Assembly (NCBI GenBank): GCA_964428965.1
Contig: CAYSAF010000001.1
Location: forward strand, 11,242-75,241
Direction: 5' to 3'
DNA from: Candidatus Woesearchaeota archaeon
GTDB lineage: Archaea > Nanobdellota > Nanobdellia > SCGC-AAA011-G17 > VGLX01
DNA: 64,000 nt
Shown: positions 1 through 64,000 of the stretch, piece by piece
How positions within the stretch are numbered: position 1 is the first letter of the stretch
Layout: each line of letters starts with the position of its first letter
Made by a program: the position numbers and the translations under genes
Notes under the pieces: model-generated
The model's database searches: none
What the model was told of the DNA's origin: nothing
What the model saw: the letters and a program-made list of their open reading frames with translations, nothing else

Positions 1-1
1 G

Positions 2-1027
2 GTGGATGAAAAGGCAATAGAGGGAGACAACGAGCTTGAGGTAAGAATAAACATGGGAGGGGGCTATGCAAAAGAATACACCATACAGAAACTCAAGATA
101 AAGGTACAGATAGTAGAACCACTACTATCAATAACGGTATCATCAACACCTGAAAAAATACCGCAAGGAGGAATCTCAAATGTGAGCATAGAAGTACAAA
201 ACCAAGACAATTCCTTGCTTAAAGACATAAACATCAAACTGGTGTTACCATCATCATTCATACCGGTAGGTTCAACATCAGAAAAAAAGATACAAAAACT
301 GGATGCAGGAGAAACAAGCAAAATTGATTACAACGTAATGGCACTTGCAGACACAGAAGCAAAGGCATACCAGATAGAACTGGACGTATCATACTCAGAC
401 GAGACAGGAACTAGATACAGTAAGAATGAAACCATAGGACTGATGGTAGGGGCAGAACCTTCTTTCACACTAAACTTAGAAAAAGCAGACACTTTCCAAG
501 CAGGAAAAACAGGCAAGATAACTATAAGCATATCAAACATAGGGCCATCACAACTGAAATTCCTAACACTAGAAGTACTGCAAAGCGAAGACTACACAAT
601 ACTGTCAAACACGAAATCCTATCTTGGCAACTTAGACCCTGACGACTTTGAAACATCAGAGTTCAACATATATGCTGGGAAGAAAGGAGACATACCCATA
701 AAACTCAGAATAAACTACAAAGACAGCTACAACAACGAAAAAACAGAATACGGGAACGTAAACCTGAAAGTTTACTCATCACTGGAACTGAGGAAATATG
801 GCTTGTCGACACAAGGCAACACCTTCGTAACGTTCATAATTTATACCATAATAGCAATCTTTGCTTACCTTACGTTCAAAGAATGGAGAAAAGAAAGAGA
901 TCTGGGAAAAGCAATGAAGAATGCACTTAAGAGGATGATAGTAGCGGTAATAAGATTCATAAAAGCGCTGAGATGGAGCAATCTCAAGAGGATACCTAGG
1001 AAGATAAAGCTATTCATGCAACAATGA
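2..1027 (+). CDS. 5'-truncated surface protein, S-layer/CARDB-like repeat domain with a C-terminal TM anchor. It lies upstream of two FtsX-type permeases.
   Basis: The ORF runs off the window start. It is beta-rich, Ser/Thr/Asn-rich and repetitive. The C-terminal hydrophobic helix is TFVTFIIYTIIAIFAYLTF, followed by a basic tail. Its position is typical of COG1361-like proteins next to MacB/FtsX permeases. Confidence 0.4.
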   Translation: MDEKAIEGDNELEVRINMGGGYAKEYTIQKLKIKVQIVEPLLSITVSSTPEKIPQGGISNVSIEVQNQDNSLLKDINIKLVLPSSFIPVGSTSEKKIQKLDAGETSKIDYNVMALADTEAKAYQIELDVSYSDETGTRYSKNETIGLMVGAEPSFTLNLEKADTFQAGKTGKITISISNIGPSQLKFLTLEVLQSEDYTILSNTKSYLGNLDPDDFETSEFNIYAGKKGDIPIKLRINYKDSYNNEKTEYGNVNLKVYSSLELRKYGLSTQGNTFVTFIIYTIIAIFAYLTFKEWRKERDLGKAMKNALKRMIVAVIRFIKALRWSNLKRIPRKIKLFMQQ

Positions 1028-2211
1028 TAGTCGACTACCTCAGGTTCGCTATTGACAGCATAGGTCACAGAAAACTGAGGTCATGGCTAACCATAATAGG
1101 GATAGTGATAGGTGTTGGAGCGATAATAGCGCTGATAACTATTTCTAATGGGTTACAAAATGCGATAGAGGAACAGTTCGCACAAATTGGCTCGAATAGG
1201 ATATATATAGCACCGAAAGGATTCACAGGGCCTGGGTCATCAGCAGAAGGGCTAACAAAGAAAGACGTAGAAACAGTTGAAAGCATCACAGAGGTAGAAT
1301 GGGTAAACCCCTACATATTCTCCTCAGAAGAAGTTGAATTCTCAAGGGAAAGGCAATTCATACAACAGATAGTAGCATTCCCAGCAAAAGACGTAGACAA
1401 AAAATACGCGGATACAGGAATAACTGTAGCAGAAGGAAGGGTGTTTGCCAACGGAGAAAAAGGCGTAGCAATGGTTGGTTACCTATTCGCAAAAGACAGA
1501 TTCGAAAAAGAAGTAAGCATAAACAGCAAAATAACCATACGAGAAGAAAAATTCAAGGTGGTAGGAATACTAAACGAGATAGGAAACTCACAAGACGACA
1601 ACATGGTCGTGCTAACAGAAGAAGATGGACGAAGGATATTCGAAAAACCAGACCAGGTGGACATGATAGAAATCAAAATAATAGGCGGGGTGGACGTGAA
1701 TTTCGTCGGTGAAAAAATAAAAACAGCGCTAAAAAGAGCAAGAGATGACGAGAGCTTTGAGGTTATGACCCCCCAGCAGATATTAGAACAGATAGGGAGC
1801 CTGCTCGGGATAGTACAACTAATACTCGGTGCTATTGCAGCGATAAGTTTAGTGGTAGGAGCTGTAGGAATAAGCAATTCCATGTACACAAACGTCCTTG
1901 AAAGAACAAGAGAGATAGGGATAATGAAATCGATAGGAGCAAAAAACATAGACGTAATGCTAGTATTCCTCGTGGAAGCAGCAATAATAGGGCTCATAGG
2001 AGGGATGATGGGGGCAATGTTGGGAAGCTTGATAGCCCTAGCAACAGAAGCAGTTGCAAAGGCGCAAGGATTTGGACTGTTAAAAATAATAATAGACTAC
2101 AAAATAATTATATTCGGTATTATGTTTGCAACAGTAATCGGAATGTTGGCAGGGGTATTCCCGGCAAGACAGGCAGCAAAACTAAAACCAGCAGAAAGCC
2201 TAAGGTACTGA
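1024..2211 (+). CDS. ABC transporter permease, FtsX/MacB family
   Basis: 395 aa. N-terminal TM, then a large extracytoplasmic domain, then three C-terminal TM helices with an FtsX-like motif (MKSIGAKNIDVMLVFLVEAAIIGLIGG). There is a 4-nt overlap with the upstream ORF. Confidence 0.75.
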   Translation: MIVDYLRFAIDSIGHRKLRSWLTIIGIVIGVGAIIALITISNGLQNAIEEQFAQIGSNRIYIAPKGFTGPGSSAEGLTKKDVETVESITEVEWVNPYIFSSEEVEFSRERQFIQQIVAFPAKDVDKKYADTGITVAEGRVFANGEKGVAMVGYLFAKDRFEKEVSINSKITIREEKFKVVGILNEIGNSQDDNMVVLTEEDGRRIFEKPDQVDMIEIKIIGGVDVNFVGEKIKTALKRARDDESFEVMTPQQILEQIGSLLGIVQLILGAIAAISLVVGAVGISNSMYTNVLERTREIGIMKSIGAKNIDVMLVFLVEAAIIGLIGGMMGAMLGSLIALATEAVAKAQGFGLLKIIIDYKIIIFGIMFATVIGMLAGVFPARQAAKLKPAESLRY

Positions 2212-2212
2212 A

Positions 2213-3400
2213 ATGATACAAGAATACTTTAAGCTAAGTTTGAGTCACATGAGAACAAGAAGGCTCAGAGCATACCTAACTATGCTCGGAATAGTGATAG
2301 GAATAGCAGCGATAGTAGCGCTAATAACCATATCACAAGGACTGGAAAACGCTGTTTTGCAACAATTCGAAAAAAGGGGAAAAAGCGACATAAGAATATT
2401 ACCAAAAGGACTGACTGGGGCGCCAGCAGCATCAACCATAATAACAACAAAAGACAAAGAAACAGTAGAAAACATAATGGGGGTTGACTACGTTTTTGAG
2501 ATGATAATAACCACAGCAACTGTGGAATACGGCAACGAAAAAAGATTCAGCTCTATAATAAACTACCCTTCTGACCTGCTTGGAAGAGTGTTAGAAGACC
2601 AAGACCTAAAACTGGAAGAGGGAAGAGTATTCAAAAGCGGAGAAAAAGACAGCGTAATAATAGGGAATAAATTAGCCAAGGATTTTTTTGACAAAGAAAT
2701 AAAACTGAGGAACAACATAGTAATAAACGGAAAAAAATTCAGGGTGGTGGGCATACTTGAAAGCCTTGGAGAGTCAACATTCGACAACGCAATAATCATC
2801 CCCCTCGAAACAGGAAGGGAACTATTCAACAAACCAAAAGAACTGAGCGCAATACTAATACACTTCCAAGACGGAGTAGACATAGAAAAAGCAGCAGAAG
2901 ACATAAGAACAAAACTAAAAAGAGCAAGGAACAACGAAAACTTTGACGTATTCACACCGCAAGAACTGCTCAGACAAATAAACACCATACTAGGGGTAAT
3001 ACAGATTGTTCTAGGGGGAATAGCGGGAATAAGCCTAGTTGTCGGCGGCGTTGGAATAATGAATGCGATGTACACAAGCGTAATGGAGAGAACAAGAGAG
3101 ATAGGGGTGATGAAAGCAGTTGGAGCAAAAAACTCTGACATACTAACCATGTTCTTAATAGAATCTGGGCTTATGGGCTTATTCGGAGGACTAATAGGTG
3201 CGATACTGGGAACCGTAGTGGGCTTTGCATTCGGAAAAATAGCGTCACAACTAGGGTTTGGTTTACTGCTGATAAAAATAGAGTGGCAACTGCTAATATT
3301 TGCATTACTATTTGCTTTCTTCGTGGGAGTAATATCTGGGACGCTGCCGGCATTCAGGGCAGCAAGATTGAAACCAGTAGACTCTTTAAGATATGAATAA
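2213..3400 (+). CDS. ABC transporter permease, FtsX/MacB family (tandem paralog)
   Basis: 395 aa, colinear with the previous ORF. Matching segments include RLRAYLTMLGIVIGIAAIVALITIS and MKAVGAKNSDILTMFLIESG. The start is 2 nt after the previous stop. Confidence 0.75.
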   Translation: MIQEYFKLSLSHMRTRRLRAYLTMLGIVIGIAAIVALITISQGLENAVLQQFEKRGKSDIRILPKGLTGAPAASTIITTKDKETVENIMGVDYVFEMIITTATVEYGNEKRFSSIINYPSDLLGRVLEDQDLKLEEGRVFKSGEKDSVIIGNKLAKDFFDKEIKLRNNIVINGKKFRVVGILESLGESTFDNAIIIPLETGRELFNKPKELSAILIHFQDGVDIEKAAEDIRTKLKRARNNENFDVFTPQELLRQINTILGVIQIVLGGIAGISLVVGGVGIMNAMYTSVMERTREIGVMKAVGAKNSDILTMFLIESGLMGLFGGLIGAILGTVVGFAFGKIASQLGFGLLLIKIEWQLLIFALLFAFFVGVISGTLPAFRAARLKPVDSLRYE

Positions 3401-3415
3401 GAAAGTTTTATATAT
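3401..3415 (+). promoter_or_regulatory. Archaeal BRE/TATA-like promoter for ppsA
   Basis: gaaag + ttttatatat lies about 35-45 nt upstream of the ppsA ATG at 3448, in an AT-rich intergenic region. Confidence 0.4.
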
Positions 3416-3447
3416 TTACCAATGAACTTTCAATAAAACAAAAAGGT

Positions 3448-5790
3448 GTGATGATGGAAGACATAGCCTGGTTCAAAGAGCTTTCTAAAAACGACATACC
3501 TCTCGTTGGTGGAAAAGGAGCAAATCTTGGAGAGATGTACAATGCAGGACTGCCAATACCGCCAGGCTTCGTTGTAACAGCAGAAGTATTCAGGAAATTC
3601 ATTACAAGCACAAAAATAGACAAACAAATATTTGACATCCTGGACACAACAAACGTGGATGATAACGACCAGTTAGACAATTCTGCAATGAAAGTACAAA
3701 GACTAATACTAAATGCAGAGATGCAAGAAGATCTGAAAGCAGAGATAAAAGAGGCTTACGAAAACCTGAACGTGAGCGAGGAAGTGGTAAGAGCTGGTGG
3801 GCAACCACTAGACATAATAAAAAGTGGAAGGGAACAGGCATTTGTAGCAGTAAGAAGCTCGGCCACCGCAGAAGATTTGCCAAATCTGTCATTCGCGGGA
3901 CAACAGGCAACCTACCTCAACATAAGGGGGTTAAGCAACCTCATAAAAGCCGTACAGAAGTGCTGGGCATCGCTATACACACCAAGGGCTATATACTACA
4001 GGGTGAAGAACAACTTCCCACACGAAAAAGTCCTCATAGCAGTAATAGTGCAAAGAATGGTAAAATCAGAAAAATCAGGAGTTATCTTTTCTATAAACCC
4101 TGCAACTAACAACGAAGACGAGATAATCATAGAGGCAGGATGGGGGTTGGGTGAAGCAGTCGTGTCAGGAGCGATAAGCCCGGACCAATACACAGTAGAC
4201 AAAAAAACACTAGAACTCAAATACAAAATAATAAGAGAACAAACATGGGCGTACGACCTTGATGAGAATTTAGGTTACACCGTAAAGAAAAACGTTCCAG
4301 AATACAAGAAGAAAAAACAAAAATTGAGTGAAAGCGAGATAAAGAAACTAGCAGAACTGGCAGTAAAAATAGAAACCCACTATGGAACTCCTCAAGACAT
4401 GGAATATGCAATAGATAGAAACATGATATACATGGTGCAGTCAAGACCTGTAACGACACTAAAAAAGCCACATAAAGAAGAGATAGAAGAGACAGAGGCA
4501 GAGGTAGTGCTAACTGGGTTGGGGGTAAGCCCCGGAGTAGGAATCGGCCCTGTAAAGATAATAAAGGGAATGGAAGAACTTGGGAGGATAACGAAAGGCG
4601 ATGTTTTGGTTGCGAGAATGACGAATCCAGATTACGTCACTGCCATGGAAAGAGCGGTGGCAATAGTCACAGATGCTGGGGGATCAACTTGTCATGCTTC
4701 AATCGTTAGCAGAGAGATGGGAATCCCCTGTGTAGTCGGAACAGAAAAAGCAACACAAATTCTCAAAGAAGACGAGCTAATCTCTGTAGACGGAACTCAT
4801 GGAAAGGTATACAAAGGAAGAATAAAAATACAAGAAAAAAGGGAAGCACAAACAGAGATCGAACAAAAAACAGAGGAACCACAGCTAGAAACCATAACAG
4901 AAATAAAAGTAATAATGGACCTGCCAGAATTTGCTGAAAAAGCAGCAGCAACAGGAGCAGACGGTGTAGGACTCCTGAGGAACAACTTAATGCTAGCAAA
5001 ACACGGCGAACACCCAAGTAAGATGATAAAAACAGGAAAAAAAGAACAGCTCATACAAATCATAGTTGAAGATGTAAGCAAAATAGCAGAGGCATTCAAA
5101 GGCAAACCTGTCTGGTACAGAACATTCGATGCGCCTACGGACGAGTACAGAGGTCTGAAAGGGGGAGAGGAGGAACCCCTGGAACAAAATCCGATGATGG
5201 GGTGGAGGAGCATCCGGAGGGAACTAGATGAGGTTGAGCTACTAAGAGCAGAGTTCGAGGCAATAAAAAGGGTTCACGACAAGGGACTGACAAACGTAGG
5301 AATAATGATTCCGTTAGTTACCAGCGTAGAAGAAATAAAGAAAACAAAAGAGATACTAAAAGAATTTGACTTGGAGCCGCAGGAAAACATAGACTTCGGG
5401 ATAATGGTAGAAACACCAGCATCTGTCCAGATAATAAAAGAGATATGCGAGGAAGGGATAGACTTCATAAGCTTCGGAACAAACGATTTAACACAGTTCA
5501 CACTGGCAGTTGACAGGGATAATGCAAAAGTGGCAAAGATGTACAACGAGAAGCATCCCGCTGTTTTAAGACAGATAAAACACGTAATAGACACATGCAA
5601 AGAATACAACGTCGAGACAAGCATATGCGGCCAGGCAGGATCTGACCCTGAGATGGCAGAGATACTCGTAAAGATGGGAATAGACAGCATAACAGCAAAC
5701 GTAGATGCCGTACACAAAATAAAAAACATAGTGGCAAAGATAGAAAAAAAGCTACTTCTTAGCGCTGCAAGAAAAGAGTTCAAAATTTAG
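3448..5790 (+). CDS. ppsA: Phosphoenolpyruvate synthase (pyruvate, water dikinase)
   Basis: 780 aa. N-terminal ATP-grasp motif (LVGGKGANLGEMYNAGLPIPPGF). Central PEP-utilizing mobile domain with the catalytic His (GGSTCHASIVSREMGIPCVVG). C-terminal PEP-utilizing TIM barrel. Confidence 0.9.
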   Translation: MMMEDIAWFKELSKNDIPLVGGKGANLGEMYNAGLPIPPGFVVTAEVFRKFITSTKIDKQIFDILDTTNVDDNDQLDNSAMKVQRLILNAEMQEDLKAEIKEAYENLNVSEEVVRAGGQPLDIIKSGREQAFVAVRSSATAEDLPNLSFAGQQATYLNIRGLSNLIKAVQKCWASLYTPRAIYYRVKNNFPHEKVLIAVIVQRMVKSEKSGVIFSINPATNNEDEIIIEAGWGLGEAVVSGAISPDQYTVDKKTLELKYKIIREQTWAYDLDENLGYTVKKNVPEYKKKKQKLSESEIKKLAELAVKIETHYGTPQDMEYAIDRNMIYMVQSRPVTTLKKPHKEEIEETEAEVVLTGLGVSPGVGIGPVKIIKGMEELGRITKGDVLVARMTNPDYVTAMERAVAIVTDAGGSTCHASIVSREMGIPCVVGTEKATQILKEDELISVDGTHGKVYKGRIKIQEKREAQTEIEQKTEEPQLETITEIKVIMDLPEFAEKAAATGADGVGLLRNNLMLAKHGEHPSKMIKTGKKEQLIQIIVEDVSKIAEAFKGKPVWYRTFDAPTDEYRGLKGGEEEPLEQNPMMGWRSIRRELDEVELLRAEFEAIKRVHDKGLTNVGIMIPLVTSVEEIKKTKEILKEFDLEPQENIDFGIMVETPASVQIIKEICEEGIDFISFGTNDLTQFTLAVDRDNAKVAKMYNEKHPAVLRQIKHVIDTCKEYNVETSICGQAGSDPEMAEILVKMGIDSITANVDAVHKIKNIVAKIEKKLLLSAARKEFKI

Positions 5791-5928
5791 GCGTTAGAGA
5801 GCCTGTAAAGGCAGAATTCTAAGGGCTGGAAAGCCCAAATTTGAGGTTTCTAGGCCCTGGGAAGGGCAAAAAACAGCGGAAGGTTTATATATTAGTTATT
5901 ACTAATAGATAGTAACAAATTAACGATT

Positions 5929-6111
5929 ATGGGGTGCAAAATGAAAGACGAAAAAAATGTTCAAATAGAATCATACGAATTGCCTAAGTTTAAAAGGAGG
6001 TCTATCATAGAAAAACGACCTGTATATGTTATAGACAACAAAGGCTCTGTAGAATTCATAAGGGGAACACTGGGCGAGAAGATAAACCAGATATATCTAA
6101 GCAGACAATAG
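5929..6111 (+). CDS. Small hypothetical protein
   Basis: 60-aa ORF in an AT-rich intergenic region. No recognisable motif. Confidence 0.2.
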   Translation: MGCKMKDEKNVQIESYELPKFKRRSIIEKRPVYVIDNKGSVEFIRGTLGEKINQIYLSRQ

Positions 6112-6123
6112 GCAAAAGTAAAA

Positions 6124-6351
6124 ATGACACAAAATCAAGGATATGAGAACATAGAATGTTTTGAAACAAAAGTAAAAGATTACAATAATCCTAAAAGTGA
6201 AAAGACTGTAATTATGTACGCATTAGTCGATAAAAGAACCAAAGAGGTTTTTGTAGGTTCCAAAAAGCCTGATATGAAGCTTGAAAGATTCATAAAGGCT
6301 GTTGGCAAAGAACCTGAACCTAAATACATTGATATCACAGAGAGGTTATAA
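6124..6351 (+). CDS. Small hypothetical protein
   Basis: 75-aa ORF, 13 nt after the previous small ORF. Confidence 0.25.
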   Translation: MTQNQGYENIECFETKVKDYNNPKSEKTVIMYALVDKRTKEVFVGSKKPDMKLERFIKAVGKEPEPKYIDITERL

Positions 6352-6418
6352 ACCAAAAGGTTTAAATAGTATAATAACTACTAGCAAGTAACAAAATAAT
6401 AAATAATATTAACCCGTT

Positions 6419-6838
6419 ATGCTTACAAAACAAGGAGGAAAAATGGCAAACGAAAATAAGAAAGAAAAGAAATTAACCATAGAGGATATGCTTAAGGTAC
6501 TTAAGGGTAAAGGAGTAACCCAAGCAGATGCTAAAGATGTACGTGATAAATTACTCAATGTAAATGCGGGTCCTGCCGCTTATGCTGTATCAAGCGCACT
6601 TGCGGAATTGCAGGTAGCCTGGGAAGGCGCTGAGAGTATTGACGATTTATCTGAAGCATTACAAAATTACAATCAAGCAGTTACTCTTAACGTGGGACCT
6701 GTAGCACAACTAGCTAATCCACAATACAAAGGTCTGATAGACAGCTTACCAATAGAAGGTGCTTACGGATTCATGCTAGGAACATCTGGTGCATACATAA
6801 ATGCATTCACAGGTGCCAAACCTCGTAGAAGGAGATAA
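6419..6838 (+). CDS. Hypothetical protein
   Basis: 139 aa. An SD-like aaggagg precedes an internal Met (MANENKK at 6443), so the true start may be 6443. No known motif. Confidence 0.4.
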   Translation: MLTKQGGKMANENKKEKKLTIEDMLKVLKGKGVTQADAKDVRDKLLNVNAGPAAYAVSSALAELQVAWEGAESIDDLSEALQNYNQAVTLNVGPVAQLANPQYKGLIDSLPIEGAYGFMLGTSGAYINAFTGAKPRRRR

Positions 6839-6860
6839 AACTCCTTTTTTTAATTTTTTT

Positions 6861-7700
6861 TTATAATTTCTGAGAATACATTCTCTTTTCTATGAATTTT
6901 CGCATCTCGTTAACAAAATTGATGGTTTTCTTTCTGTACTCGTCATACTCCTTACCGTCAACCTCTCTCACCTGCCTGTGAATGATCTGCTTCATGGTGT
7001 TATAGTTTTCCCTCATAATGTCGGCATAACGACGCTTGAGAAGACCTTTCCTAACCATCTTTTGCTCAAGCATGTCAGCAACGTGGTCGGGAGAGGGTGG
7101 CACCTCACCTAGAGACATCAGAGCAGAGTGAGCAGCGTCAACAGAAGCCCAATACAAATCAACCATAGCAGAAAGTATGTGCTCCTTAGACCTGCTAACA
7201 GAGGCAGGGGCCATCGTGAAATAAGTATAGATTGATTCACGGGTGGGCCTGATCCTACCGTTATCAAGCAAGGCCTGCAAGGGATCAAAAATGCCTGTAT
7301 CGATCAAAGCAAGACCGTAACGCAAAACATTAATAGCAACCGGGTCACCAGCACGAACATACTCCCAGAAAGAACTCAACTTCATGGACTGAACATGAAG
7401 TCTTTCACCGTCCTTCATATCAACCAATACCTTCTCAACGACGATGCGATAAGTCTGAACCAGGTCACGGGTAAAATTAATGCTGACGTCATCTATAATT
7501 ATGAGGACATCTATGTCTGCTTCCTTAGCCATTTTAGGTGCCTTAGTAGCAGAACCGAACAACACCAAACACTTGATGAAAGGACCAAACTCCTTATAGA
7601 CTCGAGAAGCAAAATCACGGGCTATGTCAAAATGGTCTTTAGGATAGTGAATATCAACATTCCTCTTTCTCTTCTCAATCCTGAACTCCATTATTATCAA
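6861..7700 (-). CDS. Nucleotidyltransferase-domain protein (Pol-beta superfamily) with a C-terminal helical, HEPN-like region
   Basis: 279 aa. NTase signature LVLFGSATKAPKMAKEADIDVLIIID (GS...D.D). The helical C-terminal half contains SVDAAHSAL. Confidence 0.5.
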   Translation of the reverse strand: MIIMEFRIEKRKRNVDIHYPKDHFDIARDFASRVYKEFGPFIKCLVLFGSATKAPKMAKEADIDVLIIIDDVSINFTRDLVQTYRIVVEKVLVDMKDGERLHVQSMKLSSFWEYVRAGDPVAINVLRYGLALIDTGIFDPLQALLDNGRIRPTRESIYTYFTMAPASVSRSKEHILSAMVDLYWASVDAAHSALMSLGEVPPSPDHVADMLEQKMVRKGLLKRRYADIMRENYNTMKQIIHRQVREVDGKEYDEYRKKTINFVNEMRKFIEKRMYSQKL

Positions 7701-7709
7701 CCCCTTTTT

Positions 7710-9557
7710 TCATTCTAAACCAACCCCAGACCAGAAAGGTGTACCCTTCTCAATACCCCTGTACTCCTCACTCGGAGCATACTTACCGACGATGTAACCT
7801 GGAGACCTGGTCCTGCCGAAATAAGAATCCTCAATATCAGTCCACTTAAAACTCCTGTAGATAGGAGAAGTAGCAAGAGCACCCCAGGCGCCGGTCATAG
7901 CAGTGTAAAACTGATCCTGAGCCTGAGCGCCGGGCTCAGCAATCATAGGAGTAGTGAGGTCAGCCTTCCTCAACTTCTTAATGAAACCCTTAAGAGGAGC
8001 GCTACCCTCACCCGGCATCAGGTGCTCGTCATAATAACCGAAATTATCAGATATGTGAACGTGACCAATTATACCCTTCTTGGCTAAAGAATCCACCTCA
8101 TCCAAAAGCCAATCATTAAACCTCTCCTCGTAATGCTCTCTAGTCTCCCCTGCTTCCCTTTTAAAATATTTCTTCCAAGTATAAGCATGACCGATATCAA
8201 AGGTAGCCTTGATGTGATCCTCAGCAATCTTCTTAGCCTCGGATTCAGACATATTTCTGTCCTTAACCAAGCGGTTAGTCATCTCTTTCCTCGCATCTGT
8301 TATTACTTCCTTTAATTCTTGCGGATGGCTACCGTAACCCGTCTCTGGGAACAAGTTCTCGGGAGCGATAAAAAGAGGCTTCTTCAACTTCATATCCTCC
8401 TCGGTATCATAAGCATATATGGCTGCCCTTGCCAAGTTTTTTGCTGAGGCTATTTTTCCGTATTCTTCTATAGGTTGTATCTCGTCTCTTTGCTTCTCTA
8501 TCATCTTCCTTTGTTGGGCGTAAGATGCTGCAGACTCTTCAAGCTGCTTTATATGCGATTCTTGCAGCTGTAACGTCTTTCCTAGATAGCGAAACGGGTC
8601 CTCCAGGAACTCTAGGTATTTTTCGCTTTTTTGAGGGGGCGCACCTCCTACTTCTTTAAGTAGCTGTATTGCTTGGAATTTCGCTAAAGGCTCGTTTGTT
8701 TTTTTAAGGTCCTGGATCATCTTGCTGGAATCCCTCATATAATCATAATCGCCTTTTTCTTTTTCGTAGCCGTATTTCCATCTCATCTCTTCCGCGCTTA
8801 TCCTGCTGAGTTGTTCTGCTAAGATCTTTTGCTTGTAGAACTCCAATGCTGCTTTCTGAGTGTCTTTTATCCCCTCTTCTTTTTGGAATTGTTCCAGGTT
8901 CATCATCGTTATCTTGAATTCGTGTTTCTCTTCATCATACACCGGTTCACCTTTTTGAGGGCCTTCTTTGTACTTGTCAAGTATGGGCAGCTCTGAGTCC
9001 TTTGTGAGGCCTGTCTCAATCCTGCCTGTTCGCTTGTTGACAAGCCAGATTGGCGTTTTTTTGGCTTCCTCCTCGTACATCTCAAACTCCTTGTACTTCT
9101 CAGAAACCTCCCTCGGAAATTCAGCGCCGTGAATAACAACAGGACCGCCACCAGCGACGTCAGCAGCAAAGTCAACTGTACGCTCAATCTCGTGAATAAC
9201 ATTCTCAGAAGCTTGAGGGGTGAAAGCGTTCTCCTTAGGGTCCAAACCTGAAATGCCTTGAACGCCGATAGAAGCGTGAGTGCTTACAACAACCTCGTTA
9301 ATCTTAGAAAGCTGCCTCATAGCTTCCCTCTTATCCTTACCAAACATCTCAGGGTTGGTTTGACCGCCGCCAAGGTTGCCCTTGCCAGTACCAGTAAAAC
9401 CGAGCTCAACAGCAGAGGCACCAGCACGGATGTTAGCCTGCAAGCCGTCTAGAACGTCACCAGCTCCGTGAGAGATACCTATGTCCTTAGCGCTAACCTC
9501 AAGACGTTCCGCAGTTTCCTTATCCAGAGCGTGCCAGTAATCGGATACGAATGCCAT
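7710..9557 (-). CDS. Xylose-isomerase-like (AP endonuclease family 2) TIM-barrel protein with a large central coiled-coil insertion
   Basis: 615 aa. C-terminal IIGHVHISDNFGYYDEHLMPGEGSAPLKGFIKKL matches the sugar-phosphate isomerase/epimerase TIM-barrel metal-binding pattern. The N-terminal section (GGPVVIHGAEF) fits the same fold. About 250 aa of K/E-rich helical sequence sit between the two halves. Confidence 0.45.
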   Translation of the reverse strand: MAFVSDYWHALDKETAERLEVSAKDIGISHGAGDVLDGLQANIRAGASAVELGFTGTGKGNLGGGQTNPEMFGKDKREAMRQLSKINEVVVSTHASIGVQGISGLDPKENAFTPQASENVIHEIERTVDFAADVAGGGPVVIHGAEFPREVSEKYKEFEMYEEEAKKTPIWLVNKRTGRIETGLTKDSELPILDKYKEGPQKGEPVYDEEKHEFKITMMNLEQFQKEEGIKDTQKAALEFYKQKILAEQLSRISAEEMRWKYGYEKEKGDYDYMRDSSKMIQDLKKTNEPLAKFQAIQLLKEVGGAPPQKSEKYLEFLEDPFRYLGKTLQLQESHIKQLEESAASYAQQRKMIEKQRDEIQPIEEYGKIASAKNLARAAIYAYDTEEDMKLKKPLFIAPENLFPETGYGSHPQELKEVITDARKEMTNRLVKDRNMSESEAKKIAEDHIKATFDIGHAYTWKKYFKREAGETREHYEERFNDWLLDEVDSLAKKGIIGHVHISDNFGYYDEHLMPGEGSAPLKGFIKKLRKADLTTPMIAEPGAQAQDQFYTAMTGAWGALATSPIYRSFKWTDIEDSYFGRTRSPGYIVGKYAPSEEYRGIEKGTPFWSGVGLE

Positions 9558-9595
9558 GTTAAAAAATATATTTCAGAGTTTTATTAATCTTTCCA

Positions 9596-11038
9596 TTACC
9601 AACTCAACATGCCGTGAGTCTTCTTGTAAACATCATACAAGGTGTAAACATTATCGCTAACAACCTTAGCTGCCTCAGCTTCCTGCTCCCTTTCATAGTA
9701 AGACAACCTCTTCTTATTACCCGTGCCCCACTTCAGGCCACCAAACAAATCACCGAAGCCCTTAACAATTGAGGTGAAAGGCATCAGTATGTCCTTGGCA
9801 TAAATCTTATTCTTTTCCTCCTTCTTCATCCCAACGTCTTCAGGCTTAACCTCACCAGACTCAACTAGGTACTTCTTCAACTCATCACCGAGAGCATCCA
9901 GGGAAGAGTCAACAGACCTCAAAACCTCCAAATCTTCCAAGTCCTTAGCCTTCTTATGATCATTAATCTCTTTAGGGGTTAAGACATAACCCTGAATAGT
10001 AATCTCAATCCTGCCTGCGTGAACGGCAGCGCGCTGGAACTCCTTCTGAAAAGCCATCTCAGGAAGAGTAACAAACTTGAACTTGACAATGATGCATGGA
10101 ATCTTCTCGGTAAACACACGCTCAACCATACCCCTATTAGTCAACATCTCATAGGTGTTTTTCTTAGCAAACAACTCAAGCTCGATAAGATTTGTCTCAA
10201 AAGCAGTCACAAGCTCAGCAGCACTGCTCTGGGAAAGCTCAAGCTTCTGAATGTTCTTCAAAAAAGGCTTAACCCACTTGGCGTACATCCTAATAGTCTG
10301 GTAATGCTGATTCAAGGCCTTAAGCCTGAAGTTCTTACCCCACTTCAACTCCTTATACGTTTTTTCCTTCCAAACATAATATTCGACTAACTTACTCTTC
10401 AAGATACTCCTAACCCGAGCGTTAATGCCCTCATTCTTCAAAGCGTTAACCTCCTTATCAACACCAGCACTTCCACTCTTAGGATTGATCTTAAAGAATA
10501 GGTCAGGGATTATAACAAAACCAAGCTTACGAGCCAAACCAAAAATAGAAGTAGGGCTTTCTGAGCCGCCCTCAACGAGGTTAGTCCAGATATTCTTCAG
10601 AGTTATCTCAGAAGAATCATCACCCCTGTAGCTTCTCTCGTAATACTCCAAACGCTCATCCATAATCCTAAGCTCCCTAACCATCTGAAAAACGCTACGG
10701 GTCATGTTGCCAATAGTAGCCAGGTGCTGAGAGATACGCTCCTGCTGCTTCTGCTTACGCTCCTCAGCAACGCCGAAGAAGGTAGACATCTCAGTGGCAG
10801 AAAAAACATCAGAAGTCTTCTCAACCTCATAGCTTAGCGTGTTAGGGTGCTGCAAAAAATTCAGAACCCAGAAATAAGAAGGCTCTGCAGAAGCACCCAT
10901 CTGCTCGATGATGAGCTTCTGAGTCCTAACAGGCTTAACGTCAACACCCAAAACCTTAGGCTTCGGAGGAGCCTGCTCCCCGGGACCGAAAAGACTCTCA
11001 GTAGCGCTCTTGAAAAACCTAACCTTAGCCATAAACAC
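9596..11038 (-). CDS. Hypothetical protein (480 aa), no recognisable domain
   Basis: Long ORF with ordinary codon usage and no shadow-ORF competition. Transcribed divergently from the paralog triplet. Confidence 0.5.
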   Translation of the reverse strand: MFMAKVRFFKSATESLFGPGEQAPPKPKVLGVDVKPVRTQKLIIEQMGASAEPSYFWVLNFLQHPNTLSYEVEKTSDVFSATEMSTFFGVAEERKQKQQERISQHLATIGNMTRSVFQMVRELRIMDERLEYYERSYRGDDSSEITLKNIWTNLVEGGSESPTSIFGLARKLGFVIIPDLFFKINPKSGSAGVDKEVNALKNEGINARVRSILKSKLVEYYVWKEKTYKELKWGKNFRLKALNQHYQTIRMYAKWVKPFLKNIQKLELSQSSAAELVTAFETNLIELELFAKKNTYEMLTNRGMVERVFTEKIPCIIVKFKFVTLPEMAFQKEFQRAAVHAGRIEITIQGYVLTPKEINDHKKAKDLEDLEVLRSVDSSLDALGDELKKYLVESGEVKPEDVGMKKEEKNKIYAKDILMPFTSIVKGFGDLFGGLKWGTGNKKRLSYYEREQEAEAAKVVSDNVYTLYDVYKKTHGMLSW

Positions 11039-11137
11039 CTCTTTTACTCCAGATTGAATATATTGGTAATTTATAAATTTTATTAATCCGCAGGAGCATA
11101 GAAAAACTTATTAACCATAATAAGAATTTATAAGAAT

Positions 11138-11638
11138 ATGTTTCCGGGGAAAAAAACGAGTCTCAAGATATTCTCAAACAGGGTTATACAAGACGGACCC
11201 TTCGACCTGAACATGATATACAAAAACCTAAAAAGCTGGTTCCAAGACCACAACTATGTTTACACAGAAGCAGAGAACACAACAAACTTCAAACCCAAAG
11301 GAGCGGAAATAAAACTAAAAATGAAGGGAGAAAGACTTGTAACAGACTACTACAAATTCACAATAAACATAAACTTCCTAATACTAGAAACAGAAAAAGT
11401 AAAAATAAAAGACAAGGTGCTCGACTACGGAAAGCTGGAAGCGAGAGAAGAGGTCTTTATGGAACTTGATTATAGAAAAAAGTTTGAAAAGAGCAGACTC
11501 GCAAAATTCATAAAGTTCCTGTACAACAACTACATAATAAAAAAAGAGATAGAAACCGAATATGCAGGCAAGGCATACAGTGAAGGAATGAGCGCATTCA
11601 AGACTTTGAAGGAAACGGTAGGACTATACACAGAATAA
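11138..11638 (+). CDS. Uncharacterised ~19 kDa protein, paralog 1 of 3
   Basis: 166 aa. Shares a colinear pattern with the next two ORFs: FDL..IYK.L..WF..H.Y; DYYKF.I; E.DY...EK...KFI...Y. Confidence 0.5.
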   Translation: MFPGKKTSLKIFSNRVIQDGPFDLNMIYKNLKSWFQDHNYVYTEAENTTNFKPKGAEIKLKMKGERLVTDYYKFTININFLILETEKVKIKDKVLDYGKLEAREEVFMELDYRKKFEKSRLAKFIKFLYNNYIIKKEIETEYAGKAYSEGMSAFKTLKETVGLYTE

Positions 11639-11652
11639 AAAAGAGGGGATAA

Positions 11653-12159
11653 ATGGCTGATGTAATAGAAAAGATATGGGTAACACCCCCCATGCCCGGA
11701 GGGATGAAAGTAAGACACGTAGGTTACCTAGACCTGGGAACGTTCTACACTTGGCTGGAGAGATGGTTTGAATTTGAGGAATTTTTTGTACCGGACCTTG
11801 AAAGATTCTACGAAGAAAAAACAGAACCAGCAGGGAAAAAAATGGACATAAGGTGGGTGGGAAAAAAGAAGAAAAACCCCTACTACACCTATGTGATTGA
11901 GATAGTATTCCTACTCATAAACGTGAACAAAGTAGAGGTGCAGATGGGAGAAAAAAAGATAAAAATAGAAAAAGGAGACTTCGAATTCAGGTTGGGAGCT
12001 TATCTGGAAAAGGGAATGAAAGGGGCCGGAGTGCTCAGAAACCTCTACGAAAAAGTGATAGCCAAAAAGAAAGTAGACATATACACAAGGGAATGCTACG
12101 ACAAGGTATACAAGCTCCAAGAGGATATGAAAGCATACTTCAACCAATACGTACAATAA
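11653..12159 (+). CDS. Uncharacterised ~19 kDa protein, paralog 2 of 3
   Basis: 168 aa. Same conserved pattern (LDLGTFYTWLERWFEFEEF...YTYVIEI...). Starts 15 nt after paralog 1. Confidence 0.5.
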   Translation: MADVIEKIWVTPPMPGGMKVRHVGYLDLGTFYTWLERWFEFEEFFVPDLERFYEEKTEPAGKKMDIRWVGKKKKNPYYTYVIEIVFLLINVNKVEVQMGEKKIKIEKGDFEFRLGAYLEKGMKGAGVLRNLYEKVIAKKKVDIYTRECYDKVYKLQEDMKAYFNQYVQ

Positions 12160-12196
12160 AAAGGTTTAAATAAAAACAAAACAAATAAAAAATAAA

Positions 12197-12697
12197 ATGT
12201 CAGAAATAGACTATGTGCATACACCATCAAAGCCGTTAAAGGTTGCGCAAGAAGCAACCTTCGACATGCAGCAACTCTACAAGCTGGGAAGAGCTTGGTT
12301 TGACAAACACGGCTATGACTTCTATGAAAAGGAGTACATATCGTCGCAGAAAGAAGAGGCGAAAAACGCATCCATAAAATGGGAAGCAGACAAAAAAGTG
12401 GACGATTACATAAAATTCCACATAGAAGCAAGGGTCAAATTCAAAAACCTGAGAGAGGTGCAAGGCAAAAAAAGGATGATGAACACAGGAGAGGTGAGCT
12501 TCAGCATAGAGGCATACATAGAAATGGACTACGAAGCGAGGTGGGAAAAGGGATTCATGAGCAAATTCATAAGGGGAGTTTATGACACTTTCGTAATAAG
12601 GGGCAAGATAGAAAAAGACAAACAGAGGCTTGACAGGGAAGCAAAAGAATTCTTCCACGAAATAAGAACGTTCCTCAAATGCAACCCCTGCAAATGA
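12197..12697 (+). CDS. Uncharacterised ~19 kDa protein, paralog 3 of 3
   Basis: 166 aa. FDMQQLYKLGRAWFDKHGYDFYEKE...DYIKFHIEA...EMDYEARWEKGFMSKFIRGVYDTFVI is colinear with paralogs 1 and 2. Confidence 0.5.
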   Translation: MSEIDYVHTPSKPLKVAQEATFDMQQLYKLGRAWFDKHGYDFYEKEYISSQKEEAKNASIKWEADKKVDDYIKFHIEARVKFKNLREVQGKKRMMNTGEVSFSIEAYIEMDYEARWEKGFMSKFIRGVYDTFVIRGKIEKDKQRLDREAKEFFHEIRTFLKCNPCK

Positions 12698-12756
12698 TTA
12701 TTCTCGAGTAGTGGCAAAACGAAAGGTATTTAAAACTGAATTTCTAAAAAAAAGGC

Positions 12757-14127
12757 ATGAATTACAGGGGTATACTAACATATGGGATAGCGGGGCTGAT
12801 ATTCTTAGGAAGCTATACAATGCCTATTATAGCGAGAGCTCAAACAGCCACCAGCTCCGTAAAACAAGAATTCTTTGACACGATAGTTGATTATGCAAGA
12901 AAGCAGGGACTAAATCTTAATAAAATAGAAGAAAAAAACATAGAAATAAAAAGCGAAGTCAAGAGAAAAGATAAAGAAGGAAACTATGAAAAAGTGATGG
13001 GGCTTTTTGACAGACAAACAAGAAAGATACAGATAGAAAGATCAAGCCTCGAAAACATAGCAACGATAGGCATACACGAGATTACACACGATAAACTGTA
13101 TGATGTTGAAGAATCTGAATTGTGGTTTAAAAAAATACACTACAAAGTACAAAAACAAGACGACATATACATAGCGACAGTGAAAGAAGAGCAAGCGAGT
13201 TGGACAATCCCAAAAGAACTACAAAAACTAACTATAAAAGATGAAGGAATGAATAATGAAACCGTAATATACGACGCCAAAGGAAACATGCTAGTAAAAC
13301 TTCAGATGAATAGAATAGAAAGTAAAGATGACTTGACAGTGAGGGAGAAAGGAGCAAACTACGAAATAAACGGCTTACAAGGGGAATGGCACTACGAAAA
13401 ATATGACAATAAGGAATATGAGAATATAAGACTTAGTTACAAACCTTCTGAGGAGATAATGGAATTCAACAATGAAGTAATAGCTAGGATATACGAGCAA
13501 GTATTCGGTGGTTACTACCATGGAAAAAACGTATACAAAATAACTACAGAAAAAGACAAAAGTATACTAGGAAAATCCCTTGCTTACCTAACCTCAACTT
13601 ACAGCCTAACACCTGAACAACAAAAAATATCAGAAAATTCCGAGGGGGCATACATCAGGCTAAACGAACACGGACTATTGAACCTCTTAGAAAAAATACT
13701 CCCAATAGGAGGAAAAACATTCAAAGAGGCTATGGAAGACGTCCAAGATGAACGATTCTCAAAGAGTTTGGCACTTGCATCTGTAATACTAACAGAACAG
13801 GACTTTATAACATTGCTCGATATGTACAACACAAAAGGCAAAGAAGGTGTAATACAACTGCTAAGCGAACAAATCCGAGAGCTTAAAAAAACAAAAAAGG
13901 TAGGAGCTCTTAATGAATATGAAATAATAAAAGAATACCTAAAAAGATTCAACTTGAACGATGAAGAAGCAGAATACGTCATGAGATACACAAAACATGC
14001 AAACTTTACAGACATGATAAAAAGTAAAGAAAAAATAAAGCACATAGAAAGGATAAAACAACAAAACCTAGAAAAATTGATGGAACCATTCAGACCACAA
14101 GAAAAAGAAATAACAAAAGGTTTATAA
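12757..14127 (+). CDS. Secreted protein with an HExxH motif (putative zinc metallopeptidase-like)
   Basis: 456 aa. N-terminal signal/TM segment (GILTYGIAGLIFLGSYTMPIIARAQTA). Contains IGIHEITHDKL (HExxH). Confidence 0.45.
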   Translation: MNYRGILTYGIAGLIFLGSYTMPIIARAQTATSSVKQEFFDTIVDYARKQGLNLNKIEEKNIEIKSEVKRKDKEGNYEKVMGLFDRQTRKIQIERSSLENIATIGIHEITHDKLYDVEESELWFKKIHYKVQKQDDIYIATVKEEQASWTIPKELQKLTIKDEGMNNETVIYDAKGNMLVKLQMNRIESKDDLTVREKGANYEINGLQGEWHYEKYDNKEYENIRLSYKPSEEIMEFNNEVIARIYEQVFGGYYHGKNVYKITTEKDKSILGKSLAYLTSTYSLTPEQQKISENSEGAYIRLNEHGLLNLLEKILPIGGKTFKEAMEDVQDERFSKSLALASVILTEQDFITLLDMYNTKGKEGVIQLLSEQIRELKKTKKVGALNEYEIIKEYLKRFNLNDEEAEYVMRYTKHANFTDMIKSKEKIKHIERIKQQNLEKLMEPFRPQEKEITKGL

Positions 14128-14150
14128 TAAATGACAACAAAAAAAATTAG

Positions 14151-14573
14151 ATGAGACAAAAAAAATTGATTGCAGCTGCAGCGATAACAATAATCATGGA
14201 CCAAATAACAAAGATAGTTCTAACAAACAAAAAATACCCAGTACTTGGGTTTGATATAATAAGCTACACAGAAAACACAGGGGCAGCTTTCAGCATACTA
14301 CCCGGGCAGAGGTTGCTGTTAATAGCAGTAGCCTCAGCAGCACTGATAGTACTCCTCTATTATGCAACTAAGATAAGAGAAAAAGAGAAAAAACTACAAA
14401 TCCCAACAGGGATGCTAATAGGGGGCATAGCAGGAAACCTAATCGATAGGATACTACTAGGCTATGTTAGGGACTTCATAAACCTAGAGATATGGCCTAC
14501 GTTCAACATAGCAGACACAGCCATGTTCATAGCAATAATACTCCTGATAATACATCTCTTTAAGAAAAAATAA
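14151..14573 (+). CDS. lspA: Lipoprotein signal peptidase (signal peptidase II)
   Basis: 140 aa with 4 TM helices. Carries the SPase II boxes: YTENTGAAFSILPG (NxGAAF), IGGIAGNLIDRILLGYVRDFI (GNLxDR...VxDF), WPTFNIADTAMFIAII (FNxAD). Confidence 0.8.
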   Translation: MRQKKLIAAAAITIIMDQITKIVLTNKKYPVLGFDIISYTENTGAAFSILPGQRLLLIAVASAALIVLLYYATKIREKEKKLQIPTGMLIGGIAGNLIDRILLGYVRDFINLEIWPTFNIADTAMFIAIILLIIHLFKKK

Positions 14574-14574
14574 G

Positions 14575-14727
14575 ATGGACAAAAAAATACTAAAAATTTA
14601 TAAAAGGCTGTTGAAAAAGTTCGGCAAGCAGGGATGGTGGCCGGTAACAGACGAGAAAAACGCTCAATTCGAAATAGAGATAGGAGCGATACTGACACAA
14701 TATATTAGTTTTACTTATTATTTTTAG
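14575..14727 (+). pseudogene. N-terminal fragment (first ~42 aa) of an endonuclease-III-related HhH-GPD gene (COG2231-like), interrupted by the integrated element
   Basis: MDKKILKIYKRLLKKFGKQGWWPVTDEKNAQFEIEIGAILTQ matches the N-terminus of the family. Compare the intact copy at 14724..15476 (LFEMYGSQGWWP...IGAVLAQN). The frame then runs into unrelated YISFTYYF* and stops. The missing NTSWKN...C-terminus lies at 28076..28618. Confidence 0.7.
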
Positions 14728-15476
14728 GATTCTAATATTTTGGCTTTCCTAATGTCAACCCTTCCTTTCTTACCTCCTGCTTTCACATATTTTTTATATA
14801 AAGGACAATTATGATATTCCCCTTTCTTTGCATAATACCTCTTGGCATGCTCTACTATAAGGGCATGATATTCCTGATAGGTTGTAAGGTCAGACTTTAA
14901 GTTGCCCTCAAACAAGGCTTTTATCTCATCATACTTTGCATCTTCCTTAATAAAGCCCAGATTTGCAAATATCCTCTTTGTGTAGGCATCCACAACAAAA
15001 GTAGGGGTCTTAAAGGCATATAACAGCATAGAATCCGCAGTTTCGGGTCCAATACCCCATATATTCAATAATTCTTCCCTTTTGGGTATATAGGTAAGGG
15101 TTAGGAAAAACCTTGTAAACTCCTTTAATTTCCTTGCCTTCTGGTTGAAGTATCCAGCTGGCTTTATGGCTTCTTTAAGCTTATTGTTGTCTAATCCCAT
15201 GAGGGCTTCTGGGTTGAGGGCTTTTAATCCCTTAAGGTTGTTTAATGCCTTTTCTGCGTTCACCCATCCTACGTTTTGAGCGAGCACAGCACCAATGCAG
15301 ACCTCATAGATTTGGTTTGTTGTCTTAGGAAATTCATAATTTCCAGGATGATAACCACCATAATTCTTACTACCTTTCCTATAAGTCACTTCCCCCAAGT
15401 CCAGCAGAGGCCACCAACCCTGTGAACCATACATTTCAAATAAATCATCGTATACATCTTTAATGGTTTTAATCAT
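14724..15476 (-). CDS. Endonuclease-III-related HhH-GPD protein (COG2231-like), intact element-borne copy
   Basis: 250 aa. GSQGWWP, IGAVLAQNVGWVNAEKALNNLK, AGYFNQKARKLKEF, LLNIWGIGPETADSMLLYAF, VVDAYTKRIF and EYHALIVEHAK are colinear with the split host gene, with roughly 50% identity. Confidence 0.7.
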   Translation of the reverse strand: MIKTIKDVYDDLFEMYGSQGWWPLLDLGEVTYRKGSKNYGGYHPGNYEFPKTTNQIYEVCIGAVLAQNVGWVNAEKALNNLKGLKALNPEALMGLDNNKLKEAIKPAGYFNQKARKLKEFTRFFLTLTYIPKREELLNIWGIGPETADSMLLYAFKTPTFVVDAYTKRIFANLGFIKEDAKYDEIKALFEGNLKSDLTTYQEYHALIVEHAKRYYAKKGEYHNCPLYKKYVKAGGKKGRVDIRKAKILES

Positions 15477-16402
15477 ATTATTACCCCTCTAAATTTATTG
15501 AATCGTTTATAGCATTTAAAAATGTTAAATAAGTTTGGAAGACTTTCTTTTGATATTTCTTGATAAGTCCTTCCGGTAATTCCTTGAATAAACTTATCAC
15601 TTACATCAAAACCTATGTCCCATAATTCACCATTTTTTACCTCTTCAATAAACTCTTTGATGATGGTATTTAATGTAAAGGATTTGTCATTTGACATAAC
15701 TCTCCAGAAAAAATAAGTGTTTAAAATTCTTTTAATATCCCTTACTTCGTCCTCTGAAAATAGCCATCTTCCTTTCAATAAGGCATCATTCTCTTTTTTG
15801 AAAGAATTTAACTTTGAACTTAACTCTTTATATTTTTGTATAGATAAGTGCATCCCTTTAATTTTCTCTTCTATGTCTTTTATCTCTGCTAAATTATGTG
15901 GTTTATCAATAAAATCTTCTTTTAACATATCATATGTTTTCTTTGGCTTACTCTGTTCTTTAGCTTTTTCTAGTATTAACTTATAGGCTTTGATTCTTTT
16001 TTCAATAAGCTTAATTCTTTGACTAAAAAAAGAACACATTAAATCTATTTTTTGGTTGATTTCCTTTACTTGTTCCTTAAAGATTAATTCAATCCTTTCA
16101 TATAGTTTATCATAATTAAGGTCAAATTTATATCCTTCACCAGACCTCCTATTAATTTTGTCCTTGTTGCTTACCAGGACTATTCTCTCCTTTTCTAAGA
16201 GATTCCTATATTTATTGTATGTTCCTTGTGAGATAAACCCTTGTTGTTCATCTTTAAGTTCTATTAAGGATGGTTTTTTATTACTATTCTTAACAATTAA
16301 TTCAGTAGTATCACATCCTACCCCAATTGTGGCAACAATCATTGCTACACTTGGAAGTTCCCAAAGGGATTTATTTTTAATTATACTATTTTTGCTATTC
16401 AT
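15473..16402 (-). CDS. Hypothetical protein (element). Coiled-coil rich.
   Basis: 309 aa. 4-nt overlap with the downstream endoIII-like gene suggests an operon. K/E-rich helical middle region. Confidence 0.45.
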   Translation of the reverse strand: MNSKNSIIKNKSLWELPSVAMIVATIGVGCDTTELIVKNSNKKPSLIELKDEQQGFISQGTYNKYRNLLEKERIVLVSNKDKINRRSGEGYKFDLNYDKLYERIELIFKEQVKEINQKIDLMCSFFSQRIKLIEKRIKAYKLILEKAKEQSKPKKTYDMLKEDFIDKPHNLAEIKDIEEKIKGMHLSIQKYKELSSKLNSFKKENDALLKGRWLFSEDEVRDIKRILNTYFFWRVMSNDKSFTLNTIIKEFIEEVKNGELWDIGFDVSDKFIQGITGRTYQEISKESLPNLFNIFKCYKRFNKFRGVII

Positions 16403-16472
16403 ATAATTAAATAATTATATATCCTATATATACTTTTTGGTTTTATGTCTCATTAACCGATTTCTAAGATAG

Positions 16473-16497
16473 TTTAGTTATATGTTTTTTAACTAAA
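16473..16497. promoter_or_regulatory. Inverted repeat (TTTAGTTA-n9-TAACTAAA) in the divergent promoter region, candidate RHH operator
   Basis: Perfect 8-bp arms. Lies about 35 nt upstream of the RHH ORF, between divergent gene sets. Confidence 0.3.
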
Positions 16498-16528
16498 ATA
16501 TTATTAATACCCTAATAATTATATTATT

Positions 16529-16681
16529 ATGGAAAAATTATTCACAATGAAGATGGACGATGAGCTTTACACTAAGCTTCGGAAGATTGCCTTTAAAAGA
16601 AATGTTTCAATGGGGTTATTCATAAGGAACGCCCTAAACCAAGAAATTAGGAGATTAAATCAAAATGAGCAAAATGTTTGA
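16529..16681 (+). CDS. Ribbon-helix-helix (CopG/Arc/MetJ-like) DNA-binding protein
   Basis: 50 aa (below the ORF-track cutoff). MEKLFTMKMDDELYTKLRKIAFKRNVSMGLFIRNALNQEIRRL is a classic beta-strand + two-helix RHH pattern. Confidence 0.5.
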   Translation: MEKLFTMKMDDELYTKLRKIAFKRNVSMGLFIRNALNQEIRRLNQNEQNV

Positions 16682-16875
16682 TTTGTTAAATCCATTGACA
16701 AAATATCTTGTCAATCGAGCAATGCAGGATAACCTAATTGCAAATGCAGAAGAATTATCAAAAGTGTCAAAAATGTTTAAGGATAATAAAAGGGAGGATG
16801 GTTTAGCTGTTACAAGCTCTCAGAGTTAAGCTGTTAGGAAGTTTCTAAAATTATAGGCCGTTAGGAGGTAGGCAG

Positions 16876-17067
16876 ATGGAGGATTGCTTTAAATTTGAGG
16901 ATTTTATTTGTTACCTGAATGATGATAATTCTAAGGTAACCGCATATGTAGATATTATTTACACGAATTCTTCGGTAATTAAATTTGTCACTAAAGAAGG
17001 CAATTTGATTACATTACCTTGGCATAGAGTTCTTAAAGTAAAGCAGAGGGGTGGTAATGATGAGTGA
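16876..17067 (+). CDS. Small hypothetical protein (element)
   Basis: 63 aa. Overlaps the primase-helicase start by 17 nt. Confidence 0.3.
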   Translation: MEDCFKFEDFICYLNDDNSKVTAYVDIIYTNSSVIKFVTKEGNLITLPWHRVLKVKQRGGNDE

Positions 17068-18313
17068 GTTGACACCCTTTGATGTAGCAAAACAAATAAT
17101 GGAAGAGAATATTTTTCTAACATTAGAAAAAACTGAAGAGATTTACATTTATAAAAATGGGGTTTATTGCAAACAAGGTGATACTTCGATTAAAAAAAGA
17201 GTGCAGGAAATATGGGGGGATAAAGCAACTACACATAAAGTAAATGAGGTAATTAATCATATCAAAAGAATGACCCTAAGAGATGTTGAGGATGACGCTG
17301 TACCCATTAGTTTGATTTGTGTGGAGAATGGTATCTTGAATATATATACGCGTGAATTAAAACCACATAGCCCAGATGTTATATTTTTCAATAAACTGCC
17401 TATAAAGTATAATCCTGATGCTAAATATACAAAGTTCAAATGTTTTATAGAAGACTTGGTATCAAAAAATGATGCTGAAACATTACAGGAGTTTATAGGA
17501 TATTGTTTACGAAGAGACACAGCTTACCAGAAAGCGTTAATGTTGTATGGTAAGGGGAACAATGGTAAATCCACACTCACTAAGATTTTGGAAGGGTTTT
17601 TGGGAAAACACAATTATACATCAATACCCCTTCAGCAATTAGAAGAAGATAAATTTATAGTAGCAAATCTACATGAAAAAATGGTTAATATATCCGCAGA
17701 TTTGCCAAATAGGATATTATATGAGACTTCAATAACAAAGGCACTAATTACAGGTGATAGTATTACTGCCCAACGTAAATTTGGTCATCCATTTAGTTTC
17801 GTCCCATATACCAAACTTATTTTTAGTTGTAATAGACTTCCAGAGACTAAAGATTTGAGTAGCGGTTGGTTTAGAAGATGGATTATTATAAGTTTTCATA
17901 ATACTTTCAGAGAAAATGCTCAATCAAATAAAGAATTAGAATTTATGAATGAGGAAGATATGTCAAGCGTATTGAATTGGGCATTAGATGGCTTAGACCG
18001 TTTAAGACAAACTGATGGTTTTCTAATAAGTGAGCGTGAAACAAGAGAAATATGGATGAAACATAGTGATAATGTGTCTGCGTTTATTCAGGATAATATA
18101 GTGAAGGATGTAAATTCACACCTAATAAAAGAGGAACTTTATGATAAGTATACCTCTTTTTGTGAAAAACAAGGAAGTGTTCCTTTAGAGAGTAATGCCT
18201 TCCATAGGAAATTGAAAGAGAAGATGGATGTTATTGATTATCAACCATCTGTAGATGGTAAGCAAGTACATGCATGGAAAGGTATTAATTTTAAAGATAC
18301 TCCACCATGGTAG
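17051..18313 (+). CDS. D5/P4-type primase C-terminal SF3 helicase-domain replication protein
   Basis: 420 aa. Walker A LMLYGKGNNGKST. Walker B/motif C region KMVNISADLP...LITGDSITAQRKFGHPFSFVPYTKLIFSCNRLP, and WFRRWIIISF. This is typical of phage/plasmid primase P4-family (COG3378-like) proteins. Confidence 0.7.
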   Translation: MVMMSELTPFDVAKQIMEENIFLTLEKTEEIYIYKNGVYCKQGDTSIKKRVQEIWGDKATTHKVNEVINHIKRMTLRDVEDDAVPISLICVENGILNIYTRELKPHSPDVIFFNKLPIKYNPDAKYTKFKCFIEDLVSKNDAETLQEFIGYCLRRDTAYQKALMLYGKGNNGKSTLTKILEGFLGKHNYTSIPLQQLEEDKFIVANLHEKMVNISADLPNRILYETSITKALITGDSITAQRKFGHPFSFVPYTKLIFSCNRLPETKDLSSGWFRRWIIISFHNTFRENAQSNKELEFMNEEDMSSVLNWALDGLDRLRQTDGFLISERETREIWMKHSDNVSAFIQDNIVKDVNSHLIKEELYDKYTSFCEKQGSVPLESNAFHRKLKEKMDVIDYQPSVDGKQVHAWKGINFKDTPPW

Positions 18314-18319
18314 CTCAAA

Positions 18320-18346
18320 TAATTAGGAATTAGGATAATTAGGATT
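18320..18346. repeat. Three tandem copies of (A)ATTAGGA immediately downstream of the replication gene, candidate iterons
   Basis: aattaggaattaggataattagga within an AT-rich intergenic spacer. Confidence 0.3.
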
Positions 18347-18388
18347 TTATTATATTTAAGTTAAATAAAATATATTATAAATTAAATT

Positions 18389-18988
18389 ATGGAAAAACCC
18401 AATTATCCTCATTGTAGAATGAAAATGGAAACAAACCATGACGCAAACCAAGAAAAAACATGCAAGAAATCTCTTGAATATAAAAAAAATGTAGGGAGGT
18501 TCTCAAGGTTGACCCAGGAAGAGTTAAGCCGAATAGCAAGAAAAGGTGGTCAAGCAAGGTCAGAACGAAAGAGGCTGTCATCTCAATTAAATCCCATAAA
18601 ATCGGGCAACGCAACATCGGTATTCAATATTGCAAAGTGTGATGACTGCTTAATTAAGGTTGATTGTGATTTCTATAGGCAAGGCTCAGCCTGCCAAGTT
18701 GAGATTAATATCAGAAGGAACATAATCAGGCAATTCAAGGCATTCCAGGGCGATAATCCAAAAGACATGCTTATAGAGATTATGAGGGTTTATAAAAAGC
18801 TTGAGCAGATGGTAGAAGAAGACAAATCTTTCTATAAATATACACAATTATTCCATATGCTTCTGCATCTTTATAGGATGAAGTTTTGTGAGGGGCATTT
18901 TGATAAAAAGATTCTGGAAGATGGGCTTAATATTTCTTTAGAGGTCAAGCGGATTATGAAAGAGCTACGGGGGAGTGCCAAAAAATAA
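18389..18988 (+). CDS. Hypothetical protein (element)
   Basis: 199 aa. Basic N-terminal region (ARKGGQARSERKR). No clear domain. Confidence 0.4.
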   Translation: MEKPNYPHCRMKMETNHDANQEKTCKKSLEYKKNVGRFSRLTQEELSRIARKGGQARSERKRLSSQLNPIKSGNATSVFNIAKCDDCLIKVDCDFYRQGSACQVEINIRRNIIRQFKAFQGDNPKDMLIEIMRVYKKLEQMVEEDKSFYKYTQLFHMLLHLYRMKFCEGHFDKKILEDGLNISLEVKRIMKELRGSAKK

Positions 18989-19050
18989 TGAACCGTAGGT
19001 AAATAATCCTGCTATATGGGTGCTTCAAAAAAAATGTAATTTAAGACACC

Positions 19051-19332
19051 TTAATCCTTTTTAATTTCTGACAATATTTTGTTTGCCTGCTGTAAGACTT
19101 TCTTGCCTTCTGAAGTTAATTTATAAAACTTATAGTTCCTGTCGTCTGGATTGACACATTTGATTAACTTTTTTCTCAGCAACTCATTCAAAACCCTGCT
19201 TACATGGGACCTGTACATTCCAGTTTGCTTTTCAATCTGGGCAGAGATTTTCTGACCTTCCTGTAAAACCCGAAGTATACCTAAACGATTTTTTGCTCTT
19301 AATACATAGGAGACTACATTCTGTTTACCCAT
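19051..19332 (-). CDS. Winged-helix transcriptional regulator (ArsR/MarR-like)
   Basis: 93 aa. RLGILRVLQEGQKISAQIEKQTGMYRSHVSRVLNELLRKKLI matches a recognition-helix + wing pattern. Confidence 0.6.
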   Translation of the reverse strand: MGKQNVVSYVLRAKNRLGILRVLQEGQKISAQIEKQTGMYRSHVSRVLNELLRKKLIKCVNPDDRNYKFYKLTSEGKKVLQQANKILSEIKKD

Positions 19333-19422
19333 GAGTTACCATACACATACCATAATTAAAACAAAGTATTACCAAATGAGTTACCAAAAATATTAAATAC
19401 GACAACATATTATATAGATATA

Positions 19423-19833
19423 ATGGAGAAGAAAAAGGCGGTTTGGATAGGAGTATTAGGATTCTTAACCTTTGTATTCCTTCTGATAGTTATATTTGGA
19501 GATAGTCCGGAAGAAGCGGCAGAAAAACAAAGACTTCTCACAGAGCAAGCACAAAGAGAAGATGCTATAAGAGCTGAACAAAAAGCCAACCAATGCCCAA
19601 AGCAAGGCATATTACAATCTGATTGGGATTATTGTGTTGAGTTGTGTGTGTTAGGAAAGAGTGATGCTTTGATTAACGAAGAACAATGTGAAAAAATCTG
19701 TGATACAACTGAGTATTACCAAGGTAGTGAGGGTTTGCAGAAAAGAATTATGAATTATAAATGTAAAAAGTGTGGAGAATGCACAGAGGAACAATTAAAA
19801 GAAATGAATGTAAGTAATGAGGTAGAAGAATGA
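19423..19833 (+). CDS. Cys-rich membrane-anchored or secreted protein (element)
   Basis: 136 aa. N-terminal TM (VWIGVLGFLTFVFLLIVIF). 10 Cys in the C-terminal half. Confidence 0.4.
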   Translation: MEKKKAVWIGVLGFLTFVFLLIVIFGDSPEEAAEKQRLLTEQAQREDAIRAEQKANQCPKQGILQSDWDYCVELCVLGKSDALINEEQCEKICDTTEYYQGSEGLQKRIMNYKCKKCGECTEEQLKEMNVSNEVEE

Positions 19834-20432
19834 ATATACGATTTATCATAGGGATAATTATAATTCTAATCCTAATTGACATAGTAACCGCTATGGTTTG
19901 TAAAACTGATTATGAAGATAAAGATTATCTCAAATGTCTTGAATGGAGAAAAGAAAGGATTAAAGAATGTGAAGATGACCCAGACTGTGCAGGTATTTGT
20001 GACGAGTTAGAAGATGGAAATTATAGTTCATGCCTAGTAATATCTGAATGTAATCCGCCCCAAAAATGTCAAAGTGAGTTTGGAGAAGGAGAGCCTCCGG
20101 TTGAACAACAACCTATATGTAGTACATGCCCTCCGGCTTGTAAGCTAAAAGACCCAAATGATACCTGTGGCGAATGCATATGTCCAGAAAATCATGGTTT
20201 TTGCACCCATGAAGTAGGAGTGAGGAAAATTATCAATAACACATCTATCTATTGCATTGATGGATTATGGCTACAACAAAAAGAAGATAACCAAACCTGC
20301 CAGAATAGCTTTGAATGTATTAGCAATTTTTGCAGTAAAGACTTTTGCTATGATATTTCTAAACAAGTTGAAGAAAATAAATCTCTATTGAACAGCATTC
20401 TTGATTGGATAAAAAAATTCTTTAGGATATGA
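19830..20432 (+). CDS. Cys-rich secreted protein (element)
   Basis: 200 aa. N-terminal hydrophobic segment, about 30 Cys. 4-nt overlap with the previous ORF. Confidence 0.45.
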   Translation: MNIRFIIGIIIILILIDIVTAMVCKTDYEDKDYLKCLEWRKERIKECEDDPDCAGICDELEDGNYSSCLVISECNPPQKCQSEFGEGEPPVEQQPICSTCPPACKLKDPNDTCGECICPENHGFCTHEVGVRKIINNTSIYCIDGLWLQQKEDNQTCQNSFECISNFCSKDFCYDISKQVEENKSLLNSILDWIKKFFRI

Positions 20433-20567
20433 TATCTAAATACCAAATTAAATCATCCCGATTTTTCGGAATCATTTCCCATTTAAAACCGGTAATTCTT
20501 ATTAAAAGGGTAATATAATTTCATTGAATTACTATAACATTTATACCCAGAGGGGAGCCAATCAGGG

Positions 20568-21161
20568 GTGGACATGAAAAAGTTTAAATATCTCTATAAC
20601 TACTTAAAAATGATGAAATACACGCTAATTATGGGATTGGTTTTGACTGTTGTTTTAGTTAGTGGATGTGGTAATACCACAGGCGAGACAACAAAAGAGA
20701 TAACTAAATACGTATGCCCTGATGGCAGGACAGTTCTTGACAGTTCGTCATGCTTAAAATTAGACTGTTCAACCTGCCCTGTGAAGATGGAAACAAAAAC
20801 AGTTAAAGAACCTATTTATGTCTGCCCTGATTTGACCGAAGTTAAAGATAAGAAAGACTGTATTAATGCTGATTCAGAAGGATGGTATGATGTGATTACT
20901 TTGCATGGAAGTGGACAAACTACCACACAAAAATTCCATATAACAGGTAATGAATGGAGATATTCAGTTAAATGTGACCTTTCAACTGCAGGTTACAATA
21001 TTGTTATTTACGATAAAAACTCAAAGCATATAACAATGAACTTGATGGTCCCTTGCAACGACCAATTTGAGGAATATTCTTATGTTTATCAAGGTGATAA
21101 TGATTTTTATTTTGACATTTATGCAACAAATTGGGAAGTAAAAGTAAAGGCTAAAAAATAG
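20568..21161 (+). CDS. Putative lipoprotein (lipobox LVSGC), Cys-rich
   Basis: 197 aa. MMKYTLIMGLVLTVVLVSGCGNTT is a signal peptide with an L-V-S-G-C lipobox. The mature part has repeated CPDG/CPDL motifs. Confidence 0.45.
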   Translation: MDMKKFKYLYNYLKMMKYTLIMGLVLTVVLVSGCGNTTGETTKEITKYVCPDGRTVLDSSSCLKLDCSTCPVKMETKTVKEPIYVCPDLTEVKDKKDCINADSEGWYDVITLHGSGQTTTQKFHITGNEWRYSVKCDLSTAGYNIVIYDKNSKHITMNLMVPCNDQFEEYSYVYQGDNDFYFDIYATNWEVKVKAKK

Positions 21162-21355
21162 AAAGCTAAGGATTTCTCCTTAGCATCATGTTCTATCAGA
21201 GCGTCAGCTCCTTAAATTTAAAAAGAGTGATAAAGAAATAGACTTTTTTAACAAACACTACTTATTTAACAAAGCTGTTTTAAAAACGACAAGTTAAAAA
21301 ACATAAAGTAACCTCTTTTTATGGAAGATGGGGGAAGTAGGTTATAGGAGGGTAT

Positions 21356-21988
21356 ATGGTCTATGCAATTAGAATTCATATTATGAATTATACATATAGT
21401 TATTATGGTGGTTTTGTGGCAGGAATATTAATAGCCTTTGCTCTTGGACAGAATCCTATCAAACATAATTTAGTTAACTTATTATTCTTTATGATTTTTA
21501 CATATCTTTTTGGTTTGGTTTGTGTATCGTTTATTTATTGGTGTTTAAAGCCTTATGAACACAATGAAACTGTACCTTTGAGTAAAAAAAGGAAGACTTA
21601 TAAGTTAAGAGGGATTATGGTATACATAAAGGGGTTGTATCTTATGAACGAATTTGATAAAAGATTATTCACTGCTTTGAAGTTTTTTGCAGATAATACT
21701 AACGTTACGATACTAAATATAAGACAAGAAAATATGGACTGGTATAGAAGACAAGTTCCAACAGATATGGAAGAATATCTCAGTAGAATGGATTATATTT
21801 CACTAAACAGAATGAGGTATATCCCTCCAGCGGGAACTGGTCAAGGTCAACGTATAATAACTTATGCAGGGCTTACTGAGTTAAGAAAGTTGGAAGAAAT
21901 AAGATATAGAGACAGAGTGGTTATTATAGCTTTAATAGCATTATTACTGTCTCTGTATACTTTTGCAAAAACACAGGGGTGGATTTAA
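21356..21988 (+). CDS. Membrane protein (element), 3-4 TM
   Basis: 210 aa with hydrophobic helices at the N- and C-termini. Confidence 0.4.
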   Translation: MVYAIRIHIMNYTYSYYGGFVAGILIAFALGQNPIKHNLVNLLFFMIFTYLFGLVCVSFIYWCLKPYEHNETVPLSKKRKTYKLRGIMVYIKGLYLMNEFDKRLFTALKFFADNTNVTILNIRQENMDWYRRQVPTDMEEYLSRMDYISLNRMRYIPPAGTGQGQRIITYAGLTELRKLEEIRYRDRVVIIALIALLLSLYTFAKTQGWI

Positions 21989-22282
21989 ATGGGTATAAGA
22001 GAAGATGCTGGAAAGATATTATTGTTTGTATATAAAAAGTATATAAATGAAGAATATTATTTAAATACTGAAAGTATAATAAAAGGGACTAAATTACCAG
22101 CTAAAAGAATAAATAGTGCTATCACCTATCTAAAAGATATTGGTGCTATCCAAATTACATTATTCTTTGGGAAGACAGATGGTGTTTATAATTTCGAGAT
22201 TGATGGTTTAACGCCTAGAGGGATTGATATTGTAGAGAACAAAAAGAAGTTTAAGAGTATTTTTGGAATACGAGAAGGGTAA
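21989..22282 (+). CDS. Hypothetical protein (element)
   Basis: 97 aa. Its start abuts the previous stop. Confidence 0.35.
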   Translation: MGIREDAGKILLFVYKKYINEEYYLNTESIIKGTKLPAKRINSAITYLKDIGAIQITLFFGKTDGVYNFEIDGLTPRGIDIVENKKKFKSIFGIREG

Positions 22283-22428
22283 GGGGGTTTAAAAATACAA
22301 AAACCATGTCTATTGTATACTGTTTGTATTTGGTAATTCATACATCTAATCAAAACTCACTAAGCTTCCCCTGTCCTTTAGCCTTCTTATGATTCCGCCA
22401 AGTCATCTAAGACTTACGGAGAGATAAA

Positions 22429-22923
22429 ATGCCGCCAAGATGGATACATGATGCTATGGATATAATTTGGTGTGCTAGAAGTTATTGGGAAATACACAAA
22501 GAAAAAGATGCACCCTCACAGATTTTGGGTTATAAACATAGGAAGGTAAAACATGAATATTACCAAAAGTTTAAGGATGTTGAAGAATTTATTGAAAATT
22601 TATCAAATCTAGATATAAAGACTGAAGAAGAAGGGGTAAAAGTTACACATGATTTATTAGATAAAATGTGGGACAGCTCATCTAAAGAGGAAAGAGAGTG
22701 GCTTGCTGGCTTTTTCCTTTTTATTATTTTAAATCCAGATGTTCTTTGGGAATGGGCAGGAGTTAATCCAAAAAAAGGCATATCTAAATTTTATGACCCA
22801 AAAGAAAAGAAGATAAAAATTGAACATAATACTCAGCTTAAAAAAGATTATCTGCAATTAAGGGCTTATGTAGAAAATAAAACAGTTGAAGAGTTATTAT
22901 ATATGCCCCCTAAAAACTTATAA
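22429..22923 (+). CDS. Hypothetical protein (element)
   Basis: 164 aa. No motif recognised. Confidence 0.4.
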   Translation: MPPRWIHDAMDIIWCARSYWEIHKEKDAPSQILGYKHRKVKHEYYQKFKDVEEFIENLSNLDIKTEEEGVKVTHDLLDKMWDSSSKEEREWLAGFFLFIILNPDVLWEWAGVNPKKGISKFYDPKEKKIKIEHNTQLKKDYLQLRAYVENKTVEELLYMPPKNL

Positions 22924-22950
22924 ATTTATTTGCATTCTAATGCTATCCTT

Positions 22951-24333
22951 TTAACTGTAACTACCTTGCAAAACTAGATTATTATTAGCATCTCTTAAAT
23001 AAAATGTATCGCCATCATTATTCCAGACAGCCGAAGTGCTTCCCCAATATAATTTTTCTGCTGTATTAGTGCCAGAACCAGTATAAAGGGTTACACTAGT
23101 TTGTGGATAAAGGTTAAATGTTGGGAATGTATAAACATGATTTGCTAAGTCACTTATAGTCCAAGAAATCATATCTACAGGAAAACTACATGTGTTCTTT
23201 AAAGTAACATACTCGTCGTTTAAGTTATAATTATCGTTTCCATAAGCATCATAATGAAAATTTGAGATAACAAAACAATCAGAATAATCTTCTTTAGCTC
23301 TTTTCCATAAACAACCAGTAGCATCTTGTTTTGCTTCTGCCTCTGCTTGCTTCATTTGAGTTTCATATTTCACATTTGGACTAATAATCCAAACAGTGGC
23401 TAAACCCTCCCTAACTAATGCTAGATTAACAAATGTATCACCAACATAAATATACCTTAACAATCTATCATATCTATCTTTATCCTCAACATCTTTTTCA
23501 AGAGTTACCTCTTTATTTAACACCAACTGCCCTAAACTATCTTTTGCTTCTTGATAACATGGTTGTCCACTTTCAGCTGAGTTTATTTCAAGTAATCTAA
23601 CTTTTTCTCCCGTGTTCAATTCAATTGTATCACCATCTATAACTCTTGTAACAATATAACCTGAACAATCTGGGCAATCTTTACACTCATTTGTTGCACA
23701 AATATTGTCATCTTTACAGCCACATCCAACCCCTGCACTCCCACCACTATTAGATGCATTTTCTGGTTCTGGATTGCATTTTCCTTCTGAACAGCCATAT
23801 GGACACTTGTAGTATTCTGAATCCAATTTAGAATTTTTACAGTAATACTCAATTAGATAATTTTCATATCCTACATTAGTATCGCACTCATCATATACTT
23901 TGCCTTTAACACTATAATATATGTATCCTTTAGTATGATAATCCTTTCCGTTATCTGTATCTTCACAAGGTTTACATTTTGCGTTTTCACATCCATAAGA
24001 ACATAACTCATTAAAAACCCAGCTAAAGCTACAATTTGAATGTTGATATTTCCTTTGAATATTATTTCCATCACATCTATACTCATCTAAGTATCCTACT
24101 TCACAAGTTTTCTTTTCTTCTTGTCCTATTTGTATTTGTTCCTTTTGTCTTTGAATTTCTGCTTGTTTAGATTTATCTTGATTAGCAATAGTATCGTTAT
24201 CAACTAAACTTCTAGAAGCAAGAGAGTTATTATTCTGCTTTACTACATGACCAGTTGGTCTTAAGCTAATACTGATAAATAAAATAGTTAAGATTACTAG
24301 ACAAGTAATCAAATATTTTATATTCCTTTTCAT
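22951..24333 (-). CDS. Secreted nuclease: Cys-rich N-terminal region + staphylococcal-nuclease-like (SNase) domain + C-terminal lamin-tail domain
   Basis: 460 aa. Signal/TM LITCLVILTILFISISL. SNase-like core GYIVTRVIDGDTIELNTGEKVRLLEINSAE...DRYDRLLRYIYV. The C-terminus NDEYVTLKNTCSFPVDMISWTISDLANHVYTFPTFNLYPQTSVTLYTGSGTNT...VWNNDGDTFYLRDANNNLV matches the LTD pattern. Confidence 0.6.
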   Translation of the reverse strand: MKRNIKYLITCLVILTILFISISLRPTGHVVKQNNNSLASRSLVDNDTIANQDKSKQAEIQRQKEQIQIGQEEKKTCEVGYLDEYRCDGNNIQRKYQHSNCSFSWVFNELCSYGCENAKCKPCEDTDNGKDYHTKGYIYYSVKGKVYDECDTNVGYENYLIEYYCKNSKLDSEYYKCPYGCSEGKCNPEPENASNSGGSAGVGCGCKDDNICATNECKDCPDCSGYIVTRVIDGDTIELNTGEKVRLLEINSAESGQPCYQEAKDSLGQLVLNKEVTLEKDVEDKDRYDRLLRYIYVGDTFVNLALVREGLATVWIISPNVKYETQMKQAEAEAKQDATGCLWKRAKEDYSDCFVISNFHYDAYGNDNYNLNDEYVTLKNTCSFPVDMISWTISDLANHVYTFPTFNLYPQTSVTLYTGSGTNTAEKLYWGSTSAVWNNDGDTFYLRDANNNLVLQGSYS

Positions 24334-24422
24334 CTTTCCTTTAGTTAATTATGTTACAATATAACACAGCCCCTGCTTTTTAAAGATTATGGCTTAAATA
24401 AGCAAAATTAATTAATACTTCT

Positions 24423-25211
24423 TTATTCTAATTTAATTGGACTACTCTGAATTAGTTTTATATCAACTGTTGGTTCACCAAAGCCACTAAGAATAAAGTT
24501 TGTAGCCTCTGTATCTGATGGGATTTCAAAGGCTAATTCTCCTGTTATATGTTCTCTTGGTAGAATTGATGAGTAAAAGCTAATTCTATCAAATTCGTAT
24601 TTATTTTTCTCACCTTCACTAACTTCTTTATAACCACAACCATATAAATCAGCTTCTTCATAAATATACCCTTTATCAACTTTCAACTCTTCTTTGTAGT
24701 AATCTAAATTGTCTTGTTTTATTCCATTATTTGTGATTGTTAAGGTTAAGATAACAAATTTATAATTTGATTTTGGTTGACATATATAACAGTTAGTAAT
24801 TTCTGTATATTCACTATAATAACAATCTCTTATAATCTTACTATCATCTTTAACAGAAGTAACTACCAAAGAGAAATTTCCAATATTTACGGCTTGATTT
24901 ATTGTGCCGTTGATAATTTCTGGATTTTCTATCTCCTGTGTGATTTTCTCTAAGCTTTTAGTTGTAGTAATAAACACAAATAAAACAGATAAAATAATTA
25001 CTGCAATAACAATTAATATAATTCCGAGTATTTTTGGTGTTGTTCCTTTCTGGCAGATTAGAAAAATTGCAATAGCAAGACCTAAAATTTCTACTAATAA
25101 AGTAGCTACTGAAATTCCCAGCAGAGTTAAAAATAGCCCAACTACAAATAAGACTACAACAATCCAAGTCTTCAGTCCTTTTCTTTCTCCTTTGATTTTG
25201 TTCCTACTCAT
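24423..25211 (-). CDS. Membrane protein with 3 N-terminal TM helices and an extracellular beta-rich domain
   Basis: 262 aa. KTWIVVVLFVVGLFLTLLGISVATLLVEILGLAIAIFLI...ILGIILIVIAVIILSVLFVFI. Confidence 0.45.
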   Translation of the reverse strand: MSRNKIKGERKGLKTWIVVVLFVVGLFLTLLGISVATLLVEILGLAIAIFLICQKGTTPKILGIILIVIAVIILSVLFVFITTTKSLEKITQEIENPEIINGTINQAVNIGNFSLVVTSVKDDSKIIRDCYYSEYTEITNCYICQPKSNYKFVILTLTITNNGIKQDNLDYYKEELKVDKGYIYEEADLYGCGYKEVSEGEKNKYEFDRISFYSSILPREHITGELAFEIPSDTEATNFILSGFGEPTVDIKLIQSSPIKLE

Positions 25212-25421
25212 GATTAATTAGTGAGGGGGTGTTCCTTTATAAATGTCTTGTGCCATGTTGTTTCTTTAACCCTATTGCTTATAATTAGATTTGTTAGCAA
25301 AAGTCAAAATACTTATACGTACCCTCTTGGGATAAGCCCACCCCGTGCCTTAAAATATGTGAACAGACGTTTAAAATAGGGTTATGGTACTGTCTCAAAA
25401 AAAGGGTTGCTTTTTTGCCTA

Positions 25422-25895
25422 TCACTCCTTACTTTTATCGTTTGTTTCCTCCTCATAGGTGTCCTCCCTATCATCCACTTCCGAATTATCATCCAAACCG
25501 ACTTCTTTGTTAAACTGTTTTCTCAAATTATCGACTTTTCTGAGATTAAGTTCCTCAATAGCCTTGAATTTGTCAGGATGATAATGTCGCCTGTTATTAT
25601 CTGATTCTATTCCTTCTTCAAAGTGTGATACTTCATGAACTATTGTGTACCATGCATGACCCGTAAGTTCATCTTTGGAATATAATTTTTCATCAAATGT
25701 TATGGATGATTTAGGATTTTTTTTCCATCTTGCGTAATCTTTCATACTGAATGGTGCCAGTCCTTCATCCCTGAATATTCCTCTACGAGTATGATGTGTG
25801 TCTCTGAAGAAAACATACACATCTACATCATACAATCTTCGCATTACTTTCTTGGTATACTTAACCATTATCTTTTGTTTATCCATATTCTTCAC
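25422..25895 (-). CDS. Putative HExxH metallopeptidase-like protein
   Basis: 157 aa. GHAWYTIVHEVSHFEEG contains HEVSH. Confidence 0.35.
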   Translation of the reverse strand: MKNMDKQKIMVKYTKKVMRRLYDVDVYVFFRDTHHTRRGIFRDEGLAPFSMKDYARWKKNPKSSITFDEKLYSKDELTGHAWYTIVHEVSHFEEGIESDNNRRHYHPDKFKAIEELNLRKVDNLRKQFNKEVGLDDNSEVDDREDTYEEETNDKSKE

Positions 25896-26216
25896 CTATT
25901 GGGGGATGGGGGCCCTAAATGGCACACACCCGTTTTCAATGTTCGAGCTATTGTACTGTTTCAAAAAAAAAGGAAAAAAGTAACTGGTTTATTGAAATCA
26001 ATCAATTAATGCAGTTACTTAGTTAGTGGATATTTTTTCCTCCAGGGAGGGCGGAAATCCACTTCTACCTTTCCATACTTTTTTTCATATTCCTCACATT
26101 CTTTAACAAATTCGTCCCACTTACTCCAATCTTCTATTGTGGGGTATGGTGGTTTTTTCTCATTATTTGTTCTATCCATTTTATTACCTCCTGTTTTTAT
26201 TTTACAAAATGTATAA

Positions 26217-28013
26217 TCAATCCGGGGCTGACAAATCCATAAGTTCTTTTAGCTTCGCTATGAGATGGGGGTCTGATTTTAACACTTGGTACATTGCTTC
26301 CTTTATATCCCCACTATAGGGGGCTGTACTAATGTTCTTGTTGAATAGCTCCCTTTGTAGCTCATCTTCTTTCTGCTTAATCTTTGTTAATGATACTGCT
26401 GTCTTTAGCGTTAGTGGATAGCCACATTTAAGGCAGAATTTTGCTTCTGAAGGGTTTCCATAATTACATAGCGTGTTTGGGCATATACCAATCTCCAACA
26501 AACAATCTTTTTCTTCCTTTTCTTTTGGCTTTAACCCATAGTTTTCTAAAATCTTGTTGGCTACATCCTTCTCGTCTAAGTGCACGTAGACCGAAGCCAT
26601 ATTTGATTCTTCACCCCACCCAGCATGGATTTTAAGCTCTGATTCTGATAGAATCCTTGCCATTCTTGTAAGGTTTGTATGCCTGAACAGGTGCGCATGT
26701 ATGTGCCTTGTTACTCCTGCCTTCCTTGCGGCCCTTTGTAGAATCTTGTTAATGCCTACCGGTGTAAGCCTCTGACCATACCTGCTTTCTTTTGTTGAGA
26801 CAAAAAGAGGGGCTTCTGGGTCTTCCTTAATAGGATGGTTTAGTAGCCATAGCCTCAGATGAGGCACTGAATAGAAAAGCTGGTTTGTCCTTTCGCCGGT
26901 CTTGCCTCTTAGGACAATAGTTGCTATGGAATGGCTGTATTCAGCCCCTTCAAGCGAAATCTCGTTTATCCTGAGGTCTTTAATATTGGTATTTATGATT
27001 TCCCCTACCCTTGCAGAGCAGTCAGCTATAAGCCCAATTAAAGCCTTATCCCTTGTCTCACCACAGCAGTCTATCATTGCCTTAATCTCCTTGTCAGAGA
27101 GAATCTGCTTTCTAAGCTTATCGTGGCTTTTCTTTCTTTTTTGGTATAGCCATGACACAACAGGTGGGTATGTTCTTGGCTGTTCTTCCCCAAAGAATCC
27201 ATATACAAACCTGTAGAAGTCAAGCAGGTGTGCCTTATATGAGATATTTATCTTGACCTTTTCATCTGCTTCTCTCTTTGAGCTGATAGACCTTGCTACC
27301 TCACTTAAGAAGCCTTGGATATCCTCCATTTTGGCTTCTTTGAATGTTTTGTTTATCTCTTTCAAGTACAGCCCGAGCCTCTTAAGGAAATAGAGTTTGC
27401 TTACAAATCCTGTGTAAGATTCAACCTTACCGCTAGCAATCTTATAGTCTAGGTAGTCATTAAGCGTTTTAAGGTTATCCCTATCCAGAATCAGATGAGG
27501 GTATTTAGACCTTAGCTCCTCTTTGGATAGACTCCTATCTGCTTTCCTGTTAGTTGTTATAATCTCATTATTAAGTAATGCCATAACCCTTTGTTTACAA
27601 AGGAATTCCCTTGATTTCTCAGGCTTTTTTATCACCTTAGGCTTAGGATATGCCAATTCGGAATTAACGCTTAAATCCGTGTATTTCATTATCCAGCGGT
27701 AGAATAAGTTAACCCTATACCTATAGCCCATTACCGATGACTTCTTTACCTTCAAGACCCGGTTGTTTGTAATTGTTTCATTGCTTTCCCTCTTAAAGTT
27801 GAGGTAGTGTTCTAAATCCTCAGGGGCGGCATCCTCATATGGATTCTTTATAAACAGCCCGAATTCCCTTATGGTATATGCCATGCCCAAGATTTGGGCA
27901 TCTGTCTTAAAGACCTTCAGGTGCTTTATCCACATTGCTATTACCTCTTCTTGATGCTCGGTTAGCCTTTCATCCCTGAGCAACAAGCCCAATTTTTGGC
28001 TGTCTGTTCTCAT
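26217..28013 (-). CDS. Tyrosine recombinase (site-specific integrase) with a zinc ribbon in its C-terminal region
   Basis: 598 aa. Catalytic-domain residues in order: ADCSARVGEI (R), LRGKTGERT (K), HAHLFRHTNLTRMA (HxxR), HAGWGE (W), ASVYVHLDEKD (Y). A CPNTLCNYGNPSEAKFCLKCGYPL ribbon follows the Tyr region. The gene is intact and adjacent to the right junction. Confidence 0.8.
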   Translation of the reverse strand: MRTDSQKLGLLLRDERLTEHQEEVIAMWIKHLKVFKTDAQILGMAYTIREFGLFIKNPYEDAAPEDLEHYLNFKRESNETITNNRVLKVKKSSVMGYRYRVNLFYRWIMKYTDLSVNSELAYPKPKVIKKPEKSREFLCKQRVMALLNNEIITTNRKADRSLSKEELRSKYPHLILDRDNLKTLNDYLDYKIASGKVESYTGFVSKLYFLKRLGLYLKEINKTFKEAKMEDIQGFLSEVARSISSKREADEKVKINISYKAHLLDFYRFVYGFFGEEQPRTYPPVVSWLYQKRKKSHDKLRKQILSDKEIKAMIDCCGETRDKALIGLIADCSARVGEIINTNIKDLRINEISLEGAEYSHSIATIVLRGKTGERTNQLFYSVPHLRLWLLNHPIKEDPEAPLFVSTKESRYGQRLTPVGINKILQRAARKAGVTRHIHAHLFRHTNLTRMARILSESELKIHAGWGEESNMASVYVHLDEKDVANKILENYGLKPKEKEEKDCLLEIGICPNTLCNYGNPSEAKFCLKCGYPLTLKTAVSLTKIKQKEDELQRELFNKNISTAPYSGDIKEAMYQVLKSDPHLIAKLKELMDLSAPD

Positions 28014-28075
28014 TTTCCTCCTTTTAGGAAGGGATTGGCATTATTTTAAGCCTGACTGCCTAACCATATAAGTAA

Positions 28076-28618
28076 TATATTGGAATCTTAAAAATAATAA
28101 TAAAAACTCAAATATTAACACAAAACACCTCATGGAAGAACGTGGAAAAAGCAATAAAAAACCTGAGAGAAAAAAACATTCTAACAAAACAAGCAATACT
28201 AACTACAGATACAAAAAAAATAGCACAACTCATAAGAAGTTCAGGATACCACAACCAAAAAGCGAGAAAGCTGAAAGAATTGGCCAAGTTCGATGGAGAA
28301 ATAAACAGGGAGAACCTACTAAGCATCTGGGGGATTGGAAAAGAAACAGCAGACTCCATACTCCTATACGCTTATGACAAACCACACTTCGTAATAGACA
28401 ACTACACCAAAAGAATATTTAACAGGATAGGTTATAAGGAAAAATCATACAAAGACCTGCAAAACCTTTTTGTGAGCAATTTGCCAAAAGACATAGGGGT
28501 ATACAAGGAGTATCACGCATTAATCGTGGAATTGGCTAAGAACAACTGTAAGAAGAAGCCAGAATGTGAAGGATGCGCCTTGAAAAGCATGTGCAGATTC
28601 AGAGACGATGTATCATAA
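28076..28618 (+). pseudogene. C-terminal fragment (~180 aa) of the endonuclease-III-related HhH-GPD gene split by the element
   Basis: The in-frame translation upstream of the annotated GTG reads ...ILTQNTSWKNVEKAIKNL, continuing exactly where the N-fragment stops. It contains GYHNQKARKLKEL, LSIWGIGKETADSILLYAY, VIDNYTKRIF and EYHALIVELAK, colinear with the intact family member. No proper start codon or RBS. Confidence 0.7.
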
Positions 28619-29083
28619 CAACTGTACATTTGCAGAAGCCCTTATCCTCCTGCTCTTAGGCACAAAATTCAGAAGTTTACCTTTAATATTTTTTCCAGAA
28701 CCAAAAAAATCTTTGTCAAACCTAACCAGGGTAACTGCAACATCAGCATCCCTCAAGTTTAAGTCATTACCTCTCACCCATTCGTTAACTTCACTTTTTG
28801 ATAAGTTAACAACATTTTTTTTAGCAAGAGGGCCTATAAGTTGAGAGCCCTCAATGCTCAATCTCACCTTACCGTGCTCTAACCTACCAAAATACAAGCC
28901 AAGTGAGTTTATCCTTAAATTATCTGTATCCAGATCAGCAAGTTTTCCGTCAATAAGGTACAACTTGTCATCCTTACCCAGGAGGAATATGCGATCAAGC
29001 TTTACCTCCTTTATAGAATACTGCTCTCTAAGCAGATTAATTATTTTCTTAACTTCTCTTTTATTGAGGACTTTTATTTTCAT
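28613..29083 (-). CDS. PUA-domain RNA-binding protein (NIP7-like)
   Basis: 156 aa. KIKVLNKREVKKIINLL...RIFLLGKDDKLYLI...GKVRLSIEGSQLIG...ADVAVTLVRFDKDFFGSGK resembles archaeal NIP7/UPF0113 proteins. Confidence 0.4.
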   Translation of the reverse strand: MKIKVLNKREVKKIINLLREQYSIKEVKLDRIFLLGKDDKLYLIDGKLADLDTDNLRINSLGLYFGRLEHGKVRLSIEGSQLIGPLAKKNVVNLSKSEVNEWVRGNDLNLRDADVAVTLVRFDKDFFGSGKNIKGKLLNFVPKSRRIRASANVQLL

Positions 29084-29228
29084 CGTTGATTCATTTTTTA
29101 AAATCTTTTACCTTTAATACCTTTACGCTACCTAAAAAAAGATTTCACTACCTACCAGCTAAGAGTCTATAAGTCTTTTTTGAAAAATAAACAAATATTT
29201 AAATAACAAAAACCAGATTTAGAAGAAT

Positions 29229-30863
29229 ATGGAAGAGTTAATATTCAAGTATGCTTTACAAAACGCGATAAAATTCAATGGAAAAGCAAATGTAGGGGCT
29301 GTAGTAGGCAAGATATTTGCAGAAAAACCAGACAGCAAAGGACCCGAGGTTGCAAGAAAGGTAGCAGAAATAGTAAAAAAAGTCAACTCGATGAGCCTGG
29401 AAGAGCAGAAGAAAAAACTAGAAGAAATCGCACCTGAGCTATTGGAGGAGAAGAAACAAAAAAAAGAAAAAGACCTGTTCGAATTTCTTGAGGTAAAGGG
29501 AAAGGTGGTAACGGCTTTCCCACCAGAACCGAGCAAGTACCCCCACATAGGGCATGCAAAATCATTGTTTTTGAATTATGAACTGACAAAGAAACACAAG
29601 GGAAAATTCATTCTACGCTTTGAAGACACAAACCCCAAGCTGGTAAAAATGGAGTTATACAAAGCGCATCTCGATGCTTATAAATGGCTTGCAGTAAAAC
29701 CAAACCTGATAGACTGTTCATCAAAACACATGAAGGAATTCTACAGACATGCAGAAAAACTAATCAAAGAAAGCAAGGCATACATGTGCAGTTGCGACAG
29801 CGAAAAGATAAGAAAGATGCGCTTCAAGGGAATAAGCTGCGAATGCAGAAACAAAAGCACAGAACAAAACATGGAAGAATGGAAAAATATGCCTAAGAAA
29901 AAAGAAGGAGAGACAAACCTAAGACTGAAAATAGACATGCAGCATGAAAACACAACCATGAGAGACCCGACAATAATGAGAATAATAAAAGAAAAACACG
30001 CAATGCACGGCAAGAAATACAGCGTATGGCCAACCTACGACTTCCAAACCTCGATAATGGACAGCGTAGAAGGAGTAACTTACAGACTTAGGAGTAAGGA
30101 ATTCGAGATGAGGAATGAGCTACAAAGATGGATACAGAAAAACCTAGGCTTCAAAGAGACAGAGATTTACGAATACGCAAGATTCAACATGGAAGGGGTT
30201 CCAAGTTCAGGAAGGATAATAAGGGAGATGATAGAAAAAAAAGAACTCACAGGATGGGACGACCCAAGCCTGACAACAATAGCAGCGCTAAAGAGACGTG
30301 GCTTTTTACCTGAAGCGATAAAAGAATTCGTGCTGTCAACAGGGATAACAAAAACAGAAGCAACACACACCTGGGAAGACCTTGAAGTATTCAATAGAAG
30401 GCTATTAGACAGAAAAGCAAACAGATACTTCTTCATAGAAAACCCAAAGCAGATAGAAATCAAAGATGCACCGAAAATGGATACAAAAATAGAATTACAC
30501 CCAGATGACAAGAAAAGAGGTTTCAGAAAGTTCAAAACAGGAAAAAAGTTTTATGTACAAGACAAAATAGAAAAGGGAAGAGTGTACAGACTTATGCACC
30601 TATTCAACTTCAAGGATGGAAAATTCCTCTCAAAAGAACATAACCCTTCATTGAATGCAACAATAATACACTGGCTGCCAGCAGAAAAGGGATTGGTAAA
30701 CGTGGAAATACTGATGCCAAACAGGGAAATAAAAAAGGGACTCGGAGAAAAAGAACTGAAAAAATTAAAAACAGGAGAAGTAGTACAATTCGAGAGGTTT
30801 GCTTTCTGCAGGCTTGACAAAAAAGAAGAAGGCAAAATGATTTTTTGGTTCACACACAAATAA
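29229..30863 (+). CDS. gltX: Glutamyl-tRNA synthetase, archaeal/eukaryotic type
   Basis: 544 aa. Class I HIGH motif (VTAFPPEPSKYPHIGHAKSLFLNYELTKKHKGKFILRFEDTNP). Length and architecture fit archaeal GluRS. Confidence 0.85.
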   Translation: MEELIFKYALQNAIKFNGKANVGAVVGKIFAEKPDSKGPEVARKVAEIVKKVNSMSLEEQKKKLEEIAPELLEEKKQKKEKDLFEFLEVKGKVVTAFPPEPSKYPHIGHAKSLFLNYELTKKHKGKFILRFEDTNPKLVKMELYKAHLDAYKWLAVKPNLIDCSSKHMKEFYRHAEKLIKESKAYMCSCDSEKIRKMRFKGISCECRNKSTEQNMEEWKNMPKKKEGETNLRLKIDMQHENTTMRDPTIMRIIKEKHAMHGKKYSVWPTYDFQTSIMDSVEGVTYRLRSKEFEMRNELQRWIQKNLGFKETEIYEYARFNMEGVPSSGRIIREMIEKKELTGWDDPSLTTIAALKRRGFLPEAIKEFVLSTGITKTEATHTWEDLEVFNRRLLDRKANRYFFIENPKQIEIKDAPKMDTKIELHPDDKKRGFRKFKTGKKFYVQDKIEKGRVYRLMHLFNFKDGKFLSKEHNPSLNATIIHWLPAEKGLVNVEILMPNREIKKGLGEKELKKLKTGEVVQFERFAFCRLDKKEEGKMIFWFTHK

Positions 30864-30938
30864 TCAAACAAAAGCTTTAAAAAGCCCATTTTTCTCAATA
30901 TCCCATACAAAACCAATGATTACCAAGGAGGTTTTAAA

Positions 30939-31280
30939 ATGGAAGTTTCAAAGGAGATTGTCGAAAAAGCCCTCGAGCTTGTCGAAATAGCAAAGACAAG
31001 CGGAAAACTCAAGAAGGGCGTCAACGAGGTCACAAAAGCAGTAGAAAGGGGAACTGCAAAGATAGTTTTAGTCGCAAAAGACGTTAACCCACCAGAAATA
31101 GTAATGCACCTAGGACCTTTATGCAAAGAGAAAGGCATAAAGCTTATTTCTGTACAGAAAAGAGAAGAACTGGGAACAGCAGCAGGACTACCCGTGCCGA
31201 CAGTAGCTGTAGCAGTTATAGATGAGGGCGAAGGAAAAAAGATACTAAGAGACATAATGGAAAAAGTAAAAGATGAGTGA
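30939..31280 (+). CDS. rpl7ae: Ribosomal protein L7Ae
   Basis: 113 aa. [45 protein letters not shown]...[13 protein letters not shown]. Confidence 0.9.
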
Positions 31281-31587
31281 AGACCAAAAACCACAACAGC
31301 CAGAAGAACAGAAACAAAAACTGCAGAAAAGAGACAGACCTAAATCAGAAGCAGCAAAACAAGAAAAAGCATTATTCTCAGAGGCAGTACCAGCAGTGGT
31401 AGAGGAGATAGTAGGGAGGACAGGAATGAGAGGAGAGATAACACAGGTAAGGTGCAAGATAATGGCTGGAAGGGACTCAGGAAAGATAATAACAAGAAAC
31501 GTCAAAGGACCTGTAAGGGAGAAAGACATACTCATGCTTAGAGAGACAGAAATAGAAGCCAGAAAAATGATGCCGGGAAGGAAGTAA
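31273..31587 (+). CDS. rps28e: Ribosomal protein S28e, with an unusual ~35-aa charged N-terminal extension
   Basis: The core [57 protein letters not shown] is canonical S28e. The only in-frame ATG lies upstream at 31273, overlapping L7Ae by 8 nt. Confidence 0.8.
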
Positions 31588-31589
31588 AG

Positions 31590-31769
31590 ATGCCGAACTG
31601 CACATTCTGCGGGGGGAGAATAGAAAAAGGAACAGGAAAGATGTTCGTATTCAAAACTGGCAAAGTGGCTTATTACTGCTCAACCAAATGCGAAAAAAAC
31701 ATGCTCAAACTCAAAAGAAAAGCAAGAGAGCTAAAATGGACGAAACACTACGCAAAAGGCGGCCAATAA
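31590..31769 (+). CDS. rpl24e: Ribosomal protein L24e
   Basis: 59 aa (below the ORF-track cutoff). MPNCTFCGGRIEKGTGKMFVFKTGKVAYYCSTKCEKNMLKLKRKARELKWTKHYAKGGQ has the C4 zinc-finger pattern of L24e. Completes the classic L7Ae-S28e-L24e operon. Confidence 0.8.
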   Translation: MPNCTFCGGRIEKGTGKMFVFKTGKVAYYCSTKCEKNMLKLKRKARELKWTKHYAKGGQ

Positions 31770-31857
31770 AGAAAAAACTTATAAACAAGTTCTAACAACA
31801 CAACATAGCCTTTACGGAGGAATTTCTAAAAAAGAGAGTGGGTAATGGGAGGAGAAG

Positions 31858-32610
31858 ATGGAAATATGCGAAGAATTTTCCTTAGCATGCAAATCTGAAG
31901 AAATAGGAGATGAAGAAATAAGAGAAATAAGCTTACCAAAACAAGACATAACGCTGGAAAGACTCTGCCTAAAAGCAGTAGACACAGAAGACCTCATATC
32001 AGAAAACTTAGATAAACTAAAAAAAGCACTGCCAGACAAAAAAGAAAAAGAAGAAACAAAACAAAACAAGCTAAGACTACAGCTAGAAGGTTTAGGACTA
32101 GCGCTAACAGCTTACAAACTAAAAGACATAAAAAAAGACTACCTAAATATGAACAGGAGATCTAACGAATTCATAGAAATAAGATATCTATCAAACCTAC
32201 TGAGAGGAATAAACAAAACACTAGCAAGCAGATGGAAAAAACCTAAGGAGATAAGGGACATAATGTACTCTGCGTTCTTAAGATTCTTAGCAGGTGACAA
32301 CACGATAAGCAAAAAAGAAAAAAACAAACTGGACCCAAAAAGAACTATATACAATTCGCTAGTGAAAAAATTCGTAGACTACGAACATGAAAAAGTTATG
32401 GAAAACATAGAAGAAATAGGAAAGGTATTTGAATACGCAAGATCTTACAAAGTCAAACAAAAGATAGAAGAAGAAATAGCAAAATACCCGAAACTTGAAG
32501 AGGACCAGAAAGAAGCTATGAAGATAAGATTCGTAGCTGATAGAATGGTGGATGAGGGAGAACAAATAAGAGATACACTTTCAAGAACTTTAACAGATAA
32601 ATTTAAATAA
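31858..32610 (+). CDS. Hypothetical K/E-rich helical protein
   Basis: 250 aa. Inserted between rpl24e and ndk. Confidence 0.4.
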   Translation: MEICEEFSLACKSEEIGDEEIREISLPKQDITLERLCLKAVDTEDLISENLDKLKKALPDKKEKEETKQNKLRLQLEGLGLALTAYKLKDIKKDYLNMNRRSNEFIEIRYLSNLLRGINKTLASRWKKPKEIRDIMYSAFLRFLAGDNTISKKEKNKLDPKRTIYNSLVKKFVDYEHEKVMENIEEIGKVFEYARSYKVKQKIEEEIAKYPKLEEDQKEAMKIRFVADRMVDEGEQIRDTLSRTLTDKFK

Positions 32611-32630
32611 CCTTCTATTTCTTTTTTTCT

Positions 32631-33125
32631 TTGATGATAGAGAGAACATTCGTGCTGATAAAACCAGACGGCGTAGAACGAGGACTCGTAGGAGAGATTC
32701 TGCACAGATTCGAGAGAAAAGGGCTTAAAGTAGTAGGGATGAAGATGGTGTGGATTGACAAGAAAATGGCCCTAAAACACTACACAGAAGACCTTGCCAA
32801 AAGAAGAGGAGAACACGTAAGAAACTACATGGTTGAACTAATAACCTCAGGACCAGTAATAGCCATGGTAATAGAAGGAGTTGAGGCTATAGAAAACGTA
32901 AGAACACTAACAGGGGACACAGAACCAAAGTCAGCACTCCCAGGAACAATAAGGGGGGATTTCTCACCTATAAGCTATAAGTATTGCGATTCAAAACAGA
33001 TGGGTGTGAAGAATACAATACACGCATCAGCAAATCAAAAAGATGCTGAGAGAGAAATAGAGCTGTGGTTCACAGAAAAAGAGCTGCACAACTATACAAA
33101 CGTACACGAAAAACATGTAAGATGA
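32631..33125 (+). CDS. ndk: Nucleoside diphosphate kinase
   Basis: ERTFVLIKPDGVERGLVGEILHRFERKGLKVVGMKM...YMVELITSGPVIAMVIEG...NTIHASANQKDAEREIELWF, with the active-site His in NTIHAS. Confidence 0.9.
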   Translation: MMIERTFVLIKPDGVERGLVGEILHRFERKGLKVVGMKMVWIDKKMALKHYTEDLAKRRGEHVRNYMVELITSGPVIAMVIEGVEAIENVRTLTGDTEPKSALPGTIRGDFSPISYKYCDSKQMGVKNTIHASANQKDAEREIELWFTEKELHNYTNVHEKHVR

Positions 33126-34009
33126 AGTGGCTAAAGAATTTTTACGAAAAACAAGAAAAAAAACTCGTAATAATACCAATTCTAATGATAATAGCAGCCT
33201 TAATAATAGTAGGCAACCAATACGCTACAACAGGGGACATATTCAAAAAAGACGTAACTCTGAGCGGCGGTGTAACAGCAACAGTATACACAGAGATAGA
33301 CACTAACACAGTAGAAAAAACAATAAAAGAGAACACCAGCAAAGAAGCTTTGGTAAGAAAACTTGCCGAGTTTGGGTCAGAAAAACAAAAAGGCGTTGTC
33401 ATAGAATCAGCAGACATAACAAGAGAAGAACTGGAATCGATACTTAAAGATCAACTCAAAATAAACCTAACAACAGAAAACTACTCAGTAGAACAGACAG
33501 GGGCAACACTTGGACAGTCGTTCTACAAACAGATGATGATAGCGCTACTAATAGGCTTCTTGATGATGTCCATAGTTGTAATAATAATATTTAGAACAGT
33601 GGTACCTTCAGCTGCAGTGATACTATCGGCATTCGCAGACATGCTTTGCACAGTGGCAGTAGTTGACCTAGTCGGGATAAGAGTATCAACAGCAGGAATA
33701 GCCGGAGTACTCCTGCTAATAGGTTACTCTGTAGACACAGACATATTACTGACAACAAGGGTGTATAAGAGAAAAGAGGGCACTATAATGAACAGGGTAT
33801 TCAGCTCAGCGGCAACAGGACTAACTATGACTGCGGCAGGACTGGCCTCACTATCGATAGGATACTTCGTAACCACGTCATTCGTAATAAAAGAGATGTT
33901 CTTCGTCCTAATAATAGGACTGATAATAGACGTATTGATGACTTACTTACTAAACGCAAGGATAATACTCTGGTACGTAGAAAAGAAAGAGGGTAAAACA
34001 AATGCCTAA
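33122..34009 (+). CDS. secF: Protein-export membrane protein SecF
   Basis: 295 aa counted from MKWLKNFYEK. This is an internal start of the track ORF 33065..34009, chosen because it gives a 4-nt overlap with the ndk stop. N-terminal TM, extracytoplasmic domain, then a 5-TM bundle with IGYSVDTDILLTTRVYKRKEG, characteristic of the SecD/SecF family. Confidence 0.65.
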   Translation: MKWLKNFYEKQEKKLVIIPILMIIAALIIVGNQYATTGDIFKKDVTLSGGVTATVYTEIDTNTVEKTIKENTSKEALVRKLAEFGSEKQKGVVIESADITREELESILKDQLKINLTTENYSVEQTGATLGQSFYKQMMIALLIGFLMMSIVVIIIFRTVVPSAAVILSAFADMLCTVAVVDLVGIRVSTAGIAGVLLLIGYSVDTDILLTTRVYKRKEGTIMNRVFSSAATGLTMTAAGLASLSIGYFVTTSFVIKEMFFVLIIGLIIDVLMTYLLNARIILWYVEKKEGKTNA

Positions 34010-35744
34010 AAAGTATCTGACTGTAAGGGTATGGATCCTGATAGCTTCGCTGATAATAACGATACTTGCTATAAGCTACAACCCCTGGGCGAAAGGTGTT
34101 GAAATAAAAACAGTCGAATCAAACAGTGTAGTAACAGAACAAGGAATAACAACCGGACAGAAAATATTAGCAGTCAACGGAGTAGAAATAAACACGATAC
34201 AAGATTATCAAGACGCAGTAGAAAAATACAAAACCCAACAAAAAACAGTGAAAATAGGAACCGAGAGAGGAGAGTTCAGCTACAACGTAACAAACTCGAT
34301 AGGCTTCGAATATGAGAACCTAACGATAATATCAGCAGAACTCTACACCAACCTAGAGAACGGCATGCAGATAACTTCCATAAACAACGCTAAGATTGAT
34401 AACTCGACACAAATAAAAGAGGAAATAGACAAGATACTGCCAACGCAAAAAATATCGCTGACAACAAACAAAGGTGAATACATCTACCTGACAGCAGGAC
34501 AACCAGAAATAACACTGGGGGATGCAAGAAAAAGCAACCTCAAACTAGGACTTGAACTTTCAGGGGGAACAAGGGTACTGCTAGAACCAAAATCAGACCA
34601 GCAGATAACAGACAACGACGTGTCAGACATAATAAAAGTCATGGACAACAGGCTGAACGTTTACGGCCTAGCAGACCTGAAGATAAAACCCGCAAACGAC
34701 TTGTCAGGAAAGAAATACATACTGGTGGAGGTCGGAGGGGCAAGCGGTGAGGAGGTTAGGGAACTGATAGGACAACAAGGAAAATTCGAAGCAAAGATAG
34801 GCAACCAAACCGTATTCAGCGGAGGAAAAAAAGACATACCATTTGTATGCAGGGACGATGGCAGCTGCAGCGGAGTAAGAGAATGCAACCCAGCAAACAA
34901 CCAATTCATATGTACATTTGAGTTTGTCGTACACTTAAGTCCAGATGCAGCCAAGAGACACGCGGAAATAACAAAAGACATGGAAGTTATGACAAGCGAA
35001 GACGGCAGGGAAATACTCAACTCAACAATAGACTTCTACCTGGATGATAAGAAAGTAGACAGCCTACAAATAGGTGCAGATTTGAAAGGTAAGGAAACAA
35101 CAGCAATAGCGATATCAGGACCTGGCTTCGGACAAACAAGAGCAGCAGCGATGCAACAGGCAATAAAAAAAATGGACAGGCTGCAAACAATAATAATAAC
35201 CGGATCACTACCTTACGAAATACAAATAGTAAAACTCGACACAATATCACCTGTACTAGGAAGGGAATTCGTAAACAACTCACTATTAGTGGGCATATTA
35301 GGAATCACAGCTGTGGCCCTGGTAATATCCATAAGGTACAGGCAGGTTAAGGTAATAATACCGATAATGATCGTAGCGACAAGCGAGATATTCATAACAC
35401 TGGGGGTAGCGGCAATACTCCAATGGAACCTGGACCTTGCATCAATAGCAGGAATAATAGCAGCCGTTGCAACAGGGGTAGACGACCAAATCGTCATAAC
35501 AGACGAACTCATAAAAGGAGAAAAAGACAGATTCATCAGCTGGAAAGAAAGAATAAAAAGGGCGTTCTTCATAATAATATCAGCATACACCGTAACTGTA
35601 GCAGCGATGATACCGCTTTGGAATGCGGGAGCAGGGCTGATAAGAGGGTTTGCAGTAACAACGATAATAGGACTAACAGTTGGGGTTTTCATAACAAGGC
35701 CGGCATTCGCATCCATGATGGAGAGCTTGCTGTCAACAGACTAA
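34002..35744 (+). CDS. secD: Protein-export membrane protein SecD
   Basis: 580 aa. N-terminal TM, large extracytoplasmic domain, C-terminal TM bundle with ATGVDDQIVITDELIKGEK. 8-nt overlap with secF. Confidence 0.65.
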   Translation: MPKKYLTVRVWILIASLIITILAISYNPWAKGVEIKTVESNSVVTEQGITTGQKILAVNGVEINTIQDYQDAVEKYKTQQKTVKIGTERGEFSYNVTNSIGFEYENLTIISAELYTNLENGMQITSINNAKIDNSTQIKEEIDKILPTQKISLTTNKGEYIYLTAGQPEITLGDARKSNLKLGLELSGGTRVLLEPKSDQQITDNDVSDIIKVMDNRLNVYGLADLKIKPANDLSGKKYILVEVGGASGEEVRELIGQQGKFEAKIGNQTVFSGGKKDIPFVCRDDGSCSGVRECNPANNQFICTFEFVVHLSPDAAKRHAEITKDMEVMTSEDGREILNSTIDFYLDDKKVDSLQIGADLKGKETTAIAISGPGFGQTRAAAMQQAIKKMDRLQTIIITGSLPYEIQIVKLDTISPVLGREFVNNSLLVGILGITAVALVISIRYRQVKVIIPIMIVATSEIFITLGVAAILQWNLDLASIAGIIAAVATGVDDQIVITDELIKGEKDRFISWKERIKRAFFIIISAYTVTVAAMIPLWNAGAGLIRGFAVTTIIGLTVGVFITRPAFASMMESLLSTD

Positions 35745-35972
35745 AGCCAAAAGTTTTTTATAGTAGAAAAAACAAAAAATCAGCATAGAGAGGTGGTCAA
35801 ATTGGAGATATCCAACACTTTGGCATTCAAAATTGAGTTAGTTCTATACATAATTCTTGGAGGACTAGTGGGACTAGTCTACGGACTGAGAAGAGTGATA
35901 CTCATGGAAAGAAGAATCATAGAGCTAGAAAAAAGAATAACTAAAATAATAGCAAAAAGGAGATGAAAAGAG

Positions 35973-36548
35973 GTGAGCCGCAAAATGAAAAAAAGAGGGG
36001 CCCTTGAACTTTCAGTAAACACGATAGTGGTAATAGTCATAGGGGTGGCACTACTCTCACTAGGACTTATTTTTATAAAAAACCTTTTTACGGGTATAGG
36101 TGGGATATCTGATGAAATATTTAATACTGCGGAGATAACAATAGGACAATTACACCAACAAGATGTTAAGTTAACAGTACCATCACAAGTGAATGTCAAG
36201 CAAGGTCAAAAAAAAGCAGCAAATATTTTTGTAGGCAATGATGGGTATACATGTGGAACTGGAACACAAACCTTTACGCTGGAAATGATTCCTGTTAGTG
36301 GGCTATCTATCATAAATGGTAGTCCCCCAATGGTAAAAGCTAAGATAATATCACCTACTTCAGTGACTTTGACAGCTGGACAAAAAGCAGGATTTGTTGT
36401 AGAAGTGGTTGCAATTAATAACGCACCACTCGGTGGGACTTTAGATGACCCTGCATACTCTGTAAGTGTTAAATGTAGCAATGGCCAGATTTATGAACCT
36501 TCAGCGATGATGATAAATGTGGTCAAAGGAGGAGGTCTATTCGGCTAA
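35973..36548 (+). CDS. Archaeal type IV pilin-like protein (class III signal peptide)
   Basis: 191 aa. MSRKMKKRGALELSVNTIVVIVIGVALLSLGLIFI is a basic stretch + G/A cleavage-type motif + hydrophobic helix. The C-terminus is beta-rich. Confidence 0.5.
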   Translation: MSRKMKKRGALELSVNTIVVIVIGVALLSLGLIFIKNLFTGIGGISDEIFNTAEITIGQLHQQDVKLTVPSQVNVKQGQKKAANIFVGNDGYTCGTGTQTFTLEMIPVSGLSIINGSPPMVKAKIISPTSVTLTAGQKAGFVVEVVAINNAPLGGTLDDPAYSVSVKCSNGQIYEPSAMMINVVKGGGLFG

Positions 36549-36585
36549 AACTTTTCTTTTTTTAAATTTAATTTTATAAGAATTC

Positions 36586-37056
36586 TTAATCCTCAGGTTT
36601 TTCCTCTTCCTCGCCTTCCCTTCTAATAACCTTAACAGAGTCAAGCTTAACAGTAATGGGAATGGGAATAGCAGATTCAAGCAACTCAACAACAACCTCA
36701 TCCTTTTGGGTGTCAATCCTTGAAACCTTTGCCTTTTCCCTCTTGAAAGGGCCAGAAATAATCTCAACAATGTCATTCTTCTGAATGTTAACTTCTCTCT
36801 TCACTTGCTCAAGCATGTGCTCTATTTCAGGATACTGCACTTCTTTTGGTAATAAACCACGAGCATAGGGAATGCCCTGGAAAGCTTCCTCAGCAGTCTG
36901 CCTGTCCTTGGCTTCCATAAAGATGTAGCCGCGAAGACCGTGAGGCCTGATCAGACAATAAACATCTAAGCCTTTCTTCTTAGCGTTCTCATAAACAAAA
37001 TCCAGCACTTGCTCTTCACGGTTTGCAGTCGTCCTCAAAGCAAAGATAGGGTTCAT
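36586..37056 (-). CDS. spt5: Transcription elongation factor Spt5 (NusG homolog)
   Basis: 156 aa with NGN + KOW domains (IFALRTTANREEQV...GYIFMEA... ; KNDIVEIISGPFKREKAKVSRID). Confidence 0.85.
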   Translation of the reverse strand: MNPIFALRTTANREEQVLDFVYENAKKKGLDVYCLIRPHGLRGYIFMEAKDRQTAEEAFQGIPYARGLLPKEVQYPEIEHMLEQVKREVNIQKNDIVEIISGPFKREKAKVSRIDTQKDEVVVELLESAIPIPITVKLDSVKVIRREGEEEEKPED

Positions 37057-37238
37057 TTTCTCAACAGGTCACCAATTATGAAAATTATAAAACCGATAAA
37101 ACCGATTATAATTATACCTATGCCTGACACTTTAACAATTACCTTAAACTCCTCCTTACCGGGTTTTTTGGTAACGAGAAGAACTCTCTTACATTCAGAT
37201 ATGAAATCCTTAAACTTCATCAAATAATTCTTTATCAT
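37053..37238 (-). CDS. secE: Protein translocase subunit SecE (Sec61gamma)
   Basis: 61 aa. ...VLLVTKKPGKEEFKVIVKVSGIGIIIIGFIGFIIFIIG is a single C-terminal TM helix. Sits immediately upstream of spt5, as in most archaea. Confidence 0.7.
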   Translation of the reverse strand: MIKNYLMKFKDFISECKRVLLVTKKPGKEEFKVIVKVSGIGIIIIGFIGFIIFIIGDLLRK

Positions 37239-37286
37239 CTTAAAACCAGATAAGAAAAAATTACGAATTAAGCTTTTTAAAGGTTT

Positions 37287-38456
37287 CTATTCAACAAACT
37301 CAATGCCTAGCTGGTCCTCGATCTCAGTCTTCGATCCTTCAAGTATCCTCTTCCTTGGACCAAAAATCTGCGGAGAATTAACACCTGTAACGATAAGCAT
37401 GGTCTTAAGGGTCTTACCAAGGTCTTCTGAAATCATAGCACCCCAAATTATATTAGCATCCTCATCAAGCTTCTCAGAAACACTCTCAACCACCTTCTTG
37501 GCCTCGTCAAGAGTCATGTCAGGACCGCCGGAAACGTTAATCAAGGCACCGTTAGCACCTGTAATATCAACGTCAAGCAAAGGGTTGTTAAGAGCTTTCT
37601 CAACAGACTCCAGAGCCCTGCTTTCGGTATCGCTCTCACCTATGCCTATCATAGCAACACCACCCTTACCCATAACAGCTTTGATGTCAGCAAAGTCCAG
37701 GTTAACCAAACCGGTCTTAGTAACCAAGTCAGCAATGCCCTTAACGGCATTAGTTAAAATTTCATCAGCAACCTTGAAAGCGGTCTGCAAGGGAAGGTCT
37801 GGAGCCAACTCCAAAAGCTTATCGTTTGGAATCACAATAAGAGTATCAACAATGCCCTCCAACTTCTCCAAACCGAGGATAGCATTCTCATACCTTCTCT
37901 GGCCCTCAACCTGGAATGGAAGGGTGACAACAGCAACTGTCAAGGCACCTGTTTTCTTAGAGATGTCAGCAATAATGGGAGCAGAACCAGTACCTGTACC
38001 ACCACCAAGACCACAGGTGATAAAAACCATGTCAGCACCGAGCAACTTCTGTTTAATCTCATGCTCAGACTCTTTTGCTGCCTCCTCACCAACCTGGGGA
38101 ATAGAACCAGCACCAAGACCGTGAGTAACATCTCTGCCAAGAAGAACCTTAACATCAGCATTGGTGTAAAGCAGGTCCTGAGCGTCGGTATTCATGGCAA
38201 TCATCTCAGCACCGCCAATACCCACCTCTGACATACGGTTGATTGTGTTGTTACCAGCACCACCAGTACCGACAACCTTAATCTTTGCCTTCTGCTTATT
38301 CAACAACTCTTCTAATTCTTCATCAATGGTGTTAAACTTCCTCTGACCGTGAAGCTTGGTAAACTTAGAATCATCCGGCGGGTCAACAACAAAGTCATTC
38401 GAAAAAGAATCCATCATTTCACTCCCTTTATTACCACTTTTTCCATCAGGAAACAC
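37287..38456 (-). CDS. ftsZ: Cell division GTPase FtsZ
   Basis: 389 aa with the tubulin signature [15 protein letters not shown] and T7 loop region. Forms the typical ftsZ-secE-spt5 cluster. Confidence 0.9.
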
Positions 38457-38501
38457 TTAATAAGGAAGTCCTATAAAAGCTTATCTATAATCCAAAAGTT
38501 A

Positions 38502-39215
38502 TTATTTTTTAGCAGCATCAGAAGGCTTCTTTTCAGGCTTAAGCTTCTCTTTCTCAGTTTCTGACTTCTTAGCTTCAGGAGCCAAAAAATCAAAAGACTT
38601 AATGTTGGGGAACAGCTTCTTCAGGTGCTCAAAAAGCGGCTTGGAAAGAACTTCAGGAAGATGCATAGGGACCTTAGCAACCCCTTCTTCTATCTTTATG
38701 TCAATGTCCTTTGCGTTGAAATGCAACTCAAAGAAGGACTTAAGCTTCTCAACGTCATCATCGAGCTTCCTAAGAATACCAACCTCATAAACCAAATCGT
38801 GGCCCGAATACGGGTGATTAAAATCAACGAGTATTCTTCCACCACTAACGCTGCGAATAGTCCCGAAAGAGTTATTAACCGTTACCTGCAAGCCGGGTAC
38901 AGGATTGATTTTTTGTTGCAGGAAAAGCTTAGCAGGAACAAGCCTAATAAGCTTGGAATTCTTCTTACCAAAACCCAGGTCAGCGGACACTTCGATGGTG
39001 TAGTTCTTACCTACCTCTTTACCAACTAAGGCATCATCAAGGCCTTTAACAACATCTCCGTTGCCGACGCAAACAACAACAGGCTTGAAAATAAGCTTCG
39101 GATTAAAGTTATTCTCCTTAGCAACCTTCTCATCAGTCAGGTCAAAAATCTGATTATTATCCTTAAACCTGCCCGTGTAATCAATTTCGATAAAATCATA
39201 CAGCTTAACTTCCAT
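38502..39215 (-). CDS. FKBP-type peptidyl-prolyl cis-trans isomerase (long archaeal type)
   Basis: 237 aa. DFIEIDYTGRFKDNNQIFD...GLDDALVGKEVGKNYTIEV...GTIRSVSGGRILVDFNHPYSGHDLVYEVGI. Confidence 0.75.
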   Translation of the reverse strand: MEVKLYDFIEIDYTGRFKDNNQIFDLTDEKVAKENNFNPKLIFKPVVVCVGNGDVVKGLDDALVGKEVGKNYTIEVSADLGFGKKNSKLIRLVPAKLFLQQKINPVPGLQVTVNNSFGTIRSVSGGRILVDFNHPYSGHDLVYEVGILRKLDDDVEKLKSFFELHFNAKDIDIKIEEGVAKVPMHLPEVLSKPLFEHLKKLFPNIKSFDFLAPEAKKSETEKEKLKPEKKPSDAAKK

Positions 39216-39240
39216 AAAAAGAAAAACTCGAAAGTAAAGT

Positions 39241-39249
39241 ATTTAAAGC
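39241..39249 (+). promoter_or_regulatory. TATA-like box (atttaaagc) about 27 nt upstream of the tRNA
   Basis: Distance and sequence fit an archaeal tRNA promoter. Confidence 0.35.
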
Positions 39250-39272
39250 TTTTTGTACAAAAAACTCTTTAT

Positions 39273-39414
39273 GCGGGAGTGCCGGAGTGGCCAAACGGGA
39301 TAGATGATCCAAAGGTCAGTCCAACCTCAAGATATTGAAAAATGAGCCTATCTGGCGATGGTATAAGAAAGCTATTGGCTTAGTGCCTACGCAGGTTCGA
39401 GTCCTGTCTCCCGC
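39273..39414 (+). tRNA. Intron-containing tRNA, class-II-like (probably Leu). Anticodon not resolved.
   Basis: 142 nt. The acceptor stem GCGGGAG/CTCCCGC pairs perfectly, with discriminator A. D-arm CCG-GAGTGGCCAAA-CGG. T-arm CAGG-TTCGAGT-CCTG. About 55 nt in excess of a mature tRNA implies one or two introns. Confidence 0.55.
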
Positions 39415-39423
39415 ATATCAAAC

Positions 39424-40143
39424 ATGAAAGTCAAAAAAGTTCTGATAAGGAATAACAAGAAATACTACTGGAAGGAAGGAGACTTACATACTTTGGCAGG
39501 CGTTGTAAAGGAAGAAGATATAAAAAAAGCAGAGAAGAAAGTAAGTTCCCATCAGAAAAAGGAATTCCTTATTTTTGACGCAAACTTTGTTGATGAAGTT
39601 AAAAAAATAAAAAGAGGGCCTGCAACGATGACAAAAAAAGACATTGGCTACATAATTGCAAACACAGGAATAGACAAAGAGTCCTTAGTAGTTGACGCAG
39701 GAGCAGGCTGTGGTGTGTCAGCGATGTTCATAGCAAAGGTAGCAAAAAAAGTAATCAGCTATGAAATAAATGAAGAGTTCTACAAAACTGCTCAAAAAAA
39801 TTTTGAAGAGCTTGAAATAAAAAACATAGAAATAAAAAAGCAGGATATTTATGAAGGAATTGATGAAAAAGAAATTGACTTAATCTTCCTTGACTTAGCA
39901 GAACCTTGGCATGTGATAAGGCATGCAGAAAAAGCACTCAAATCAGGAAAGTTTTTAGTAGCATACCTACCAACAACAACACAGGTAGAAGAGCTAATAA
40001 AAGCAGCAGAAGGGAGCAGCTTTATACAAGAAAAAACCATAGAGCTGATAGAAAGAGAGTGGCATGTAGAAGGAAAGAAGGTAAGGCCAAAAAGTAAGAT
40101 GATAGGCCACACAGGATTCCTGGTATTCCTCAGAAAAATTTAA
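39424..40143 (+). CDS. trmI: tRNA (adenine57/58-N1)-methyltransferase TrmI
   Basis: 239 aa. SAM-binding VVDAGAGCGVSAMFIA. DLIFLDLAEPWHV is characteristic of the GCD14/TrmI family. Confidence 0.7.
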   Translation: MKVKKVLIRNNKKYYWKEGDLHTLAGVVKEEDIKKAEKKVSSHQKKEFLIFDANFVDEVKKIKRGPATMTKKDIGYIIANTGIDKESLVVDAGAGCGVSAMFIAKVAKKVISYEINEEFYKTAQKNFEELEIKNIEIKKQDIYEGIDEKEIDLIFLDLAEPWHVIRHAEKALKSGKFLVAYLPTTTQVEELIKAAEGSSFIQEKTIELIEREWHVEGKKVRPKSKMIGHTGFLVFLRKI

Positions 40144-40175
40144 ATAGTGATATAAAACATATATTGTAAAAACTT

Positions 40176-42002
40176 ATGGATAAAATAGAAAAACTGGTGC
40201 CTGATACTTCTGTCATAATCGAAGGACTAATTTCTGAAAAGGTACAGAATAAAGAACTTCAATTCGACGAGGTAATAATACACGAGGCAGTTCTAGCAGA
40301 GTTAGAGCACCAGGCAAACTTAGGTCGAGCGGTAGGCTACCTAGGTCTGGATGAACTGGAAAAGATATGGACGCTGTCAGCAGAAAGAAACTTCTCAATA
40401 AAATACGCTGGCAGAAGGCCGAGGATGGTGGAGATAAAGTATGCGTCAATGGGCGAGATAGACTCCATGATAAGGGACCTTGCGTGGGAGATGGACGCAA
40501 CACTGCTAAGTGCTGACAAGATCCAGGCAAGGATAGCAAAAGCAAAGGGAATGAAGGTAATCTACATAGAACCAAAAGAAAAAGAGTTCAAGAAACTAAA
40601 GCTGGACAAATTCTTCGACAAAACAACCATGTCCGTACACTTAAGGGAAAACGTAAAGCCAAAAGCAAAGAAGGGAACCCCTGGAAAATGGGTTTTCGAA
40701 ATCATAAGAAAAGAAATCATGGAGCAGGACGAGATAAAGGATATATCAAAAGAGATAATCGAGGGCGCAAAGCTGAGAAAAGACAGCTTCATAGAGATAC
40801 AGAGAGAAGGAAGCACGATAGTACAGCTTGGACAATACAGGATTGTAATAACAAGACCGCCGTTCTCTGACGGATGGGAAATAACAGCAGTAAGACCGAT
40901 AAAAAAATTATCCCTTGAAGATTACAAACTAAGTGAAAAACTCAAAAAAAGAATAGCAGAGCAGGCAGAAGGGGTACTAATAGCAGGAGCACCAGGACAG
41001 GGAAAAAGCACGTGCGCAGCTGCACTAGCAGAATACTATGCTGGACAAGACAAGGTAGTAAAAACATTAGAAGCACCTAGAGACATGATACTGCCAGATG
41101 AGATAACACAATACGCAATAAGCCATGGAGATGCCCAAGAAATACACGACATACTACTACTATCAAGACCAGACTACACAATATTCGACGAGATGAGAAA
41201 CACAACCGACTTCAAGCTGTTTGCAGACCTAAGGCTGAGCGGGATAGGATTATTGGGCGTGATACACGCAACAAACCCTGTAGATGCAATACAAAGATTC
41301 GTGGGAAGAATAGAACTAGGTGTAATACCCCATGTGATAGACACAGTCATATTCATAAAAAACGGAGCAATAGACAAGGTACTAAGCGTAGGAATGACGG
41401 TAAAAGTGCCTGCCGGAATGACAGAGGCAGACCTGGCAAGACCAGTAGTAGAGGTAAGAGACTTCGAAACAAACACACTGGAATTCGAGATATACAGCTA
41501 CGGAGAAGAGACTGTAGTTGTGCCTGTAAAGGAAGGAGGCAAAAAAAGCTCTATACATGAACTTGCGGCAAAGCAAATCGAAAAGGCAATAAGGAACTTA
41601 AGCGACGATGTTGAGGCAGAGGTAGTGTCAGACAACAAGGCAATAATATATGTTCCTGAAAGGGACATAGGAAGAATAATAGGAAAGCAGGGAAAAACAA
41701 TAGAGGAGATAGAACAAAAACTAGGCATTAATATAGAGGTCAGGGAGAAACAAGAAAGGGTGGGGGTAGAAGGGAAGGAGGTAGAATACCATTTAAACGA
41801 GAACAGCGCATACCTAATGTTTTACATTAATGAGACAAACACAAACATAGACTTTTTTGTCAATGACCAGTTCTTATTCACAGCAACCTCAAGCAAAAAG
41901 GGCGAGGTAAAAGTACACAAAAAAAGCAAACTCGGCAGGACATTAACAGAAGCGATAAAACAGAGAAGGAAAGTAATGCTCAAAACCTCAGAGTCCAGGT
42001 AA
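40176..42002 (+). CDS. PIN-domain / PilT-like ATPase / KH-domain protein (conserved archaeal COG1855-type)
   Basis: 608 aa. N-terminal PIN (LVPDTSVIIEG). Walker A GVLIAGAPGQGKST. C-terminal KH (IGRIIGKQGKTIEEIEQKLG). Confidence 0.7.
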   Translation: MDKIEKLVPDTSVIIEGLISEKVQNKELQFDEVIIHEAVLAELEHQANLGRAVGYLGLDELEKIWTLSAERNFSIKYAGRRPRMVEIKYASMGEIDSMIRDLAWEMDATLLSADKIQARIAKAKGMKVIYIEPKEKEFKKLKLDKFFDKTTMSVHLRENVKPKAKKGTPGKWVFEIIRKEIMEQDEIKDISKEIIEGAKLRKDSFIEIQREGSTIVQLGQYRIVITRPPFSDGWEITAVRPIKKLSLEDYKLSEKLKKRIAEQAEGVLIAGAPGQGKSTCAAALAEYYAGQDKVVKTLEAPRDMILPDEITQYAISHGDAQEIHDILLLSRPDYTIFDEMRNTTDFKLFADLRLSGIGLLGVIHATNPVDAIQRFVGRIELGVIPHVIDTVIFIKNGAIDKVLSVGMTVKVPAGMTEADLARPVVEVRDFETNTLEFEIYSYGEETVVVPVKEGGKKSSIHELAAKQIEKAIRNLSDDVEAEVVSDNKAIIYVPERDIGRIIGKQGKTIEEIEQKLGINIEVREKQERVGVEGKEVEYHLNENSAYLMFYINETNTNIDFFVNDQFLFTATSSKKGEVKVHKKSKLGRTLTEAIKQRRKVMLKTSESR

Positions 42003-42081
42003 GAATTTTCTATATTTTTAAAAACAATATAGTAAAGAATAACAAACCTTAAAAGCTGGAGAAAATATAAAACCAAACTAT

Positions 42082-42207
42082 ATGAAAATCACCTCTAGAT
42101 GCTCTGAGTGTGGAGGCCAGCTAGCTTCGAACGATGAAGAGGTATACTGCATCAAATGCGGCCTTGTTATGGAAGAAGAAAGCATGGTCGAAGAAATAGC
42201 CCAATGA
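42082..42207 (+). CDS. Small TFIIB-type zinc-ribbon protein
   Basis: 41 aa. SRCSECGGQLASNDEEVYCIKCGLVMEE closely resembles the N-terminal Zn ribbon of TFB/TFIIB (C-x2-C-x15-C-x2-C). Confidence 0.35.
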   Translation: MKITSRCSECGGQLASNDEEVYCIKCGLVMEEESMVEEIAQ

Positions 42208-42283
42208 GACTGGTGATAACATTAACTCAATAACAAAAAACAAATAAAGGGGGTTACGGTTTTCTACTAGGAGGTTCTGTTTT

Positions 42284-42514
42284 ATGACACCCATAAAAGA
42301 GCTGCTAGACAAGATAAAGTGGGATTCTAAACAAAAAAAAGAAGAATACAAAATAGGCTACTGGGACAGGATAAAAGGAAAAGAGACAAGGATAAATTAT
42401 GAGCAGATAAAGAGTTACGATAATCAATTCTTCGAAGTAGGGGAGAGTGAAATACCGCTACACAGAATAAAGAGGGTCTACAAGAAAGGAAAACTCATAT
42501 GGGAGAGAAAATAA
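42284..42514 (+). CDS. Small conserved archaeal protein, UPF0248-like
   Basis: 76 aa. IKELLDKIKWD...YKIGYWDRIKGKETRINYEQI resembles the archaeal UPF0248 family. SD-like ggaggt upstream. Confidence 0.35.
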   Translation: MTPIKELLDKIKWDSKQKKEEYKIGYWDRIKGKETRINYEQIKSYDNQFFEVGESEIPLHRIKRVYKKGKLIWERK

Positions 42515-42521
42515 TCACTTT

Positions 42522-43016
42522 TTACCCAACATACTCATTAAAATACCGATCAACAATTTTAGCTTCAGGGGTTTTTCCATTTTTCTCCCTTGCCTTAAGG
42601 TTCTCTATTACAACATCGTAATTCTCCCGATAAATCTTCTTCAAATCAGCCAAGGGCAGATCTTTCATTGGTTGCCTTGTTATGTAAACACTCAAGTTAG
42701 GACCCCTCTCAAAGTAGGTTATGAAATGCTCCAACACACGGAACCTTTCAGGCAAATCTTCCATAAGCAGGAAAGCAGGAACAGGATCGTGAGCCATTAT
42801 GTCATCTAAGTTATCACGACACTGACAGCTCATACCAAAAATTTTATGGTTGGTATAAAGAGCATCAATAACACTCATGGTAATCTCAGTCTTGCCAGCG
42901 TCGGGATAGCCGTGAACAGAAACTAATACAGGCCTAAACAAATCTTTAATCTCTAGAATGGTTTTAACTAGGTAATCCTTTCCTTCATCAAAACTCATTT
43001 CCTTAGGCTCTTTCAT
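42522..43016 (-). CDS. P-loop NTPase/kinase-like protein
   Basis: 164 aa with a Walker A-like motif (VHGYPDAGKTEIT). Confidence 0.4.
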   Translation of the reverse strand: MKEPKEMSFDEGKDYLVKTILEIKDLFRPVLVSVHGYPDAGKTEITMSVIDALYTNHKIFGMSCQCRDNLDDIMAHDPVPAFLLMEDLPERFRVLEHFITYFERGPNLSVYITRQPMKDLPLADLKKIYRENYDVVIENLKAREKNGKTPEAKIVDRYFNEYVG

Positions 43017-43085
43017 GCTTATGTTAAGAGAAAAATATATTTATAAACCTTTCTGTATGTCACTACTTTTAGGAAGTTACAATAG

Positions 43086-43171
43086 TGGGCCTGCCCGGAT
43101 TCGAACCGGGGACCTCCACCGTGTGAGGGTGGCGTTTGCTAGTTTCCTCATAGCCACTAGACTACAAGCCC
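43086..43171 (-). tRNA. tRNA-Val (anticodon CAC) with an atypically long D-arm region, possibly a non-canonical intron
   Basis: Reverse complement: GGGCTTG-TA-[30 nt D region]-CCACC-CTCACAC-GGTGG-AGGTC-CCCGG-TTCGAAT-CCGGG-CAGGCCC-A. The acceptor stem (one G-U pair), anticodon and T arms are canonical. The D region is about 13 nt longer than standard. Confidence 0.6.
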
Positions 43172-43295
43172 AGGTAAGTATAGAAATCAAACAGCAGTTT
43201 TTAAGTATTGTGTTTTAAAAAATAAAAAGAGCTTGTAAAACCTTTTTACATACCAAAATATTTAAATAAACGAATATTTTAGCTTATAATAAAAA

Positions 43296-45050
43296 ATGAG
43301 GTGGAAGGATATGAAACCAAAAGTGCTATTTCTTATTAGTATTGTTTTTCTCTTCATGCTAGGCTACTATTTTGTGTATGGCGGAACGACAGGAGACAGC
43401 TGCAACTACATGACAAATGGAGACTCACAATGCGACACAGCAAATAACATATACTGCGTAAGCTACAAATGTGAAAAGGTTTCAGATACAACAACATACT
43501 GTAATGATGAGGATAGCGCAAATCCATCAGTCAAAGCTTCCCTTACCTTCCGTTATCGAGACTATGACGGAAGGTTCAACGGAGGAAGTGTAGGAGAAGA
43601 CTGTGTTGAGGGGAGCCTCATAGTTACTTCATGCCAAGCAAATGCGCCAAACGGTTGTTACGTGAGGGAAGCAATTTGCGATTCTGGAAGCTTCGGCGGT
43701 TACACCTTCAAGAATGTTAGATGCGATTATGGATGCTCTAACGGCGTATGCTTACAAGCTAGCGCACCGCAAACATCATGCACAGACAATTTAAAAAACC
43801 AAGACGAAACAGATGTTGACTGCGGAGGTTCATGCCCCAAATGCCAGAAGGGAAAAGCGTGCATAACCTCAAGTGACTGCTCAACTACAATCTGTAAAAA
43901 CAACGTCTGCTCAGAATCCACAGGAACTACACCACAACAAACAACACAGCCAGAACCAACATGCAATGACGGGATCAAAAACAGGGATGAGGAAGACGTA
44001 GATTGCGGAGGAGCGTACTGCAGAATATGCAGAACCATGCCACCGACTGACAGCTACACCAACTGTGTATTCCACTGTAACAAGTATTATGCCTCAGACT
44101 ATGAGTATTACGAACAGTGCATGGCCAAATGCGAAGAAATAAAACCAGCGATACAAGACCAAACCCAAACAGAAACGCAACAACCACCTGAACAACAAGC
44201 CGCAGAGACAAGCACAACACAATGTGTGCTACAACTAAGACAACAAACAATAGTTAGTGGTGAAGAGTTTGGTGGGAGAGTTCGTTACACGCCTAATGCT
44301 GTGTGCGATATTTTAGGTCGTGTTGACTCGGATGACCCCTGGGAGAGTATAATGGTAGTTAGAATCGAGGATTCTGGATACTTTAATTTTAACTCTGCAT
44401 ACATCTCTACTGTAGGTACTTGGACACTGCAAGCTGTTTGCGGTGAGTGTAAATCAAACATACTTTACTTGGAGGTAACCCCTATCGAAGACGTTGAAGA
44501 GGGATCGTTTTTCAGAAGAATATCAAACTTCTTTACAGGAATCTTCGGTAAAAAGGATGTGGTAGAAACAGAGATAGATGATAGGGGATGGACTGGTGAT
44601 ACATCCAATTCTGATTACGAAGAAGTAGGAATGGTTGAAACACCGCCACCAGGTATGTTAAGGCCTAATAACCTATCGGTAGAAATACCATGCGCAGATT
44701 GTGCGGACTGGAACAGGTACTACTGCAGAGATGAAATCAAGAAGTTTTTCGGATCCTGTATTAATACTTTTGAAAATGGGATGGATGCACACAATTGCAA
44801 ACAGTCATGCGAGGAAGTAGGGAAAATCTGTGTAACAGCTTTTAACACATACACAGATGACAAAATAGAGTTTAGTAGTATGCGACAAGGAGGCGCCCGT
44901 CTATATAGCCCCATACCATACTATACACGAGGGTCCACAGTAAGTTGTGATAGTCCTGCTACATATGATACCAGGTATGAGTATGAACCACGTTTAGGTA
45001 GGGATGAACACTACAACTATAACTCACGTATATGCACTTGCTGCGGATAA
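43296..45050 (+). CDS. Cys-rich secreted or surface protein with repeated DVDCGG modules
   Basis: 584 aa. N-terminal TM/signal (VLFLISIVFLFMLGYYFVYG). About 60 Cys. Repeats: CTDNLKNQDETDVDCGGSCPKC and CNDGIKNRDEEDVDCGGAYCRIC. Flanked by two tRNA genes. Confidence 0.5.
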   Translation: MRWKDMKPKVLFLISIVFLFMLGYYFVYGGTTGDSCNYMTNGDSQCDTANNIYCVSYKCEKVSDTTTYCNDEDSANPSVKASLTFRYRDYDGRFNGGSVGEDCVEGSLIVTSCQANAPNGCYVREAICDSGSFGGYTFKNVRCDYGCSNGVCLQASAPQTSCTDNLKNQDETDVDCGGSCPKCQKGKACITSSDCSTTICKNNVCSESTGTTPQQTTQPEPTCNDGIKNRDEEDVDCGGAYCRICRTMPPTDSYTNCVFHCNKYYASDYEYYEQCMAKCEEIKPAIQDQTQTETQQPPEQQAAETSTTQCVLQLRQQTIVSGEEFGGRVRYTPNAVCDILGRVDSDDPWESIMVVRIEDSGYFNFNSAYISTVGTWTLQAVCGECKSNILYLEVTPIEDVEEGSFFRRISNFFTGIFGKKDVVETEIDDRGWTGDTSNSDYEEVGMVETPPPGMLRPNNLSVEIPCADCADWNRYYCRDEIKKFFGSCINTFENGMDAHNCKQSCEEVGKICVTAFNTYTDDKIEFSSMRQGGARLYSPIPYYTRGSTVSCDSPATYDTRYEYEPRLGRDEHYNYNSRICTCCG

Positions 45051-45092
45051 ACACTTTTTCTTTTTTCCTGATATTTACTTGAATAAGAAATC

Positions 45093-45165
45093 TGCGGCAG
45101 GCGGGACTCGAACCCGCAACAACCACCTTGGGAGGGTGGTATCCTAGCCATTAGATCACTACCGC
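45093..45165 (-). tRNA. tRNA-Gly (anticodon CCC)
   Basis: Reverse complement: GCGGTAG-TG-ATC...GAT-A-CCACC-CTCCCAA-GGTGG-TTGTT-GCGGG-TTCGAGT-CCCGC-CTGCCGC-A. 73 nt, canonical cloverleaf, no intron. Confidence 0.8.
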
Positions 45166-45207
45166 TCAAATGAATAAAATTGAGAGGAGAATAATAAAAC
45201 TTTCCCC

Positions 45208-45840
45208 TCACTCAGGAACCAAACCAGCCTTCTTAAACCTAACAGAAAACTTATGAGCAAGCCTTAAAGGCTCTGGAAGCTTAAAACCCGGCTTAAGTAA
45301 AGACTTCACAATCTCAGCACCAGTCTCAACAGATATCCTGTGACCCGGGCTTACAAAAACAGGATTGCTGCCCTGCTTGGTGTAAAGAACAACAGCACGA
45401 ACTTCGTTATCAAAGTAAACCTTGCCCTGATGAACCTCCCCGCAAAGCAACTTCTTAGCAACACCGACAGCGGGAATGTTAAGAGAGACGCCAACATAAG
45501 AAGCCAAGCCAGACTTAGAAGGGTGCAAGATACCGTTACCGTCAACCATAATCAAGTCAGGCCGGTTATCAAACTTAGCAAAGGTATCAAAAATAGGAGG
45601 ACCCTCACGAAACATAAGCATAGTAGGGATGTAAGGAAACTGCTCCTTTGAAACTGAATACTTCTGCTCAACAATGTTGAAATCCTTATCTATTATGACC
45701 CCAGCACAAAACAAATCATTCCCAGTAGCGGCTATGTCAAAACCTGCAACCAACTTCAAAGAATCAAGCTTAAAGTCGTCCCTAACAACAACCTTACTTG
45801 AAACCTTTTCCTGCAACTCACGAAGCTCCTTAGCCTTCAT
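45208..45840 (-). CDS. nfi: Endonuclease V (deoxyinosine 3' endonuclease)
   Basis: 210 aa. VAGFDIA...FCAGVII...FPYIPTMLMFREGPPIFDTFAKFDNRPDLIMVDGNGILHPSKSGLASYVGVSLNIPAVGVAKK matches EndoV motifs, including the catalytic D and the PYIPG-like loop. Confidence 0.8.
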   Translation of the reverse strand: MKAKELRELQEKVSSKVVVRDDFKLDSLKLVAGFDIAATGNDLFCAGVIIDKDFNIVEQKYSVSKEQFPYIPTMLMFREGPPIFDTFAKFDNRPDLIMVDGNGILHPSKSGLASYVGVSLNIPAVGVAKKLLCGEVHQGKVYFDNEVRAVVLYTKQGSNPVFVSPGHRISVETGAEIVKSLLKPGFKLPEPLRLAHKFSVRFKKAGLVPE

Positions 45841-46121
45841 TTTAAGTAGGTATCACACAAACCTTTAACCTTATTAAGATAATTCAACTTCTGAACCAAG
45901 TCACGCCTAAGCCTATTCATAGTAGGAGAAGTCTTATTCTTGGCAAGCCACACCCTACCGGAATCGACCTCACCAAGTATATAGTTGTTAAGTTGCTCAG
46001 TAGTCCTTATGGTGTTATCCCTTATTATCGACAGGAGCATACCAAAAGCCAACTTGTTCTTTTCCTTAACATCCTGAGGAATTCTCTTTAAAACAAAACT
46101 GCTATATTCCATAAAAACCAC
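45837..46121 (-). CDS. Hypothetical protein
   Basis: 94 aa. 4-nt overlap with nfi suggests co-transcription. Confidence 0.4.
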   Translation of the reverse strand: MVFMEYSSFVLKRIPQDVKEKNKLAFGMLLSIIRDNTIRTTEQLNNYILGEVDSGRVWLAKNKTSPTMNRLRRDLVQKLNYLNKVKGLCDTYLK

Positions 46122-46124
46122 CCC

Positions 46125-46271
46125 CTACCTCTTAAAAACCTTGCCGCGCTTACAAGAAACACACATGCCAGAGACTTTGTCATAGCAAGAGTCACAAACC
46201 AAAGAACCACACTTAACGCAGGTGTATTTTGCAATCCTCTGATTACAAACCATACAAGCAGCGGCTTTCAT
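46125..46271 (-). CDS. Small double zinc-ribbon protein
   Basis: 48 aa (below the ORF-track cutoff). MKAAACMVCNQRIAKYTCVKCGSLVCDSCYDKVSGMCVSCKRGKVFKR has 4 CxxC pairs. Confidence 0.3.
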   Translation of the reverse strand: MKAAACMVCNQRIAKYTCVKCGSLVCDSCYDKVSGMCVSCKRGKVFKR

Positions 46272-46305
46272 CCCAAAGTACATAGCACGAATAAATATTT
46301 AAAAC

Positions 46306-48021
46306 TTACTTTAAACCCAAAAGCTTACCCAACTGAGATAGGTCAAGGGTGTTAAGCACATCAGACTTCTCACACCAGCCCCGCCTAGCAAGAGAGACAC
46401 CCCCATTCATGAAGGCAAAATGATTAAGGTTATGAGAATCAGTGCCGATAGCAAGCTTAACACCGGCATCAACAGAGGCCTTAATAAGGTTGGGGGGAAG
46501 GTCCATACGGTTGGGAACACAATTTATCTCAAAAACCTTACCATTCTTCTTGGCAGTTGCAAGGACTTTATCAAAATCAAACTCGTAAGGCTCACGCTTG
46601 TTTATCAAGCGACCTATGGGGTGACCAAGCACATCAACATAAGGGTTGTCGAGAGCAGCAACCAACCTCTCAGTCATCTTCTCCATCGACATCTTGAAAT
46701 TGCTGTGAACAGAAGCAGTAACTATGTCAAACCTTTTCAGAATATCATCATCGTAGTCGAGAGAACCGTCAGCCAGAATATCAACTTCTGTTCCGCAAAA
46801 AACCTTGATACCCCTAACCTTTGCATTGACCTTCTTAATATCATTGATTTTCTTCATAATGTCTTCATCCTTGATGCCATGAGCGATACGCGTTGACTTC
46901 GAATGATCTGAAACGTTGATGTAGGAATAGCCAAATTTCTTGGCATGATTTGCGAGATCAATAACTGAATCAGAACCGTCGCTGTAATTGCTGTGAACAT
47001 GAAGATCACCCTTAATGTCGCTTAACCTTACCAACTTAGGAAGCTTGCGGTGCATTGCAGCTTCAATCTCACCCATGTTCTCCCTCAATTCAGGCTCTAT
47101 ATAATCCATGCCAAGCTTCCTGTAAATCTCCTCCTCAGTCCTGCCTACAACCATCCTGCCAGTCTTCTTCAAGAAAAGACCGTACTCAGAGAGCTTGAAA
47201 CCCTTCTTTATCGAGATAACACGCATGGCAATGTTATTATCCTTAGAGCCAGTAAAATACATCAGGGCAGAGCCAAAACTCTCAGGCTCAACAACACGGA
47301 CATCAACCTGGATACCCTCCTTGATTATGATAGTAGACTTTGTAGGGCCCTTTGCAAGAACACGCTTAACATCAGGCATATTAGTGAAGAAATCCATAAC
47401 CTTAACCGGGTTCTTTGATATAACAAGAATGTCAATGTCACGAACAGTCTCCTTCTGCCTCCTCAAAGAACCAGCAGCAATTGCGTTCTCAACCTCTTTC
47501 AAGGATTTTAATCTTGTAACAATCCTTTCAGCAATAGGCTTGATGAAAAAGAGAAGAGTCCTGGCCTCACCAGTCTTGTATAACTCCAAACCCTTCAGGA
47601 TATTCTCCTCTGTCTTCTCCTTAAACAGAGGCAGTTTGCTTATCTTATGCTTCTTAGCAGCACTCTCCAAATCCTTAATCGACTTAATACCAAGCTTCTT
47701 GTATAAGGTTTTCACTTTCTTAGGACCAAGACCCTGAATCTGCATAAGCTTTGTTATGCCTTTAGGGACTGTCTTCTTCAATTCCTCATACTTTTTTATC
47801 TTACCAGTCTTGAGATATTCCGCTATCTTCTTAGCGAGGGCATCTCCCACACCAGGGATGTCCTTTAATTTACCACTCTTGTATATATCCTCCAATTCCT
47901 CAGAAAGAGACTCGAGAGAACGAGCAGCCTTACGATAGGCTGCAGGCTTCCAATTCACACCCTGCATCTCCAGAATGTCAGCTATCTCATAGAAGATTTT
48001 TGCAATCTCGAGGTTCTTCAT
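46306..48021 (-). CDS. DNA polymerase X family protein with a C-terminal PHP phosphoesterase domain
   Basis: 571 aa. N-terminal HhH region (IAKIFYEIADILE). Pol-beta-like palm (GSLRRQKETVRDIDILV). C-terminal PHP motifs (DLHVHSNYSDGS...ASVHSNF...). Confidence 0.8.
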   Translation of the reverse strand: MKNLEIAKIFYEIADILEMQGVNWKPAAYRKAARSLESLSEELEDIYKSGKLKDIPGVGDALAKKIAEYLKTGKIKKYEELKKTVPKGITKLMQIQGLGPKKVKTLYKKLGIKSIKDLESAAKKHKISKLPLFKEKTEENILKGLELYKTGEARTLLFFIKPIAERIVTRLKSLKEVENAIAAGSLRRQKETVRDIDILVISKNPVKVMDFFTNMPDVKRVLAKGPTKSTIIIKEGIQVDVRVVEPESFGSALMYFTGSKDNNIAMRVISIKKGFKLSEYGLFLKKTGRMVVGRTEEEIYRKLGMDYIEPELRENMGEIEAAMHRKLPKLVRLSDIKGDLHVHSNYSDGSDSVIDLANHAKKFGYSYINVSDHSKSTRIAHGIKDEDIMKKINDIKKVNAKVRGIKVFCGTEVDILADGSLDYDDDILKRFDIVTASVHSNFKMSMEKMTERLVAALDNPYVDVLGHPIGRLINKREPYEFDFDKVLATAKKNGKVFEINCVPNRMDLPPNLIKASVDAGVKLAIGTDSHNLNHFAFMNGGVSLARRGWCEKSDVLNTLDLSQLGKLLGLK

Positions 48022-48094
48022 GCTGTATTACAGGAGAAGGTATTATAAAAAAGTTTCCAAAAAAGATTTAAACAAGCCCTAGTTAATAATTAAA

Positions 48095-49114
48095 ATGCAA
48101 GAAAAAGAAGCGATGCACTACAGGAAGGTAAAAGAGGGTATAGTACAGTGCCAACTGTGCCCCTGGTACTGTGTTATTAAAGAAAAGGAAAGAGGAAAAT
48201 GTGGAGTTAGGGAAAACAGAGAGGGAAAACTATACAGCCTGGTCTATGCAAGACCATGTGCAGTCAACGTAGACCCAATAGAAAAAAAGCCCTTATACCA
48301 CTTCCTGCCAGGAAGCATGTCATACTCCGTAGGGACTGTTGGATGCAACCTGTTCTGCCATCAATGTCAGAATTATACGACATCAAAAGCAAAACCAGAA
48401 GATGTCTTAAGTATGAAAATGGAACCAAACCAAGTTGTTGATAATGCAATAAAATCAAAATGCCAAAGTATTTCTTACACGTATAATGAGCCTACGATTC
48501 AATATGAGAATGTTTACGACACAGCAAAAATAGCAAAGAAGGAGAAAATAAAAAATGTGATGGTAACAAATGGATACATAAATGAGAAACCATTAAAAGA
48601 GCTGTACAAATACATTGATGCAGCTAATGTTGATTTGAAAGGATTCAGCGAAAAATTCTACAAGGAAGTGTGCGGAGTAAGACTAGAGCCTGTACTTAAC
48701 TCATTGAAGTTAATAAAGAAGATGAATTTGTGGCTAGAGATAACCAACTTGGTGATTCCAGGATACAATGACAACATGAAAATTATAAAAGAGATGTGTA
48801 AGTGGATAAAAAAGAATCTCAGTACAAATGTACCGCTGCACTTCTCAAGGTTCTACCCGTGCTACGAGATGATAGACACACCGATAACACCTATTGAAAC
48901 GTTAAAAAAAGCGTATGAAACAGCAAGGAATGAGGGAATAAAGTTTGTTTACATCGGCAATGTGGGAGCTGAAGGCGGATACTCTGATACGTTCTGCCCG
49001 AAATGTGGTGAGAGACTAATAAAAAGAGGCTCCTACTTCGGAGTTGAGTACAACAAAATAAGAAACGGGAAATGCTTCAACTGCAAAGAAAAAATACCAG
49101 GAGTGTGGAAGTAA
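48095..49114 (+). CDS. Radical SAM enzyme, AmmeMemoRadiSam/PflA-like
   Basis: 339 aa. N-terminal Cys cluster CQLCPWYCVIKEKERGKC. Radical-SAM CxxxCxxC (GCNLFCHQCQN). C-terminal Cys-rich tail. Confidence 0.7.
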   Translation: MQEKEAMHYRKVKEGIVQCQLCPWYCVIKEKERGKCGVRENREGKLYSLVYARPCAVNVDPIEKKPLYHFLPGSMSYSVGTVGCNLFCHQCQNYTTSKAKPEDVLSMKMEPNQVVDNAIKSKCQSISYTYNEPTIQYENVYDTAKIAKKEKIKNVMVTNGYINEKPLKELYKYIDAANVDLKGFSEKFYKEVCGVRLEPVLNSLKLIKKMNLWLEITNLVIPGYNDNMKIIKEMCKWIKKNLSTNVPLHFSRFYPCYEMIDTPITPIETLKKAYETARNEGIKFVYIGNVGAEGGYSDTFCPKCGERLIKRGSYFGVEYNKIRNGKCFNCKEKIPGVWK

Positions 49115-49888
49115 CTAATAACAAAAATCCAGATCATCCCTTAAACTTTTTATCCTCTCCTTAAAATCAGAATAGTAAGTGCCTTTAAAAACAGCTTCAG
49201 AAAACTTATCCAGCAAATCAGGATACTCCTTCATTAAAACATTCCTGATCCTAGGCCAATTGCCACCCTTGATGTTAAGCCTGTCAACCATTACATAGTC
49301 AACAAAACCAATTTTTTCCATAAGAACCTCAAGATCCTTATCGGTTATGTAAGGCAGGACAGGACCCAAAAAAACATAAGTGCCAATACCTGCCTTGTGG
49401 AACTTGCTTAAAGCATGAATCCTGTCCTCTACCGGAGAAGAGTTAGGCTCAAAATTCTTCCAGTCATTCAAACTTGTTATTGTCATTCCAACTTCTATCT
49501 CCTCAAACTCTTTGATTATATCAATATCTCTTGTTACAAGGGAGGATTTTGTTAGTATCGAGGGCTTAAAATCCTTTGGAAGGACATCCAAGATAGCCCT
49601 AGTAAGCTCATACTTACCTTCAACAGTTTGATAAGGATCTGTAACAGAGCTTAAGAAAATAGAACCATGCCTCCTTCTCTTCAATTCCTTCCTCAATACA
49701 GTAACCGCATTCGACTTAACATCAACAAAGCCACCCCACGCTTCCTTATGCTTTGTGTATTTAAGCATGAAACGAGCGTAGCAGTAAACACAGCTGTTGG
49801 AACAGCCAACATAGGGATTAATACAAAAATCAAAACCCAAACCTGTCCTGTTCAACAAAGATTTGCAGCTTATTTCTTTTACTATCAT
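49115..49888 (-). CDS. Radical SAM protein, SplB-like (spore-photoproduct-lyase / DNA repair photolyase family)
   Basis: 257 aa. CINPYVGCSNSCVYCYARF is a CxxxCxxC motif in the SplB-type context. Confidence 0.55.
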   Translation of the reverse strand: MIVKEISCKSLLNRTGLGFDFCINPYVGCSNSCVYCYARFMLKYTKHKEAWGGFVDVKSNAVTVLRKELKRRRHGSIFLSSVTDPYQTVEGKYELTRAILDVLPKDFKPSILTKSSLVTRDIDIIKEFEEIEVGMTITSLNDWKNFEPNSSPVEDRIHALSKFHKAGIGTYVFLGPVLPYITDKDLEVLMEKIGFVDYVMVDRLNIKGGNWPRIRNVLMKEYPDLLDKFSEAVFKGTYYSDFKERIKSLRDDLDFCY

Positions 49889-50946
49889 CTTATAAAATCC
49901 TTCAACCTTCTAATTGCATTAAGCCTGTCCTTATCCCCCATCTTAGCATTTTTAACAGCATCCTTTAAAAATTCTGTGTTGGAGTCCATAACTTTTCTTT
50001 TTACATTAAAAGGGACTCCGTCTTTCCCACCATGAGCAAACGAAAATTTGCTGGGGTCACACCAGCTTGACTTCGTTCCATAAACCAATTCCGAAATCAA
50101 TGCAAGAGCCCTTACAGAAGAAGGACCGACACCGTGTATTGCAATTAACTCTTCATAGTTTTTTGGCTGAAACTCGTAAGCCTTTTTTAAATAAGTCAAT
50201 GATTTTCTCGAGAGATTCAAGTTGTAATGGTTGCTGGTCATGTTTAAGACACGATTGAAGTCTCTTTCCAGATGCTCAGGATTATCCTTAACAAGGTCTA
50301 CTGAAATGCTCCTAGTTTCTGAGCTTTTCTTAGATGTTAAATCAAGAACCTCACTCTCTTTCTTATCACAGCATATAGCACTGTGAGGCTCTTCTATGAA
50401 GTTTTCAAAACCAGAAAGCCAGTGATAGCGCCTAGCATACCCAATCTTAGGATTCATGCCTTGCTGCACAACAGCATAACAACCGTTTTCAGAAAATACG
50501 AAGAAATGGGCATAGAGGTTATAATTGTCCTGTACCAGCGCACTATCCACCTTAGCTGACATCCTTGAAGCGTAAACAAGAGACTCAGACTTTTGGGAAG
50601 ATAAAGAAAGCTTTTCAGAATTAAACTCAATCTCAGAGGGAGTTTTTCTTGAGACTTTACCTTTGCCACCGCAAACCTTAATTCCCAACTCGTTACGGGT
50701 TAAGGCAACCTTCAAAGCGCCAAGAGTTGTTGTGGTTAATCCACTAGAATGCCAATCAAAGGCTAAAACACAACCCAATGCTTGGAAGAAGAAAGGATCT
50801 GAAATCCTCCTTATGAATTCAGCTTGACCATGTTCGTGCACTATGGTTTCAGCTATGGCACCACCTAAACCAGTCATCCTAGAAAAGAGCCACTTCGGAC
50901 ATGAACCAAAGTGAAGCGGTAAGCTGGCTGTACCTGTTTGGCGCAC
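49885..50946 (-). CDS. Conserved hypothetical protein (DUF763-like?)
   Basis: 353 aa. 4-nt overlap with the radical SAM gene. Family assignment from memory only. Confidence 0.4.
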   Translation of the reverse strand: MRQTGTASLPLHFGSCPKWLFSRMTGLGGAIAETIVHEHGQAEFIRRISDPFFFQALGCVLAFDWHSSGLTTTTLGALKVALTRNELGIKVCGGKGKVSRKTPSEIEFNSEKLSLSSQKSESLVYASRMSAKVDSALVQDNYNLYAHFFVFSENGCYAVVQQGMNPKIGYARRYHWLSGFENFIEEPHSAICCDKKESEVLDLTSKKSSETRSISVDLVKDNPEHLERDFNRVLNMTSNHYNLNLSRKSLTYLKKAYEFQPKNYEELIAIHGVGPSSVRALALISELVYGTKSSWCDPSKFSFAHGGKDGVPFNVKRKVMDSNTEFLKDAVKNAKMGDKDRLNAIRRLKDFIR

Positions 50947-51082
50947 ACCTTATTTATACAATCCAAATTTATAAACTCTCCTTGCACAAATGACGGGATG
51001 GCCACTGGTGTAATATATATTTTAGAGTATATAATACGGAACAAAAAATAATATTAATATTGTATGACCAATATATACTTGG

Positions 51083-51132
51083 AAAAAAAAGTTGCCTAGA
51101 TAATGGAACTAGGAACTCTAGACAACTTTTTT
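51083..51132. terminator. Hairpin flanked by oligo-T on both strands (bidirectional terminator). Ends the minus-strand cluster.
   Basis: AAAAAAAA-AGTTGCCTAGA-(loop)-TCTAGACAACT-TTTTTT. 11-bp stem with one mismatch. On the minus strand it is followed by T8, directly downstream of ORF 51182..51748. Confidence 0.45.
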
Positions 51133-51181
51133 AAAAGTGGTGAATATCAAAACTGCTAAGCTCAAGGAGCAAAAAAACAAA

Positions 51182-51748
51182 CTACCAGGAGTAAAGTTGT
51201 AACGAGACGCTACCTGAATATATCTCGTTACGGAAAGAACCCCCTACCATTTTACCCGTTGCCCTTATGGAGTCCTTCTTTTCGTTATAAGTCCCCTTTA
51301 CATCAATTGTTGCATCCCCAAGGATTGACCACACACCCTCGGGCATGTAATACCTATATGCCTCGCACTGGAGGATCGCATGGAACGTTTCCGTGGAGAT
51401 TTTAGTGGGGTTATACGAATAGACCGTTGCATAAATCCCCCACCAATACGGGTCCCAATTACTACACTCAATAAGGAACCCAGCTGGCTCAATCGTATCA
51501 GGGGTAGTGTAGTCCCCGTATAGATAGACTTCCATATACGGAGCATCACTACCGTACAACTCAAAATAGACAAACCCTTTGCCAGACATGGAAATCATCT
51601 GGGACTTAGCTTTTAACCCTGTTGTTGTTTCTACTTCTGATTCCAACTTGACCCTGACTCTCACGTCAGAGTCCCCATACCAGTCAGCGTTAGCATCTAC
51701 AGATGTTAACATCAGCACCATAGCCAATAAAGTTATTAGTTTCTTCAT
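51182..51748 (-). CDS. Secreted protein (signal peptide), cluster member
   Basis: 188 aa. MKKLITLLAMVLMLTSVDANA signal. Beta-rich and aromatic-rich. Confidence 0.5.
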   Translation of the reverse strand: MKKLITLLAMVLMLTSVDANADWYGDSDVRVRVKLESEVETTTGLKAKSQMISMSGKGFVYFELYGSDAPYMEVYLYGDYTTPDTIEPAGFLIECSNWDPYWWGIYATVYSYNPTKISTETFHAILQCEAYRYYMPEGVWSILGDATIDVKGTYNEKKDSIRATGKMVGGSFRNEIYSGSVSLQLYSW

Positions 51749-51979
51749 TTTTGAACCTCCTTCTTTTTAAGGTTTAAGATTTTAAGGTTTAAGAAAAATC
51801 TAAATCGCCTCAAGCCACCCAGTCCCCTCTCACCTCCTTTTATTAAAAATTCTTAAAAAATCATAGTTGGATTTAGAGAGACCTCCAGCACTCAGGTGGA
51901 GGAGGGGGTGTATGGGTACACCGTTTTCCACACCTGAATTTAGTGTGAAGGTCTCTGGTTTGTGATTATGATGATGAAC

Positions 51980-52564
51980 CTATCGATGATTTTGTTCTGA
52001 ACCTTTAAATTTGTAACTTACCAGCTGATCAACAATGTCGTAGTTTGTCTTGATGATTTTTACAAAATTTTTTACTTTTGGGGAATACCAACATTCTTCT
52101 TGAAACTCTTCCTGCTTTGTTGGTAGTGAATACTTTCTTAGTATCCTGAATGTATCAAAATCTCCTGCTGGTGTGCTAGCCCTTTCCTTCCCCTTTTTTA
52201 ATAATGGCCGCCAGTTGATTGTTAATGGCAAATATGTAGGTTCCTCTACAGTTCCATCAGGTTTTTCTATGCCTAAGTAGGTTAGTTCTGTTGTGAAATG
52301 TATGAAGCACTTGCTGAAGTCTTCATACATCTTTCCCTCTGCATCATAGAACTTGAGTTCTAACCTGTAGCTTCTTCTGCCTTGGAACTGTGATTTGCTA
52401 ACTACACTTACTGTATATGTGTATGAGAAATTTCCCTTGGTTGTTCTTTCATAGGTCCAACTGTCTCCTTCTTGCCAGAGAGGTTGTTTCTCTAACATTT
52501 GCGAGTTGGCAATTTCTATCGTGAAAGCTAGTATCATTATTGTGAAGAACAACGTTCTTTTCAT
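51980..52564 (-). CDS. Secreted protein, paralog of 52918..53550
   Basis: 194 aa. Signal MKRTLFFTIMILAFTIEIANS. Shared motifs with 52918..53550: W.EGD.WTY; AG.F.TFRI; WYSPKVKNFVK. Confidence 0.5.
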   Translation of the reverse strand: MKRTLFFTIMILAFTIEIANSQMLEKQPLWQEGDSWTYERTTKGNFSYTYTVSVVSKSQFQGRRSYRLELKFYDAEGKMYEDFSKCFIHFTTELTYLGIEKPDGTVEEPTYLPLTINWRPLLKKGKERASTPAGDFDTFRILRKYSLPTKQEEFQEECWYSPKVKNFVKIIKTNYDIVDQLVSYKFKGSEQNHR

Positions 52565-52590
52565 CTTTTCACCCCCTCATTTTTAGAAGT

Positions 52591-52908
52591 TTAGATTTTG
52601 AAAACTTTACTGACAATTTCTTGCGCTTCTAACTCCCTGATTTTCTTCTGTACAAGACCAGCGTACAAGAAGAACCTAGCACCGAGAGAAAAAAGCATGT
52701 AGCCAAGTATAGCAATAATTACAGAACCGGTAATAAAAACTGACAAAGCACTAATGCCAAACTCTCTTGTTAATGGCGTGGCCTTCCAAACCAACATCAT
52801 TATCGAAATAGATGATGTTATCAAAAGAAGCAAACCCACGAGTATTGTCACCACAGCAACAGTCCACCTAGTTAAGAACAGCCCATTCATCGCATCCTCC
52901 TTTCTCAT
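52591..52908 (-). CDS. Small membrane protein (3 TM)
   Basis: 105 aa, hydrophobic helices throughout. Confidence 0.45.
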   Translation of the reverse strand: MRKEDAMNGLFLTRWTVAVVTILVGLLLLITSSISIMMLVWKATPLTREFGISALSVFITGSVIIAILGYMLFSLGARFFLYAGLVQKKIRELEAQEIVSKVFKI

Positions 52909-52917
52909 TAATTTGAT

Positions 52918-53550
52918 TTACTTCAATTCAAAAGAGATAAGTTGTGTATCTAGAATTTTTATATTATCCCAGAAAGCTGTTTTTTCAACTTCCCTTTTAA
53001 CCCAATTTTTTGCCTCTGGCGCATACCAGTAACGAATCCAGCCCTCAGCCCTCCTACGGGACATAACACGTTGTTTTTCGTAAATCCTATAAGTCTTGAA
53101 GGTTCCTGCCTTCGTTGTAATCTCCTCAACACCCTCTACCCTGAACTCGTGAAGCCAATCCATAAAATCTGGTCCCACACTTATGCCGCTCCTTCTATCT
53201 GACCATTTCTTCCCAACAAATAGGGGGAAATCAAGCAGCTTTCTACCTCTGTACGTGGTATTTACTTGCTTACCCTCCTCAATCAAATACTTGGCGTTCA
53301 TGGTTTTCTTATCATAGGCGTACAAATTACGTCCTAACTTTACGACATACAAATCCCCTTTAACTTCTACAATTTCGGTGGTCGAAGTGCCGCCATTTAC
53401 ATCTTGGTAGGTCCACTTTTCCCCAACATTCCAGATTGGTGCTTCGCATTTTTCTTGGCTCCATGCAGGCAAAGTCAAGAGCTTAGAGATTAAACCGATT
53501 AAAATACAAGCCGAGAGTAGAATTAAACCGATTACAATAATTTTTTTCAT
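52918..53550 (-). CDS. Secreted protein, paralog of 51980..52564
   Basis: 210 aa. Signal/TM MKKIIVIGLILLSACILIGLI. W.VGEKWTY; AGTFKTYRI; WYAPEAKNWVK. Confidence 0.5.
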   Translation of the reverse strand: MKKIIVIGLILLSACILIGLISKLLTLPAWSQEKCEAPIWNVGEKWTYQDVNGGTSTTEIVEVKGDLYVVKLGRNLYAYDKKTMNAKYLIEEGKQVNTTYRGRKLLDFPLFVGKKWSDRRSGISVGPDFMDWLHEFRVEGVEEITTKAGTFKTYRIYEKQRVMSRRRAEGWIRYWYAPEAKNWVKREVEKTAFWDNIKILDTQLISFELK

Positions 53551-53821
53551 AAACTGTTTTCCTCCTTTTTAATAAATTTTTAATGTTAAAACAGCCTCCA
53601 CACCCGCCTCATTTTATTAACCGAACATGCGTTCGAATTGCACAAAACACAAAGTTGGAAAGATAACAGTTGGAAAAAGGACAAAAATAAGTATATTAAA
53701 AATTATTTTTTCATGGAACTCCTCCTTTTTGTGTTATACAATGTAGGAGGGAAGGCTGCATTTGAAAGCTCTTGGCCAGTTACTATCCCACCAGAGCGTA
53801 TGCACTTCCCTCCCGCTTCAT

Positions 53822-54148
53822 TTATCCTCTCTTGTTTCTTGGGGCAACTGCAACAGTCATATCTGCAGGCAATTGAACTATGGTGCCTGGAGGTTCACCA
53901 TTTGGGCCTTTTCCTTTTAATATGCGAACAGACATCACATTTACTCTCCCAGATCCAGATGCAAGAGGTACTGAAGAAACCTTTCCAGAGGTGATTTCTA
54001 TAGTTCCTTTGAGCCATCCCAATACCCTCTTCAGTGGAGCATCTTTCAAAGGTTTACTAGGACAAATAATAACATCCTTATCAAATTTAGAATTTCTAAA
54101 TTTTGGCATATTACCCTCCTCGATAATATTAAATGTAAAATTGTTCAA
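53822..54148 (-). CDS. Hypothetical protein (uncertain; competing + strand ORF 53638..53994)
   Basis: 108 aa. Orientation matches the cluster. Confidence 0.25.
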   Translation of the reverse strand: MNNFTFNIIEEGNMPKFRNSKFDKDVIICPSKPLKDAPLKRVLGWLKGTIEITSGKVSSVPLASGSGRVNVMSVRILKGKGPNGEPPGTIVQLPADMTVAVAPRNKRG

Positions 54149-54334
54149 CTCAGGTCCTAGTTCCCTCTCAATTGGCCTCTACTAAGGCCCTAATTTAAGT
54201 ATCATCATACCACCCCCTTTCTTTGCAAATATTGTAGTCAAAAGCAGAATCCTGCACAACCTTTAAAGTACGATCCTCTCTTCTAATGGCTAGAGCATCA
54301 AGGGTGCTTTAAGTTAATTAGCACTTCTTTATTC

Positions 54335-55114
54335 TTAAAAAATTCCAGCAATCTGGCGGCCAGCGGTTTCAATGAGACGTTGAGTGGCCTCGTTAACATT
54401 AAGGTTAACCTGAGCCGCTCTAGCAGCCACGGCAGCGTTATATATTTTAACGCCTTCCTTTGAACTCGAGACCTGACGGTGTGTTGTTTTAGAAGTGGGA
54501 GAATCTGGCTTAGTTCCCATACCGCCCATTGTCTTTCTCTCTGTAACAATCTCGGACTCGCGGACCTTCTGGCCTGTTATATCCTCTTCCGCAGATAATC
54601 TTTCGGTAATCTGGAAATCAATAACAATTATCTCGGTTCTAACTCGGGTAAGCAGATCAGCAGCCAGACCAACACCAGCTCCAATTGCACCGCCAACAGC
54701 AGCCCCACCAGCTCGATGGTGAGGTCCGCCTAATCCTAATCCCGCCAGTGCTCCTAATCCAGCCCCAGTTAAGGTATCCTGAAAATTCATCCCCTGTTTC
54801 CATTCTCCCAGATACCGAATATTTGTCTGCAAGATATAGGTGGCCTGCGAAGGTTTTTGAACAATCTGATAGCCCTTTGCCTGAATCCCAGGAAGGACTA
54901 TAGATTCAAAAGTCCCTGTAACATTTTGATTACTGCTTGTGTTCCGGATTTGAACATAGATTGTTTTTGCTGCCTCGGTTGGGGTAAGGAAAATTGATTC
55001 GCTCATGGCAACGTCTGTTTGCATCTTCCCATAATCAATCATCCGTATTGCTGCAGCACATCCAAATAGTATAACTACCGGCACAATCAACAAATACTTA
55101 ATCAATCTTTTCAT
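54335..55114 (-). CDS. Lipoprotein with a glycine-zipper (Rick_17kDa/YMGG-like) segment
   Basis: 259 aa. MKRLIKYLLIVPVVILFGCAAA carries a lipobox (LFGC). GAGLGALAGLGLGGP...GAAVGGAIGAGVGLAADLL is a Gly-zipper 2TM motif. Confidence 0.5.
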   Translation of the reverse strand: MKRLIKYLLIVPVVILFGCAAAIRMIDYGKMQTDVAMSESIFLTPTEAAKTIYVQIRNTSSNQNVTGTFESIVLPGIQAKGYQIVQKPSQATYILQTNIRYLGEWKQGMNFQDTLTGAGLGALAGLGLGGPHHRAGGAAVGGAIGAGVGLAADLLTRVRTEIIVIDFQITERLSAEEDITGQKVRESEIVTERKTMGGMGTKPDSPTSKTTHRQVSSSKEGVKIYNAAVAARAAQVNLNVNEATQRLIETAGRQIAGIF

Positions 55115-55254
55115 AAGTTTACCTCCTTTTTTTTTGTTAGATTAACGTATTTCTATGGAAATACCTTGAAAAAACAGCTTTTTCACCTATTCATAAACTT
55201 TTAATACAGGATGCTCTAACTTTTTAATTTTTGAAATGATAAATCTACTTTTAT

Positions 55255-55557
55255 TCAGTCACGGAATATCTTCGCCCTCTTCTTCTCTGAAGGGGGGTAT
55301 ACATCCAGACAACACATTACAATCAAGATAATTAAAAAGAAAATCCCGATTATACCACTACTAACTATCGTTGAATACCCCAAGTAAGCAATACCAAGCC
55401 GCGTTAGACGTACAAGATCCCACCAGGACATCCAGGCTGTGAACTCCCTCTGACCATTTAGGAAATCCTTAGCAAAAGGCAACAAAGTAAAGAACAGAGC
55501 GCTACAAGCGAGAGCAAATAACGCCACTTTTAACATGCTTTTTTCTTTTTTATCCAT
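55255..55557 (-). CDS. Small membrane protein (2-3 TM)
   Basis: 100 aa. LKVALFALACSALFFTLL...GIIGIFFLIILIVMCCL. Confidence 0.4.
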   Translation of the reverse strand: MDKKEKSMLKVALFALACSALFFTLLPFAKDFLNGQREFTAWMSWWDLVRLTRLGIAYLGYSTIVSSGIIGIFFLIILIVMCCLDVYPPSEKKRAKIFRD

Positions 55558-55751
55558 TTTTCCCCCTCCTTTCTAGAATTTTATTCCTTTTCTGTCATAA
55601 TTTGTATAAATCCAAGGATTGCAGGAAATGCCTTAAAAACTCTAATCACCACCAATCAATAAGATTTTTATCGTCGACAAACCAAGCATAGTATAAAAGC
55701 CCTAATACGATCATTATAATAATAACTTTTCCAGCCATCTTTTTCCCTCCT

Positions 55752-55952
55752 TTAATCTGTAATTTTTTTGTAGATAAAATAAAGTAATGATGCTACCAAG
55801 ATGAACGGCGCCACAAAAATGGATTTTAATTTGAAATGCTTATACATCTCGGGAATCAGTTCTAGGAAAACTTCCAAAAATATCTTCACTGATGACCCCA
55901 TCTCTGAAAGCTTGCCACAAAAACCCTTGAGCTTCATCGACCATCTCCCCAA
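55752..55952 (-). CDS. Small membrane protein (1 TM)
   Basis: 66 aa with a C-terminal TM (IFVAPFILVASLLYFIY). Confidence 0.3.
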   Translation of the reverse strand: MGRWSMKLKGFCGKLSEMGSSVKIFLEVFLELIPEMYKHFKLKSIFVAPFILVASLLYFIYKKITD

Positions 55953-56158
55953 TTCTTTATAACATGAATTTTCTCTGTCACGAATACCAGAGAGCCAAGA
56001 AGTAATGAAGTTGCCTCAACTAAAGATACACCAAGTTTGTTGGTAACCCCACGGAAGAATTTGTTCAAGTAGTAGTTCTCAAAGATGTTTGAAGGAAACG
56101 CGGTAGCCTTCGATGAGAGATTAAACAAAAAGGTTAAAACTTTTAACATGATTTTCAT
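55934..56158 (-). CDS. Small hypothetical protein
   Basis: 74 aa. 19-nt overlap with the downstream ORF. Confidence 0.3.
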   Translation of the reverse strand: MKIMLKVLTFLFNLSSKATAFPSNIFENYYLNKFFRGVTNKLGVSLVEATSLLLGSLVFVTEKIHVIKNWGDGR

Positions 56159-56173
56159 AGAGCCCTCCTCTTA

Positions 56174-56548
56174 TTAAATTTTTATTTTTTTCTCCTCTTT
56201 TTTCTCTTTCAAAAACTCCATGAACTCTTCTAAAATCTTTTTCTTCTCCTTATTTTTTTCTTTGTTTACCTCATTTAACATCTCCCTAATAGGATAGGGG
56301 GCTGTTACATCCGTTATGATATCAATCATAGCAGCCTCTACCCTTGCTTCAACCTGCTCACGTGTGTTGAAGAGAAGGATAAGTCCTTTCTTTTTGAAGG
56401 ACAAGTTAAGGGAATAATCCTCTGTATCTTGATACATATTAAGCATATCAATCTTGAAGAATGTTTCAGAAAATACCCCCCATACTAAACCAATTAGAAA
56501 AAATCCGATAGCAACAGCAGGATAACCAATAAGATGCCTTTTTTTCAT
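56174..56548 (-). CDS. Membrane-anchored protein (N-terminal TM + K/E-rich tail)
   Basis: 124 aa. IGYPAVAIGFFLIGLVWGVF. Confidence 0.4.
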   Translation of the reverse strand: MKKRHLIGYPAVAIGFFLIGLVWGVFSETFFKIDMLNMYQDTEDYSLNLSFKKKGLILLFNTREQVEARVEAAMIDIITDVTAPYPIREMLNEVNKEKNKEKKKILEEFMEFLKEKKEEKKIKI

Positions 56549-56632
56549 GTCTCACCTCCTCCGATTTTAATTCTTTAATTGTCTCAGTAAGGTTCTCTTT
56601 CATTTACTTCTTTCCTTTCTTGTTTTTTTATT

Positions 56633-57067
56633 CTACCAGTTATGGGCATCTTCCTTAGCCAAATCAGAATGGACTTCCCCCCATTTTCTTTCCCACTCAA
56701 TTCTCTTTTCTGCGTTTCCTATAGAGAATGCCACTTTTGCACACCATAATATCGGCATCAATATAGGAAGAACAAATCCACCACAGACTACAAAAAACCA
56801 GTACACCATTGACAATGCCCAGAAGGAGACTGCGATGAGAACAAACAAACCATTGTCAGGAAGTGGAGATAAAGAGTTCCAAAAGATTAATGACAATGGA
56901 AGCAAGGAAAGAAAACCCAACCATAAAGCTACCAAAATGATAAAGACAACAATGCTAAACAGAGCTTTGTATTTATCCTTCATATTCTTCACCTCCTTTG
57001 CTAAAAGAGATTTTGAAAGTTGAAACGTGATTGAATTAGCGCTCCTCGCAATCAACCCTATCAGCAA
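56633..57067 (-). CDS. Polytopic small membrane protein (3-4 TM)
   Basis: 144 aa. The start is probably the internal MKDKYKALFSIVVFIILVALWLGFL.... Confidence 0.4.
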   Translation of the reverse strand: MLIGLIARSANSITFQLSKSLLAKEVKNMKDKYKALFSIVVFIILVALWLGFLSLLPLSLIFWNSLSPLPDNGLFVLIAVSFWALSMVYWFFVVCGGFVLPILMPILWCAKVAFSIGNAEKRIEWERKWGEVHSDLAKEDAHNW

Positions 57068-57150
57068 TGTTGTAGACCTGATAAGGCATACCGCACTTCA
57101 GACAGATGAACACCATCTTAGTTTCCATGTCAACCTCTTGAGAAGAAGTT

Positions 57151-57495
57151 TTAATGAACCTGTATCAGAAGAGAGGGGAAAGCCCCAAGAATCCCTGTTA
57201 TGATTGTTAGGGCTAGAAGAATCTTCTCGCATACCTCCTCCCCTGCAAGAAAAGGAAAACTCAACTTATGCTTAATCTTTTGAAGATAAAAAGGAAGGAC
57301 CATCACAATCCAATAGGCAGCAAAAATAGCCATGAGCTTGAAAACAATTATTGACTGATAGATATCAAGATAAGAATTGTCATCGATAAACCTTATAATT
57401 ATGTTAGCTTCCTTAACAGTGCCGTTACGAATCCCGATGATAGTGAAAACAATATCAACAATTGTGACAAAAACAAAAAACATGAAAATTTTCAT
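57151..57495 (-). CDS. Polytopic small membrane protein (4 TM)
   Basis: 114 aa with four hydrophobic helices. Confidence 0.45.
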   Translation of the reverse strand: MKIFMFFVFVTIVDIVFTIIGIRNGTVKEANIIIRFIDDNSYLDIYQSIIVFKLMAIFAAYWIVMVLPFYLQKIKHKLSFPFLAGEEVCEKILLALTIITGILGAFPSLLIQVH

Positions 57496-57648
57496 TGATC
57501 ATCTCCTTTCTTACTTTTTAGAACTACGGTATTTAAGGCGGAAAACCCCATTTGTAAAGGTCTTTCCTCTCTGAAGATTAATTAAAAAGAATTTCAACAT
57601 ATTCCAAAATATATGAAAGCACAGCCCGAGTGGAAACTATAACAAAAA

Positions 57649-59733
57649 TTATAATTTCTGGCTTATTCCGGGGTTTTCCAGGCATTTAAGAGCAGAGTCT
57701 GTTGGTTTGAGAACCTTTTTCCAACCTTTCTCGTTCTTTAACGCCTCAACTTTCAGTAACCCCATGTCCACAAGTTTTTTCTTAAGTCTATCTCCTTTGC
57801 GAGGTGATAAACCTAGATACTTGTAAATTTGGCTTGTCCCGTATTGTGGGTTTTTGGATACGAAATCCAATAGGTTTTTTTGTGTTTTGTTTAGTGAACA
57901 TGAAACTGAAGTATCTTCATACTTAATTGATGGTATTACCTCTCCTATGACCCCTTTATTAATCTTTTGGTTACGTTGGGTAAGAACAACATGCACAACA
58001 GCCCTGTTAACGTCAGCATACTTGTAGCCAGAGTTAAGCAGGCTCTCCTTAATCAGCTTAAGGTTAAAGCCTTGGTCAAGCTGCTCATTTATGTATTCAA
58101 CCAAAAATTCTTGTATGTGATTCAGCAAAGCTCCTTTTGGAATTATAACGCGCTTGCCAGCCTTCAAAGCCTCTTCCCTCCTCTTGTTGTCCTCATCAAC
58201 AATCCTCTGGGAGTTAGTTACAAGCACTTCTTGCATCTGCTTGTAAGCATCACCTGTGTCAACGCCTGAAATCTTGAACACCTCATCAATACGCTTTAAC
58301 TCCTTAACAACCTTCTCAGGCTTTGAAGCATCCTTGAACCTCTCATACTTCTCCTTAACCGTGATTATCTTCTTCATGCGCTTAGCGACTGAGTCGTCAG
58401 TCACAGCCTCATTCTTCAGATCAACGAAAGGAACATCTATCAGGAATGGATCATAATAACGCTCGGCAAGCTTAACTATAGCCTGACCAACAGGAAGCAT
58501 AGAGAAGTACTTCTTCCTGTCCCTCAGCTGCATAATCCCGGAAACAGTCTCAACATCCTGGTAAAGCATCTGCTGGAATGCTATGTTACAAGCAGAGTTA
58601 CCTGCAACTGTATCACTCAACTTAGAGATGTGCTGGTCCAAACAGATCAGGCCTACACCGTACTCTCTTATCTCCCTGTAAACCATATCGGTAACAGATT
58701 CCTTGATGAAGTGAGGCCTCTCCTTAAGGAAGATGTTGTGAGCCTCGTCAACAAGAATAGCATTCTTAAAGCTCTCAGAAAAGCCCTCCTGGTTACACTT
58801 TTTTGACTTGTAAACGTAAGTAAGCAGGAACTCGCAGAAGAACTTCTTCTCGATATTAGACAAAGAGTTCAACTCGAAAATTACCTTCTTATCAAGCAGT
58901 TCCTCAACGGTGAGACCGAATCTATCCTTATGGTTAACAGCCTCGCCAAAAGGACCGAAAGTGAGAACGTGAGCAATCCTCAAGGCAGATGTCAACCATT
59001 CAGACTCACGACCCCTCCTCTTTAAGTTCTTTGACTTTTCATCAAGCCTGTCCTTAATCTGATACCAGGTCGGGTAGTTTTCAGAGCCTTCATAAACACC
59101 GAAGTCCCTAAAAGCCTCATCAAGGGTTTCAGACAAAAACTTATGGACACCGTAACTAGCGAAGAAGGATTCTGTAACCAAGTCACAAAGTGTGTTAAGC
59201 CACTCGTTAGGTGATACACCTTGAGGAGGCCTGTTAATGTTCAGCCTGAACAGGTTACTAACCCTCTCATTACCAACTGTGAAGAGCAAGACCTCCTTAT
59301 CTATAAGAGTTAAAGGCCTGAAGCTCTTCTTCCAGTCAAAAATTATGAACGGCTTGCCCTTCTCTATGAAGTTGTAGATTATGTGATAAGCAAGAGTTGT
59401 CTTACCTGAACCAGTCATACCAGAAATGCAGACGTGCCTGACCCAATCCTGCTCACGCAAGCAGAAAGGATGAAGCTTCTTGTCAGCATAGCTGACATAA
59501 GACAACGGATATTCGCCATCAACAACAGTCCTATGCGGTGGTTCTAAGAAAATCTTATCAGAAAGCAGGCTTTCACTAAGATAACTGTGATACAAAGCGC
59601 TTAAAGCCTGCTCAATCTCAGCCTTGGCCTCACGGGAATCAGCCATACGATACTTCAAGTAGAGCTGATCAATCCTAGAACCGAAAACAGGCCTAAGCTT
59701 CTTACAAATGTCCTCAACTGTTAAAGGTTCCAT
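57649..59733 (-). CDS. FtsK/HerA/VirB4-superfamily P-loop ATPase with a C-terminal winged-helix domain
   Basis: 694 aa. Walker A ISGMTGSGKTTLAYHI, then FIIFDWKKSF. Walker B ILVDEAHNIF. Sensor region GVGLICLDQHISKL. The C-terminal ~90 aa (LLDFVSKNPQYGTSQIYKYLGLSPRKGDRLKKKLVDMGLL) is wHTH-like. No TM segments. Confidence 0.65.
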   Translation of the reverse strand: MEPLTVEDICKKLRPVFGSRIDQLYLKYRMADSREAKAEIEQALSALYHSYLSESLLSDKIFLEPPHRTVVDGEYPLSYVSYADKKLHPFCLREQDWVRHVCISGMTGSGKTTLAYHIIYNFIEKGKPFIIFDWKKSFRPLTLIDKEVLLFTVGNERVSNLFRLNINRPPQGVSPNEWLNTLCDLVTESFFASYGVHKFLSETLDEAFRDFGVYEGSENYPTWYQIKDRLDEKSKNLKRRGRESEWLTSALRIAHVLTFGPFGEAVNHKDRFGLTVEELLDKKVIFELNSLSNIEKKFFCEFLLTYVYKSKKCNQEGFSESFKNAILVDEAHNIFLKERPHFIKESVTDMVYREIREYGVGLICLDQHISKLSDTVAGNSACNIAFQQMLYQDVETVSGIMQLRDRKKYFSMLPVGQAIVKLAERYYDPFLIDVPFVDLKNEAVTDDSVAKRMKKIITVKEKYERFKDASKPEKVVKELKRIDEVFKISGVDTGDAYKQMQEVLVTNSQRIVDEDNKRREEALKAGKRVIIPKGALLNHIQEFLVEYINEQLDQGFNLKLIKESLLNSGYKYADVNRAVVHVVLTQRNQKINKGVIGEVIPSIKYEDTSVSCSLNKTQKNLLDFVSKNPQYGTSQIYKYLGLSPRKGDRLKKKLVDMGLLKVEALKNEKGWKKVLKPTDSALKCLENPGISQKL

Positions 59734-60217
59734 CGTTCTCCTTTACAAAGATTATATCATCAAAAACAGCAGCCCTAGTTTCCTTATCTTTAAACTCCCT
59801 AACCCTCTCTCTCAACTCTCTCTTAAGCTCAGCAACATCACGCCACTTGTTCACCTTCTCCTGAATCTTAACTTCATCAATCTCAACCTGCTTCTGCCTC
59901 ATCAGAAGCTGCTCCCTAGTGTTTGTGGAATCAGCCAGGGAGGTGACAAAGTTGTTAATATCCATCTTAACCTGATCAACATCACGAAGAATTTCCTTAT
60001 GCAAGACCTCCCTCTGAACCATCAAAGCCTGAATGTCCTCAATGAGCTCCTTTATCGAGAGCACCTTCTCATCCTGAAGGGCTTTGAAAAGCGCATCCTT
60101 CTGAGCGTTAAATTCCTTAAGCTTCTCACTAGGCTTAACTTCAGAAGGCCTGGCCTTCTCATCCTTCACGATTTCCCCCATGAAACCTTTCCTCAAATTC
60201 TTCATTTTTATCATCAC
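59714..60217 (-). CDS. Coiled-coil protein, first gene of the ATPase cluster
   Basis: 167 aa, K/E-rich heptad-like sequence. 20-nt overlap with the ATPase start. Confidence 0.45.
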   Translation of the reverse strand: MMIKMKNLRKGFMGEIVKDEKARPSEVKPSEKLKEFNAQKDALFKALQDEKVLSIKELIEDIQALMVQREVLHKEILRDVDQVKMDINNFVTSLADSTNTREQLLMRQKQVEIDEVKIQEKVNKWRDVAELKRELRERVREFKDKETRAAVFDDIIFVKENDGTFNS

Positions 60218-60596
60218 TTTATAATGGTAAATTATGCTTTTTTATATGATATACCCCCTTTATATACTTTTTGGTTTTCCCAGGGTCTTCCGTGTTCTTT
60301 CCGGGTTTTCCAGTGTTTTAGCAAAGCGCTTAAAGTATAAAAAAATGATTATCTTGCAGCATACAATCCATCAGCCTTAAACATCAAGAGCCAACAACTT
60401 TGACCTGCTCCGAGTTTCTTAAAACAAAGATACAAAGAGGTAAAGCATCAACACAGGTAAGCATTCTTTTACCAGCGGTTTTGCAGATTAACACATTAAC
60501 CAACTCCAGAAGCCGAATCTAGCCTCACCAAAAGAAAAAAAACCAAAACCTTTATAAACAAAAGAATTCGAGAAAAAAAGAAGTCATAATAACTAG

Positions 60597-61898
60597 GTGG
60601 AGGAATCAAATATGGCAAGACAAAAACCACACATAAACATAGTTTTTGTAGGTCACGTAGACCACGGAAAGTCTACAACAGTCGGTAGATTGATCTATGA
60701 TTCAGGCGGAATCGATGAGCAGACCATGAGAAAGCTGACAGAAACAGCAAAACAGGTAGGCAAGCCTGGTTTCGAATTCGCATTCATCATGGACCAGCTC
60801 AAAGAAGAAAGAGAAAGGGGACTGACAATAGACCTGATGCACAGAAAATTCGTAACAGACAAATTCGAGTACACAATAATTGACGCACCGGGACACAAAG
60901 ACTTCGTCAAAAACATGATCACTGGGGCAAGCCAGGCAGACGTAGCCTTCTTGGTAGTTGCTGCTGCAGAAGGAGTGATGGAACAAACCAAGGAACACGC
61001 GTGGCTATGCAGAACGCTTGGAGTGCAACAACTGGGTGTCATCGTAAACAAGATGGACACGATAAACTACGACGAAGCAAAGTTCAAGAAAGTAAAAGAA
61101 GAAGTCTCAAATCTGCTGAAAGGGATAGGCTACAAGCTGGAAGAAGTTCCATTCATACCAGTAGCAGCCCTCAAAGGAGACAACGTAGCAAAGAAATCAG
61201 ACAAGATGCCATGGTACAAGGGACCAACGATAAGAGAGCAACTAGACCTATTCAAAGAACCTGAAAAACCAGTTAACCTACCATTGAGACTACCCATCCA
61301 AGACGTGTTTAACATCACGGGAATAGGAGTAGTTCCAGTAGGAAGGGTAGAAACAGGAGTAATGAAGGTCGGCGACAACGTAATAATAGTGCCAGCAAGA
61401 GAAGGAAGAGGGGTGACTGGAGAGGTAAAGTCAATAGAGATGCACCACGAACAAATCCCAGAAGCGATACCTGGAGACAACGTAGGATTCAACATAAGGG
61501 GTATTGGAAAGAAGGACATAACGAGGGGAGACGTTCTGGGGCATGTAGACAACCCCCCAATAGTTGTTTCAGAATTCACGGCACAAATAGTGATACTAAA
61601 CCACCCAACCGTCGTCACTGCTGGTTACACACCAGTATTCCACGTGCACACAGCACAGGTGGCATGCCAACTAGTTGAGATAGAAAAACAACTAGACCCA
61701 ACAACAGGCACTGTGATAAAAGAACACCCGGACTTCATAAAGACAGGACAGGCAGCCATAGTGAAGATAAAACCAACCAAGCCATTAGTCATTGAAAAGT
61801 ACAAGGACATACCACAGATGGCAAGGTTCGCTGTTAGGGATGCCGGAGCAACAGTCGCTGCAGGAATGTGCATAGACCTGGTCAAAAAACCACTTTAA
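60597..61898 (+). CDS. tuf: Translation elongation factor 1-alpha (aEF-1A)
   Basis: 433 aa. [17 protein letters not shown] and NKMD GTPase motifs. The start may be the internal [11 protein letters not shown] (60612). Confidence 0.9.
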
Positions 61899-61959
61899 CT
61901 TTTTCTTTCCCTTTTTTTAATAACAAATTTTATAAAGCCATCAAAACTTAGACAAGAAC

Positions 61960-62268
61960 ATGCCAAAAGCGAGAATAAAACTAGCGAGCACGGAGATAGA
62001 CAAGCTGAACGAGATATGTGGCTCAATAAAAGAGATAGCAGAAAAGACAAAAGTAAAGATGTCAGGACCCATCCCAATACCGACGCAGAGGCTGAAAATA
62101 ACTACGAGGAGAAGCCCTTGCGGTGACGGAAAGGCAAGCTTCGAGAACTACGAGATGAGAATACACAAAAGACTAATAGACTTGGGCGTAGATGAAAGGG
62201 CTTTGAGGCTGATAATGAGGGTGCCCATACCAGAAGGCGTCTCGATAGAAATAGAGATGAAGGACTGA
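61960..62268 (+). CDS. rps10: Ribosomal protein S10
   Basis: 102 aa. [39 protein letters not shown]...RRSPCGDG...HKRLIDL. Sits in the canonical tuf-rps10 arrangement. Confidence 0.9.
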
Positions 62269-62307
62269 TTCTCAAAACTTATTAAGCAATAATTCCTAAA
62301 ATTAATC

Positions 62308-62457
62308 ATGAAAAAGAAAGCAGAATACGAAAAAGTGACAATAACATGCGCTGCGTGCGGCAAGAAGATGAGGATGGTCAAACACAAGAGTCTGGACTTC
62401 AAGGGGATGCTGTGCCAGAAGTGCAGCATGCAATCAGAAAAATCTGACCATGATTAA
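62308..62457 (+). CDS. Small zinc-ribbon protein
   Basis: 49 aa (below the ORF-track cutoff). MKKKAEYEKVTITCAACGKKMRMVKHKSLDFKGMLCQKCSMQSEK has CxxC...CxxC. Confidence 0.3.
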   Translation: MKKKAEYEKVTITCAACGKKMRMVKHKSLDFKGMLCQKCSMQSEKSDHD

Positions 62458-62458
62458 G

Positions 62459-62467
62459 TTTATAAAA
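62459..62467 (+). promoter_or_regulatory. TATA-like box (tttataaaa) about 29 nt upstream of the tRNA
   Basis: Position and sequence fit an archaeal tRNA promoter. Confidence 0.35.
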
Positions 62468-62491
62468 AGAAAAGAAAACATAATTCTCGAA

Positions 62492-62598
62492 GCCGAGGTC
62501 GCATAACCTGGTATTGCGCCAGATGGTACTTAGTATCAGGCGAACCTGGAAAGCTGGTTTCCGTTTAGGATGTCAGGGTTCAAATCCCTGCCTCGGCG
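62492..62598 (+). tRNA. Intron-containing class II tRNA, probably tRNA-Ser
   Basis: 107 nt. Acceptor GCCGAGG/CCTCGGC with discriminator G. T-arm CAGGG-TTCAAAT-CCCTG. Long variable arm (~15 nt). Candidate anticodon stem GCCAG/CTGGT encloses 31 nt (loop + ~24-nt intron). Anticodon not resolved by eye. Confidence 0.55.
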
Positions 62599-62666
62599 TA
62601 GTTGTTTCTAAATGGTATTAACAAAAGAGAAAAGCTTATAAAATAGTTCCTATTATAGGTACTACT

Positions 62667-63215
62667 ATGCAAAGCAAAGAAGATATTGTGTCAGAATTGT
62701 TCTTTGACAATCCAACCAGAGAATGGCATTTTGAAGAAATAACTAAAGAGGCTGGAATAGCCAGAAGCAAGGCTGATAACTGGCTAAAACAATTTGTTAG
62801 GGAAGGAATTATTAAAAGGATCAAGAATAAGGGAAAGATGCCTTACTACATCAGCAATCACCAGTCATTCCTATACCAAAATAGGAAAAAAGTATTTGCC
62901 CTTAAGAAATTGTACGAAAGTGGCCTATTAAACCATCTAGCTTCTTTAGACAAGGCAAAAACAATCATCCTTTTCGGAAGCTTTGCCCGCTCTGACTGGT
63001 ATAAAAATTCTGACATAGACATATTCATTTACGGGAATCCTGAAGGACTCAAAATAGCAAAATACGAACTAAAACTACATCATGATATCCAACTGTTCAT
63101 TGCCCATAACAAGGAAGAACTAACCAAATTTAATCCAGGCCTGATAAGAAACATTATTAAAGGCAACCTCATTAAAGGTGATCTTGACTTCATAAAGGTG
63201 GAAATGAATGCCTAA
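62667..63215 (+). CDS. Nucleotidyltransferase (minimal NTase, Pol-beta superfamily) with an N-terminal wHTH
   Basis: 182 aa. ILFGSFARSDWYKNSDIDIFIYG is the GS-x9-DxD signature. Confidence 0.6.
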   Translation: MQSKEDIVSELFFDNPTREWHFEEITKEAGIARSKADNWLKQFVREGIIKRIKNKGKMPYYISNHQSFLYQNRKKVFALKKLYESGLLNHLASLDKAKTIILFGSFARSDWYKNSDIDIFIYGNPEGLKIAKYELKLHHDIQLFIAHNKEELTKFNPGLIRNIIKGNLIKGDLDFIKVEMNA

Positions 63216-63684
63216 ATTCCTCACACAAAAAGAAGCATACACAAAATGCAAGAAAGAAGGCTGCTTCATAGCAGTAGAAGACATAGATATTGAAAAGATA
63301 AAATCAACATTAACCATAGCTGAGGGAGATGTTGAAGCAGGCAATACCTTAAAGAAAAATATCCCTAAAGACAGCAACCAATGGAACAGCGTGTACAAAC
63401 TATACTATGATTCCCTGCATGAGCTTGTAGAAGCTTTCTTAAGATTTGACAAAATAAAATCTGACAACCATCAAGGCCTATTTGCTTATCTCTGCGAAAA
63501 ACACCCAGAGCTTGAGTTCAACTGGGATTTCTTCGAAAAAGTTAGGACTAAGAGAAACGGAATAAATTATTATGGGACCCCCGTAAAACATGAAGACTGG
63601 AAAGAAGTCACCCTACAATTCACCCTTTACATCAACAAATTAAAAGAAGAAATCAAAAAGAAACTAGGGATATTTCTGGGATGA
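63208..63684 (+). CDS. Putative HEPN-like partner of the NTase (toxin-antitoxin-like pair)
   Basis: 158 aa. 8-nt overlap with the NTase gene. Helical. The canonical Rx4-6H motif is not clearly present (RTKRNGINYYG). Confidence 0.35.
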   Translation: MPKFLTQKEAYTKCKKEGCFIAVEDIDIEKIKSTLTIAEGDVEAGNTLKKNIPKDSNQWNSVYKLYYDSLHELVEAFLRFDKIKSDNHQGLFAYLCEKHPELEFNWDFFEKVRTKRNGINYYGTPVKHEDWKEVTLQFTLYINKLKEEIKKKLGIFLG

Positions 63685-64000
63685 CCCAAGAACAACTTTA
63701 TAATACCTGCAATGACCTTTTAGGCTACTTGTTAACGAATGGTAGGAATCAAGTACAAAAACAGCGTGAAGAAAAAAGTAAAAAAATAAGTATCGACGTA
63801 TTCCCGGAGCATCACATAATCTACATGGTTGATACCCACTCGAAAACTGGAAGGACCTTTATTTTTCTACCCTTAAGTTTTATTTCATCTTCTTGATTAT
63901 AGGTCAAAATCAGTCCTTCCCTTAAATTAAATTTCTCCATTGTTTCAATTAATCCATTTAGTTCCCTTTCTTTATTGTCCTCATTTAGGATATAACATAC

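Follow-up and report, generated by a model that had tools for sequence, protein, structure and literature searches.

We find that three consecutive small genes of a DPANN archaeon (Nanoarchaeota/Woesearchaeota), here called par1, par2, and par3, are homologous and belong to a conserved chromosomal, lineage-specific Woesearchaeota/Nanoarchaeota block that comprises the small-family gene(s), lspA, and genes for a 480-aa protein, a TIM-barrel enzyme, and a nucleotidyltransferase. The locus, which lies in the 64-kb stretch of DNA that was analyzed (the window; Table 1), is a real, uncharacterized gene module. The explanation that best accounts for it as a whole, to which we assign a probability of about 0.4, is that the triplet arose within this conserved block from one par3-like gene and that its products assemble with the 480-aa protein, which would act as a stalk.

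Table 1. Genes and candidate promoter elements of the locus, in window coordinates
Feature	Position	Strand	Description and basis
Pol-beta-type nucleotidyltransferase-like protein	6861..7700	-	279 aa; weak Pfam matches to Polbeta and NTP_transf_2
AP_endonuc_2 (xylose isomerase-like) TIM-barrel protein	7710..9557	-	615 aa; Pfam E = 3.5e-14
480-aa protein	9596..11038	-	α+β core with helical-hairpin insertion; ORF, public protein P0014
Divergent promoter spacer	11039..11137	.	99 bp; sequence and box conservation in five genomes
par1	11138..11638	+	166 aa, small family, orthogroup 1; ORF, family HMM E = 7e-58
par2	11653..12159	+	168 aa, small family, orthogroup 2; ORF, BLASTP, family HMM
TTTAAATA box	12165..12172	+	center ~29 bp 5′ of par3 ATG; sequence
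par3	12197..12697	+	166 aa, small family, orthogroup 3; ORF, BLASTP
456-aa protein, between par3 and lspA	12757..14127	+	hydrophobic N terminus, HEITH motif
lspA, lipoprotein signal peptidase II (Peptidase_A8)	14151..14573	+	Pfam E = 2.8e-32

The three paralogs and their history

BLASTP relates par1 to par3 (E = 2e-21, 28% identity across 127 aa), par2 to par3 (E = 3e-7), and par1 to par2 (E = 5e-6), well past chance, and an HMM of the family matches exactly three ORFs in the window, par1, par2, and par3 (E = 7e-58 to 2e-66). These searches bear out the homology proposed in an earlier note on this DNA. Of the motifs that it described as shared, all are found in par1 and par3 (FDL/FDM..[IL]YK...WF..H.Y, DYYKF/DYIKF, and E.DY...EK...KFI..Y), whereas par2 retains only the first, in the degenerate form LDL..FY...WF. 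A deletion in par2 takes out the DY...W/EK loop. Since loss of the DY...W loop is common to all par2 orthologs examined and is specific to that orthogroup, the copies are non-equivalent.

Homologs of the small family fall into three clean orthogroups whose members are 46–82% identical to their own window copy, whereas identity between paralogs is just 20–28%. The par1-par2-par3 order is invariant across genomes with the triplet and is kept even where the 480-aa protein is 31–54% identical to that of the window (31% in L004 and 54% in L005; L007 and L013 also retain it). All three proteins stay full-length, and their evolutionary rates resemble those of the 480-aa and TIM-barrel proteins. Judged from these comparisons, the triplication is old, as the earlier note had suspected. 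The copy nearest to the single-copy form of other Woesearchaeota, a form that is probably ancestral, is par3. The starting point was probably a lone par3-like gene that neighbored lspA and the 480-aa gene; this par3-like gene was probably duplicated twice in the window's clade to give three fixed, non-equivalent orthogroups.

Promoters and gene arrangement

The 480-aa gene diverges from the par1-par2-par3 array and is followed, 38 bp downstream, by the AP_endonuc_2 TIM-barrel gene; the 279-aa nucleotidyltransferase-like gene closes the minus-strand set. The AT-rich spacer between the 480-aa gene and par1, previously read as a divergent promoter, contains a TTATTAA box (11108–11114) centered 27 bp 5′ of the par1 ATG, with a conserved GAAA purine run ahead of it, and a minus-strand TTTATAAA box (11070–11077) ~42 bp 5′ of an ATG of the 480-aa gene at 11032. 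Across five genomes the flanking sequence drifts and the two boxes themselves are retained, which upholds that reading. The par2 gene starts 14 bp past the end of par1, behind a Shine-Dalgarno-like GAGGGG run (11643–11648); par1 and par2 are probably co-transcribed from the conserved TATA promoter, which faces that of the 480-aa gene. A possible internal promoter is the TTTAAATA box upstream of par3, which is conserved solely in L105 and L106, both close relatives.

Fold and relation to known families

The profile searches that the earlier note had called for assign the paralogs to no well-known family. There was no Pfam match to par1, par2, or par3 at E ≤ 1, no consistent family when 59 small-family members were scanned one by one, no match in NCBIfam or PADLOC, only noise in PHROGs (E ≥ 0.039), and nothing at E ≤ 10 when PDB chains were searched with the small-family profile. 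The 480-aa protein likewise went unrecognized in Pfam, NCBIfam, PADLOC, PHROGs, and PDB sequences, and literature searches found neither family described. In distribution, both resemble "Module 98," a set of 51 protein families that are widespread in Pacearchaeota and Woesearchaeota, largely missing from other lineages, and for the most part functionally uncharacterized (Castelle et al., 2021; PMC8204110); that study gives no structure, paralogy, or neighborhood analysis of these two families.

Members of the small family are soluble cytoplasmic α+β proteins of ~165 aa (range 156–182 aa), and no transmembrane segments were found in the paralogs, the 480-aa protein, or the TIM-barrel protein. 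In the AlphaFold model of par1 (pLDDT 89.5), the sheet comprises five long antiparallel strands, against which one helix from the N-terminal part and two from the C-terminal part are packed; this predicted architecture is generically TBP-like/KA1/helix-grip-like. Strongly conserved aromatic residues, together with Glu44, Asp111, and Lys158, appear to sit between the sheet and the helices.

Among the closest known structures are the KA1 domains of the kinases MARK/BRSK/Chk1/AMPK-alpha, defined by a two-layer β-α-β4-α fold, and TBP-like modules such as phosphoglucomutase domain 4, the adaptin appendage platform, and the METTL16 VCR, although sequence identity to these is 5–13% and there is no profile match. 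KA1 domains are found at the C terminus of Ser/Thr kinases, where their role is autoinhibitory or phospholipid-binding. In contrast, the small family is archaeal and stand-alone, joined to no kinase or enzyme (no kinase domain occurs among the 150 representatives listed), and its members are ~60–75 residues longer than KA1 domains, with much longer strands and an extra C-terminal helix. A second such class consists of the SRPBCC/StART/Bet v1-like helix-grip proteins (Lam2/Ysp2, Ups1, Aster, PR-10, and polyketide cyclases), whose fold is defined by an antiparallel sheet that wraps a long C-terminal helix and which have seven strands rather than five and no detectable sequence relationship to the small family.

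A ligand cavity is the defining feature of these SRPBCC/StART/Bet v1-like families. Could the paralogs be independent ligand binders of this kind? On this view, a small hydrophobic or amphipathic ligand (for instance, a host isoprenoid lipid acquired by scavenging) would be bound in every monomer, enclosed by the sheet and the long C-terminal helix; the paralogs would have specialized for different ligands, and the neighboring genes would be irrelevant or loosely tied to them via membrane biogenesis (lspA). We consider this possible, if unlikely. The very long strands (12–19 residues) and the 30-residue C-terminal helix of the model fit such a role, the positions of the conserved Tyr and Trp residues, of Glu44, and of Lys158 along the strands have a parity that would turn their side chains toward the core, as a polar pocket would require, the small family is also found away from the 480-aa gene, and the small gene lies ~400 bp or less from lspA in 13 of 17 informative loci. 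However, the START, Bet v1, and SRPBCC families of Pfam go unmatched even at E ≤ 1 across the 59 members, and the polar residues are near-invariant over ~1,900 clusters, which speaks against ligand diversification at these positions.

The 480-aa protein

The 480-aa protein has an α+β core that is interrupted by a ~190-residue helical hairpin, and it has a conserved C-terminal motif, Y..[YF]KK.HGML.W. Foldseek returned no match to it at E ≤ 0.001. On comparison with prefoldin, ESCRT-III/CdvB/PspA, SMC arms, and periplasmic adaptors such as EmrA, matches to known α-hairpin proteins were confined to the hairpin, with TM-scores ≤ 0.24. The hairpin is inserted into an α+β domain rather than standing alone as an ESCRT-III or prefoldin unit would, and the protein has no signal peptide or transmembrane segment. 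A conserved N-terminal amphipathic membrane-targeting helix was also considered and rejected, since only 6% of homologs beat shuffled nulls.

In the models, the 480-aa core and the small family have the same order of secondary-structure elements. Full-length profiles of the two families align in hhalign with a probability of 2%. When the coiled coil is spliced out, the score is 29.2 over 142 collinear columns (P = 5.5e-4), above all 50 null comparisons, which comprised reversed profiles (11.5–12.7), column shuffles (13.8±3.5, with the highest value of all, 23.2), and block shuffles (16.0±1.7, maximum 19.9); the hhalign probability for the spliced core is just 30–36% (P = 4–5e-4, 102–142 collinear columns). 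When the small-family HMM was run against 7,675 ORFs, 480-aa proteins made up 5 of 10 sub-threshold matches at E<1 and 21 of 51 at E<10, always in one register, an enrichment that equals a single observation because the 480-aa proteins are mutually homologous. On balance, we lean toward the 480-aa core being a remote homolog of the small family. The 480-aa protein then probably carries a very diverged fourth copy of the α+β module, with the coiled-coil hairpin inserted between strands 2 and 3.

The conserved block

The neighborhood was surveyed in 85 species loci centered on the 480-aa gene; related loci were sought with the 480-aa alignment and with a single-copy small-family sub-alignment. 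The TIM-barrel gene adjoins the 480-aa gene in 69 of these 85 loci, the nucleotidyltransferase co-occurs with it in 37, and 36 have lspA close by; only 18 have a small-family gene at a distance of 10 kb or less. A conserved neighbor of both the small family and the 480-aa gene is lspA. No diverged small-family gene was found beside lspA in the 22 loci without a recognized one. At most loci with a single copy, that gene and lspA point toward each other, and the small gene shares no transcript with any gene of the block. The genes whose linkage the earlier note had asked about are present and linked in related genomes, but linkage of the small family to the 480-aa gene is not universal. Tandem pairs or single copies also occur in unrelated housekeeping contexts (L098 and L103). 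At L103, where the family member P0209 is labeled "Patescibacteria," the partner genes are absent from the locus.

The TIM-barrel gene follows the 480-aa gene on the same strand, as had been noted. By eye it had resembled no known family, but its product matches Pfam PF01261 at 53.6 bits (cutoff 31.1), and a helical insertion of ~290 aa divides the match into two stretches. The lspA product, a polytopic membrane protein, matches PF01252 (112.3 bits against a cutoff of 25), has 21 hydrophobic windows above the transmembrane threshold, and contains GNLIDR and FNIAD motifs, to which we take the catalytic aspartates to belong. The 456-aa gene is a lineage-specific addition inserted into the block: it occurs in L105 and L106, which are close relatives, and in none of the 85 loci.

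In small streamlined genomes, gene order may reflect inherited synteny rather than shared function. The block could persist without functional coupling: a housekeeping protein with no relation to the 480-aa, TIM-barrel, and lspA genes would have expanded into the triplet in this lineage, and the 480-aa core would resemble it by analogy. The block does sit amid core genes, among them those for PEP synthase/PPDK, GlnRS, and ribosomal proteins, the small gene and lspA vary in their relative orientation, 67 of the 85 loci have no small gene near the 480-aa gene, the family has undergone tandem duplication elsewhere (L098, L099, and L101), and the hhalign probability is low. We nonetheless find this account doubtful. 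Adjacency survives at ~40% identity of the 480-aa protein, where non-functional synteny usually decays, the small gene and lspA have moved as a pair away from the 480-aa gene at L052, and the collinear profile similarity exceeds every shuffled or reversed null.

It seems quite improbable that the paralogs are TBP-like or KA1-like nucleic-acid-binding factors, for example in chromatin or RNA binding, possibly tied to repair-type neighbors (an HhH-GPD glycosylase, the AP_endonuc_2 barrel, and the Pol-beta-like nucleotidyltransferase). The three window copies are basic (pI 8.9–9.3), the family median is 8.5, and the neighbors belong to Pfam families that include repair enzymes. However, the 10–90% range of pI in the family is 5.6–9.4, so basicity is not a family trait. 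HhH-GPD is near in only 9 of 85 loci, the only NCBIfam match of the TIM barrel, a weak one, is to a sugar epimerase rather than endonuclease IV, and the nucleotidyltransferase resembles minimal MNT-type enzymes rather than PolX. With no endonuclease IV or PolX signature, a base-excision-repair neighborhood finds weak backing at best and was set aside.

A mobile, viral, or defense cassette, which might be suggested by the integrated element nearby (~15.5–28 kb, with a D5-like primase and a tyrosine integrase) and by integrase fragments downstream of the L005 triplet, is effectively refuted: the paralogs and the 480-aa protein have no PADLOC or PHROGs matches, 2.9 million viral contigs contain no relatives, the GC content of the cluster (0.41–0.45) matches that of the host, unlike that of the low-GC element, and at least 502 species genomes conserve the block in a syntenic place on the chromosome.

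Discussion

If the triplet and the 480-aa protein act together, how might they do so? In our preferred explanation, the small proteins would be binding or adaptor modules that form homo-oligomers where the gene is single-copy and a par1/par2/par3 hetero-oligomer in the window's organism; that the three are hetero-oligomer subunits is plausible. A cytoplasmic complex would result, in which the small proteins bind one another and also the 480-aa stalk protein through its related core; the TIM-barrel enzyme, encoded in the same operon as the stalk, may be recruited or regulated by this complex. We infer that the proteins physically assemble, and the same goes for any connection to lspA or the TIM-barrel enzyme. 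Since the small family lies within 10 kb of the 480-aa gene in a minority of loci and also occurs in unrelated contexts, an obligate complex with the 480-aa protein is not required.

A more ambitious version, which we regard as rather improbable, is that four diverged copies of one α+β module (par1, par2, par3, and the 480-aa stalk) build an undescribed cytoplasmic machine of Woesearchaeota/Nanoarchaeota that is coupled to the coiled-coil-bearing TIM-barrel enzyme and, via lspA adjacency, to membrane or lipoprotein biogenesis. Its cargo could be, for example, lipids obtained from the host or lipoprotein precursors, in organisms that have no membrane-lipid synthesis of their own.

Woesearchaeota and related lineages are abundant, as yet uncultivated symbionts with reduced genomes. 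Lineage-specific proteins of unknown function account for much of their distinctness from other archaea (PMC8204110). Both families now have a confident fold, conserved residues, and an evolutionary history that leads from a single gene to a fixed triplet, as well as a probable distant kinship and a conserved gene block. Should the proposed assembly form, a reduced genome with little non-essential content would harbor a new multi-subunit module, which makes the locus well suited to structural and biochemical study. Otherwise, the small family just adds a member to the large TBP-like/helix-grip fold class, a result that helps annotation and is unsurprising.

Gene models

All ORFs described in the earlier note are present, at the same coordinates and on the same strands, in the ORF list of the 64-kb window. 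Public gene callers agree on these genes: the public proteins P0134 and P0001, each of 166 aa, are 100% identical to genes called here, P0134 to par1. For the 480-aa gene, the public call (P0014) is a protein of 478 aa that begins at the ATG at 11032, and this is probably the true start.

Results

Three tandem paralogs of an ancient duplication

The three consecutive small ORFs (par1, par2 and par3; see table) had been judged homologous by eye, and pairwise BLASTP places their relationship far past chance (par1–par3, E = 2e-21 with 28% identity; par2–par3, E = 3e-7; par1–par2, E = 5e-6). An HMM of the family, run over the 64-kb window, matches exactly these three. The motifs that the earlier note described as shared are carried by par1 and par3, but par2 is an outlier: it retains the N-terminal LDL..FY...WF motif, and a 7-residue deletion, seen in every par2 ortholog examined, takes out the DY...W loop.

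Table. Features of the window and their positions
Feature	Position	Strand	Length	Remark
MacB/FtsX-type permease	1024-2211	+	395 aa	after CARDB/DUF11 surface-protein gene
MacB/FtsX-type permease	2213-3400	+	395 aa	tandem paralog of the preceding
TIM-barrel gene	7710-9557	-	615 aa	ORF
480-aa gene	9596-11038	-	480 aa	ORF
par1	11138-11638	+	166 aa	ORF
par2	11653-12159	+	168 aa	ORF
par3	12197-12697	+	166 aa	ORF
456-aa gene	12757-14127	+	456 aa
lspA (signal peptidase II)	14151-14573	+
HhH-GPD gene	14724-15476	-		full-length; flanks low-GC block; 53% identical to L106 ortholog
Low-GC block	~15470-28620
D5-like primase/helicase	17051-18313			in low-GC block
SNase + lamin-tail nuclease	22951-24333	-		in low-GC block
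Tyrosine integrase with zinc ribbon	26217-28013	-	598 aa	in low-GC block
HhH-GPD paralog	28142-28618	+		N-terminally truncated; other flank; 48% identical to first HhH-GPD
tRNA	43086-43171	-	86 nt	Rfam
tRNA	62492-62598	+	107 nt	Rfam

The suspicion that the duplication was old proved well founded. The 59 closest homologs fall into three clean orthogroups (n = 13, 31 and 15) whose members are 46–82% identical to their own window copy, whereas the paralogs are mutually just 20–28% identical. Triplets in the fixed order par1-par2-par3 occur at the related loci L004, L005, L007, L013, L105 and L106, and in the triplet genomes the 480-aa protein is 31–84% identical to that of the window (L004, 31%; L005, 54%; L106, 75%; L105, 84%). 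At L005, par1, par2 and par3 are 42%, 59% and 48% identical to the window copies, and the TIM-barrel protein 53%. As all three copies are retained full-length and diverge at rates similar to those of the 480-aa and TIM-barrel proteins, all are under purifying selection. The triplication is thus ancient and fixed, with copies that are not equivalent. Where other Woesearchaeota have a single-copy gene, the par3 profile gives the best score in 11 of 13 cases; to judge from these sequences, a par3-like ancestor likely underwent two duplications within one subclade. Tandem pairs have arisen independently elsewhere (L098, L099 and L101).

A large, lineage-restricted family with an α+β fold

As the earlier note had it, par1–3 and the 480-aa protein resemble no known family. 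Pfam yields nothing for the three paralogs at E ≤ 1, and for the 480-aa protein only one match below threshold, to Phage_int_SAM_4 (E = 0.062; 14.2 bits, cutoff 27). Scanning the alignment members one by one against Pfam (59 small-family, 70 480-aa) gave no consistent family; NCBIfam, PADLOC and PHROGs gave no meaningful match to either family, and neither profile matched any PDB chain sequence. The same claim did not hold for the 615-aa protein, which is, as had been recognized, a TIM barrel and belongs to Pfam AP_endonuc_2 (xylose isomerase-like; E = 3.5e-14). Neither it nor the neighboring nucleotidyltransferase has solved relatives by sequence.

An exhaustive HMMER search of 1.84 billion cluster representatives with the small-family profile returned 1,954 proteins at E ≤ 1e-3, of which 1,317 reach E ≤ 1e-10. 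Among the 150 matches listed, nearly all are single-domain proteins of 156–182 aa and none is fused to a known domain. Homologs are labeled Candidatus Woesearchaeota, Pacearchaeota, Nanoarchaeota or Nanoarchaeia. These labels, together with a 107-nt tRNA in the window, place the source among the DPANN archaea. The small family is large, lineage-restricted and unannotated. One 210-aa member with an N-terminal extension (P0209; L103, 8001–8633) lies on a contig labeled "Patescibacteria group bacterium", next to an SMC/Rad50-like ATPase and without any of the window's partner genes. Either this MAG is mis-binned or the family reaches outside Nanoarchaeota.

The AlphaFold2 model, made from the 59-sequence alignment, is a confident, generic α+β fold (pLDDT 89.5, pTM 0.83) with the order β1(8–22)-α1(24–37)-β2(41–52)-β3(55–67)-β4(72–90)-β5(93–110)-α2(120–133)-α3(135–164). 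Set beside KA1 domains, phosphoglucomutase domain 4, adaptin appendages and TBP-like proteins, the predicted structure would fall in a fold class already known, a likeness that would not establish a specific family relationship. Conservation over 149 diverse members is highest at E44 (99%), Y71 (97%), Y129 (93%), W34 and K158 (both 90%), followed by Y28 (89%), Y40 (87%) and D111 (81%).

Possible kinship with the 480-aa protein

Public gene calls start the 480-aa gene at the ATG at 11032, giving 478 aa (P0014). Its AlphaFold model (pLDDT 82) begins β(38–47)-α(51–63)-β(71–81), continues with helices of 52 (86–137) and 60 (207–266) residues that hold a small helical tip between them, and goes on to five strands (283–353) and helices. 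Comparison of the full-length profiles was negative (probability 2%). With residues 86–271 removed, hhalign aligned the 480-aa profile to the small-family profile of 149 sequences over 142 collinear columns (score 29.2, P = 5.5e-4, probability 30%); the C-terminal half alone gave 36%. All the nulls fell clearly below this score: reversed profiles reached 11.5–12.7, 24 column shuffles 13.8 ± 3.5 (maximum 23.2) and 24 block shuffles 16.0 ± 1.7 (maximum 19.9). In an unfiltered search of 7,675 six-frame ORFs with the small-family HMM, 480-aa proteins made up 5 of the 10 extra matches at E < 1 and 21 of 51 at E < 10, always pairing HMM positions ~55–115 with the C-terminal sheet; since these proteins are mutually homologous, the enrichment is one family-level observation. 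We lean toward true homology of the 480-aa core with the small family, the alternative being convergence on the same fold pattern.

A conserved neighborhood and divergent promoter

The linkage in related genomes that the earlier note set as a check is seen as a conserved chromosomal block across Woesearchaeota and Nanoarchaeota loci. At least 502 GTDB species representatives carry a gene of the 480-aa family. At 85 loci of this gene, with flanks to ±10 kb where the contig permitted, we found the TIM-barrel gene at 69, a nucleotidyltransferase at 37, lspA at 36, a small-family gene at 18, PPDK at 14 and HhH-GPD at 9. The 480-aa and TIM-barrel genes therefore form the tight core of the block. 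lspA usually lies directly upstream of the 480-aa gene on the opposite strand, and in 13 of 17 informative loci having a small-family gene that gene is within ~400 bp of lspA; at L052 the two are displaced jointly, ~6.5 kb from the 480-aa gene. When the single-copy small gene served as seed, 12 of 17 loci had the order small gene, lspA, 480-aa gene, a count biased by a seed alignment that came from linked loci.

In the window and close relatives, a lineage-specific 456-aa gene sits between par3 and lspA. Its product, found outside the window only in the closest relatives, L105 and L106, has a hydrophobic N terminus, an HEITH (HExxH-type) motif and no Pfam match. The window's lspA encodes a bacterial-type lipoprotein signal peptidase II (Peptidase_A8, E = 2.8e-32; 112 bits, cutoff 25) with NTGAAF, GNLIDR and FNIAD motifs; according to a 2025 paper on archaeal lipoproteins (PMC12462473), earlier work had identified no Lgt or Lsp homologs in archaea, and the archaeal signal peptidase is still to be found. 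At the Woesearchaeota loci L001 (7657–7995, minus strand) and L002 (7582–7905, minus strand), which have no small-family gene nearby, the space from lspA to the 480-aa gene is occupied by the gene of a 107–112-aa protein with no relationship to the small family. This protein starts with GIF..LFKKK, continues with a proline-rich linker and ends in a coiled coil.

The two halves of the TIM barrel are parted by a long, helix-rich insertion of ~290 residues, and other genomes encode separate coiled-coil proteins, small and acidic, between the 480-aa and TIM-barrel genes (L001, 9951–10604; L003, 9408–9953), which together suggest that the two proteins may associate through coiled coils.

The divergent promoter with TATA-like elements proposed in the earlier note is conserved: when the spacer between par1 and the 480-aa gene is aligned across five genomes, two boxes stand out amid variable sequence. 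On the par1 side, GAAA(A/G)..TTATTAA has its TTATTAA at 11108–11114, centered 27 bp upstream of the par1 ATG, the spacing expected for an archaeal TATA box of a leaderless or short-leader mRNA. The opposite-strand box, TTTATAAA (11070–11077), is ~42 bp upstream of the ATG at 11032. Because par1 and par2 are only 14 bp apart and a GAGGGG run lies 5 nt ahead of the par2 ATG, the two are probably co-transcribed. A TTTAAATA box ~29 bp upstream of par3, conserved in close relatives only, could be an internal promoter of par3.

Discussion

What might these proteins do? We propose, with a probability of roughly 0.4, that the copies assemble with one another and with the 480-aa stalk core to form a cytoplasmic complex, which may work together with the co-operonic TIM-barrel enzyme. 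No transmembrane segment or signal peptide was found in the small proteins. This proposal and its rivals are not all mutually exclusive. It is possible, if unlikely, that the small proteins are independent StART/SRPBCC-like ligand binders; from strand parity and helix position, most of their best-conserved residues should face the sheet-helix interface, a placement compatible with a buried polar network as well as with a pocket. That the synteny reflects no functional coupling we consider rather unlikely. The small family is also found in unrelated contexts (L098 and L103), so linkage is frequent but not obligatory. Nucleic-acid binding is improbable; par1–3 are mildly basic (pI 8.9–9.3), and the family-wide range is 5.6–9.4. 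A mobile or defense cassette is scarcely credible; the cluster is set amid housekeeping genes of the chromosome (MacB/FtsX permeases, PEP synthase/PPDK, signal peptidase II and HhH-GPD glycosylase) and has a window-typical GC of 0.41–0.45, the low-GC block with integrase and D5-like primase starting only at ~15.5 kb.

Since dozens of Pacearchaeota- and Woesearchaeota-specific families of unknown function have already been noted (Castelle et al., 2021; PMC8204110), the existence of lineage-specific unannotated families is unsurprising. The small family is a new sequence family inside a known fold class; new here are its structural class, the evolutionary course of the triplication, the conserved block with lspA and a probable kinship to the 480-aa protein. 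The system would become considerably more interesting if it were shown to form a multi-subunit assembly or to handle lipids.

Other features of the window

The low-GC block (GC 0.31–0.34 versus ~0.40 for the window) looks like an integrated element, for which we found no convincing att repeats; it also holds a DUF4352 protein and many ORFs without a Pfam match. Both tRNAs in the table were missed by ARAGORN and found by Rfam. By its length, the 107-nt tRNA could carry an intron, which would suit an archaeal genome.

Follow-up and report, generated by a model that had tools for sequence, protein, structure and literature searches.

The window analysed here, a 64,000-nucleotide stretch of a Candidatus Woesearchaeota contig, carries at 14151-14573 (+) a gene for a 140-aa lipoprotein signal peptidase (LspA; Peptidase A8) with four predicted transmembrane helices and a short three-strand β-cradle. 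This raises the question of whether a bacterial-type signal peptidase II (SPase II) belongs to an archaeal chromosome and, if it does, what work it might perform there. According to reviews and primary papers from 2018 to August 2026, no archaeon is known to have a homologue of Lgt, Lsp or Lnt (PMC6098224, PMC7613921, PMC12462473, PMC13631571). The archaeal signal peptidase II was described in 2022 as an enzyme that 'has yet to be identified' (PMC7613921), the authors of the AliA/AliB work also regard the archaeal lipoprotein signal peptidase as still to be identified (PMC12462473), and a paper of August 2026 states that 'no homologs ... have been reported in archaea' (PMC13631571). Our own literature search with LspA or Lgt and DPANN names returned only papers stating archaeal absence.

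Starting with ATG, the ORF matched the Pfam profile Peptidase_A8 (PF01252) with 112.3 bits (E = 2.8e-32; cutoff 25), the match spanning residues 10-137 of the protein and positions 2-141 of the 142 in the profile. The NCBIfam lspA model TIGR00077 gave 84.9 bits, above its curated cutoff of 73.95. Sequence relatives in the PDB were LspA chains only (5e-16 to 7e-14), the best being the Staphylococcus aureus enzyme (6ryo/6ryp; 5e-16) and the others that of Pseudomonas aeruginosa (5dir, 9emz). All three SPase II boxes named in the original prediction were found as stated: NxGAAF as N42-T-G-A-A-F47 (14274-14291, +), GNLxDR as G95-N96-L-I-D99-R100 (14433-14450, +) and FNxAD as F118-N-I-A-D122 (14502-14516, +). 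An alignment of 40 archaeal homologues, 38-70% identical to the window protein, had 17 invariant columns. These are N42, G44, A45 and F47 of the first box, N96, D99 and R100 of the second, F118, N119, A121 and D122 around the third, and D17, K21, G92, V106, D108 and F109.

The catalytic dyad of the solved LspA structures (5DIR/6RYO), which we take to be D124/D143 in P. aeruginosa and D118/D136 in S. aureus, has its counterpart in two aspartates encoded by GAC codons, so the check on the catalytic residues came out positive. Asp108, in a V-R-D-F motif (14472-14474, +), aligns with P. aeruginosa D124 and S. aureus D118, and Asp122, in FNIAD (14514-14516, +), aligns with D143 and D136. The aspartate of the GNLxDR box (D99) is conserved, yet it is D108 that aligns with the first catalytic Asp. 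Both catalytic aspartates were invariant in all 125 archaeal and bacterial LspA sequences compared, and 14 of the 17 columns varied in no more than one sequence of the same set. Beyond the dyad, the residues that are invariant in the family (D17, K21, N42, G44, G92, N96, D99, R100, V106, F118, N119 and A121) are all present; from LspA structures, these presumably have further catalytic or substrate-binding roles. Where the P. aeruginosa enzyme has A109, the window protein has an aligned Ile. The retention of 17 invariant columns at 38-70% identity argues for purifying selection of the kind that acts on an active enzyme. There is very little doubt that the gene genuinely belongs to the LspA family and to an archaeal chromosome.

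By homology, the most likely function of the protein is the cleavage of lipobox signal peptides; its cleavage activity and the identity of its substrates are what we infer from the sequence. The host is a member of the Woesearchaeota (GTDB class Nanoarchaeia, DPANN) and the product a putative minimal four-helix membrane aspartyl protease. A lipobox-bearing precursor would be exported by Sec, components of which (SecF and SecD; 33065-35744, +) are encoded in the window and are mentioned for context only. The +1 Cys of the precursor would then gain a thioether-linked lipid, after which LspA would cut immediately N-terminal to the lipidated Cys, leaving a surface protein held by a lipid anchor. 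The lipidating enzyme and its lipid, which would have to act first, may be of the archaeal AliA type or belong to an Lgt. We consider it likely that this explanation holds as a whole, that is, that the gene is a chromosomal lspA of a Woesearchaeota archaeon, of ancestral bacterial origin, whose product cleaves lipobox signal peptides. The strongest alternative is that the protein is a true member of the LspA family with another job, either as a general intramembrane protease acting on non-lipidated signal or anchor peptides or in processing proteins whose lipids were scavenged from a bacterial host; it would then not be a classical SPase II dependent on Lgt. Its shape, its partners and its candidate substrates all bear on this choice.

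The shape was modelled with AF2 on a 40-sequence alignment (pLDDT 91.4, pTM 0.85), giving helices at residues 4-24, 54-72, 77-103 and 120-138 and strands at 28-31, 34-42 and 106-110. In a Foldseek search of the PDB with this model, only LspA structures were significant (6ryp, 5dir and 6ryo; TM 0.78-0.81, rmsd 2.5-3.3 Å) and the next match had an E-value above 1. The window protein thus has in common with bacterial LspA (MEROPS A8; PF01252; 5DIR, 6RYO/6RYP) the family, the Asp pair and the other invariant residues, together with, in the AF2 model, the four-helix fold with a β-cradle (TM 0.8). It differs in its archaeal host and in its length, 140 aa against about 155-170 aa in bacteria. It also differs in the β-cradle: the segment from the conserved Lys to the Asn has 15-20 residues in archaeal LspA and 25-26 in the sampled bacteria, and the window protein lacks 5-11 residues there relative to the bacterial enzymes sampled. 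Another difference lies between the two catalytic aspartates. Archaeal LspA has a fixed 9-residue loop from the first catalytic Asp to the FN motif and no periplasmic helix. Such a helix is present in 5DIR and 6RYO, whereas the inter-Asp loop of the window protein has no room for one and none is formed in the AF2 model. Given the short β-cradle and the missing helix, both of which favour a different job, archaeal LspA could differ in how it handles substrates.

The short loop is not peculiar to archaea, however. LspA proteins from Chloroflexota, Bacillota, Actinomycetota and Margulisiibacteriota (loci L015, L016, L023, L041, L047, L067 and others) have the same 9-residue loop from D to F and the same W-P motif, and some also have V-R-D-F. 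They are the nearest bacterial sequences to the window protein, at no more than 41% identity, but they retain a longer Lys-to-Asn segment (21-30 residues) and several adjoin lgt or ileS. That ordinary LspA of Chloroflexota and Bacillota (and Actinomycetota) has the short loop speaks against reading it as the mark of another job, as does the retention in the window protein of every residue that is invariant in the sampled bacterial LspA. One of these loci, L015, is labelled 'MAG: bacterium' and has lspA beside lgt; it was considered as a mislabelled archaeon and rejected, since its gene order, ileS-lspA-lgt, is that of an ordinary bacterium.

In bacteria, Lgt must first place a diacylglyceryl group on the Cys before LspA can act. 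Since the bacterial enzyme needs a lipid-modified Cys, the pathway would be incomplete without a lipidating partner. Unlike several of the bacterial loci, the window lspA has neither ileS nor lgt next to it. We searched all ORFs of 166 loci and of the window with phmmer, using Escherichia coli Lgt, and then with a profile made from 16 Lgt hits. No Lgt turned up in the 64-kb window, nor in the 10 kb on either side of lspA at about 20 archaeal loci, whereas at 13 bacterial loci this search placed Lgt beside lspA; its matches were only bacterial. This contrast speaks for the LspA-family protein having some other job, and it agrees with a survey of RefSeq genomes in which Lgt was absent from archaea (PMC13251419). 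The alternative partner is of archaeal type. AliA and AliB (arCOG02177/02178, Haloferax volcanii) belong to the same pathway, the maturation of archaeal lipobox proteins; they carry out lipidation whereas LspA carries out cleavage, and they are unrelated to LspA in sequence. AliA has been reported in DPANN 'with some gaps' (PMC12462473). Woesearchaeota, which may live on bacteria, are also reported to have murein-degrading enzymes as well as isoprenoid and fatty-acid genes of bacterial type (PMC8204110). These bacterial-type lipid genes keep a bacterial-type lipid substrate possible, and they also lend something to the suggestion that LspA is connected with scavenged bacterial-host lipids.

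At the start of the window (2-3400, +), a CARDB/DUF11-domain surface protein gene is followed by two tandem genes for MacB-type permeases (MacB_PCD and FtsX; 395 aa each). These have the transporter architecture of the bacterial lipoprotein extractors LolC/LolE; such permeases are common.

Two proteins encoded in the window have clear lipoboxes, and both motifs that had been called (LVSGC in the ORF from 20568 and LFGC at 54335) are present. The first candidate substrate lies on an integrated element at 20613-21161 (+), within a longest ORF that begins at GTG 20568; it reads MKYTLIMGLVLTVVLVSG/CGNTTG, the slash marking the predicted cleavage site, and has a textbook lipobox (...VVLVSG/CGNTTG). 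The second, of the TraT family of surface-exclusion and complement-resistance lipoproteins (54335-55114, −), has the signal peptide MKRLIKYLLIVPVVILFG/C and the lipobox ILFG/C (...VVILFG/CAAAIR). The TraT-like protein is full-length (PF05818, 2.2e-43; residues 31-259, profile positions 2-214 of 214), and a lipobox-like Cys is present in 69 of 81 TraT-like homologues, the archaeal copy included. It is 68-84% identical to bacterial and phage copies (loci L166, L167 and L168). Homologues at 68-78% identity come from bacterial contigs, of which one encodes DnaA, DnaN and a PBP and another NusG, L11 and DnaE; a further homologue comes from a phage-like contig that encodes a family-A polymerase. This level of identity to bacterial and phage copies points to a recent cross-domain import of the TraT-like gene. 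Both clear lipobox proteins of the window are therefore encoded on recently acquired DNA, which makes them weak evidence for a native substrate set.

Genes near that for the TraT-like protein encode secreted DUF3108-like paralogues (51980-53550) and a HerA/DUF87-type ATPase (57649-59733), and may have been acquired with it as one block. One of the paralogues (52918-53550, −) has the sequence LLSAC and was considered as a lipoprotein. It was rejected: the hydrophobic stretch runs past the Cys, and the paralogue at 51980-52564 has a site of the signal-peptidase-I type.

A tally of 368 genes from the archaeal loci gave four lipobox ORFs (with the Cys), too few for enrichment, or five when the TraT-like gene, which the tally filter excluded, is added; among these loci, one or two further lipobox ORFs occur outside the window (L005, L017). 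About four to five lipobox ORFs per 368 genes is within the usual bacterial range. In a SignalP 6 survey, predicted lipoproteins were prevalent in DPANN (PMC12462473). That native lipobox proteins are scarce in the archaeal DNA sampled would suit a different job for LspA, but the genome does encode lipobox proteins, and in the imported TraT the lipobox Cys has been retained. Weighing these points with those from the shape and from the Lgt search, we regard another job for this LspA-family member as unlikely, and the cleavage of lipobox signal peptides as the preferred reading.

How such cleavage would be joined to lipidation can be put more specifically. Lipoprotein maturation in Woesearchaeota/Nanoarchaeia may use bacterial-type LspA cleavage either after an AliA-type transferase, in a hybrid pathway with an ether-lipid-modified Cys, or on bacterial-type lipids, a proposal to which we give an even chance. 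If it is true, LspA would be the first archaeal lipoprotein signal peptidase to be identified, and bacterial-type lipids in such cells would be either scavenged or self-made. These archaea could then take up bacterial lipoprotein genes and use them directly, the TraT-like gene being an example. With this protein and its relatives there is a specific candidate for the lipoprotein signal peptidase that archaea have seemed to lack, at least in DPANN; the question is not solved for haloarchaea. It also provides a test case for whether LspA can act on archaeal ether-lipid anchors, and it bears on how DPANN cells, thought to be attached to other microbes, build their surfaces and on how easily they adopt bacterial surface proteins.

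The gene is not an isolated occurrence. A protein search with the window LspA gave 1,426 matches; among the best 120, all those with an organism name were labelled 'archaeon', 'Nanoarchaeota', 'Nanoarchaeia' or 'Woesearchaeota', apart from one 'marine sediment metagenome'. Homologues already have the GenBank name 'signal peptidase II' (e.g. MFH1332578.1, MBS3149810.1, MBT7238299.1, MDP6642152.1 and HLC73792.1). Among GTDB species representatives, 16 Woesearchaeota/Nanoarchaeota genomes were found in the best 80 loci, the others being from Bacillota, Chloroflexota and other bacteria. A metagenome scan with an archaeal LspA profile returned mostly bacterial loci and at least three of archaeal type (L086, L098 and L130). 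SPase II had been called rare in archaea, and the literature calls it absent from them; neither holds for Woesearchaeota/Nanoarchaeia, where the enzyme is common and labelled as such in GenBank. The clade therefore contradicts the standing statement in the literature, although the family itself is known and only the host domain is unusual. It appears to have been recorded in databases and to have gone unrecognised in the literature that we searched; the names assigned by the GenBank pipeline limit the novelty accordingly.

We built a neighbour-joining tree from 125 LspA sequences, 56 of them archaeal. A single, purely archaeal clade holds 48 of the 56, and most of the archaeal proteins outside it have archaeal nearest neighbours. 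The clade has a transfer-bootstrap support of 0.86 and an exact-clade bootstrap of 9/100, the low latter value being due to the shortness of a 140-residue protein and to rogue short sequences. A perfect split between archaea and bacteria requires 11.5 taxa to be moved on average, compared with 51 when labels are random. The median identity of the window protein to archaeal homologues is 46%, and its identity to any sampled bacterial one is at most 41%. Of the two outcomes originally set against each other, a bacterial donor or an archaeal clade, the tree favours the clade and singles out no one bacterial group as donor. The clade was seen only in records of the Woesearchaeota/Nanoarchaeia type. 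Gene order is also partly retained: between 7 and 9 of 17 Woesearchaeota loci, in which LspA is about 40-46% identical, keep neighbouring housekeeping genes (PPDK, an AP_endonuc_2 protein, a 480-516-aa protein, GluRS and a PUA protein). Judged from these sequence relationships, there was probably a single early acquisition from bacteria in this archaeal lineage, with vertical descent since.

The position of lspA invites a different history, in which it is a recent bacterial import or the cargo of a neighbouring element. An integrated element with a low GC content (0.31-0.34, compared with about 0.40 elsewhere) occupies 14700-28140. Its genes include a tyrosine integrase (26217-28013, −), a D5-type primase-helicase (17051-18313), a secreted SNase+LTD nuclease (22951-24333, −) and a DUF4352 protein (24423-25211, −). 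A host HhH-GPD glycosylase gene is interrupted by the element: its N-fragment of 50 codons (14575-14727, +) marks the left junction, and its C-fragment lies at 28142-28618. That lspA abuts the insertion site and that the N-fragment follows 1 nt past its stop were both described correctly beforehand; the fragment merely adjoins lspA and has no part in its function. At its left end, the element also brings a complete HhH-GPD gene (14724-15476, −), which shares 54% identity with the intact host-type copy of a related locus (L003) and may replace the host gene that the element disrupts. A search for flanking direct repeats (att sites) of the element found nothing convincing.

The gene lies about 125-150 nt from the left junction, on the host side and outside the element. 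Its GC, GC3 and codon usage are like those of host genes and unlike those of element genes. In two relatives without the element, GCA_043810595.1 and GCA_043808805.1, whose LspA proteins are 70% and 64% identical to that of the window, the order is PPDK ... three 166-aa genes, a 456-aa gene and lspA, as in the window. Downstream of lspA, GCA_043808805.1 has an intact HhH-GPD gene followed by GluRS, L7Ae, L24e, NDK, SecF and SecD. The host side of the split gene, the element-free relatives and the host-like composition together indicate that lspA is neither element cargo nor a recent import. The distance of only about 130 nt to the junction would favour import or carriage by the element, as would the recent arrival of further bacterial genes in the window, the TraT-like gene among them. 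Against these stand not only the position of lspA in element-free relatives and its composition and codon usage, but also its closer relationship to archaeal homologues than to the best bacterial match. Recent import or element cargo is thus largely refuted and can be considered highly improbable: lspA is an old, vertically inherited resident that is not linked to the element.

Two further features of the surrounding gene order were noted. Three tandem genes for proteins of 166-168 aa (11138-12697, +), without a Pfam match, lie just upstream of the genes for the 456-aa secreted protein and LspA, and their order is kept in relatives L002 and L003. L003 also has a bacterial-type lytic transglycosylase gene (PF01464 SLT; 12395-13369, −) between the HhH-GPD and PUA genes, and the window has none at the corresponding place.

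The contig itself is archaeal, as seen from a class-1c GluRS (29229-30863), an L7Ae-S28e-L24e operon (30939-31769), Spt5 (NGN+KOW; 36586-37056), an eEF1A-type elongation factor (aEF-1α; 60597-61898), a GCD14/Trm61 methyltransferase, FKBP26 and its tRNA genes. Two tRNA genes, at 43086-43171 (−; 86 nt, Rfam 54.9 bits) and 62492-62598 (+; 107 nt, Rfam 39.5 bits), were missed by ARAGORN, which together with their lengths suggests archaeal introns. The idea that lspA comes from a bacterium, through the bacterial contamination raised beforehand or through a chimeric assembly, gains something from the frequent contamination of DPANN MAG bins and from mislabelled public records, but with archaeal markers on both sides of lspA in the same 64-kb window, the lspA neighbourhood reproduced in an independent ENA assembly and two NCBI MAGs, and homologues in those 16 GTDB genomes, it has already been refuted by the linkage evidence and keeps scarcely any credibility.

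The mislabelling in question concerns an archaeal-type EF-1α (P0295), 76% identical to that of the window, whose GenBank label reads 'MAG: ... [bacterium]'; errors of this kind at the level of the domain complicate taxon counts taken from record names. The best named relatives of the window aEF-1α are from Candidatus Nanoarchaeia, Woesearchaeota, Nanoarchaeota and archaeon GW2011_AR17, at 76-91% identity. Matching sizes suggest that relatives of EF-1α and LspA are physically linked in independent assemblies, on three Logan contigs of 37,691, 60,864 and 130,763 nt.

Follow-up and report, generated by a model that had tools for sequence, protein, structure and literature searches.

Classical prophages and islands that integrate into tRNA or tmRNA genes, or into icd-type targets, carry in attP a fragment from which the target gene is regenerated. 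That integrating islands regenerate their target genes has also been stated in general terms (PMC7192596). Gene-replacement islands, such as the tmRNA-encoding island in the Rhodobacter tmRNA gene and the hrpB islands, are tyrosine-integrase elements that cut a conserved gene within a domain, do not restore it and encode a different copy of it (Mageeney et al. 2020, PMC7192596). In archaea, elements of the pNOB8 type (type II), e.g. the iMGEs of Thaumarchaeota, carry an unsplit integrase gene beside one att site, show short att identity, replicate by D5/P4-type or primase-helicase proteins and bear a cryptic, mixed cargo (Krupovic et al. 2019, PMC6563490). The XerA-dif, XerH-difH and Cre-loxP systems act on sites in which two inverted arms of 11-13 nt surround an asymmetric spacer of 5-8 bp that sets the orientation. 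Here we compare with these systems a locus in a 64-kb stretch of DNA (the window). The locus is a genuine site-specific integrative element, and we consider it very probable that positions 14701-28123 are a mobile element (an integrative plasmid or provirus) that entered a Woesearchaeota/Nanoarchaeota (DPANN) chromosome via its own integrase.

The element splits a host HhH-GPD/COG2231 gene on the + strand into a 5' fragment (14575..14700; codons 1-42, HMM positions 1-47) and a 3' fragment (28124..28618; codons 43-206 plus stop), the latter having lost start codon and promoter. The left ORF (14575..14727) reads MDKK...EIEIGAILTQ, continues for eight junk codons (YISFTYYF) into the element and stops at 14725-14727; on the right the frame is open from 28076, reads ...KTQILTQNTSWKNVEKAIKNL... 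and stops at 28616-28618. A 158-aa ORF starting from GTG at 28142, within the 3' fragment, is called in a public source (P0001). Joined by direct reading, 14575-14700 and 28124-28618 give an uninterrupted ORF of 206 aa that matches Pfam HhH-GPD (E 4.5e-18). Neither fragment shows frameshifts or internal stops, and in an alignment that includes the element's own copy and nine full-length homologues all invariant columns are kept. A sequence-only reading of this DNA had proposed a ~13.4 kb integrative element inside a COG2231 gene, with two ORF fragments of one ~210-aa protein, the left one ending in GAILTQ followed by junk and a stop; all of this is borne out. The insert measures 13,423 bp including one hexamer copy (see below), and its GC content is low, 0.28-0.35 over most of its length compared to about 0.37-0.42 in the flanks. 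The search for an empty site suggested with that reading was likewise successful. Uninterrupted homologues of ~203 aa are 70-72% identical to the joined host protein over the full length, and locus L001 holds a syntenic empty site (lspA, the intact gene, a PUA-domain gene, GluRS, L7Ae, S28e, L24e, NDK) whose flanking proteins are 76-88% identical to their counterparts in the window. The host gene is of the short, Fe-S-type HhH-GPD glycosylase kind; it is cut inside the HhH-GPD domain and not restored. A protein-coding target had been called uncommon, but archaeal integration into such genes is documented (PMC6563490). The sites described there are tRNA genes, intergenic regions and typically the 3'-distal ends of protein genes, whereas the window's element interrupts the catalytic domain at codons 39-42 of 206.

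The attL core ATACTGACACAA (14689..14700) and the attR core ATATTAACACAA (28112..28123) match at 10 of 12 positions, both differences being silent (CTG/TTA, Leu). The previously noted 12-bp near-identical direct repeat encoding ILTQ thus stands, but it is exact only over ACACAA (14695-14700 and 28118-28123), the putative crossover hexamer, next to arms that are partly similar. In attL, the attB-type base G lies to the left of the hexamer and the element-type TATAT to its right. Six base pairs of exact identity is little compared with many archaeal integrases that have been characterised; att sites down to 8 bp have been reported in archaea (PMC6563490). The direct repeat alone is too short to serve as proof, which comes from the uninterrupted homologues, the L001 empty site and the lower GC content of the insert.

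The ends of the element additionally form a 43-nt terminal inverted repeat (36/43, 84%), which the sequence-only reading had missed. It is unique in the window (next best 26/43; shuffle maximum 27). The left copy (14699..14741) is the integrase-distal (D) arm of attP and also codes for the final codons (KILES and stop) of the element's glycosylase gene; this arm is conserved in the related locus L013. The right copy (28074..28116) forms the portion of the integrase-proximal (P') arm nearest the core; the arm extends further, to a conserved TTACTTATATGGTT motif and the region of the integrase promoter (28014-28073). Since the ends form this inverted repeat, attP would be a dyad-symmetric, Xer/Cre-like site. 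The attL/attR signature of site-specific integration is supported, but the two sites are better described as halves of this attP. Its arms of about 43 nt are longer than those of the Xer/Cre types. The reconstructed attP folds into a single long hairpin with the loop AACAC (z = -8.1). In a free circular form, the two joined ends would constitute attP, ...CTCAAATATT-AACAC-AATATATTAG..., in which a short asymmetric spacer separates the inverted arms. The hexamer ACACAA sits about 1.5 bp off the palindrome centre, so that the exact cleavage positions, which we infer, are uncertain; both strand exchanges would fall inside the hexamer or at its edges.

The integrase gene (26217..28013, - strand) has its start 98 bp away from the right core, in agreement with the 598-aa tyrosine recombinase initially placed about 100 bp inside the right junction. 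The protein matches PF00589 and comprises two N-terminal helical domains (SAM/core-binding-like), the catalytic domain, a Cys4 zinc ribbon (C511, C516, C527, C530; invariant in 23 homologues) and a C-terminal helical tail. The recombinase assignment had been made dependent on the catalytic residues, and R335, K371, H441, R444, W466 and Y476 are all present and invariant in 23 family members. Among solved structures, XerA, XerH, IntI and Cre come closest in sequence and fold; an assignment to XerA itself was rejected (76.6 bits against an NCBIfam cut-off of 220). The element shares with those of the pNOB8 type the unsplit integrase gene beside one att site, the short att identity, a D5/P4-type protein for replication and the mixed cryptic cargo. 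Compared to their integrases, the protein is about twice as long and has the second N-terminal helical domain and the zinc ribbon in addition. The closest virus-encoded relatives of its catalytic half, the integrases of ThalV2, Geoglobus acetivorans pleomorphic virus 1 and Halorubrum tailed viruses, are 24-35% identical over 39-64% of the query and lack its N-terminal 160-240 residues. In contrast to the Xer/Cre types, it is encoded on a mobile element and would act on two different partners. Recombination of attP with attB (GCGATACTG-ACACAA-AACACC), i.e. codons 39-42 (I-L-T-Q) of the host gene, presumably by this integrase, would leave one copy of ACACAA between the host N-fragment and the distal arm (attL) and another between the integrase-proximal arm and the host C-fragment (attR), cutting the host gene within its HhH-GPD domain.

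About 30 homologous integrases of ~600 aa are found in Woesearchaeota/Nanoarchaeota metagenomes, and most family loci with a readable junction use these I-L-T-Q codons, whichever way the element is oriented. At 14 further loci (about 11 distinct), a COG2231 fragment broken at I-L-T-Q is joined to the conserved integrase-proximal arm. The N-fragment lies on the integrase strand in L005, L006/L016, L014, L015, L020, L021/L025, L022, L023, L069 and L070; L013 and L068 have the reverse orientation, like the window. The more distant L007 (45% identity) lies in a truncated TctA gene with the core-like ATACTGAC. This family-wide codon use most strongly supports site-specific integration, and the similarity of the flanking bases among loci points to sequence-specific recombination rather than duplication. 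An assembly artefact, in which chromosome and extrachromosomal element were wrongly joined at short shared sequences, is hardly credible. The window does come from a metagenome-assembled contig (about 102 kb) with a short shared sequence at each junction, but two independent chimeric joins at one codon would have to leave an exactly reconstructable gene, and both junction types recur in other samples that were assembled independently. A cut-and-paste or self-synthesising transposon, moved by a transposase, also appears very unlikely. The 43-nt terminal repeats and a 6-bp target-site duplication, ACACAA, would be its classic signature; however, no DDE, HUH or Cas1 transposase and no further recombinase were found among the 19 element ORFs, about a dozen distinct related loci use the same codons with similar flanking bases, and the conserved arm never occurs apart from the integrase gene. 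Moreover, L013 contains a contiguous stretch that aligns with the entire reconstructed attP, from the distal arm through core and proximal arm to the integrase promoter; its inverted arms are contiguous, with a spacer between them, as an attP predicts.

Where elements are inserted opposite to the window's orientation, their conserved N-terminal module fuses in frame to the C-terminal part of the host protein. The sister elements L004, L006, L073 and L074 carry such a gene fragment beside attP, and integration recreates an ORF as in target-regenerating prophages. Unlike these, they store the 5' end with its own start; this module, conserved but not identical, duplicates the ILxQN helix, and the products are chimeric proteins of 269-307 aa instead of faithful copies. 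The window's element lacks such regeneration. One might envisage a regulated gene-integrity switch, in which conditional excision restores the Fe-S-type glycosylase and integration toggles which repair enzyme is produced, comparable to Streptococcus mutL and Listeria comK; the switch concept and its gene-replacement nuance are documented for bacteria (PMC7192596). The unrestored cut inside the Pfam domain, the two intact host fragments and the same arrangement in L013 and L068 fit this idea. We nevertheless regard it as improbable, as a full paralogue on the element removes an obvious phenotype and the majority of the family integrates in the gene-repairing orientation, so that inactivation appears to be avoided rather than exploited.

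All 19 ORFs of the element, including the integrase, are intact. A 420-aa protein (17051..18313, +) is a D5/P4-type SF3 helicase (D5_N, DUF5906, Pox_D5; TIGR01613 205 bits) in which no AEP primase domain was detected; the D5/P4 helicase first proposed is confirmed. Of the regulators named in that reading, the winged-helix protein (93 aa; 19051..19332, -; HVO_A0261_N) is confirmed and is 66% identical to a gene of the L073 element, while the 50-aa ribbon-helix-helix protein (16529..16681, +; Arc/CopG-like) is a weak candidate that matches an Arc-like PHROG (6e-6) but stays below the Pfam cut-off (19.7 versus 20.5 bits). Helicase and regulators would serve episomal replication and its control. 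The suggested Cys-rich secreted proteins correspond to three ORFs (136, 200 and 197 aa; 19423..21161, +) that have N-terminal hydrophobic segments and many Cys but no family match, and the suggested secreted nuclease to a secreted-looking 460-aa protein with a staphylococcal-nuclease and a lamin-tail domain (22951..24333, -). A membrane-anchored DUF4352 protein of 262 aa follows (24423..25211, -). The label "metallopeptidase-like" for a 157-aa ORF (25422..25895, -) goes back to its HEVSH (HExxH) motif; the ORF has no family match. Recognisable virion genes were not found in the element. The locus might alternatively be a fossil island, integrated as proposed but now fixed, with the host fragments as decaying pseudogenes and the paralogue as the working glycosylase. 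No integrase copy at at least 90% identity was found (best match 69%), no recombination directionality factor or excisionase was identified among the element ORFs, and relatives have decayed: L073 is a 4.6-kb remnant without integrase, L004 has lost the proximal arm, and L068 shows no N-fragment within 10 kb. Still, we think this possible rather than likely, given the intact ORFs, the well-preserved arms and host fragments, and a GC contrast that has not been ameliorated. The element may still circularise and move.

Just inside the left junction lies a complete HhH-GPD/COG2231 paralogue of 250 aa (14724..15476, -), which the sequence-only reading had overlooked. Its start is overlapped by 4 nt by a 309-aa ORF (15473..16402, -) in an operon-like manner, and homologues of this ORF stand before the glycosylase module in L004 and L006. 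The paralogue shares the orientation of this conserved upstream ORF and directly adjoins the distal arm. It represents the long type, in which the WWP motif is followed by an insert of 25 aa, lacks the Fe-S motif C-X6-C-X2-C-X5-C, shares 42% identity with the host gene that is split, and keeps all 52 invariant residues of its own subfamily; its close homologues are ordinary chromosomal genes. Like the described gene-replacement islands (PMC7192596), the element cuts a conserved gene inside a domain, leaves it unrestored and brings a different copy. It differs from them in its archaeal (DPANN) host, in its target, a glycosylase of base-excision repair, in a paralogue from another subfamily without the Fe-S motif, and in having sister elements that instead mend the target with a 5' module fused in frame. 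As to the earlier statement that no such element is known from DPANN-type archaea, the open-access literature searched contained nothing combining tyrosine recombinase, archaea, HhH-GPD and integration, and among the DPANN or Woesearchaeota papers listed there no title or abstract resembled a description of this family.

In conclusion, the window's element belongs to a previously unnoticed family that mostly uses this one site. Because it carries a full-length paralogue of the gene it splits, the host's loss of function is probably compensated, and the paralogue (MagIII-like) most likely takes over by gene replacement. Being from another subfamily, it may have a range of substrates unlike that of the host enzyme.

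An insert of 13,423 bp (14701-28123) splits the host gene, which encodes a short Fe-S-type HhH-GPD/COG2231 glycosylase. On the + strand, an ORF at 14575-14727 encodes MDKK...EIEIGAILTQ and then runs through eight unrelated codons to a stop, and the open frame from 28076 reads ...KTQILTQNTSWKNVEKAIKNL... with a stop at 28616-28618. Joining 14575-14700 with 28124-28618 yields a 206-aa ORF without frameshift, the product of which matches Pfam HhH-GPD (4.5e-18), in line with the sequence-only reading that both fragments rebuild one COG2231 protein. In a database search with the joined protein, full-length homologues number in the thousands. The top uninterrupted matches (P0002-P0006, ~203 aa) share 69-72% identity over 97-98% of the query, and their alignment passes the junction gap-free via the near-invariant block GAILTQNTSW. 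The empty site which the same reading had asked for in relatives is found at the syntenic locus L001 of a related organism, not the same species, where an intact 203-aa gene lies in the order of the window flanks (lspA, 203-aa gene, PUA-domain gene, GluRS, L7Ae, S28e, L24e, NDK) and the common proteins are 76-88% identical. By its reconstructable target and the uninterrupted allele at the same locus in a relative, the insert qualifies as a site-specific integrative element. Across 15-26 kb the GC content is only 0.28-0.35, compared to ~0.37-0.42 in the flanks. Named relatives of both the glycosylase and the integrase stem from Candidatus Woesearchaeota, Nanoarchaeota or Nanoarchaeia MAGs, which identifies the host as a DPANN archaeon. 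Two local differences accompany the synteny: L001 has an SLT-domain gene, placed between its glycosylase and PUA genes, which is missing from the window, and a 456-aa ORF of the window (12757-14127, +; signal-like N-terminus, no family match), located between a conserved 163-aa gene and lspA, is missing from L001.

At the junctions, the 12-mers ATACTGACACAA (14689) and ATATTAACACAA (28112) are present as previously described, yet of the proposed 12-bp near-identical direct repeat only the hexamer ACACAA is exactly identical. Both mismatches are synonymous Leu changes, and a search for long direct repeats at the junctions found none past the 12-bp region. The break point lies at position ~7/108 of the HhH-GPD profile, so that nearly the whole domain resides on the fragment without start codon or promoter. 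A tRNA gene as target was rejected, the only tRNAs of the window being far off, at 43-45 kb and 62 kb. The latter genes (43086-43171, -, 86 nt; 62492-62598, +, 107 nt) were seen by Rfam and missed by ARAGORN and are probably intron-containing archaeal tRNAs.

The longest inverted repeat of the region links exactly both ends of the element (14699-14741 and 28074-28116, 36/43), while scanning the 64-kb window with the left arm gave no further match above 26/43, the shuffle maximum being 27. Joined via one ACACAA, the ends form a palindrome with the 5-nt centre AACAC, which folds into a single long hairpin (z = -8.1). The joined ends have the layout of a simple tyrosine-recombinase site, in which two inverted binding arms enclose a short asymmetric spacer. 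To the left of ACACAA, attL shows the attB-type base and attR the element-type base, and to the right of it the reverse holds, which places both exchanges within the hexamer or at its edges. In L013, a locus whose integrase is 62% identical to that of the window, one unbroken stretch aligns over the whole reconstructed attP, spanning the distal (left) arm, the core and the proximal (integrase-side) arm up to the integrase start. This attP-like site (L013:3646-3830; distal arm, TTGAGTTG, proximal arm) is located directly upstream of the integrase, and the host C-fragment junction is ~60-130 nt away on its outer side. This suggests a tandem integration whose first copy was almost wholly deleted. 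The 43-nt inverted repeat and the 6-bp flanking identity could be read as terminal repeats and target-site duplication of a transposon or casposon, and are equally expected for a dyad-symmetric attP. The transposon explanation fails: neither a transposase (DDE, HUH) nor Cas1 was detected in any of the 19 element ORFs, the target is sequence-specific and recurrent, and the supposed terminal repeats are contiguous in L013.

The candidate enzyme for integration is encoded at 26217-28013 (-) by a 598-aa ORF whose start is 98 bp away from the right core. Its product scores 51.3 bits with PF00589 over residues 305-481 (cut-off 27.1) and also matches PHROG integrase families, so the tyrosine recombinase reported about 100 bp inside the right junction is confirmed in position and family. 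The catalytic residues, whose absence would have spoken against this assignment, are all in place: R335, K371, H441, R444, W466 and Y476 (R, K, H-x-x-R, W, Y) align with the XerA motifs and are invariant in an alignment of 23 homologues, as are the four Cys of a C-terminal zinc ribbon. By profile and catalytic residues, the protein is thus assigned to the tyrosine recombinase/phage integrase superfamily. The closest solved sequences are archaeal XerA (5hxy, 4a8e), and the AlphaFold model (mean pLDDT 78), comprising two N-terminal helical domains (~1-125, ~135-270), the catalytic domain, the ribbon and a helical tail, is closest in fold to XerA, XerH, IntI and Cre. XerA, the archaeal chromosome-dimer resolvase, is a protein of ~280-300 aa encoded in a chromosomal housekeeping context. 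An identity as XerA was rejected, since the integrase scores 76.6 bits against the NCBIfam NF040815 equivalog cut-off of 220 and has 598 aa, encoded inside a low-GC insert beside an att site, compared to a housekeeping gene for ~280-300 aa.

Among archaeal integrases, those of the SSV type (type I) carry attP within their gene, which is split on integration, whereas the gene of the pNOB8 type (type II) stays intact. The integrase gene of the window is intact and hence not of the SSV type; in gene integrity, it resembles the pNOB8 type. Hallmarks of the SNJ2 type of pleolipoviruses are clustering with Int-SNJ2, accessory Orf2/Orf3 and a tRNA-Met target. Compared to this type, the target here is a protein gene, and the integrase is only distantly similar (28-29%) to integrases of other pleomorphic viruses. 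The nearest virus integrases overall (archaeal pleomorphic and tailed viruses) show 24-35% identity over the C-terminal 40-64% only, and the nearest named matches (~33% identity) are labelled merely 'XerA/XerD/integrase'.

About 30 full-length homologues of the integrase (45-69% identity, 566-631 aa) occur in metagenomes and MAGs, and ~20 loci were gathered from genome scans, metagenome scans and look-ups. In the same-strand arrangement (L005, L006/L016, L014, L015, L020, L021/L025, L022, L023, L069, L070) the N-terminal fragment of a COG2231 gene stops precisely at ...ILTQ (CAA or CAG); the conserved arm TATAT...TTAGTTATTAGTT...TTACTTATATGGTT and the integrase come next, all on one strand. 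In the reverse arrangement (L013, L068 and the window) it is the reverse-complemented C-terminal fragment, from ILTQN, which adjoins the conserved arm. The same codons are therefore used in both orientations relative to the integrase; between the two, the spacer is inverted and the arms are kept. Independent assemblies show the same junction types, which in practice excludes that the split gene is an assembly chimera. The three loci with the window orientation share one clade with L015 in a neighbour-joining tree built without bootstrap. At the far end of L068, neither an inverted repeat nor an N-fragment was found within 10 kb.

More distant members use other genes. L007 (9010-9915) sits in a truncated TctA transporter gene at the core-like ATACTGAC / ATGATACTGACTGG, resembling the attB core of the window, and L017 (9207-9887) at the 3' end of an OB-fold gene, the final codons of which (KLKILE*) are similar to the tail KAKILES* that the left arm of the window encodes. 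The gene upstream of the L017 integrase was considered as MCM; it encodes an OB-fold protein instead (tRNA_anti-codon/RMI2 matches below the Pfam cut-offs), which on a reading of its sequence only may have an RPA2-like C-terminal tail. Further observations concern single loci. L022 contains two N-terminal fragments (5231-5284, 9728-9895) upstream of one integrase, and a displaced fragment at L005:1467-1637 looks like an N-module of the element type; both observations point to successive or nested integration events at these codons. In L004:1-492 the conserved arm is cut short upstream of the integrase, and an ORF reminiscent of a bacterial beta-barrel outer-membrane protein (...AAGFGYTLF...) runs into the integrase start, which could reflect a rearrangement or a chimeric contig end.

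In the same-strand orientation the host gene can be repaired in frame. The far end of L004 reads 309-aa ORF homologue, 277-aa ORF, host PUA gene. Hereby, the 277-aa ORF starts with a conserved element module (M..IY..YG.QGWWPIINNK.LLCEYH..APKNE.ERFEI..GAILAQNTQWYPNVVRAIQQLK) and continues through a linker and the translated distal arm (NNKLITKGK) into the host part from ILTQNTAW on. The database proteins P0020 (269 aa) and P0065 (307 aa) show this module-plus-host architecture again, and in L006 the terminal gene opens with the same module. P0020 is encoded in L073, between a 4.6-kb integrase-less remnant, whose wHTH gene is 66% identical to that of the window, and PUA plus GluRS, i.e. at the host locus of the window. 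The element module and the displaced host N-fragment of L006 are different sequences, so that one is truly element and the other truly host. In these same-strand elements, too, the distal arms are inverted copies of the proximal-arm consensus, which makes the dyad symmetry of attP a family trait. The fused gene is visible in L004, L006 (partly), L073 and L074 only, because the far ends of most same-strand elements lie beyond the examined flanks of 10 kb. An origin of the window arrangement by simple inversion of the other orientation was rejected, as each end has a copy of the proximal arm and the element carries a full-length glycosylase gene that shares only 42% identity with the host C-part.

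This second glycosylase, overlooked by the sequence-only reading, is a complete HhH-GPD protein of 250 aa encoded at 14724-15476 (-), just inside attL; with the split host protein it shares 42% identity. It is a member of a 'long' subfamily, in which 25 aa are inserted behind the WWP motif, and it shows a single Cys where the host protein has the C-X6-C-X2-C-X5-C Fe-S motif. Its best matches (66-72%) share the long-type and Fe-S-less traits; among them are ordinary chromosomal genes (L072) and proteins from Methanococcus with the annotation 3-methyladenine glycosylase III. Every one of the 52 residues that are invariant in the subfamily alignment is kept in the paralogue. Its last five codons and stop sit inside the left arm, and its start overlaps the stop of the 309-aa ORF, which is also kept beside the glycosylase module in L004 and L006. 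With the host gene split and a complete paralogue on board, the element knocks out one glycosylase gene and delivers another. With a conserved domain disrupted and unrestored and a homologue on board, it fits the description of a gene-replacement integrative genetic element (PMC7192596).

A chromosomal COG2231 gene adjoining lspA (P0243; L071:5350-6075) is ~92% identical to the paralogue DNA over ~108 nt (codons ~20-55) and ~70% thereafter, a pattern which points to mosaicism between chromosomal and element-borne glycosylase genes. We rejected this identity step as the mark of an integrase crossover, since the breakpoint lies ~25 nt upstream of the att core, which makes homologous exchange just as likely. 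The attB-equivalent spot of the paralogue (window 15273-15287, minus strand, codons 64-68) reads GTGCTCGCTCAAAAC; since its hexamer is GCTCAA and not ACACAA, the integrase of the element would not be expected to act on the paralogue. The L022 junction, however, does use GCTCAA.

Of the cargo proposed earlier, a D5/P4-type SF3 helicase (TIGR01613, 205 bits), a wHTH regulator and a secreted-looking SNase plus lamin-tail protein are confirmed, next to a DUF4352 membrane protein and an HExxH ORF; an Arc/CopG-like RHH protein matches weakly, and several Cys-rich ORFs are without family. A PHROG search of the element ORFs for virion proteins gave no capsid, portal or terminase match apart from an unreliable small-terminase match of a 199-aa ORF (5e-4) and a lamin-tail-domain match labelled 'tail'. 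No virion protein was thus detected. Scanning IMG/VR with the integrase profile retrieved a single 30%-identical relative and no close one. The element is thus either an integrative plasmid or a provirus of unknown type. Cargo varies widely within the family: L070 (6413-13655) carries defence-like genes (UvrD-type helicase, MmeI/Eco57I-type restriction-modification genes, T5orf172 protein), and L068 (11932-14133) encodes a protein of 733 aa which weakly matches a family-B polymerase exonuclease.

The split, its boundaries, the inverted arms, the integrase and the recurrent target are direct observations. In the mechanism which they support best, a classical one, the integrase of the element would recombine attP with attB at ACACAA, within codons 41-42 of the host gene, and the paralogue would cover the loss of the split glycosylase. 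Catalysis by the element's own integrase is highly probable, and compensation by the paralogue is a reasonable expectation which we slightly favor. As to present-day mobility, we are evenly divided. A fossil island or a regulated gene-integrity switch would be possible refinements of this picture.

Islands moved by tyrosine integrases are a known principle, and the mobile elements of DPANN archaea, hosts with tiny genomes and few repair genes, are poorly charted. Short att sites and protein-gene targets have been described in archaea (PMC6563490), those targets being 3'-distal, whereas the present family integrates inside the catalytic domain of the glycosylase. Target restoration from attP-borne fragments and gene replacement, the latter noted for a few bacterial islands, have been described as well (PMC7192596). 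Every single principle is already known; new are a DPANN integrase family of ~600 aa with duplicated N-terminal domain and zinc ribbon, a conserved target within the catalytic domain of a repair glycosylase, and the use of both orientations with two alternative ways of making good the damage. In the literature searched (open-access full text, few subscription journals), no paper joins tyrosine recombinase, archaea, HhH-GPD and integration, and among the DPANN or Woesearchaeota papers listed there, not one seems from its title or abstract to describe this integrase family.

A wider reading, which we put forward tentatively and regard as rather doubtful, is that of a DPANN-wide family specialized on the universally conserved I-L-T-Q block of COG2231, always replacing what it breaks and thereby re-programming base-excision repair. 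Hereby, one orientation would create a chimeric glycosylase of element N-module and host C-part under element control, and the window orientation would knock out the host gene and deliver the complete Fe-S-less paralogue. The gene would then be more than a landing pad, its exchange for instance shielding modified or damaged DNA of the element from a glycosylase, and repeated recombination at the core would drive the mosaic evolution seen in L071.

The window provides a precisely delimited DPANN element with both junctions, which predicts the attP and attB sequences, and reveals a family of ~30 large tyrosine integrases with a recognizable conserved protein-coding target. It thereby offers a marker for integrated elements in Woesearchaeota and Nanoarchaeota genomes and a candidate site-specific integration tool for archaea without a genetic system. 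For the biology of these hosts, it represents a natural experiment in which the cost of landing in a repair gene is neutralized either through in-frame 5' repair or through delivery of a full paralogue. Should the exchange of glycosylases prove adaptive for the element, the choice of integration site would be linked to manipulation of host DNA repair.

Follow-up and report, generated by a model that had tools for sequence, protein, structure and literature searches.

In a 64,000-nucleotide stretch of a Candidatus Woesearchaeota genome (referred to as the window), a gene for a DNA glycosylase of the HhH-GPD fold is cut in two by a 13.4-kb insert, and directly inside the left end of this insert lies an intact gene for a related protein. 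The locus raises three questions: which of the two genes is native to the host, whether the intact one belongs to the inserted element, and whether it could make up for the gene that the insertion has broken. An earlier sequence-only reading of the window regarded the arrangement as an unusual form of target complementation and offered as an alternative that the homolog defines the integration specificity of the element. Below, L-numbers denote fetched loci of relatives and P-numbers denote homologous proteins.

The host gene is preserved as two fragments on the + strand, an N-terminal one at 14575..14700 (codons 1-42) and a C-terminal one at 28124..28618 (codons 43-206). Joined together, they form one in-frame ORF of 206 aa, a MagIII-like HhH-GPD protein of the Fe-S type whose 4-Cys cluster lies in the C-terminal fragment. 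The N-terminal fragment reads MDKK...GAILTQ, the C-terminal one begins with NTSWKNVEKA..., and the integration point corresponds to codons 39-42 (I-L-T-Q) within the conserved GAILTQN motif of the family. A 12-nt imperfect direct repeat is found at both junctions: attL (ATAcTgACACAA) at 14689..14700 (+), with the core ACACAA at 14695-14700, and attR (ATAtTaACACAA) at 28112..28123 (+), with the core at 28118-28123. Because the 12 nt are repeated, all joins from 14690/28114 through 14700/28124 are equivalent, and every one of them gives the same protein. A full-length target ORF, as left behind by target-restoring elements, is absent at both junctions of the window. The frame of the N-terminal fragment extends over 8 element codons before it is closed by a stop, and the C-terminal fragment has no ATG, GTG or TTG start upstream of the GTG at 28142. 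On the host side, a Peptidase_A8-like (signal peptidase II) gene (14151..14573, +) lies directly upstream of the target gene, and a PUA-domain gene (-) and a Glx-tRNA synthetase gene (+) make up the other flank (28613..30863).

The insert itself (14701-28123) has a GC content of 0.334, compared to about 0.40 on both sides. It is bounded by terminal inverted repeats, a left one at 14701..14741 (the P' arm of attP) and a right one at about 28074..28117 (the P arm), which is located next to the integrase promoter region. Compared with the reverse complement of 28074-28116, the left arm agrees in 36 of 43 positions, and both arms flank the core directly. Since the arms are inverted repeats around the core, the excised attP should be a near-palindrome of about 90 bp centered on ACACAA. 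Next to the glycosylase gene lies orf309 (15473..16402, -), which has no match in Pfam or PHROG, and divergent from it are two small genes of 50 and 54 aa (16529..16829, +), which have conserved counterparts in L057 (61-74%), beside its homolog of orf309, and in L001, at its end. The replication module consists of a D5-like primase/helicase (17051..18313, +; Pfam DUF5906, D5_N and Pox_D5; PHROG DNA primase, E 2.5e-91). A winged-helix regulator (19051..19332, -; Pfam HVO_A0261_N) is common to the element family, with homologs inside L001, L004, L005, L006 and L026. At the right end, a tyrosine integrase of 598 aa with a C-terminal zinc ribbon (26217..28013, -) remains intact upon integration. 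The other genes encode 50-63-aa proteins without a family match, a secreted SNase-lamin-tail nuclease and several Cys-rich or membrane proteins.

Neither virion genes nor DNA-modification genes could be recognized in the element with Pfam and PHROG, and the element is an integrative one, plasmid- or virus-like. The named relatives of its integrase and of the flanking genes are Woesearchaeota and Nanoarchaeota MAGs, which points to a DPANN archaeon as the host. A scan of IMG/VR with the integrase alignment gave no match and one with the glycosylase gave only two 16-residue matches at chance level; the element is therefore not in this viral collection. A single-protein scan of genome contigs with the integrase likewise gave no match. 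Our literature searches turned up neither a case of integration into an endonuclease-III-like or glycosylase gene nor a description of this DPANN element family.

The intact gene (14724..15476, -) encodes 250 aa from an ATG start with zero internal stops and is, as had been read from the sequence, a full-length glycosylase gene immediately inside attL, antiparallel to the split gene. Its stop codon lies 23 nt inside the left junction, and its last ~20 nt are contained in the left inverted repeat. At its other end, its start and the stop of orf309 share 4 nt; the 65% identical ortholog of orf309 in L057 overlaps a glycosylase start in the same manner, and the two genes of the window would probably form one operon, co-transcribed from the element. 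A sigma-70/terminator scan of 14400-16700, which uses a bacterial model that is wrong for an archaeon, gave chance-level hits only. In a BLASTP alignment, the 250-aa protein and the reconstituted 206-aa host protein are colinear with 95 identities in 226 positions (42%, E 9e-59) and differ by a single 25-aa insertion in the former. All the motif pairs on which their relationship had been based are present (GWWP, AVLAQNVGW/AILTQNTSW, GYFNQKARKL/GYHNQKARKL, WGIGPETADS/WGIGKETADS and EYHALIVE).

The identity of the two proteins is thus moderate, as had been stated, but the element copy is not merely a divergent version of the gene that it accompanies. It is a member of a separate and widespread subfamily that has the insertion and is devoid of the Fe-S cluster: its tail contains one Cys, as opposed to the C-x5-C-x2-C-x5-C pattern of the split host copy. 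The absence of the cluster is typical of this 250-type subfamily, including the Methanococcus proteins at 58% identity. Members of the subfamily also occur as ordinary chromosomal genes, in Methanococcus as well as in L049 and L051.

Both proteins exceed the gathering score of Pfam HhH-GPD (PF00730, 26.2 bits), the 250-aa protein with 68.5 bits over residues 61-191 and the host protein with 66.0 bits. The possibility that the element copy is inactivated, which the sequence-only reading had named as an argument against its role, is not borne out by its catalytic residues. The catalytic Asp and the HhH motif are conserved. Across 20 homologs, 40 columns are invariant, and the protein keeps every one of them, the GIG-x-ETAD hairpin and D163 among them. 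The segments GIGPETAD (141-148) and VVD163AYT align with GIGKESAD and VVDKYS of MagIII and with GVGRKTAN and VDTH of EndoIII. The position of the EndoIII catalytic Lys is occupied by Glu in both the element and the host copies, as in MagIII, and therefore both look like monofunctional glycosylases.

The closest characterized enzyme is the 3-methyladenine DNA glycosylase MagIII of H. pylori (1PU6/1PU7; NF010494), which likewise has the HhH-GPD fold without an Fe-S cluster. It is the nearest sequence match of the 250-aa protein among solved structures (E 9e-16) and, followed by EndoIII, the best Foldseek match of its AF2 model (pLDDT 88, pTM 0.86, residues 234-250 disordered). The two share the GIG-x-E-[ST]-AD hairpin, the Glu in place of the EndoIII Lys and the catalytic Asp (VVDxY). 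They differ in that the element protein is only 26-28% identical to MagIII and has an extra, beta-hairpin-like insertion of ~25 aa after GWWP. Against Endonuclease III (Nth; TIGR01083/NF007978), the element protein scores 55 bits, below the cut-off of 211.7, and the split host copy, with its Fe-S Cys cluster present, also stays below this cut-off at 71.8 bits. The cut-off of 192 for MagIII (NF010494) is reached by neither of them (86.1 bits for the element copy and 102.4 bits for the host copy). Both proteins are best described as MagIII-like, yet they cannot be filed as MagIII. Among the element copies of the glycosylase, dN is 0.22-0.34 and dS is saturated (>2), and the gene is under purifying selection. 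Judging from its residues and its predicted fold, the element copy looks functional.

The question of which copy is native can be addressed by means of gene order in the relatives. In L053, an intact protein of 203 aa (P0244, 70.5% to the split gene) is encoded directly after Peptidase_A8 and is followed by SLT, PUA and GlxRS genes. In L055, an intact protein of 207 aa (P0245, 69%) is likewise encoded directly after Peptidase_A8. Both genes are uninterrupted, 69-71% identical to the split gene and in the same synteny. The flank identities of the two loci to the window are 56-82%, with 75% for PUA and 82% for GlxRS in the case of L053, and the only glycosylase gene that they contain at this site is of the 206 type. 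By synteny, L053 and L055 represent empty sites for the insertion of the window. Because intact orthologs occupy the same position in L053 and L055, gene order shows the split 206-type gene to be the native gene of this lineage.

The Peptidase_A8 neighbor (56-63% aa identity) precedes an intact HhH-GPD gene in L049 as well as in L053 and L055. In L049, the protein encoded directly after it (P0003) is 70% identical to the 250-aa protein and 45% to the split one, and in L051 a 250-type gene (P0026, 65% to the 250-aa gene) is convergent with Peptidase_A8, as in the window. The flanking proteins of both loci are 50-82% identical to those of the window. The Peptidase_A8 locus is thus polymorphic among the relatives for the glycosylase subtype. 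The L049 and L051 genes, which are 65-70% identical to the 250-aa gene versus 45-47% to the split gene, led us to consider the reverse, with the 250-aa gene as the native one and the split fragments as foreign DNA. This assignment was ruled out by the 206-type empty sites L053 and L055 and by the element-end module that L057 and L058 share with the window.

This module is as follows. L057 contains an orf309 homolog (65%) overlapping a glycosylase gene (P0004, 65%), then the arm, then TTGCGT, which is the reversed core, and then a reversed N-terminal fragment of the 206 type. L058 shows the same order of glycosylase (P0025, 60%), arm, TTGGGT and reversed N-terminal fragment next to different host neighbors (S8e). 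Furthermore, L058 and L001, which stem from one sample, overlap exactly by 26 nt, the start of the former being identical to the end of the latter. L001 supplies the C-terminal fragment, an integrase 64% identical to that of the window, and homologs of the regulator and the small genes of the window. Combined, L001 and L058 make up a second complete element of the same architecture, about 12.6 kb long. The glycosylase genes of L057 and L058 stop short of the arm, their TGA being contained in the conserved string TGACATTAGGAAA. This stop has been lost from the window copy, whose frame continues for 13 more codons into the arm (...RVDIRKAKILES), a tail that AF2 predicts to be disordered.

Because the 250-aa gene lies between the att repeats, and because the same module is found in L057 and L058, the comparison shows it to be a gene of the element. 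Tandem duplication of a host gene, the other explanation that had been put forward for the second copy, is excluded by this and by the L053 and L055 sites, which hold the 206 type only. The phylogeny that had been called for agrees: in a neighbor-joining tree, which is without support values, the element copy falls together with its counterparts from the L057 and L058 elements, and the split gene with the syntenic chromosomal orthologs. In contrast, the suggestion that the homolog sets the integration specificity did not hold, as only the last ~20 nt of the gene overlap the arm and the gene ends before the arm in L057 and L058.

Whether other copies of the element always carry the gene and always hit the same target had also been asked. 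L057 and the composite of L001 and L058 do carry the glycosylase at the same end and interrupt an HhH-GPD gene at the same codon, but L003 apparently is without it, with host genes resuming about 5 kb past the integrase. The far end of L003 was searched for an inverted-repeat end and an N-terminal fragment, and neither was found. This element looks either truncated or devoid of the glycosylase, and therefore members of the family need not carry the gene. As in L003, L002, L052, L005, L006, L030 and L031, the far ends of L022 and L056 are located outside the 10-kb flanks that were covered.

The integrase ties these elements together. Its match to Phage_integrase (PF00589, 51.3 bits against a cut-off of 27.1), in addition to Zn_Ribbon_1, and its catalytic residues place it among the tyrosine recombinases: R335, K371, H441, R444, H463 and Y476 are invariant in 29 members of the family. 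About 30 members were found, 45-69% identical to the window integrase. In the window and in 16 fetched loci, an HhH-GPD fragment that breaks at the ILTQ codons adjoins the integrase gene, whereas four fetched loci (L007, L008, L026 and L027) have a different upstream neighbor. These integrases make up a family that is dedicated to one conserved site within a single gene family. Like the archaeal non-suicidal integrases of the XerA/pNOB8 type, the window integrase has the R-K-H-R-H-Y set and its gene stays intact on integration. Archaeal XerA is also its best NCBIfam match, although at 76.6 bits it is far below the cut-off of 220. It differs from that type by its length of ~600 aa with a long N-terminal region, by the C-terminal zinc ribbon, and by its target, which is a protein-coding gene instead of a tRNA gene or dif. 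In SSV-type integrases, attP lies inside the integrase gene (PMC7253208). The window element is unlike these, as its attP is outside the integrase gene: the ORF is intact and the core lies ~100 nt upstream of its start.

The family occurs in two configurations. In configuration A, found in five places (the window, L056, L001, L003 and L022), the integrase gene and a C-terminal fragment that starts at ILTQ are oriented divergently. In configuration B, found in 12 loci (L002, L052, L023, L024, L005, L006, L025, L029, L030, L031, L032 and L004, the last assigned from its far end only, as its integrase-proximal junction is not preserved), an N-terminal fragment ending in ...ILTQ lies ~100 nt upstream of the integrase and is co-directional with it. 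The orientation of the element relative to its target in B is thus opposite to that in A. The integrase-proximal arm is homologous in A and B and present in all loci of the family, and in a neighbor-joining tree of the integrases configuration A is roughly one clade nested within B. With a near-palindromic attP, the orientation would hinge on the asymmetric overlap alone.

At the far end of configuration-B elements, there is a conserved N-terminal gene fragment (...AILAQNTQWYPNVVRAIQQLK...), whose reading frame continues across the att arm (GNNKLITKGK) and on into the C-terminal part of the host gene (ILTQNT...). The resulting hybrid ORFs are all in frame and have 278 aa in L004, 269 aa in P0260 and 307 aa in P0305; in the alignment, their insertion falls exactly at the att site. 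The AF2 model of P0260 has both halves predicted with confidence and residues 56-110 as a loop, which is compatible with a working hybrid enzyme. Compensation for the target gene hence looks like a trait of the whole family, accomplished by two routes. As the configuration-B relatives rebuild the target, it can be argued that keeping the glycosylase function is selected across the family.

Elements that restore the gene they enter include SXT in prfC and phage 21/e14 in icd. The dusA-specific integrases and the islands and prophages that carry them replace their disrupted target, with its 5' end being supplied by the element (Farrugia et al. 2015, PMC4482086). Like the dusA islands, the elements described here have a tyrosine-integrase family that enters one conserved position in a housekeeping protein gene and the damage is compensated; the provision of a new 5' end is itself found in the configuration-B cases L004, P0260 and P0305. 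The window is unlike the dusA islands in that its target is rebuilt at neither junction and a complete paralog, presumably transcribed separately, is present on the opposite strand. The hosts (DPANN), the target (a DNA-repair glycosylase) and the use of both orientations by one integrase family are further differences. The arrangement is therefore less unusual than the sequence-only reading had it as far as the replacement of a broken target is concerned, since this is known from the dusA islands (PMC4482086), but a full-length paralog in this role is new. New are thus the whole-gene substitute, the two-orientation behavior of one integrase family and the DPANN hosts.

The explanation that we favor, and hold to be somewhat more probable than not, is that the element-borne paralog functionally complements the split host glycosylase. 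The tyrosine integrase would have recombined a near-palindromic attP, consisting of two ~43-nt arms and the core ACACAA, with codons 39-42 of the host gene. In configuration A, the split host gene is left unrestored, and the element brings a full-length glycosylase of the sister subfamily at the end opposite to the integrase, the 3' end of its gene abutting the att arm. The element copy would then supply the monofunctional glycosylase activity that the host has lost. Expression of this copy, its enzymatic activity and its equivalence to the host enzyme are what we infer. Given the 42% identity and the differences in the Fe-S cluster and the 25-aa insertion, the substrates of the two enzymes may differ, and the host enzyme may not be replaceable by the element copy. 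Other host glycosylases, encoded beyond the visible 64 kb, may also make the loss irrelevant.

A tract within the element gene bears on its history. Codons 17-48 (15333..15428, -) are near-identical to the chromosomal gene of L049, with 88-94% nucleotide identity compared to ~48-83% in the rest of the gene, whereas toward both of its ends the gene resembles the L057 element copy most closely. This mosaic indicates a gene-conversion tract between the element copy and a chromosomal 250-type gene, in either direction. P0003 of L049 was also considered as an N/C chimera joined at the att core, and was rejected, since it is about equally identical to the element copy in its N-part (76%) and its middle (73%), differs only in the Fe-S tail and shows no breakpoint at the core.

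The elements could tentatively be viewed as gene-replacement agents at a repair locus, where insertion, along with recombination with chromosomal copies, swaps subtypes and orientations over time. The elements would insert at the ILTQ codons of any MagIII-like gene, bringing either a paralog (A) or a 5' module (B). Such replacement would explain why close relatives have either a 206-type or a 250-type gene beside Peptidase_A8, why the L051 gene is inverted exactly like the element copy of the window, and why that copy contains a near-identical chromosomal tract.

It is possible, although unlikely, that the glycosylase was instead acquired from a former host, through aberrant excision or through recombination at att in the manner of specialized transduction, and has since been hitch-hiking as a passenger whose benefit is incidental. 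The gene does lie at the very edge of the element by att, the position that host DNA takes up on capture; in L049 and L051, the same locus has a chromosomal gene of the 250 type; and the ~100-nt tract at 88-94% identity to the L049 gene is a sign of exchange between element and chromosome. However, three elements, whose divergence has reached 59-67% aa identity with saturated dS and low dN, all retain the module, and in all three it has the same position, orientation and junction (TGACATTAGGAAA and then the arm). The element copies also cluster together in the tree, and passive cargo is not expected to persist where the other cargo is highly variable.

We consider it improbable that the element benefits from inactivating the host glycosylase, for instance if this enzyme attacks its DNA or takes part in defense, and that it brings in a variant of another specificity that tolerates or protects element DNA, in which case specificities would be swapped and the replacement would not be like-for-like. 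The two proteins do belong to distinct subfamilies (Fe-S cluster versus none, the 25-aa insertion, 42% identity), and in configuration A the host gene remains non-functional, although sister elements are able to rebuild it. On the other hand, the relatives with configuration B end up with a hybrid version of the host-type gene, and this speaks against removal of the host enzyme being generally necessary; relatives have one subtype or the other at the same chromosomal locus, which suggests that they are interchangeable; and Pfam and PHROG revealed no DNA-modification genes among those of the element. Finally, that the 250-aa gene is a host gene, either a tandem paralog or the true native one, and that the boundaries of the insert were misjudged is very improbable and largely refuted, since the similarity to the L049 gene beside Peptidase_A8 (70% versus 45% for the split gene), the convergent 250-type gene of L051 and the host-like GC content of the gene (0.385) are outweighed by its location between the att repeats and inside the terminal inverted repeat, its overlap with orf309, an element gene conserved in L057, the same junction of glycosylase, arm, core and reversed N-terminal fragment amid other host neighbors in L057/L058, and the 206-type gene as the sole occupant of the empty sites L053/L055.

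Mobile elements of DPANN archaea have barely been described, and a family of them is now defined by a ~600-aa zinc-ribbon integrase, a near-palindromic attP and a target in a glycosylase motif. Within this one family, the broken gene is handled in two ways, by the rebuilding of its 5' end, which is known from other elements, and by a whole substitute gene, as in the window. The set of attP, attB and integrase, coming from archaea with very small genomes, is a candidate tool for site-specific integration. If the substitute gene works, integration exchanges the subtypes of a DNA-repair enzyme without a loss of function. This would represent a route for the non-orthologous replacement of housekeeping genes, and the fitness of the host would be tied to the retention of the element unless its excision is precise.

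In the relatives in which the N-terminal fragment N' of the element restores the target, the target genes are hybrids. Three such HhH-GPD ORFs, L004:9893-10726 and the proteins P0260 and P0305, are 269-307 aa long and carry an insertion of 54-83 aa placed precisely at the att site, where a conserved N-terminal module from the element reads in frame across the att arm into a C-terminal part of the host type. In another relative, the N-fragment adjoining the integrase (L005:1467-1649) has the element-type N' sequence (WWPIINNRTLLCEYH...) and not that of the typical host type. This suggests a tandem or serial insertion, in which a later element integrated into the hybrid gene that a previous one had left behind.

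Four fetched loci (L026:9900-10000, L027:980-1080, L007 and L008) encode members of the same integrase family (45-60% identity) and retain the conserved integrase-proximal arm, and in none of these four loci is there an HhH-GPD fragment beside that arm. Therefore, either part of the integrase family targets another site, or these copies have been rearranged.

Cargo and replication modules vary widely among members of the integrase family. A complete type I restriction-modification system is found in one relative (L052:3589-10342), a serine resolvase adjoining the integrase in another (L056:5783-6358), a prim-pol/AAA_25 protein in a third (L002:9982-11763) and a 733-aa protein that faintly matches PolB-exonuclease in a fourth (L003:11932-14133). 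Among the products of the element in the window is a secreted, Cys-rich protein of 460 aa (22951-24333, minus strand) that contains staphylococcal-nuclease and lamin-tail domains, and the adjoining ORFs code for small proteins that are Cys-rich or membrane proteins.

Upstream of the insertion, the host chromosome carries three tandem paralogs of about 166 aa each (window 11138-12697, plus strand), pairwise 25-31% identical. Their order is kept in the chromosomal relatives L049, L051 and L055, where Pfam annotation assigns them to no family. Between the third paralog and the Peptidase_A8 gene lies a 456-aa gene of low GC content (0.346; window 12757-14127, plus strand). This gene is missing at the corresponding position in L049, L051, L053 and L055, and is therefore a separate lineage-specific insertion.

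A tract of about 100 nt in the element glycosylase (window 15333-15428, minus strand) matches the chromosomal gene of L049 at 88-94% identity, whereas the rest of the element gene is far more diverged from it. Judged by this mosaic pattern, the tract looks like the product of gene conversion between an element copy and a chromosomal copy. At its 3' end (window 14724-14765), the gene has lost the TGA stop of its orthologs in the related elements L057 and L058 and ends with 13 extra codons encoded by the att arm.

The chromosomal glycosylase slot adjoining Peptidase_A8 (L049:5350-6075, L051:10001-10708, L053:1177-1788 and L055:9645-10268) holds a gene of the 206-type, like the split host gene, in some relatives and of the 250-type, like the element copy, in others. 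In L051, an inversion limited to the slot gene alone gives it the same orientation as the element copy in the window. The polymorphism and the L051 inversion may together reflect past gene replacement mediated by elements.
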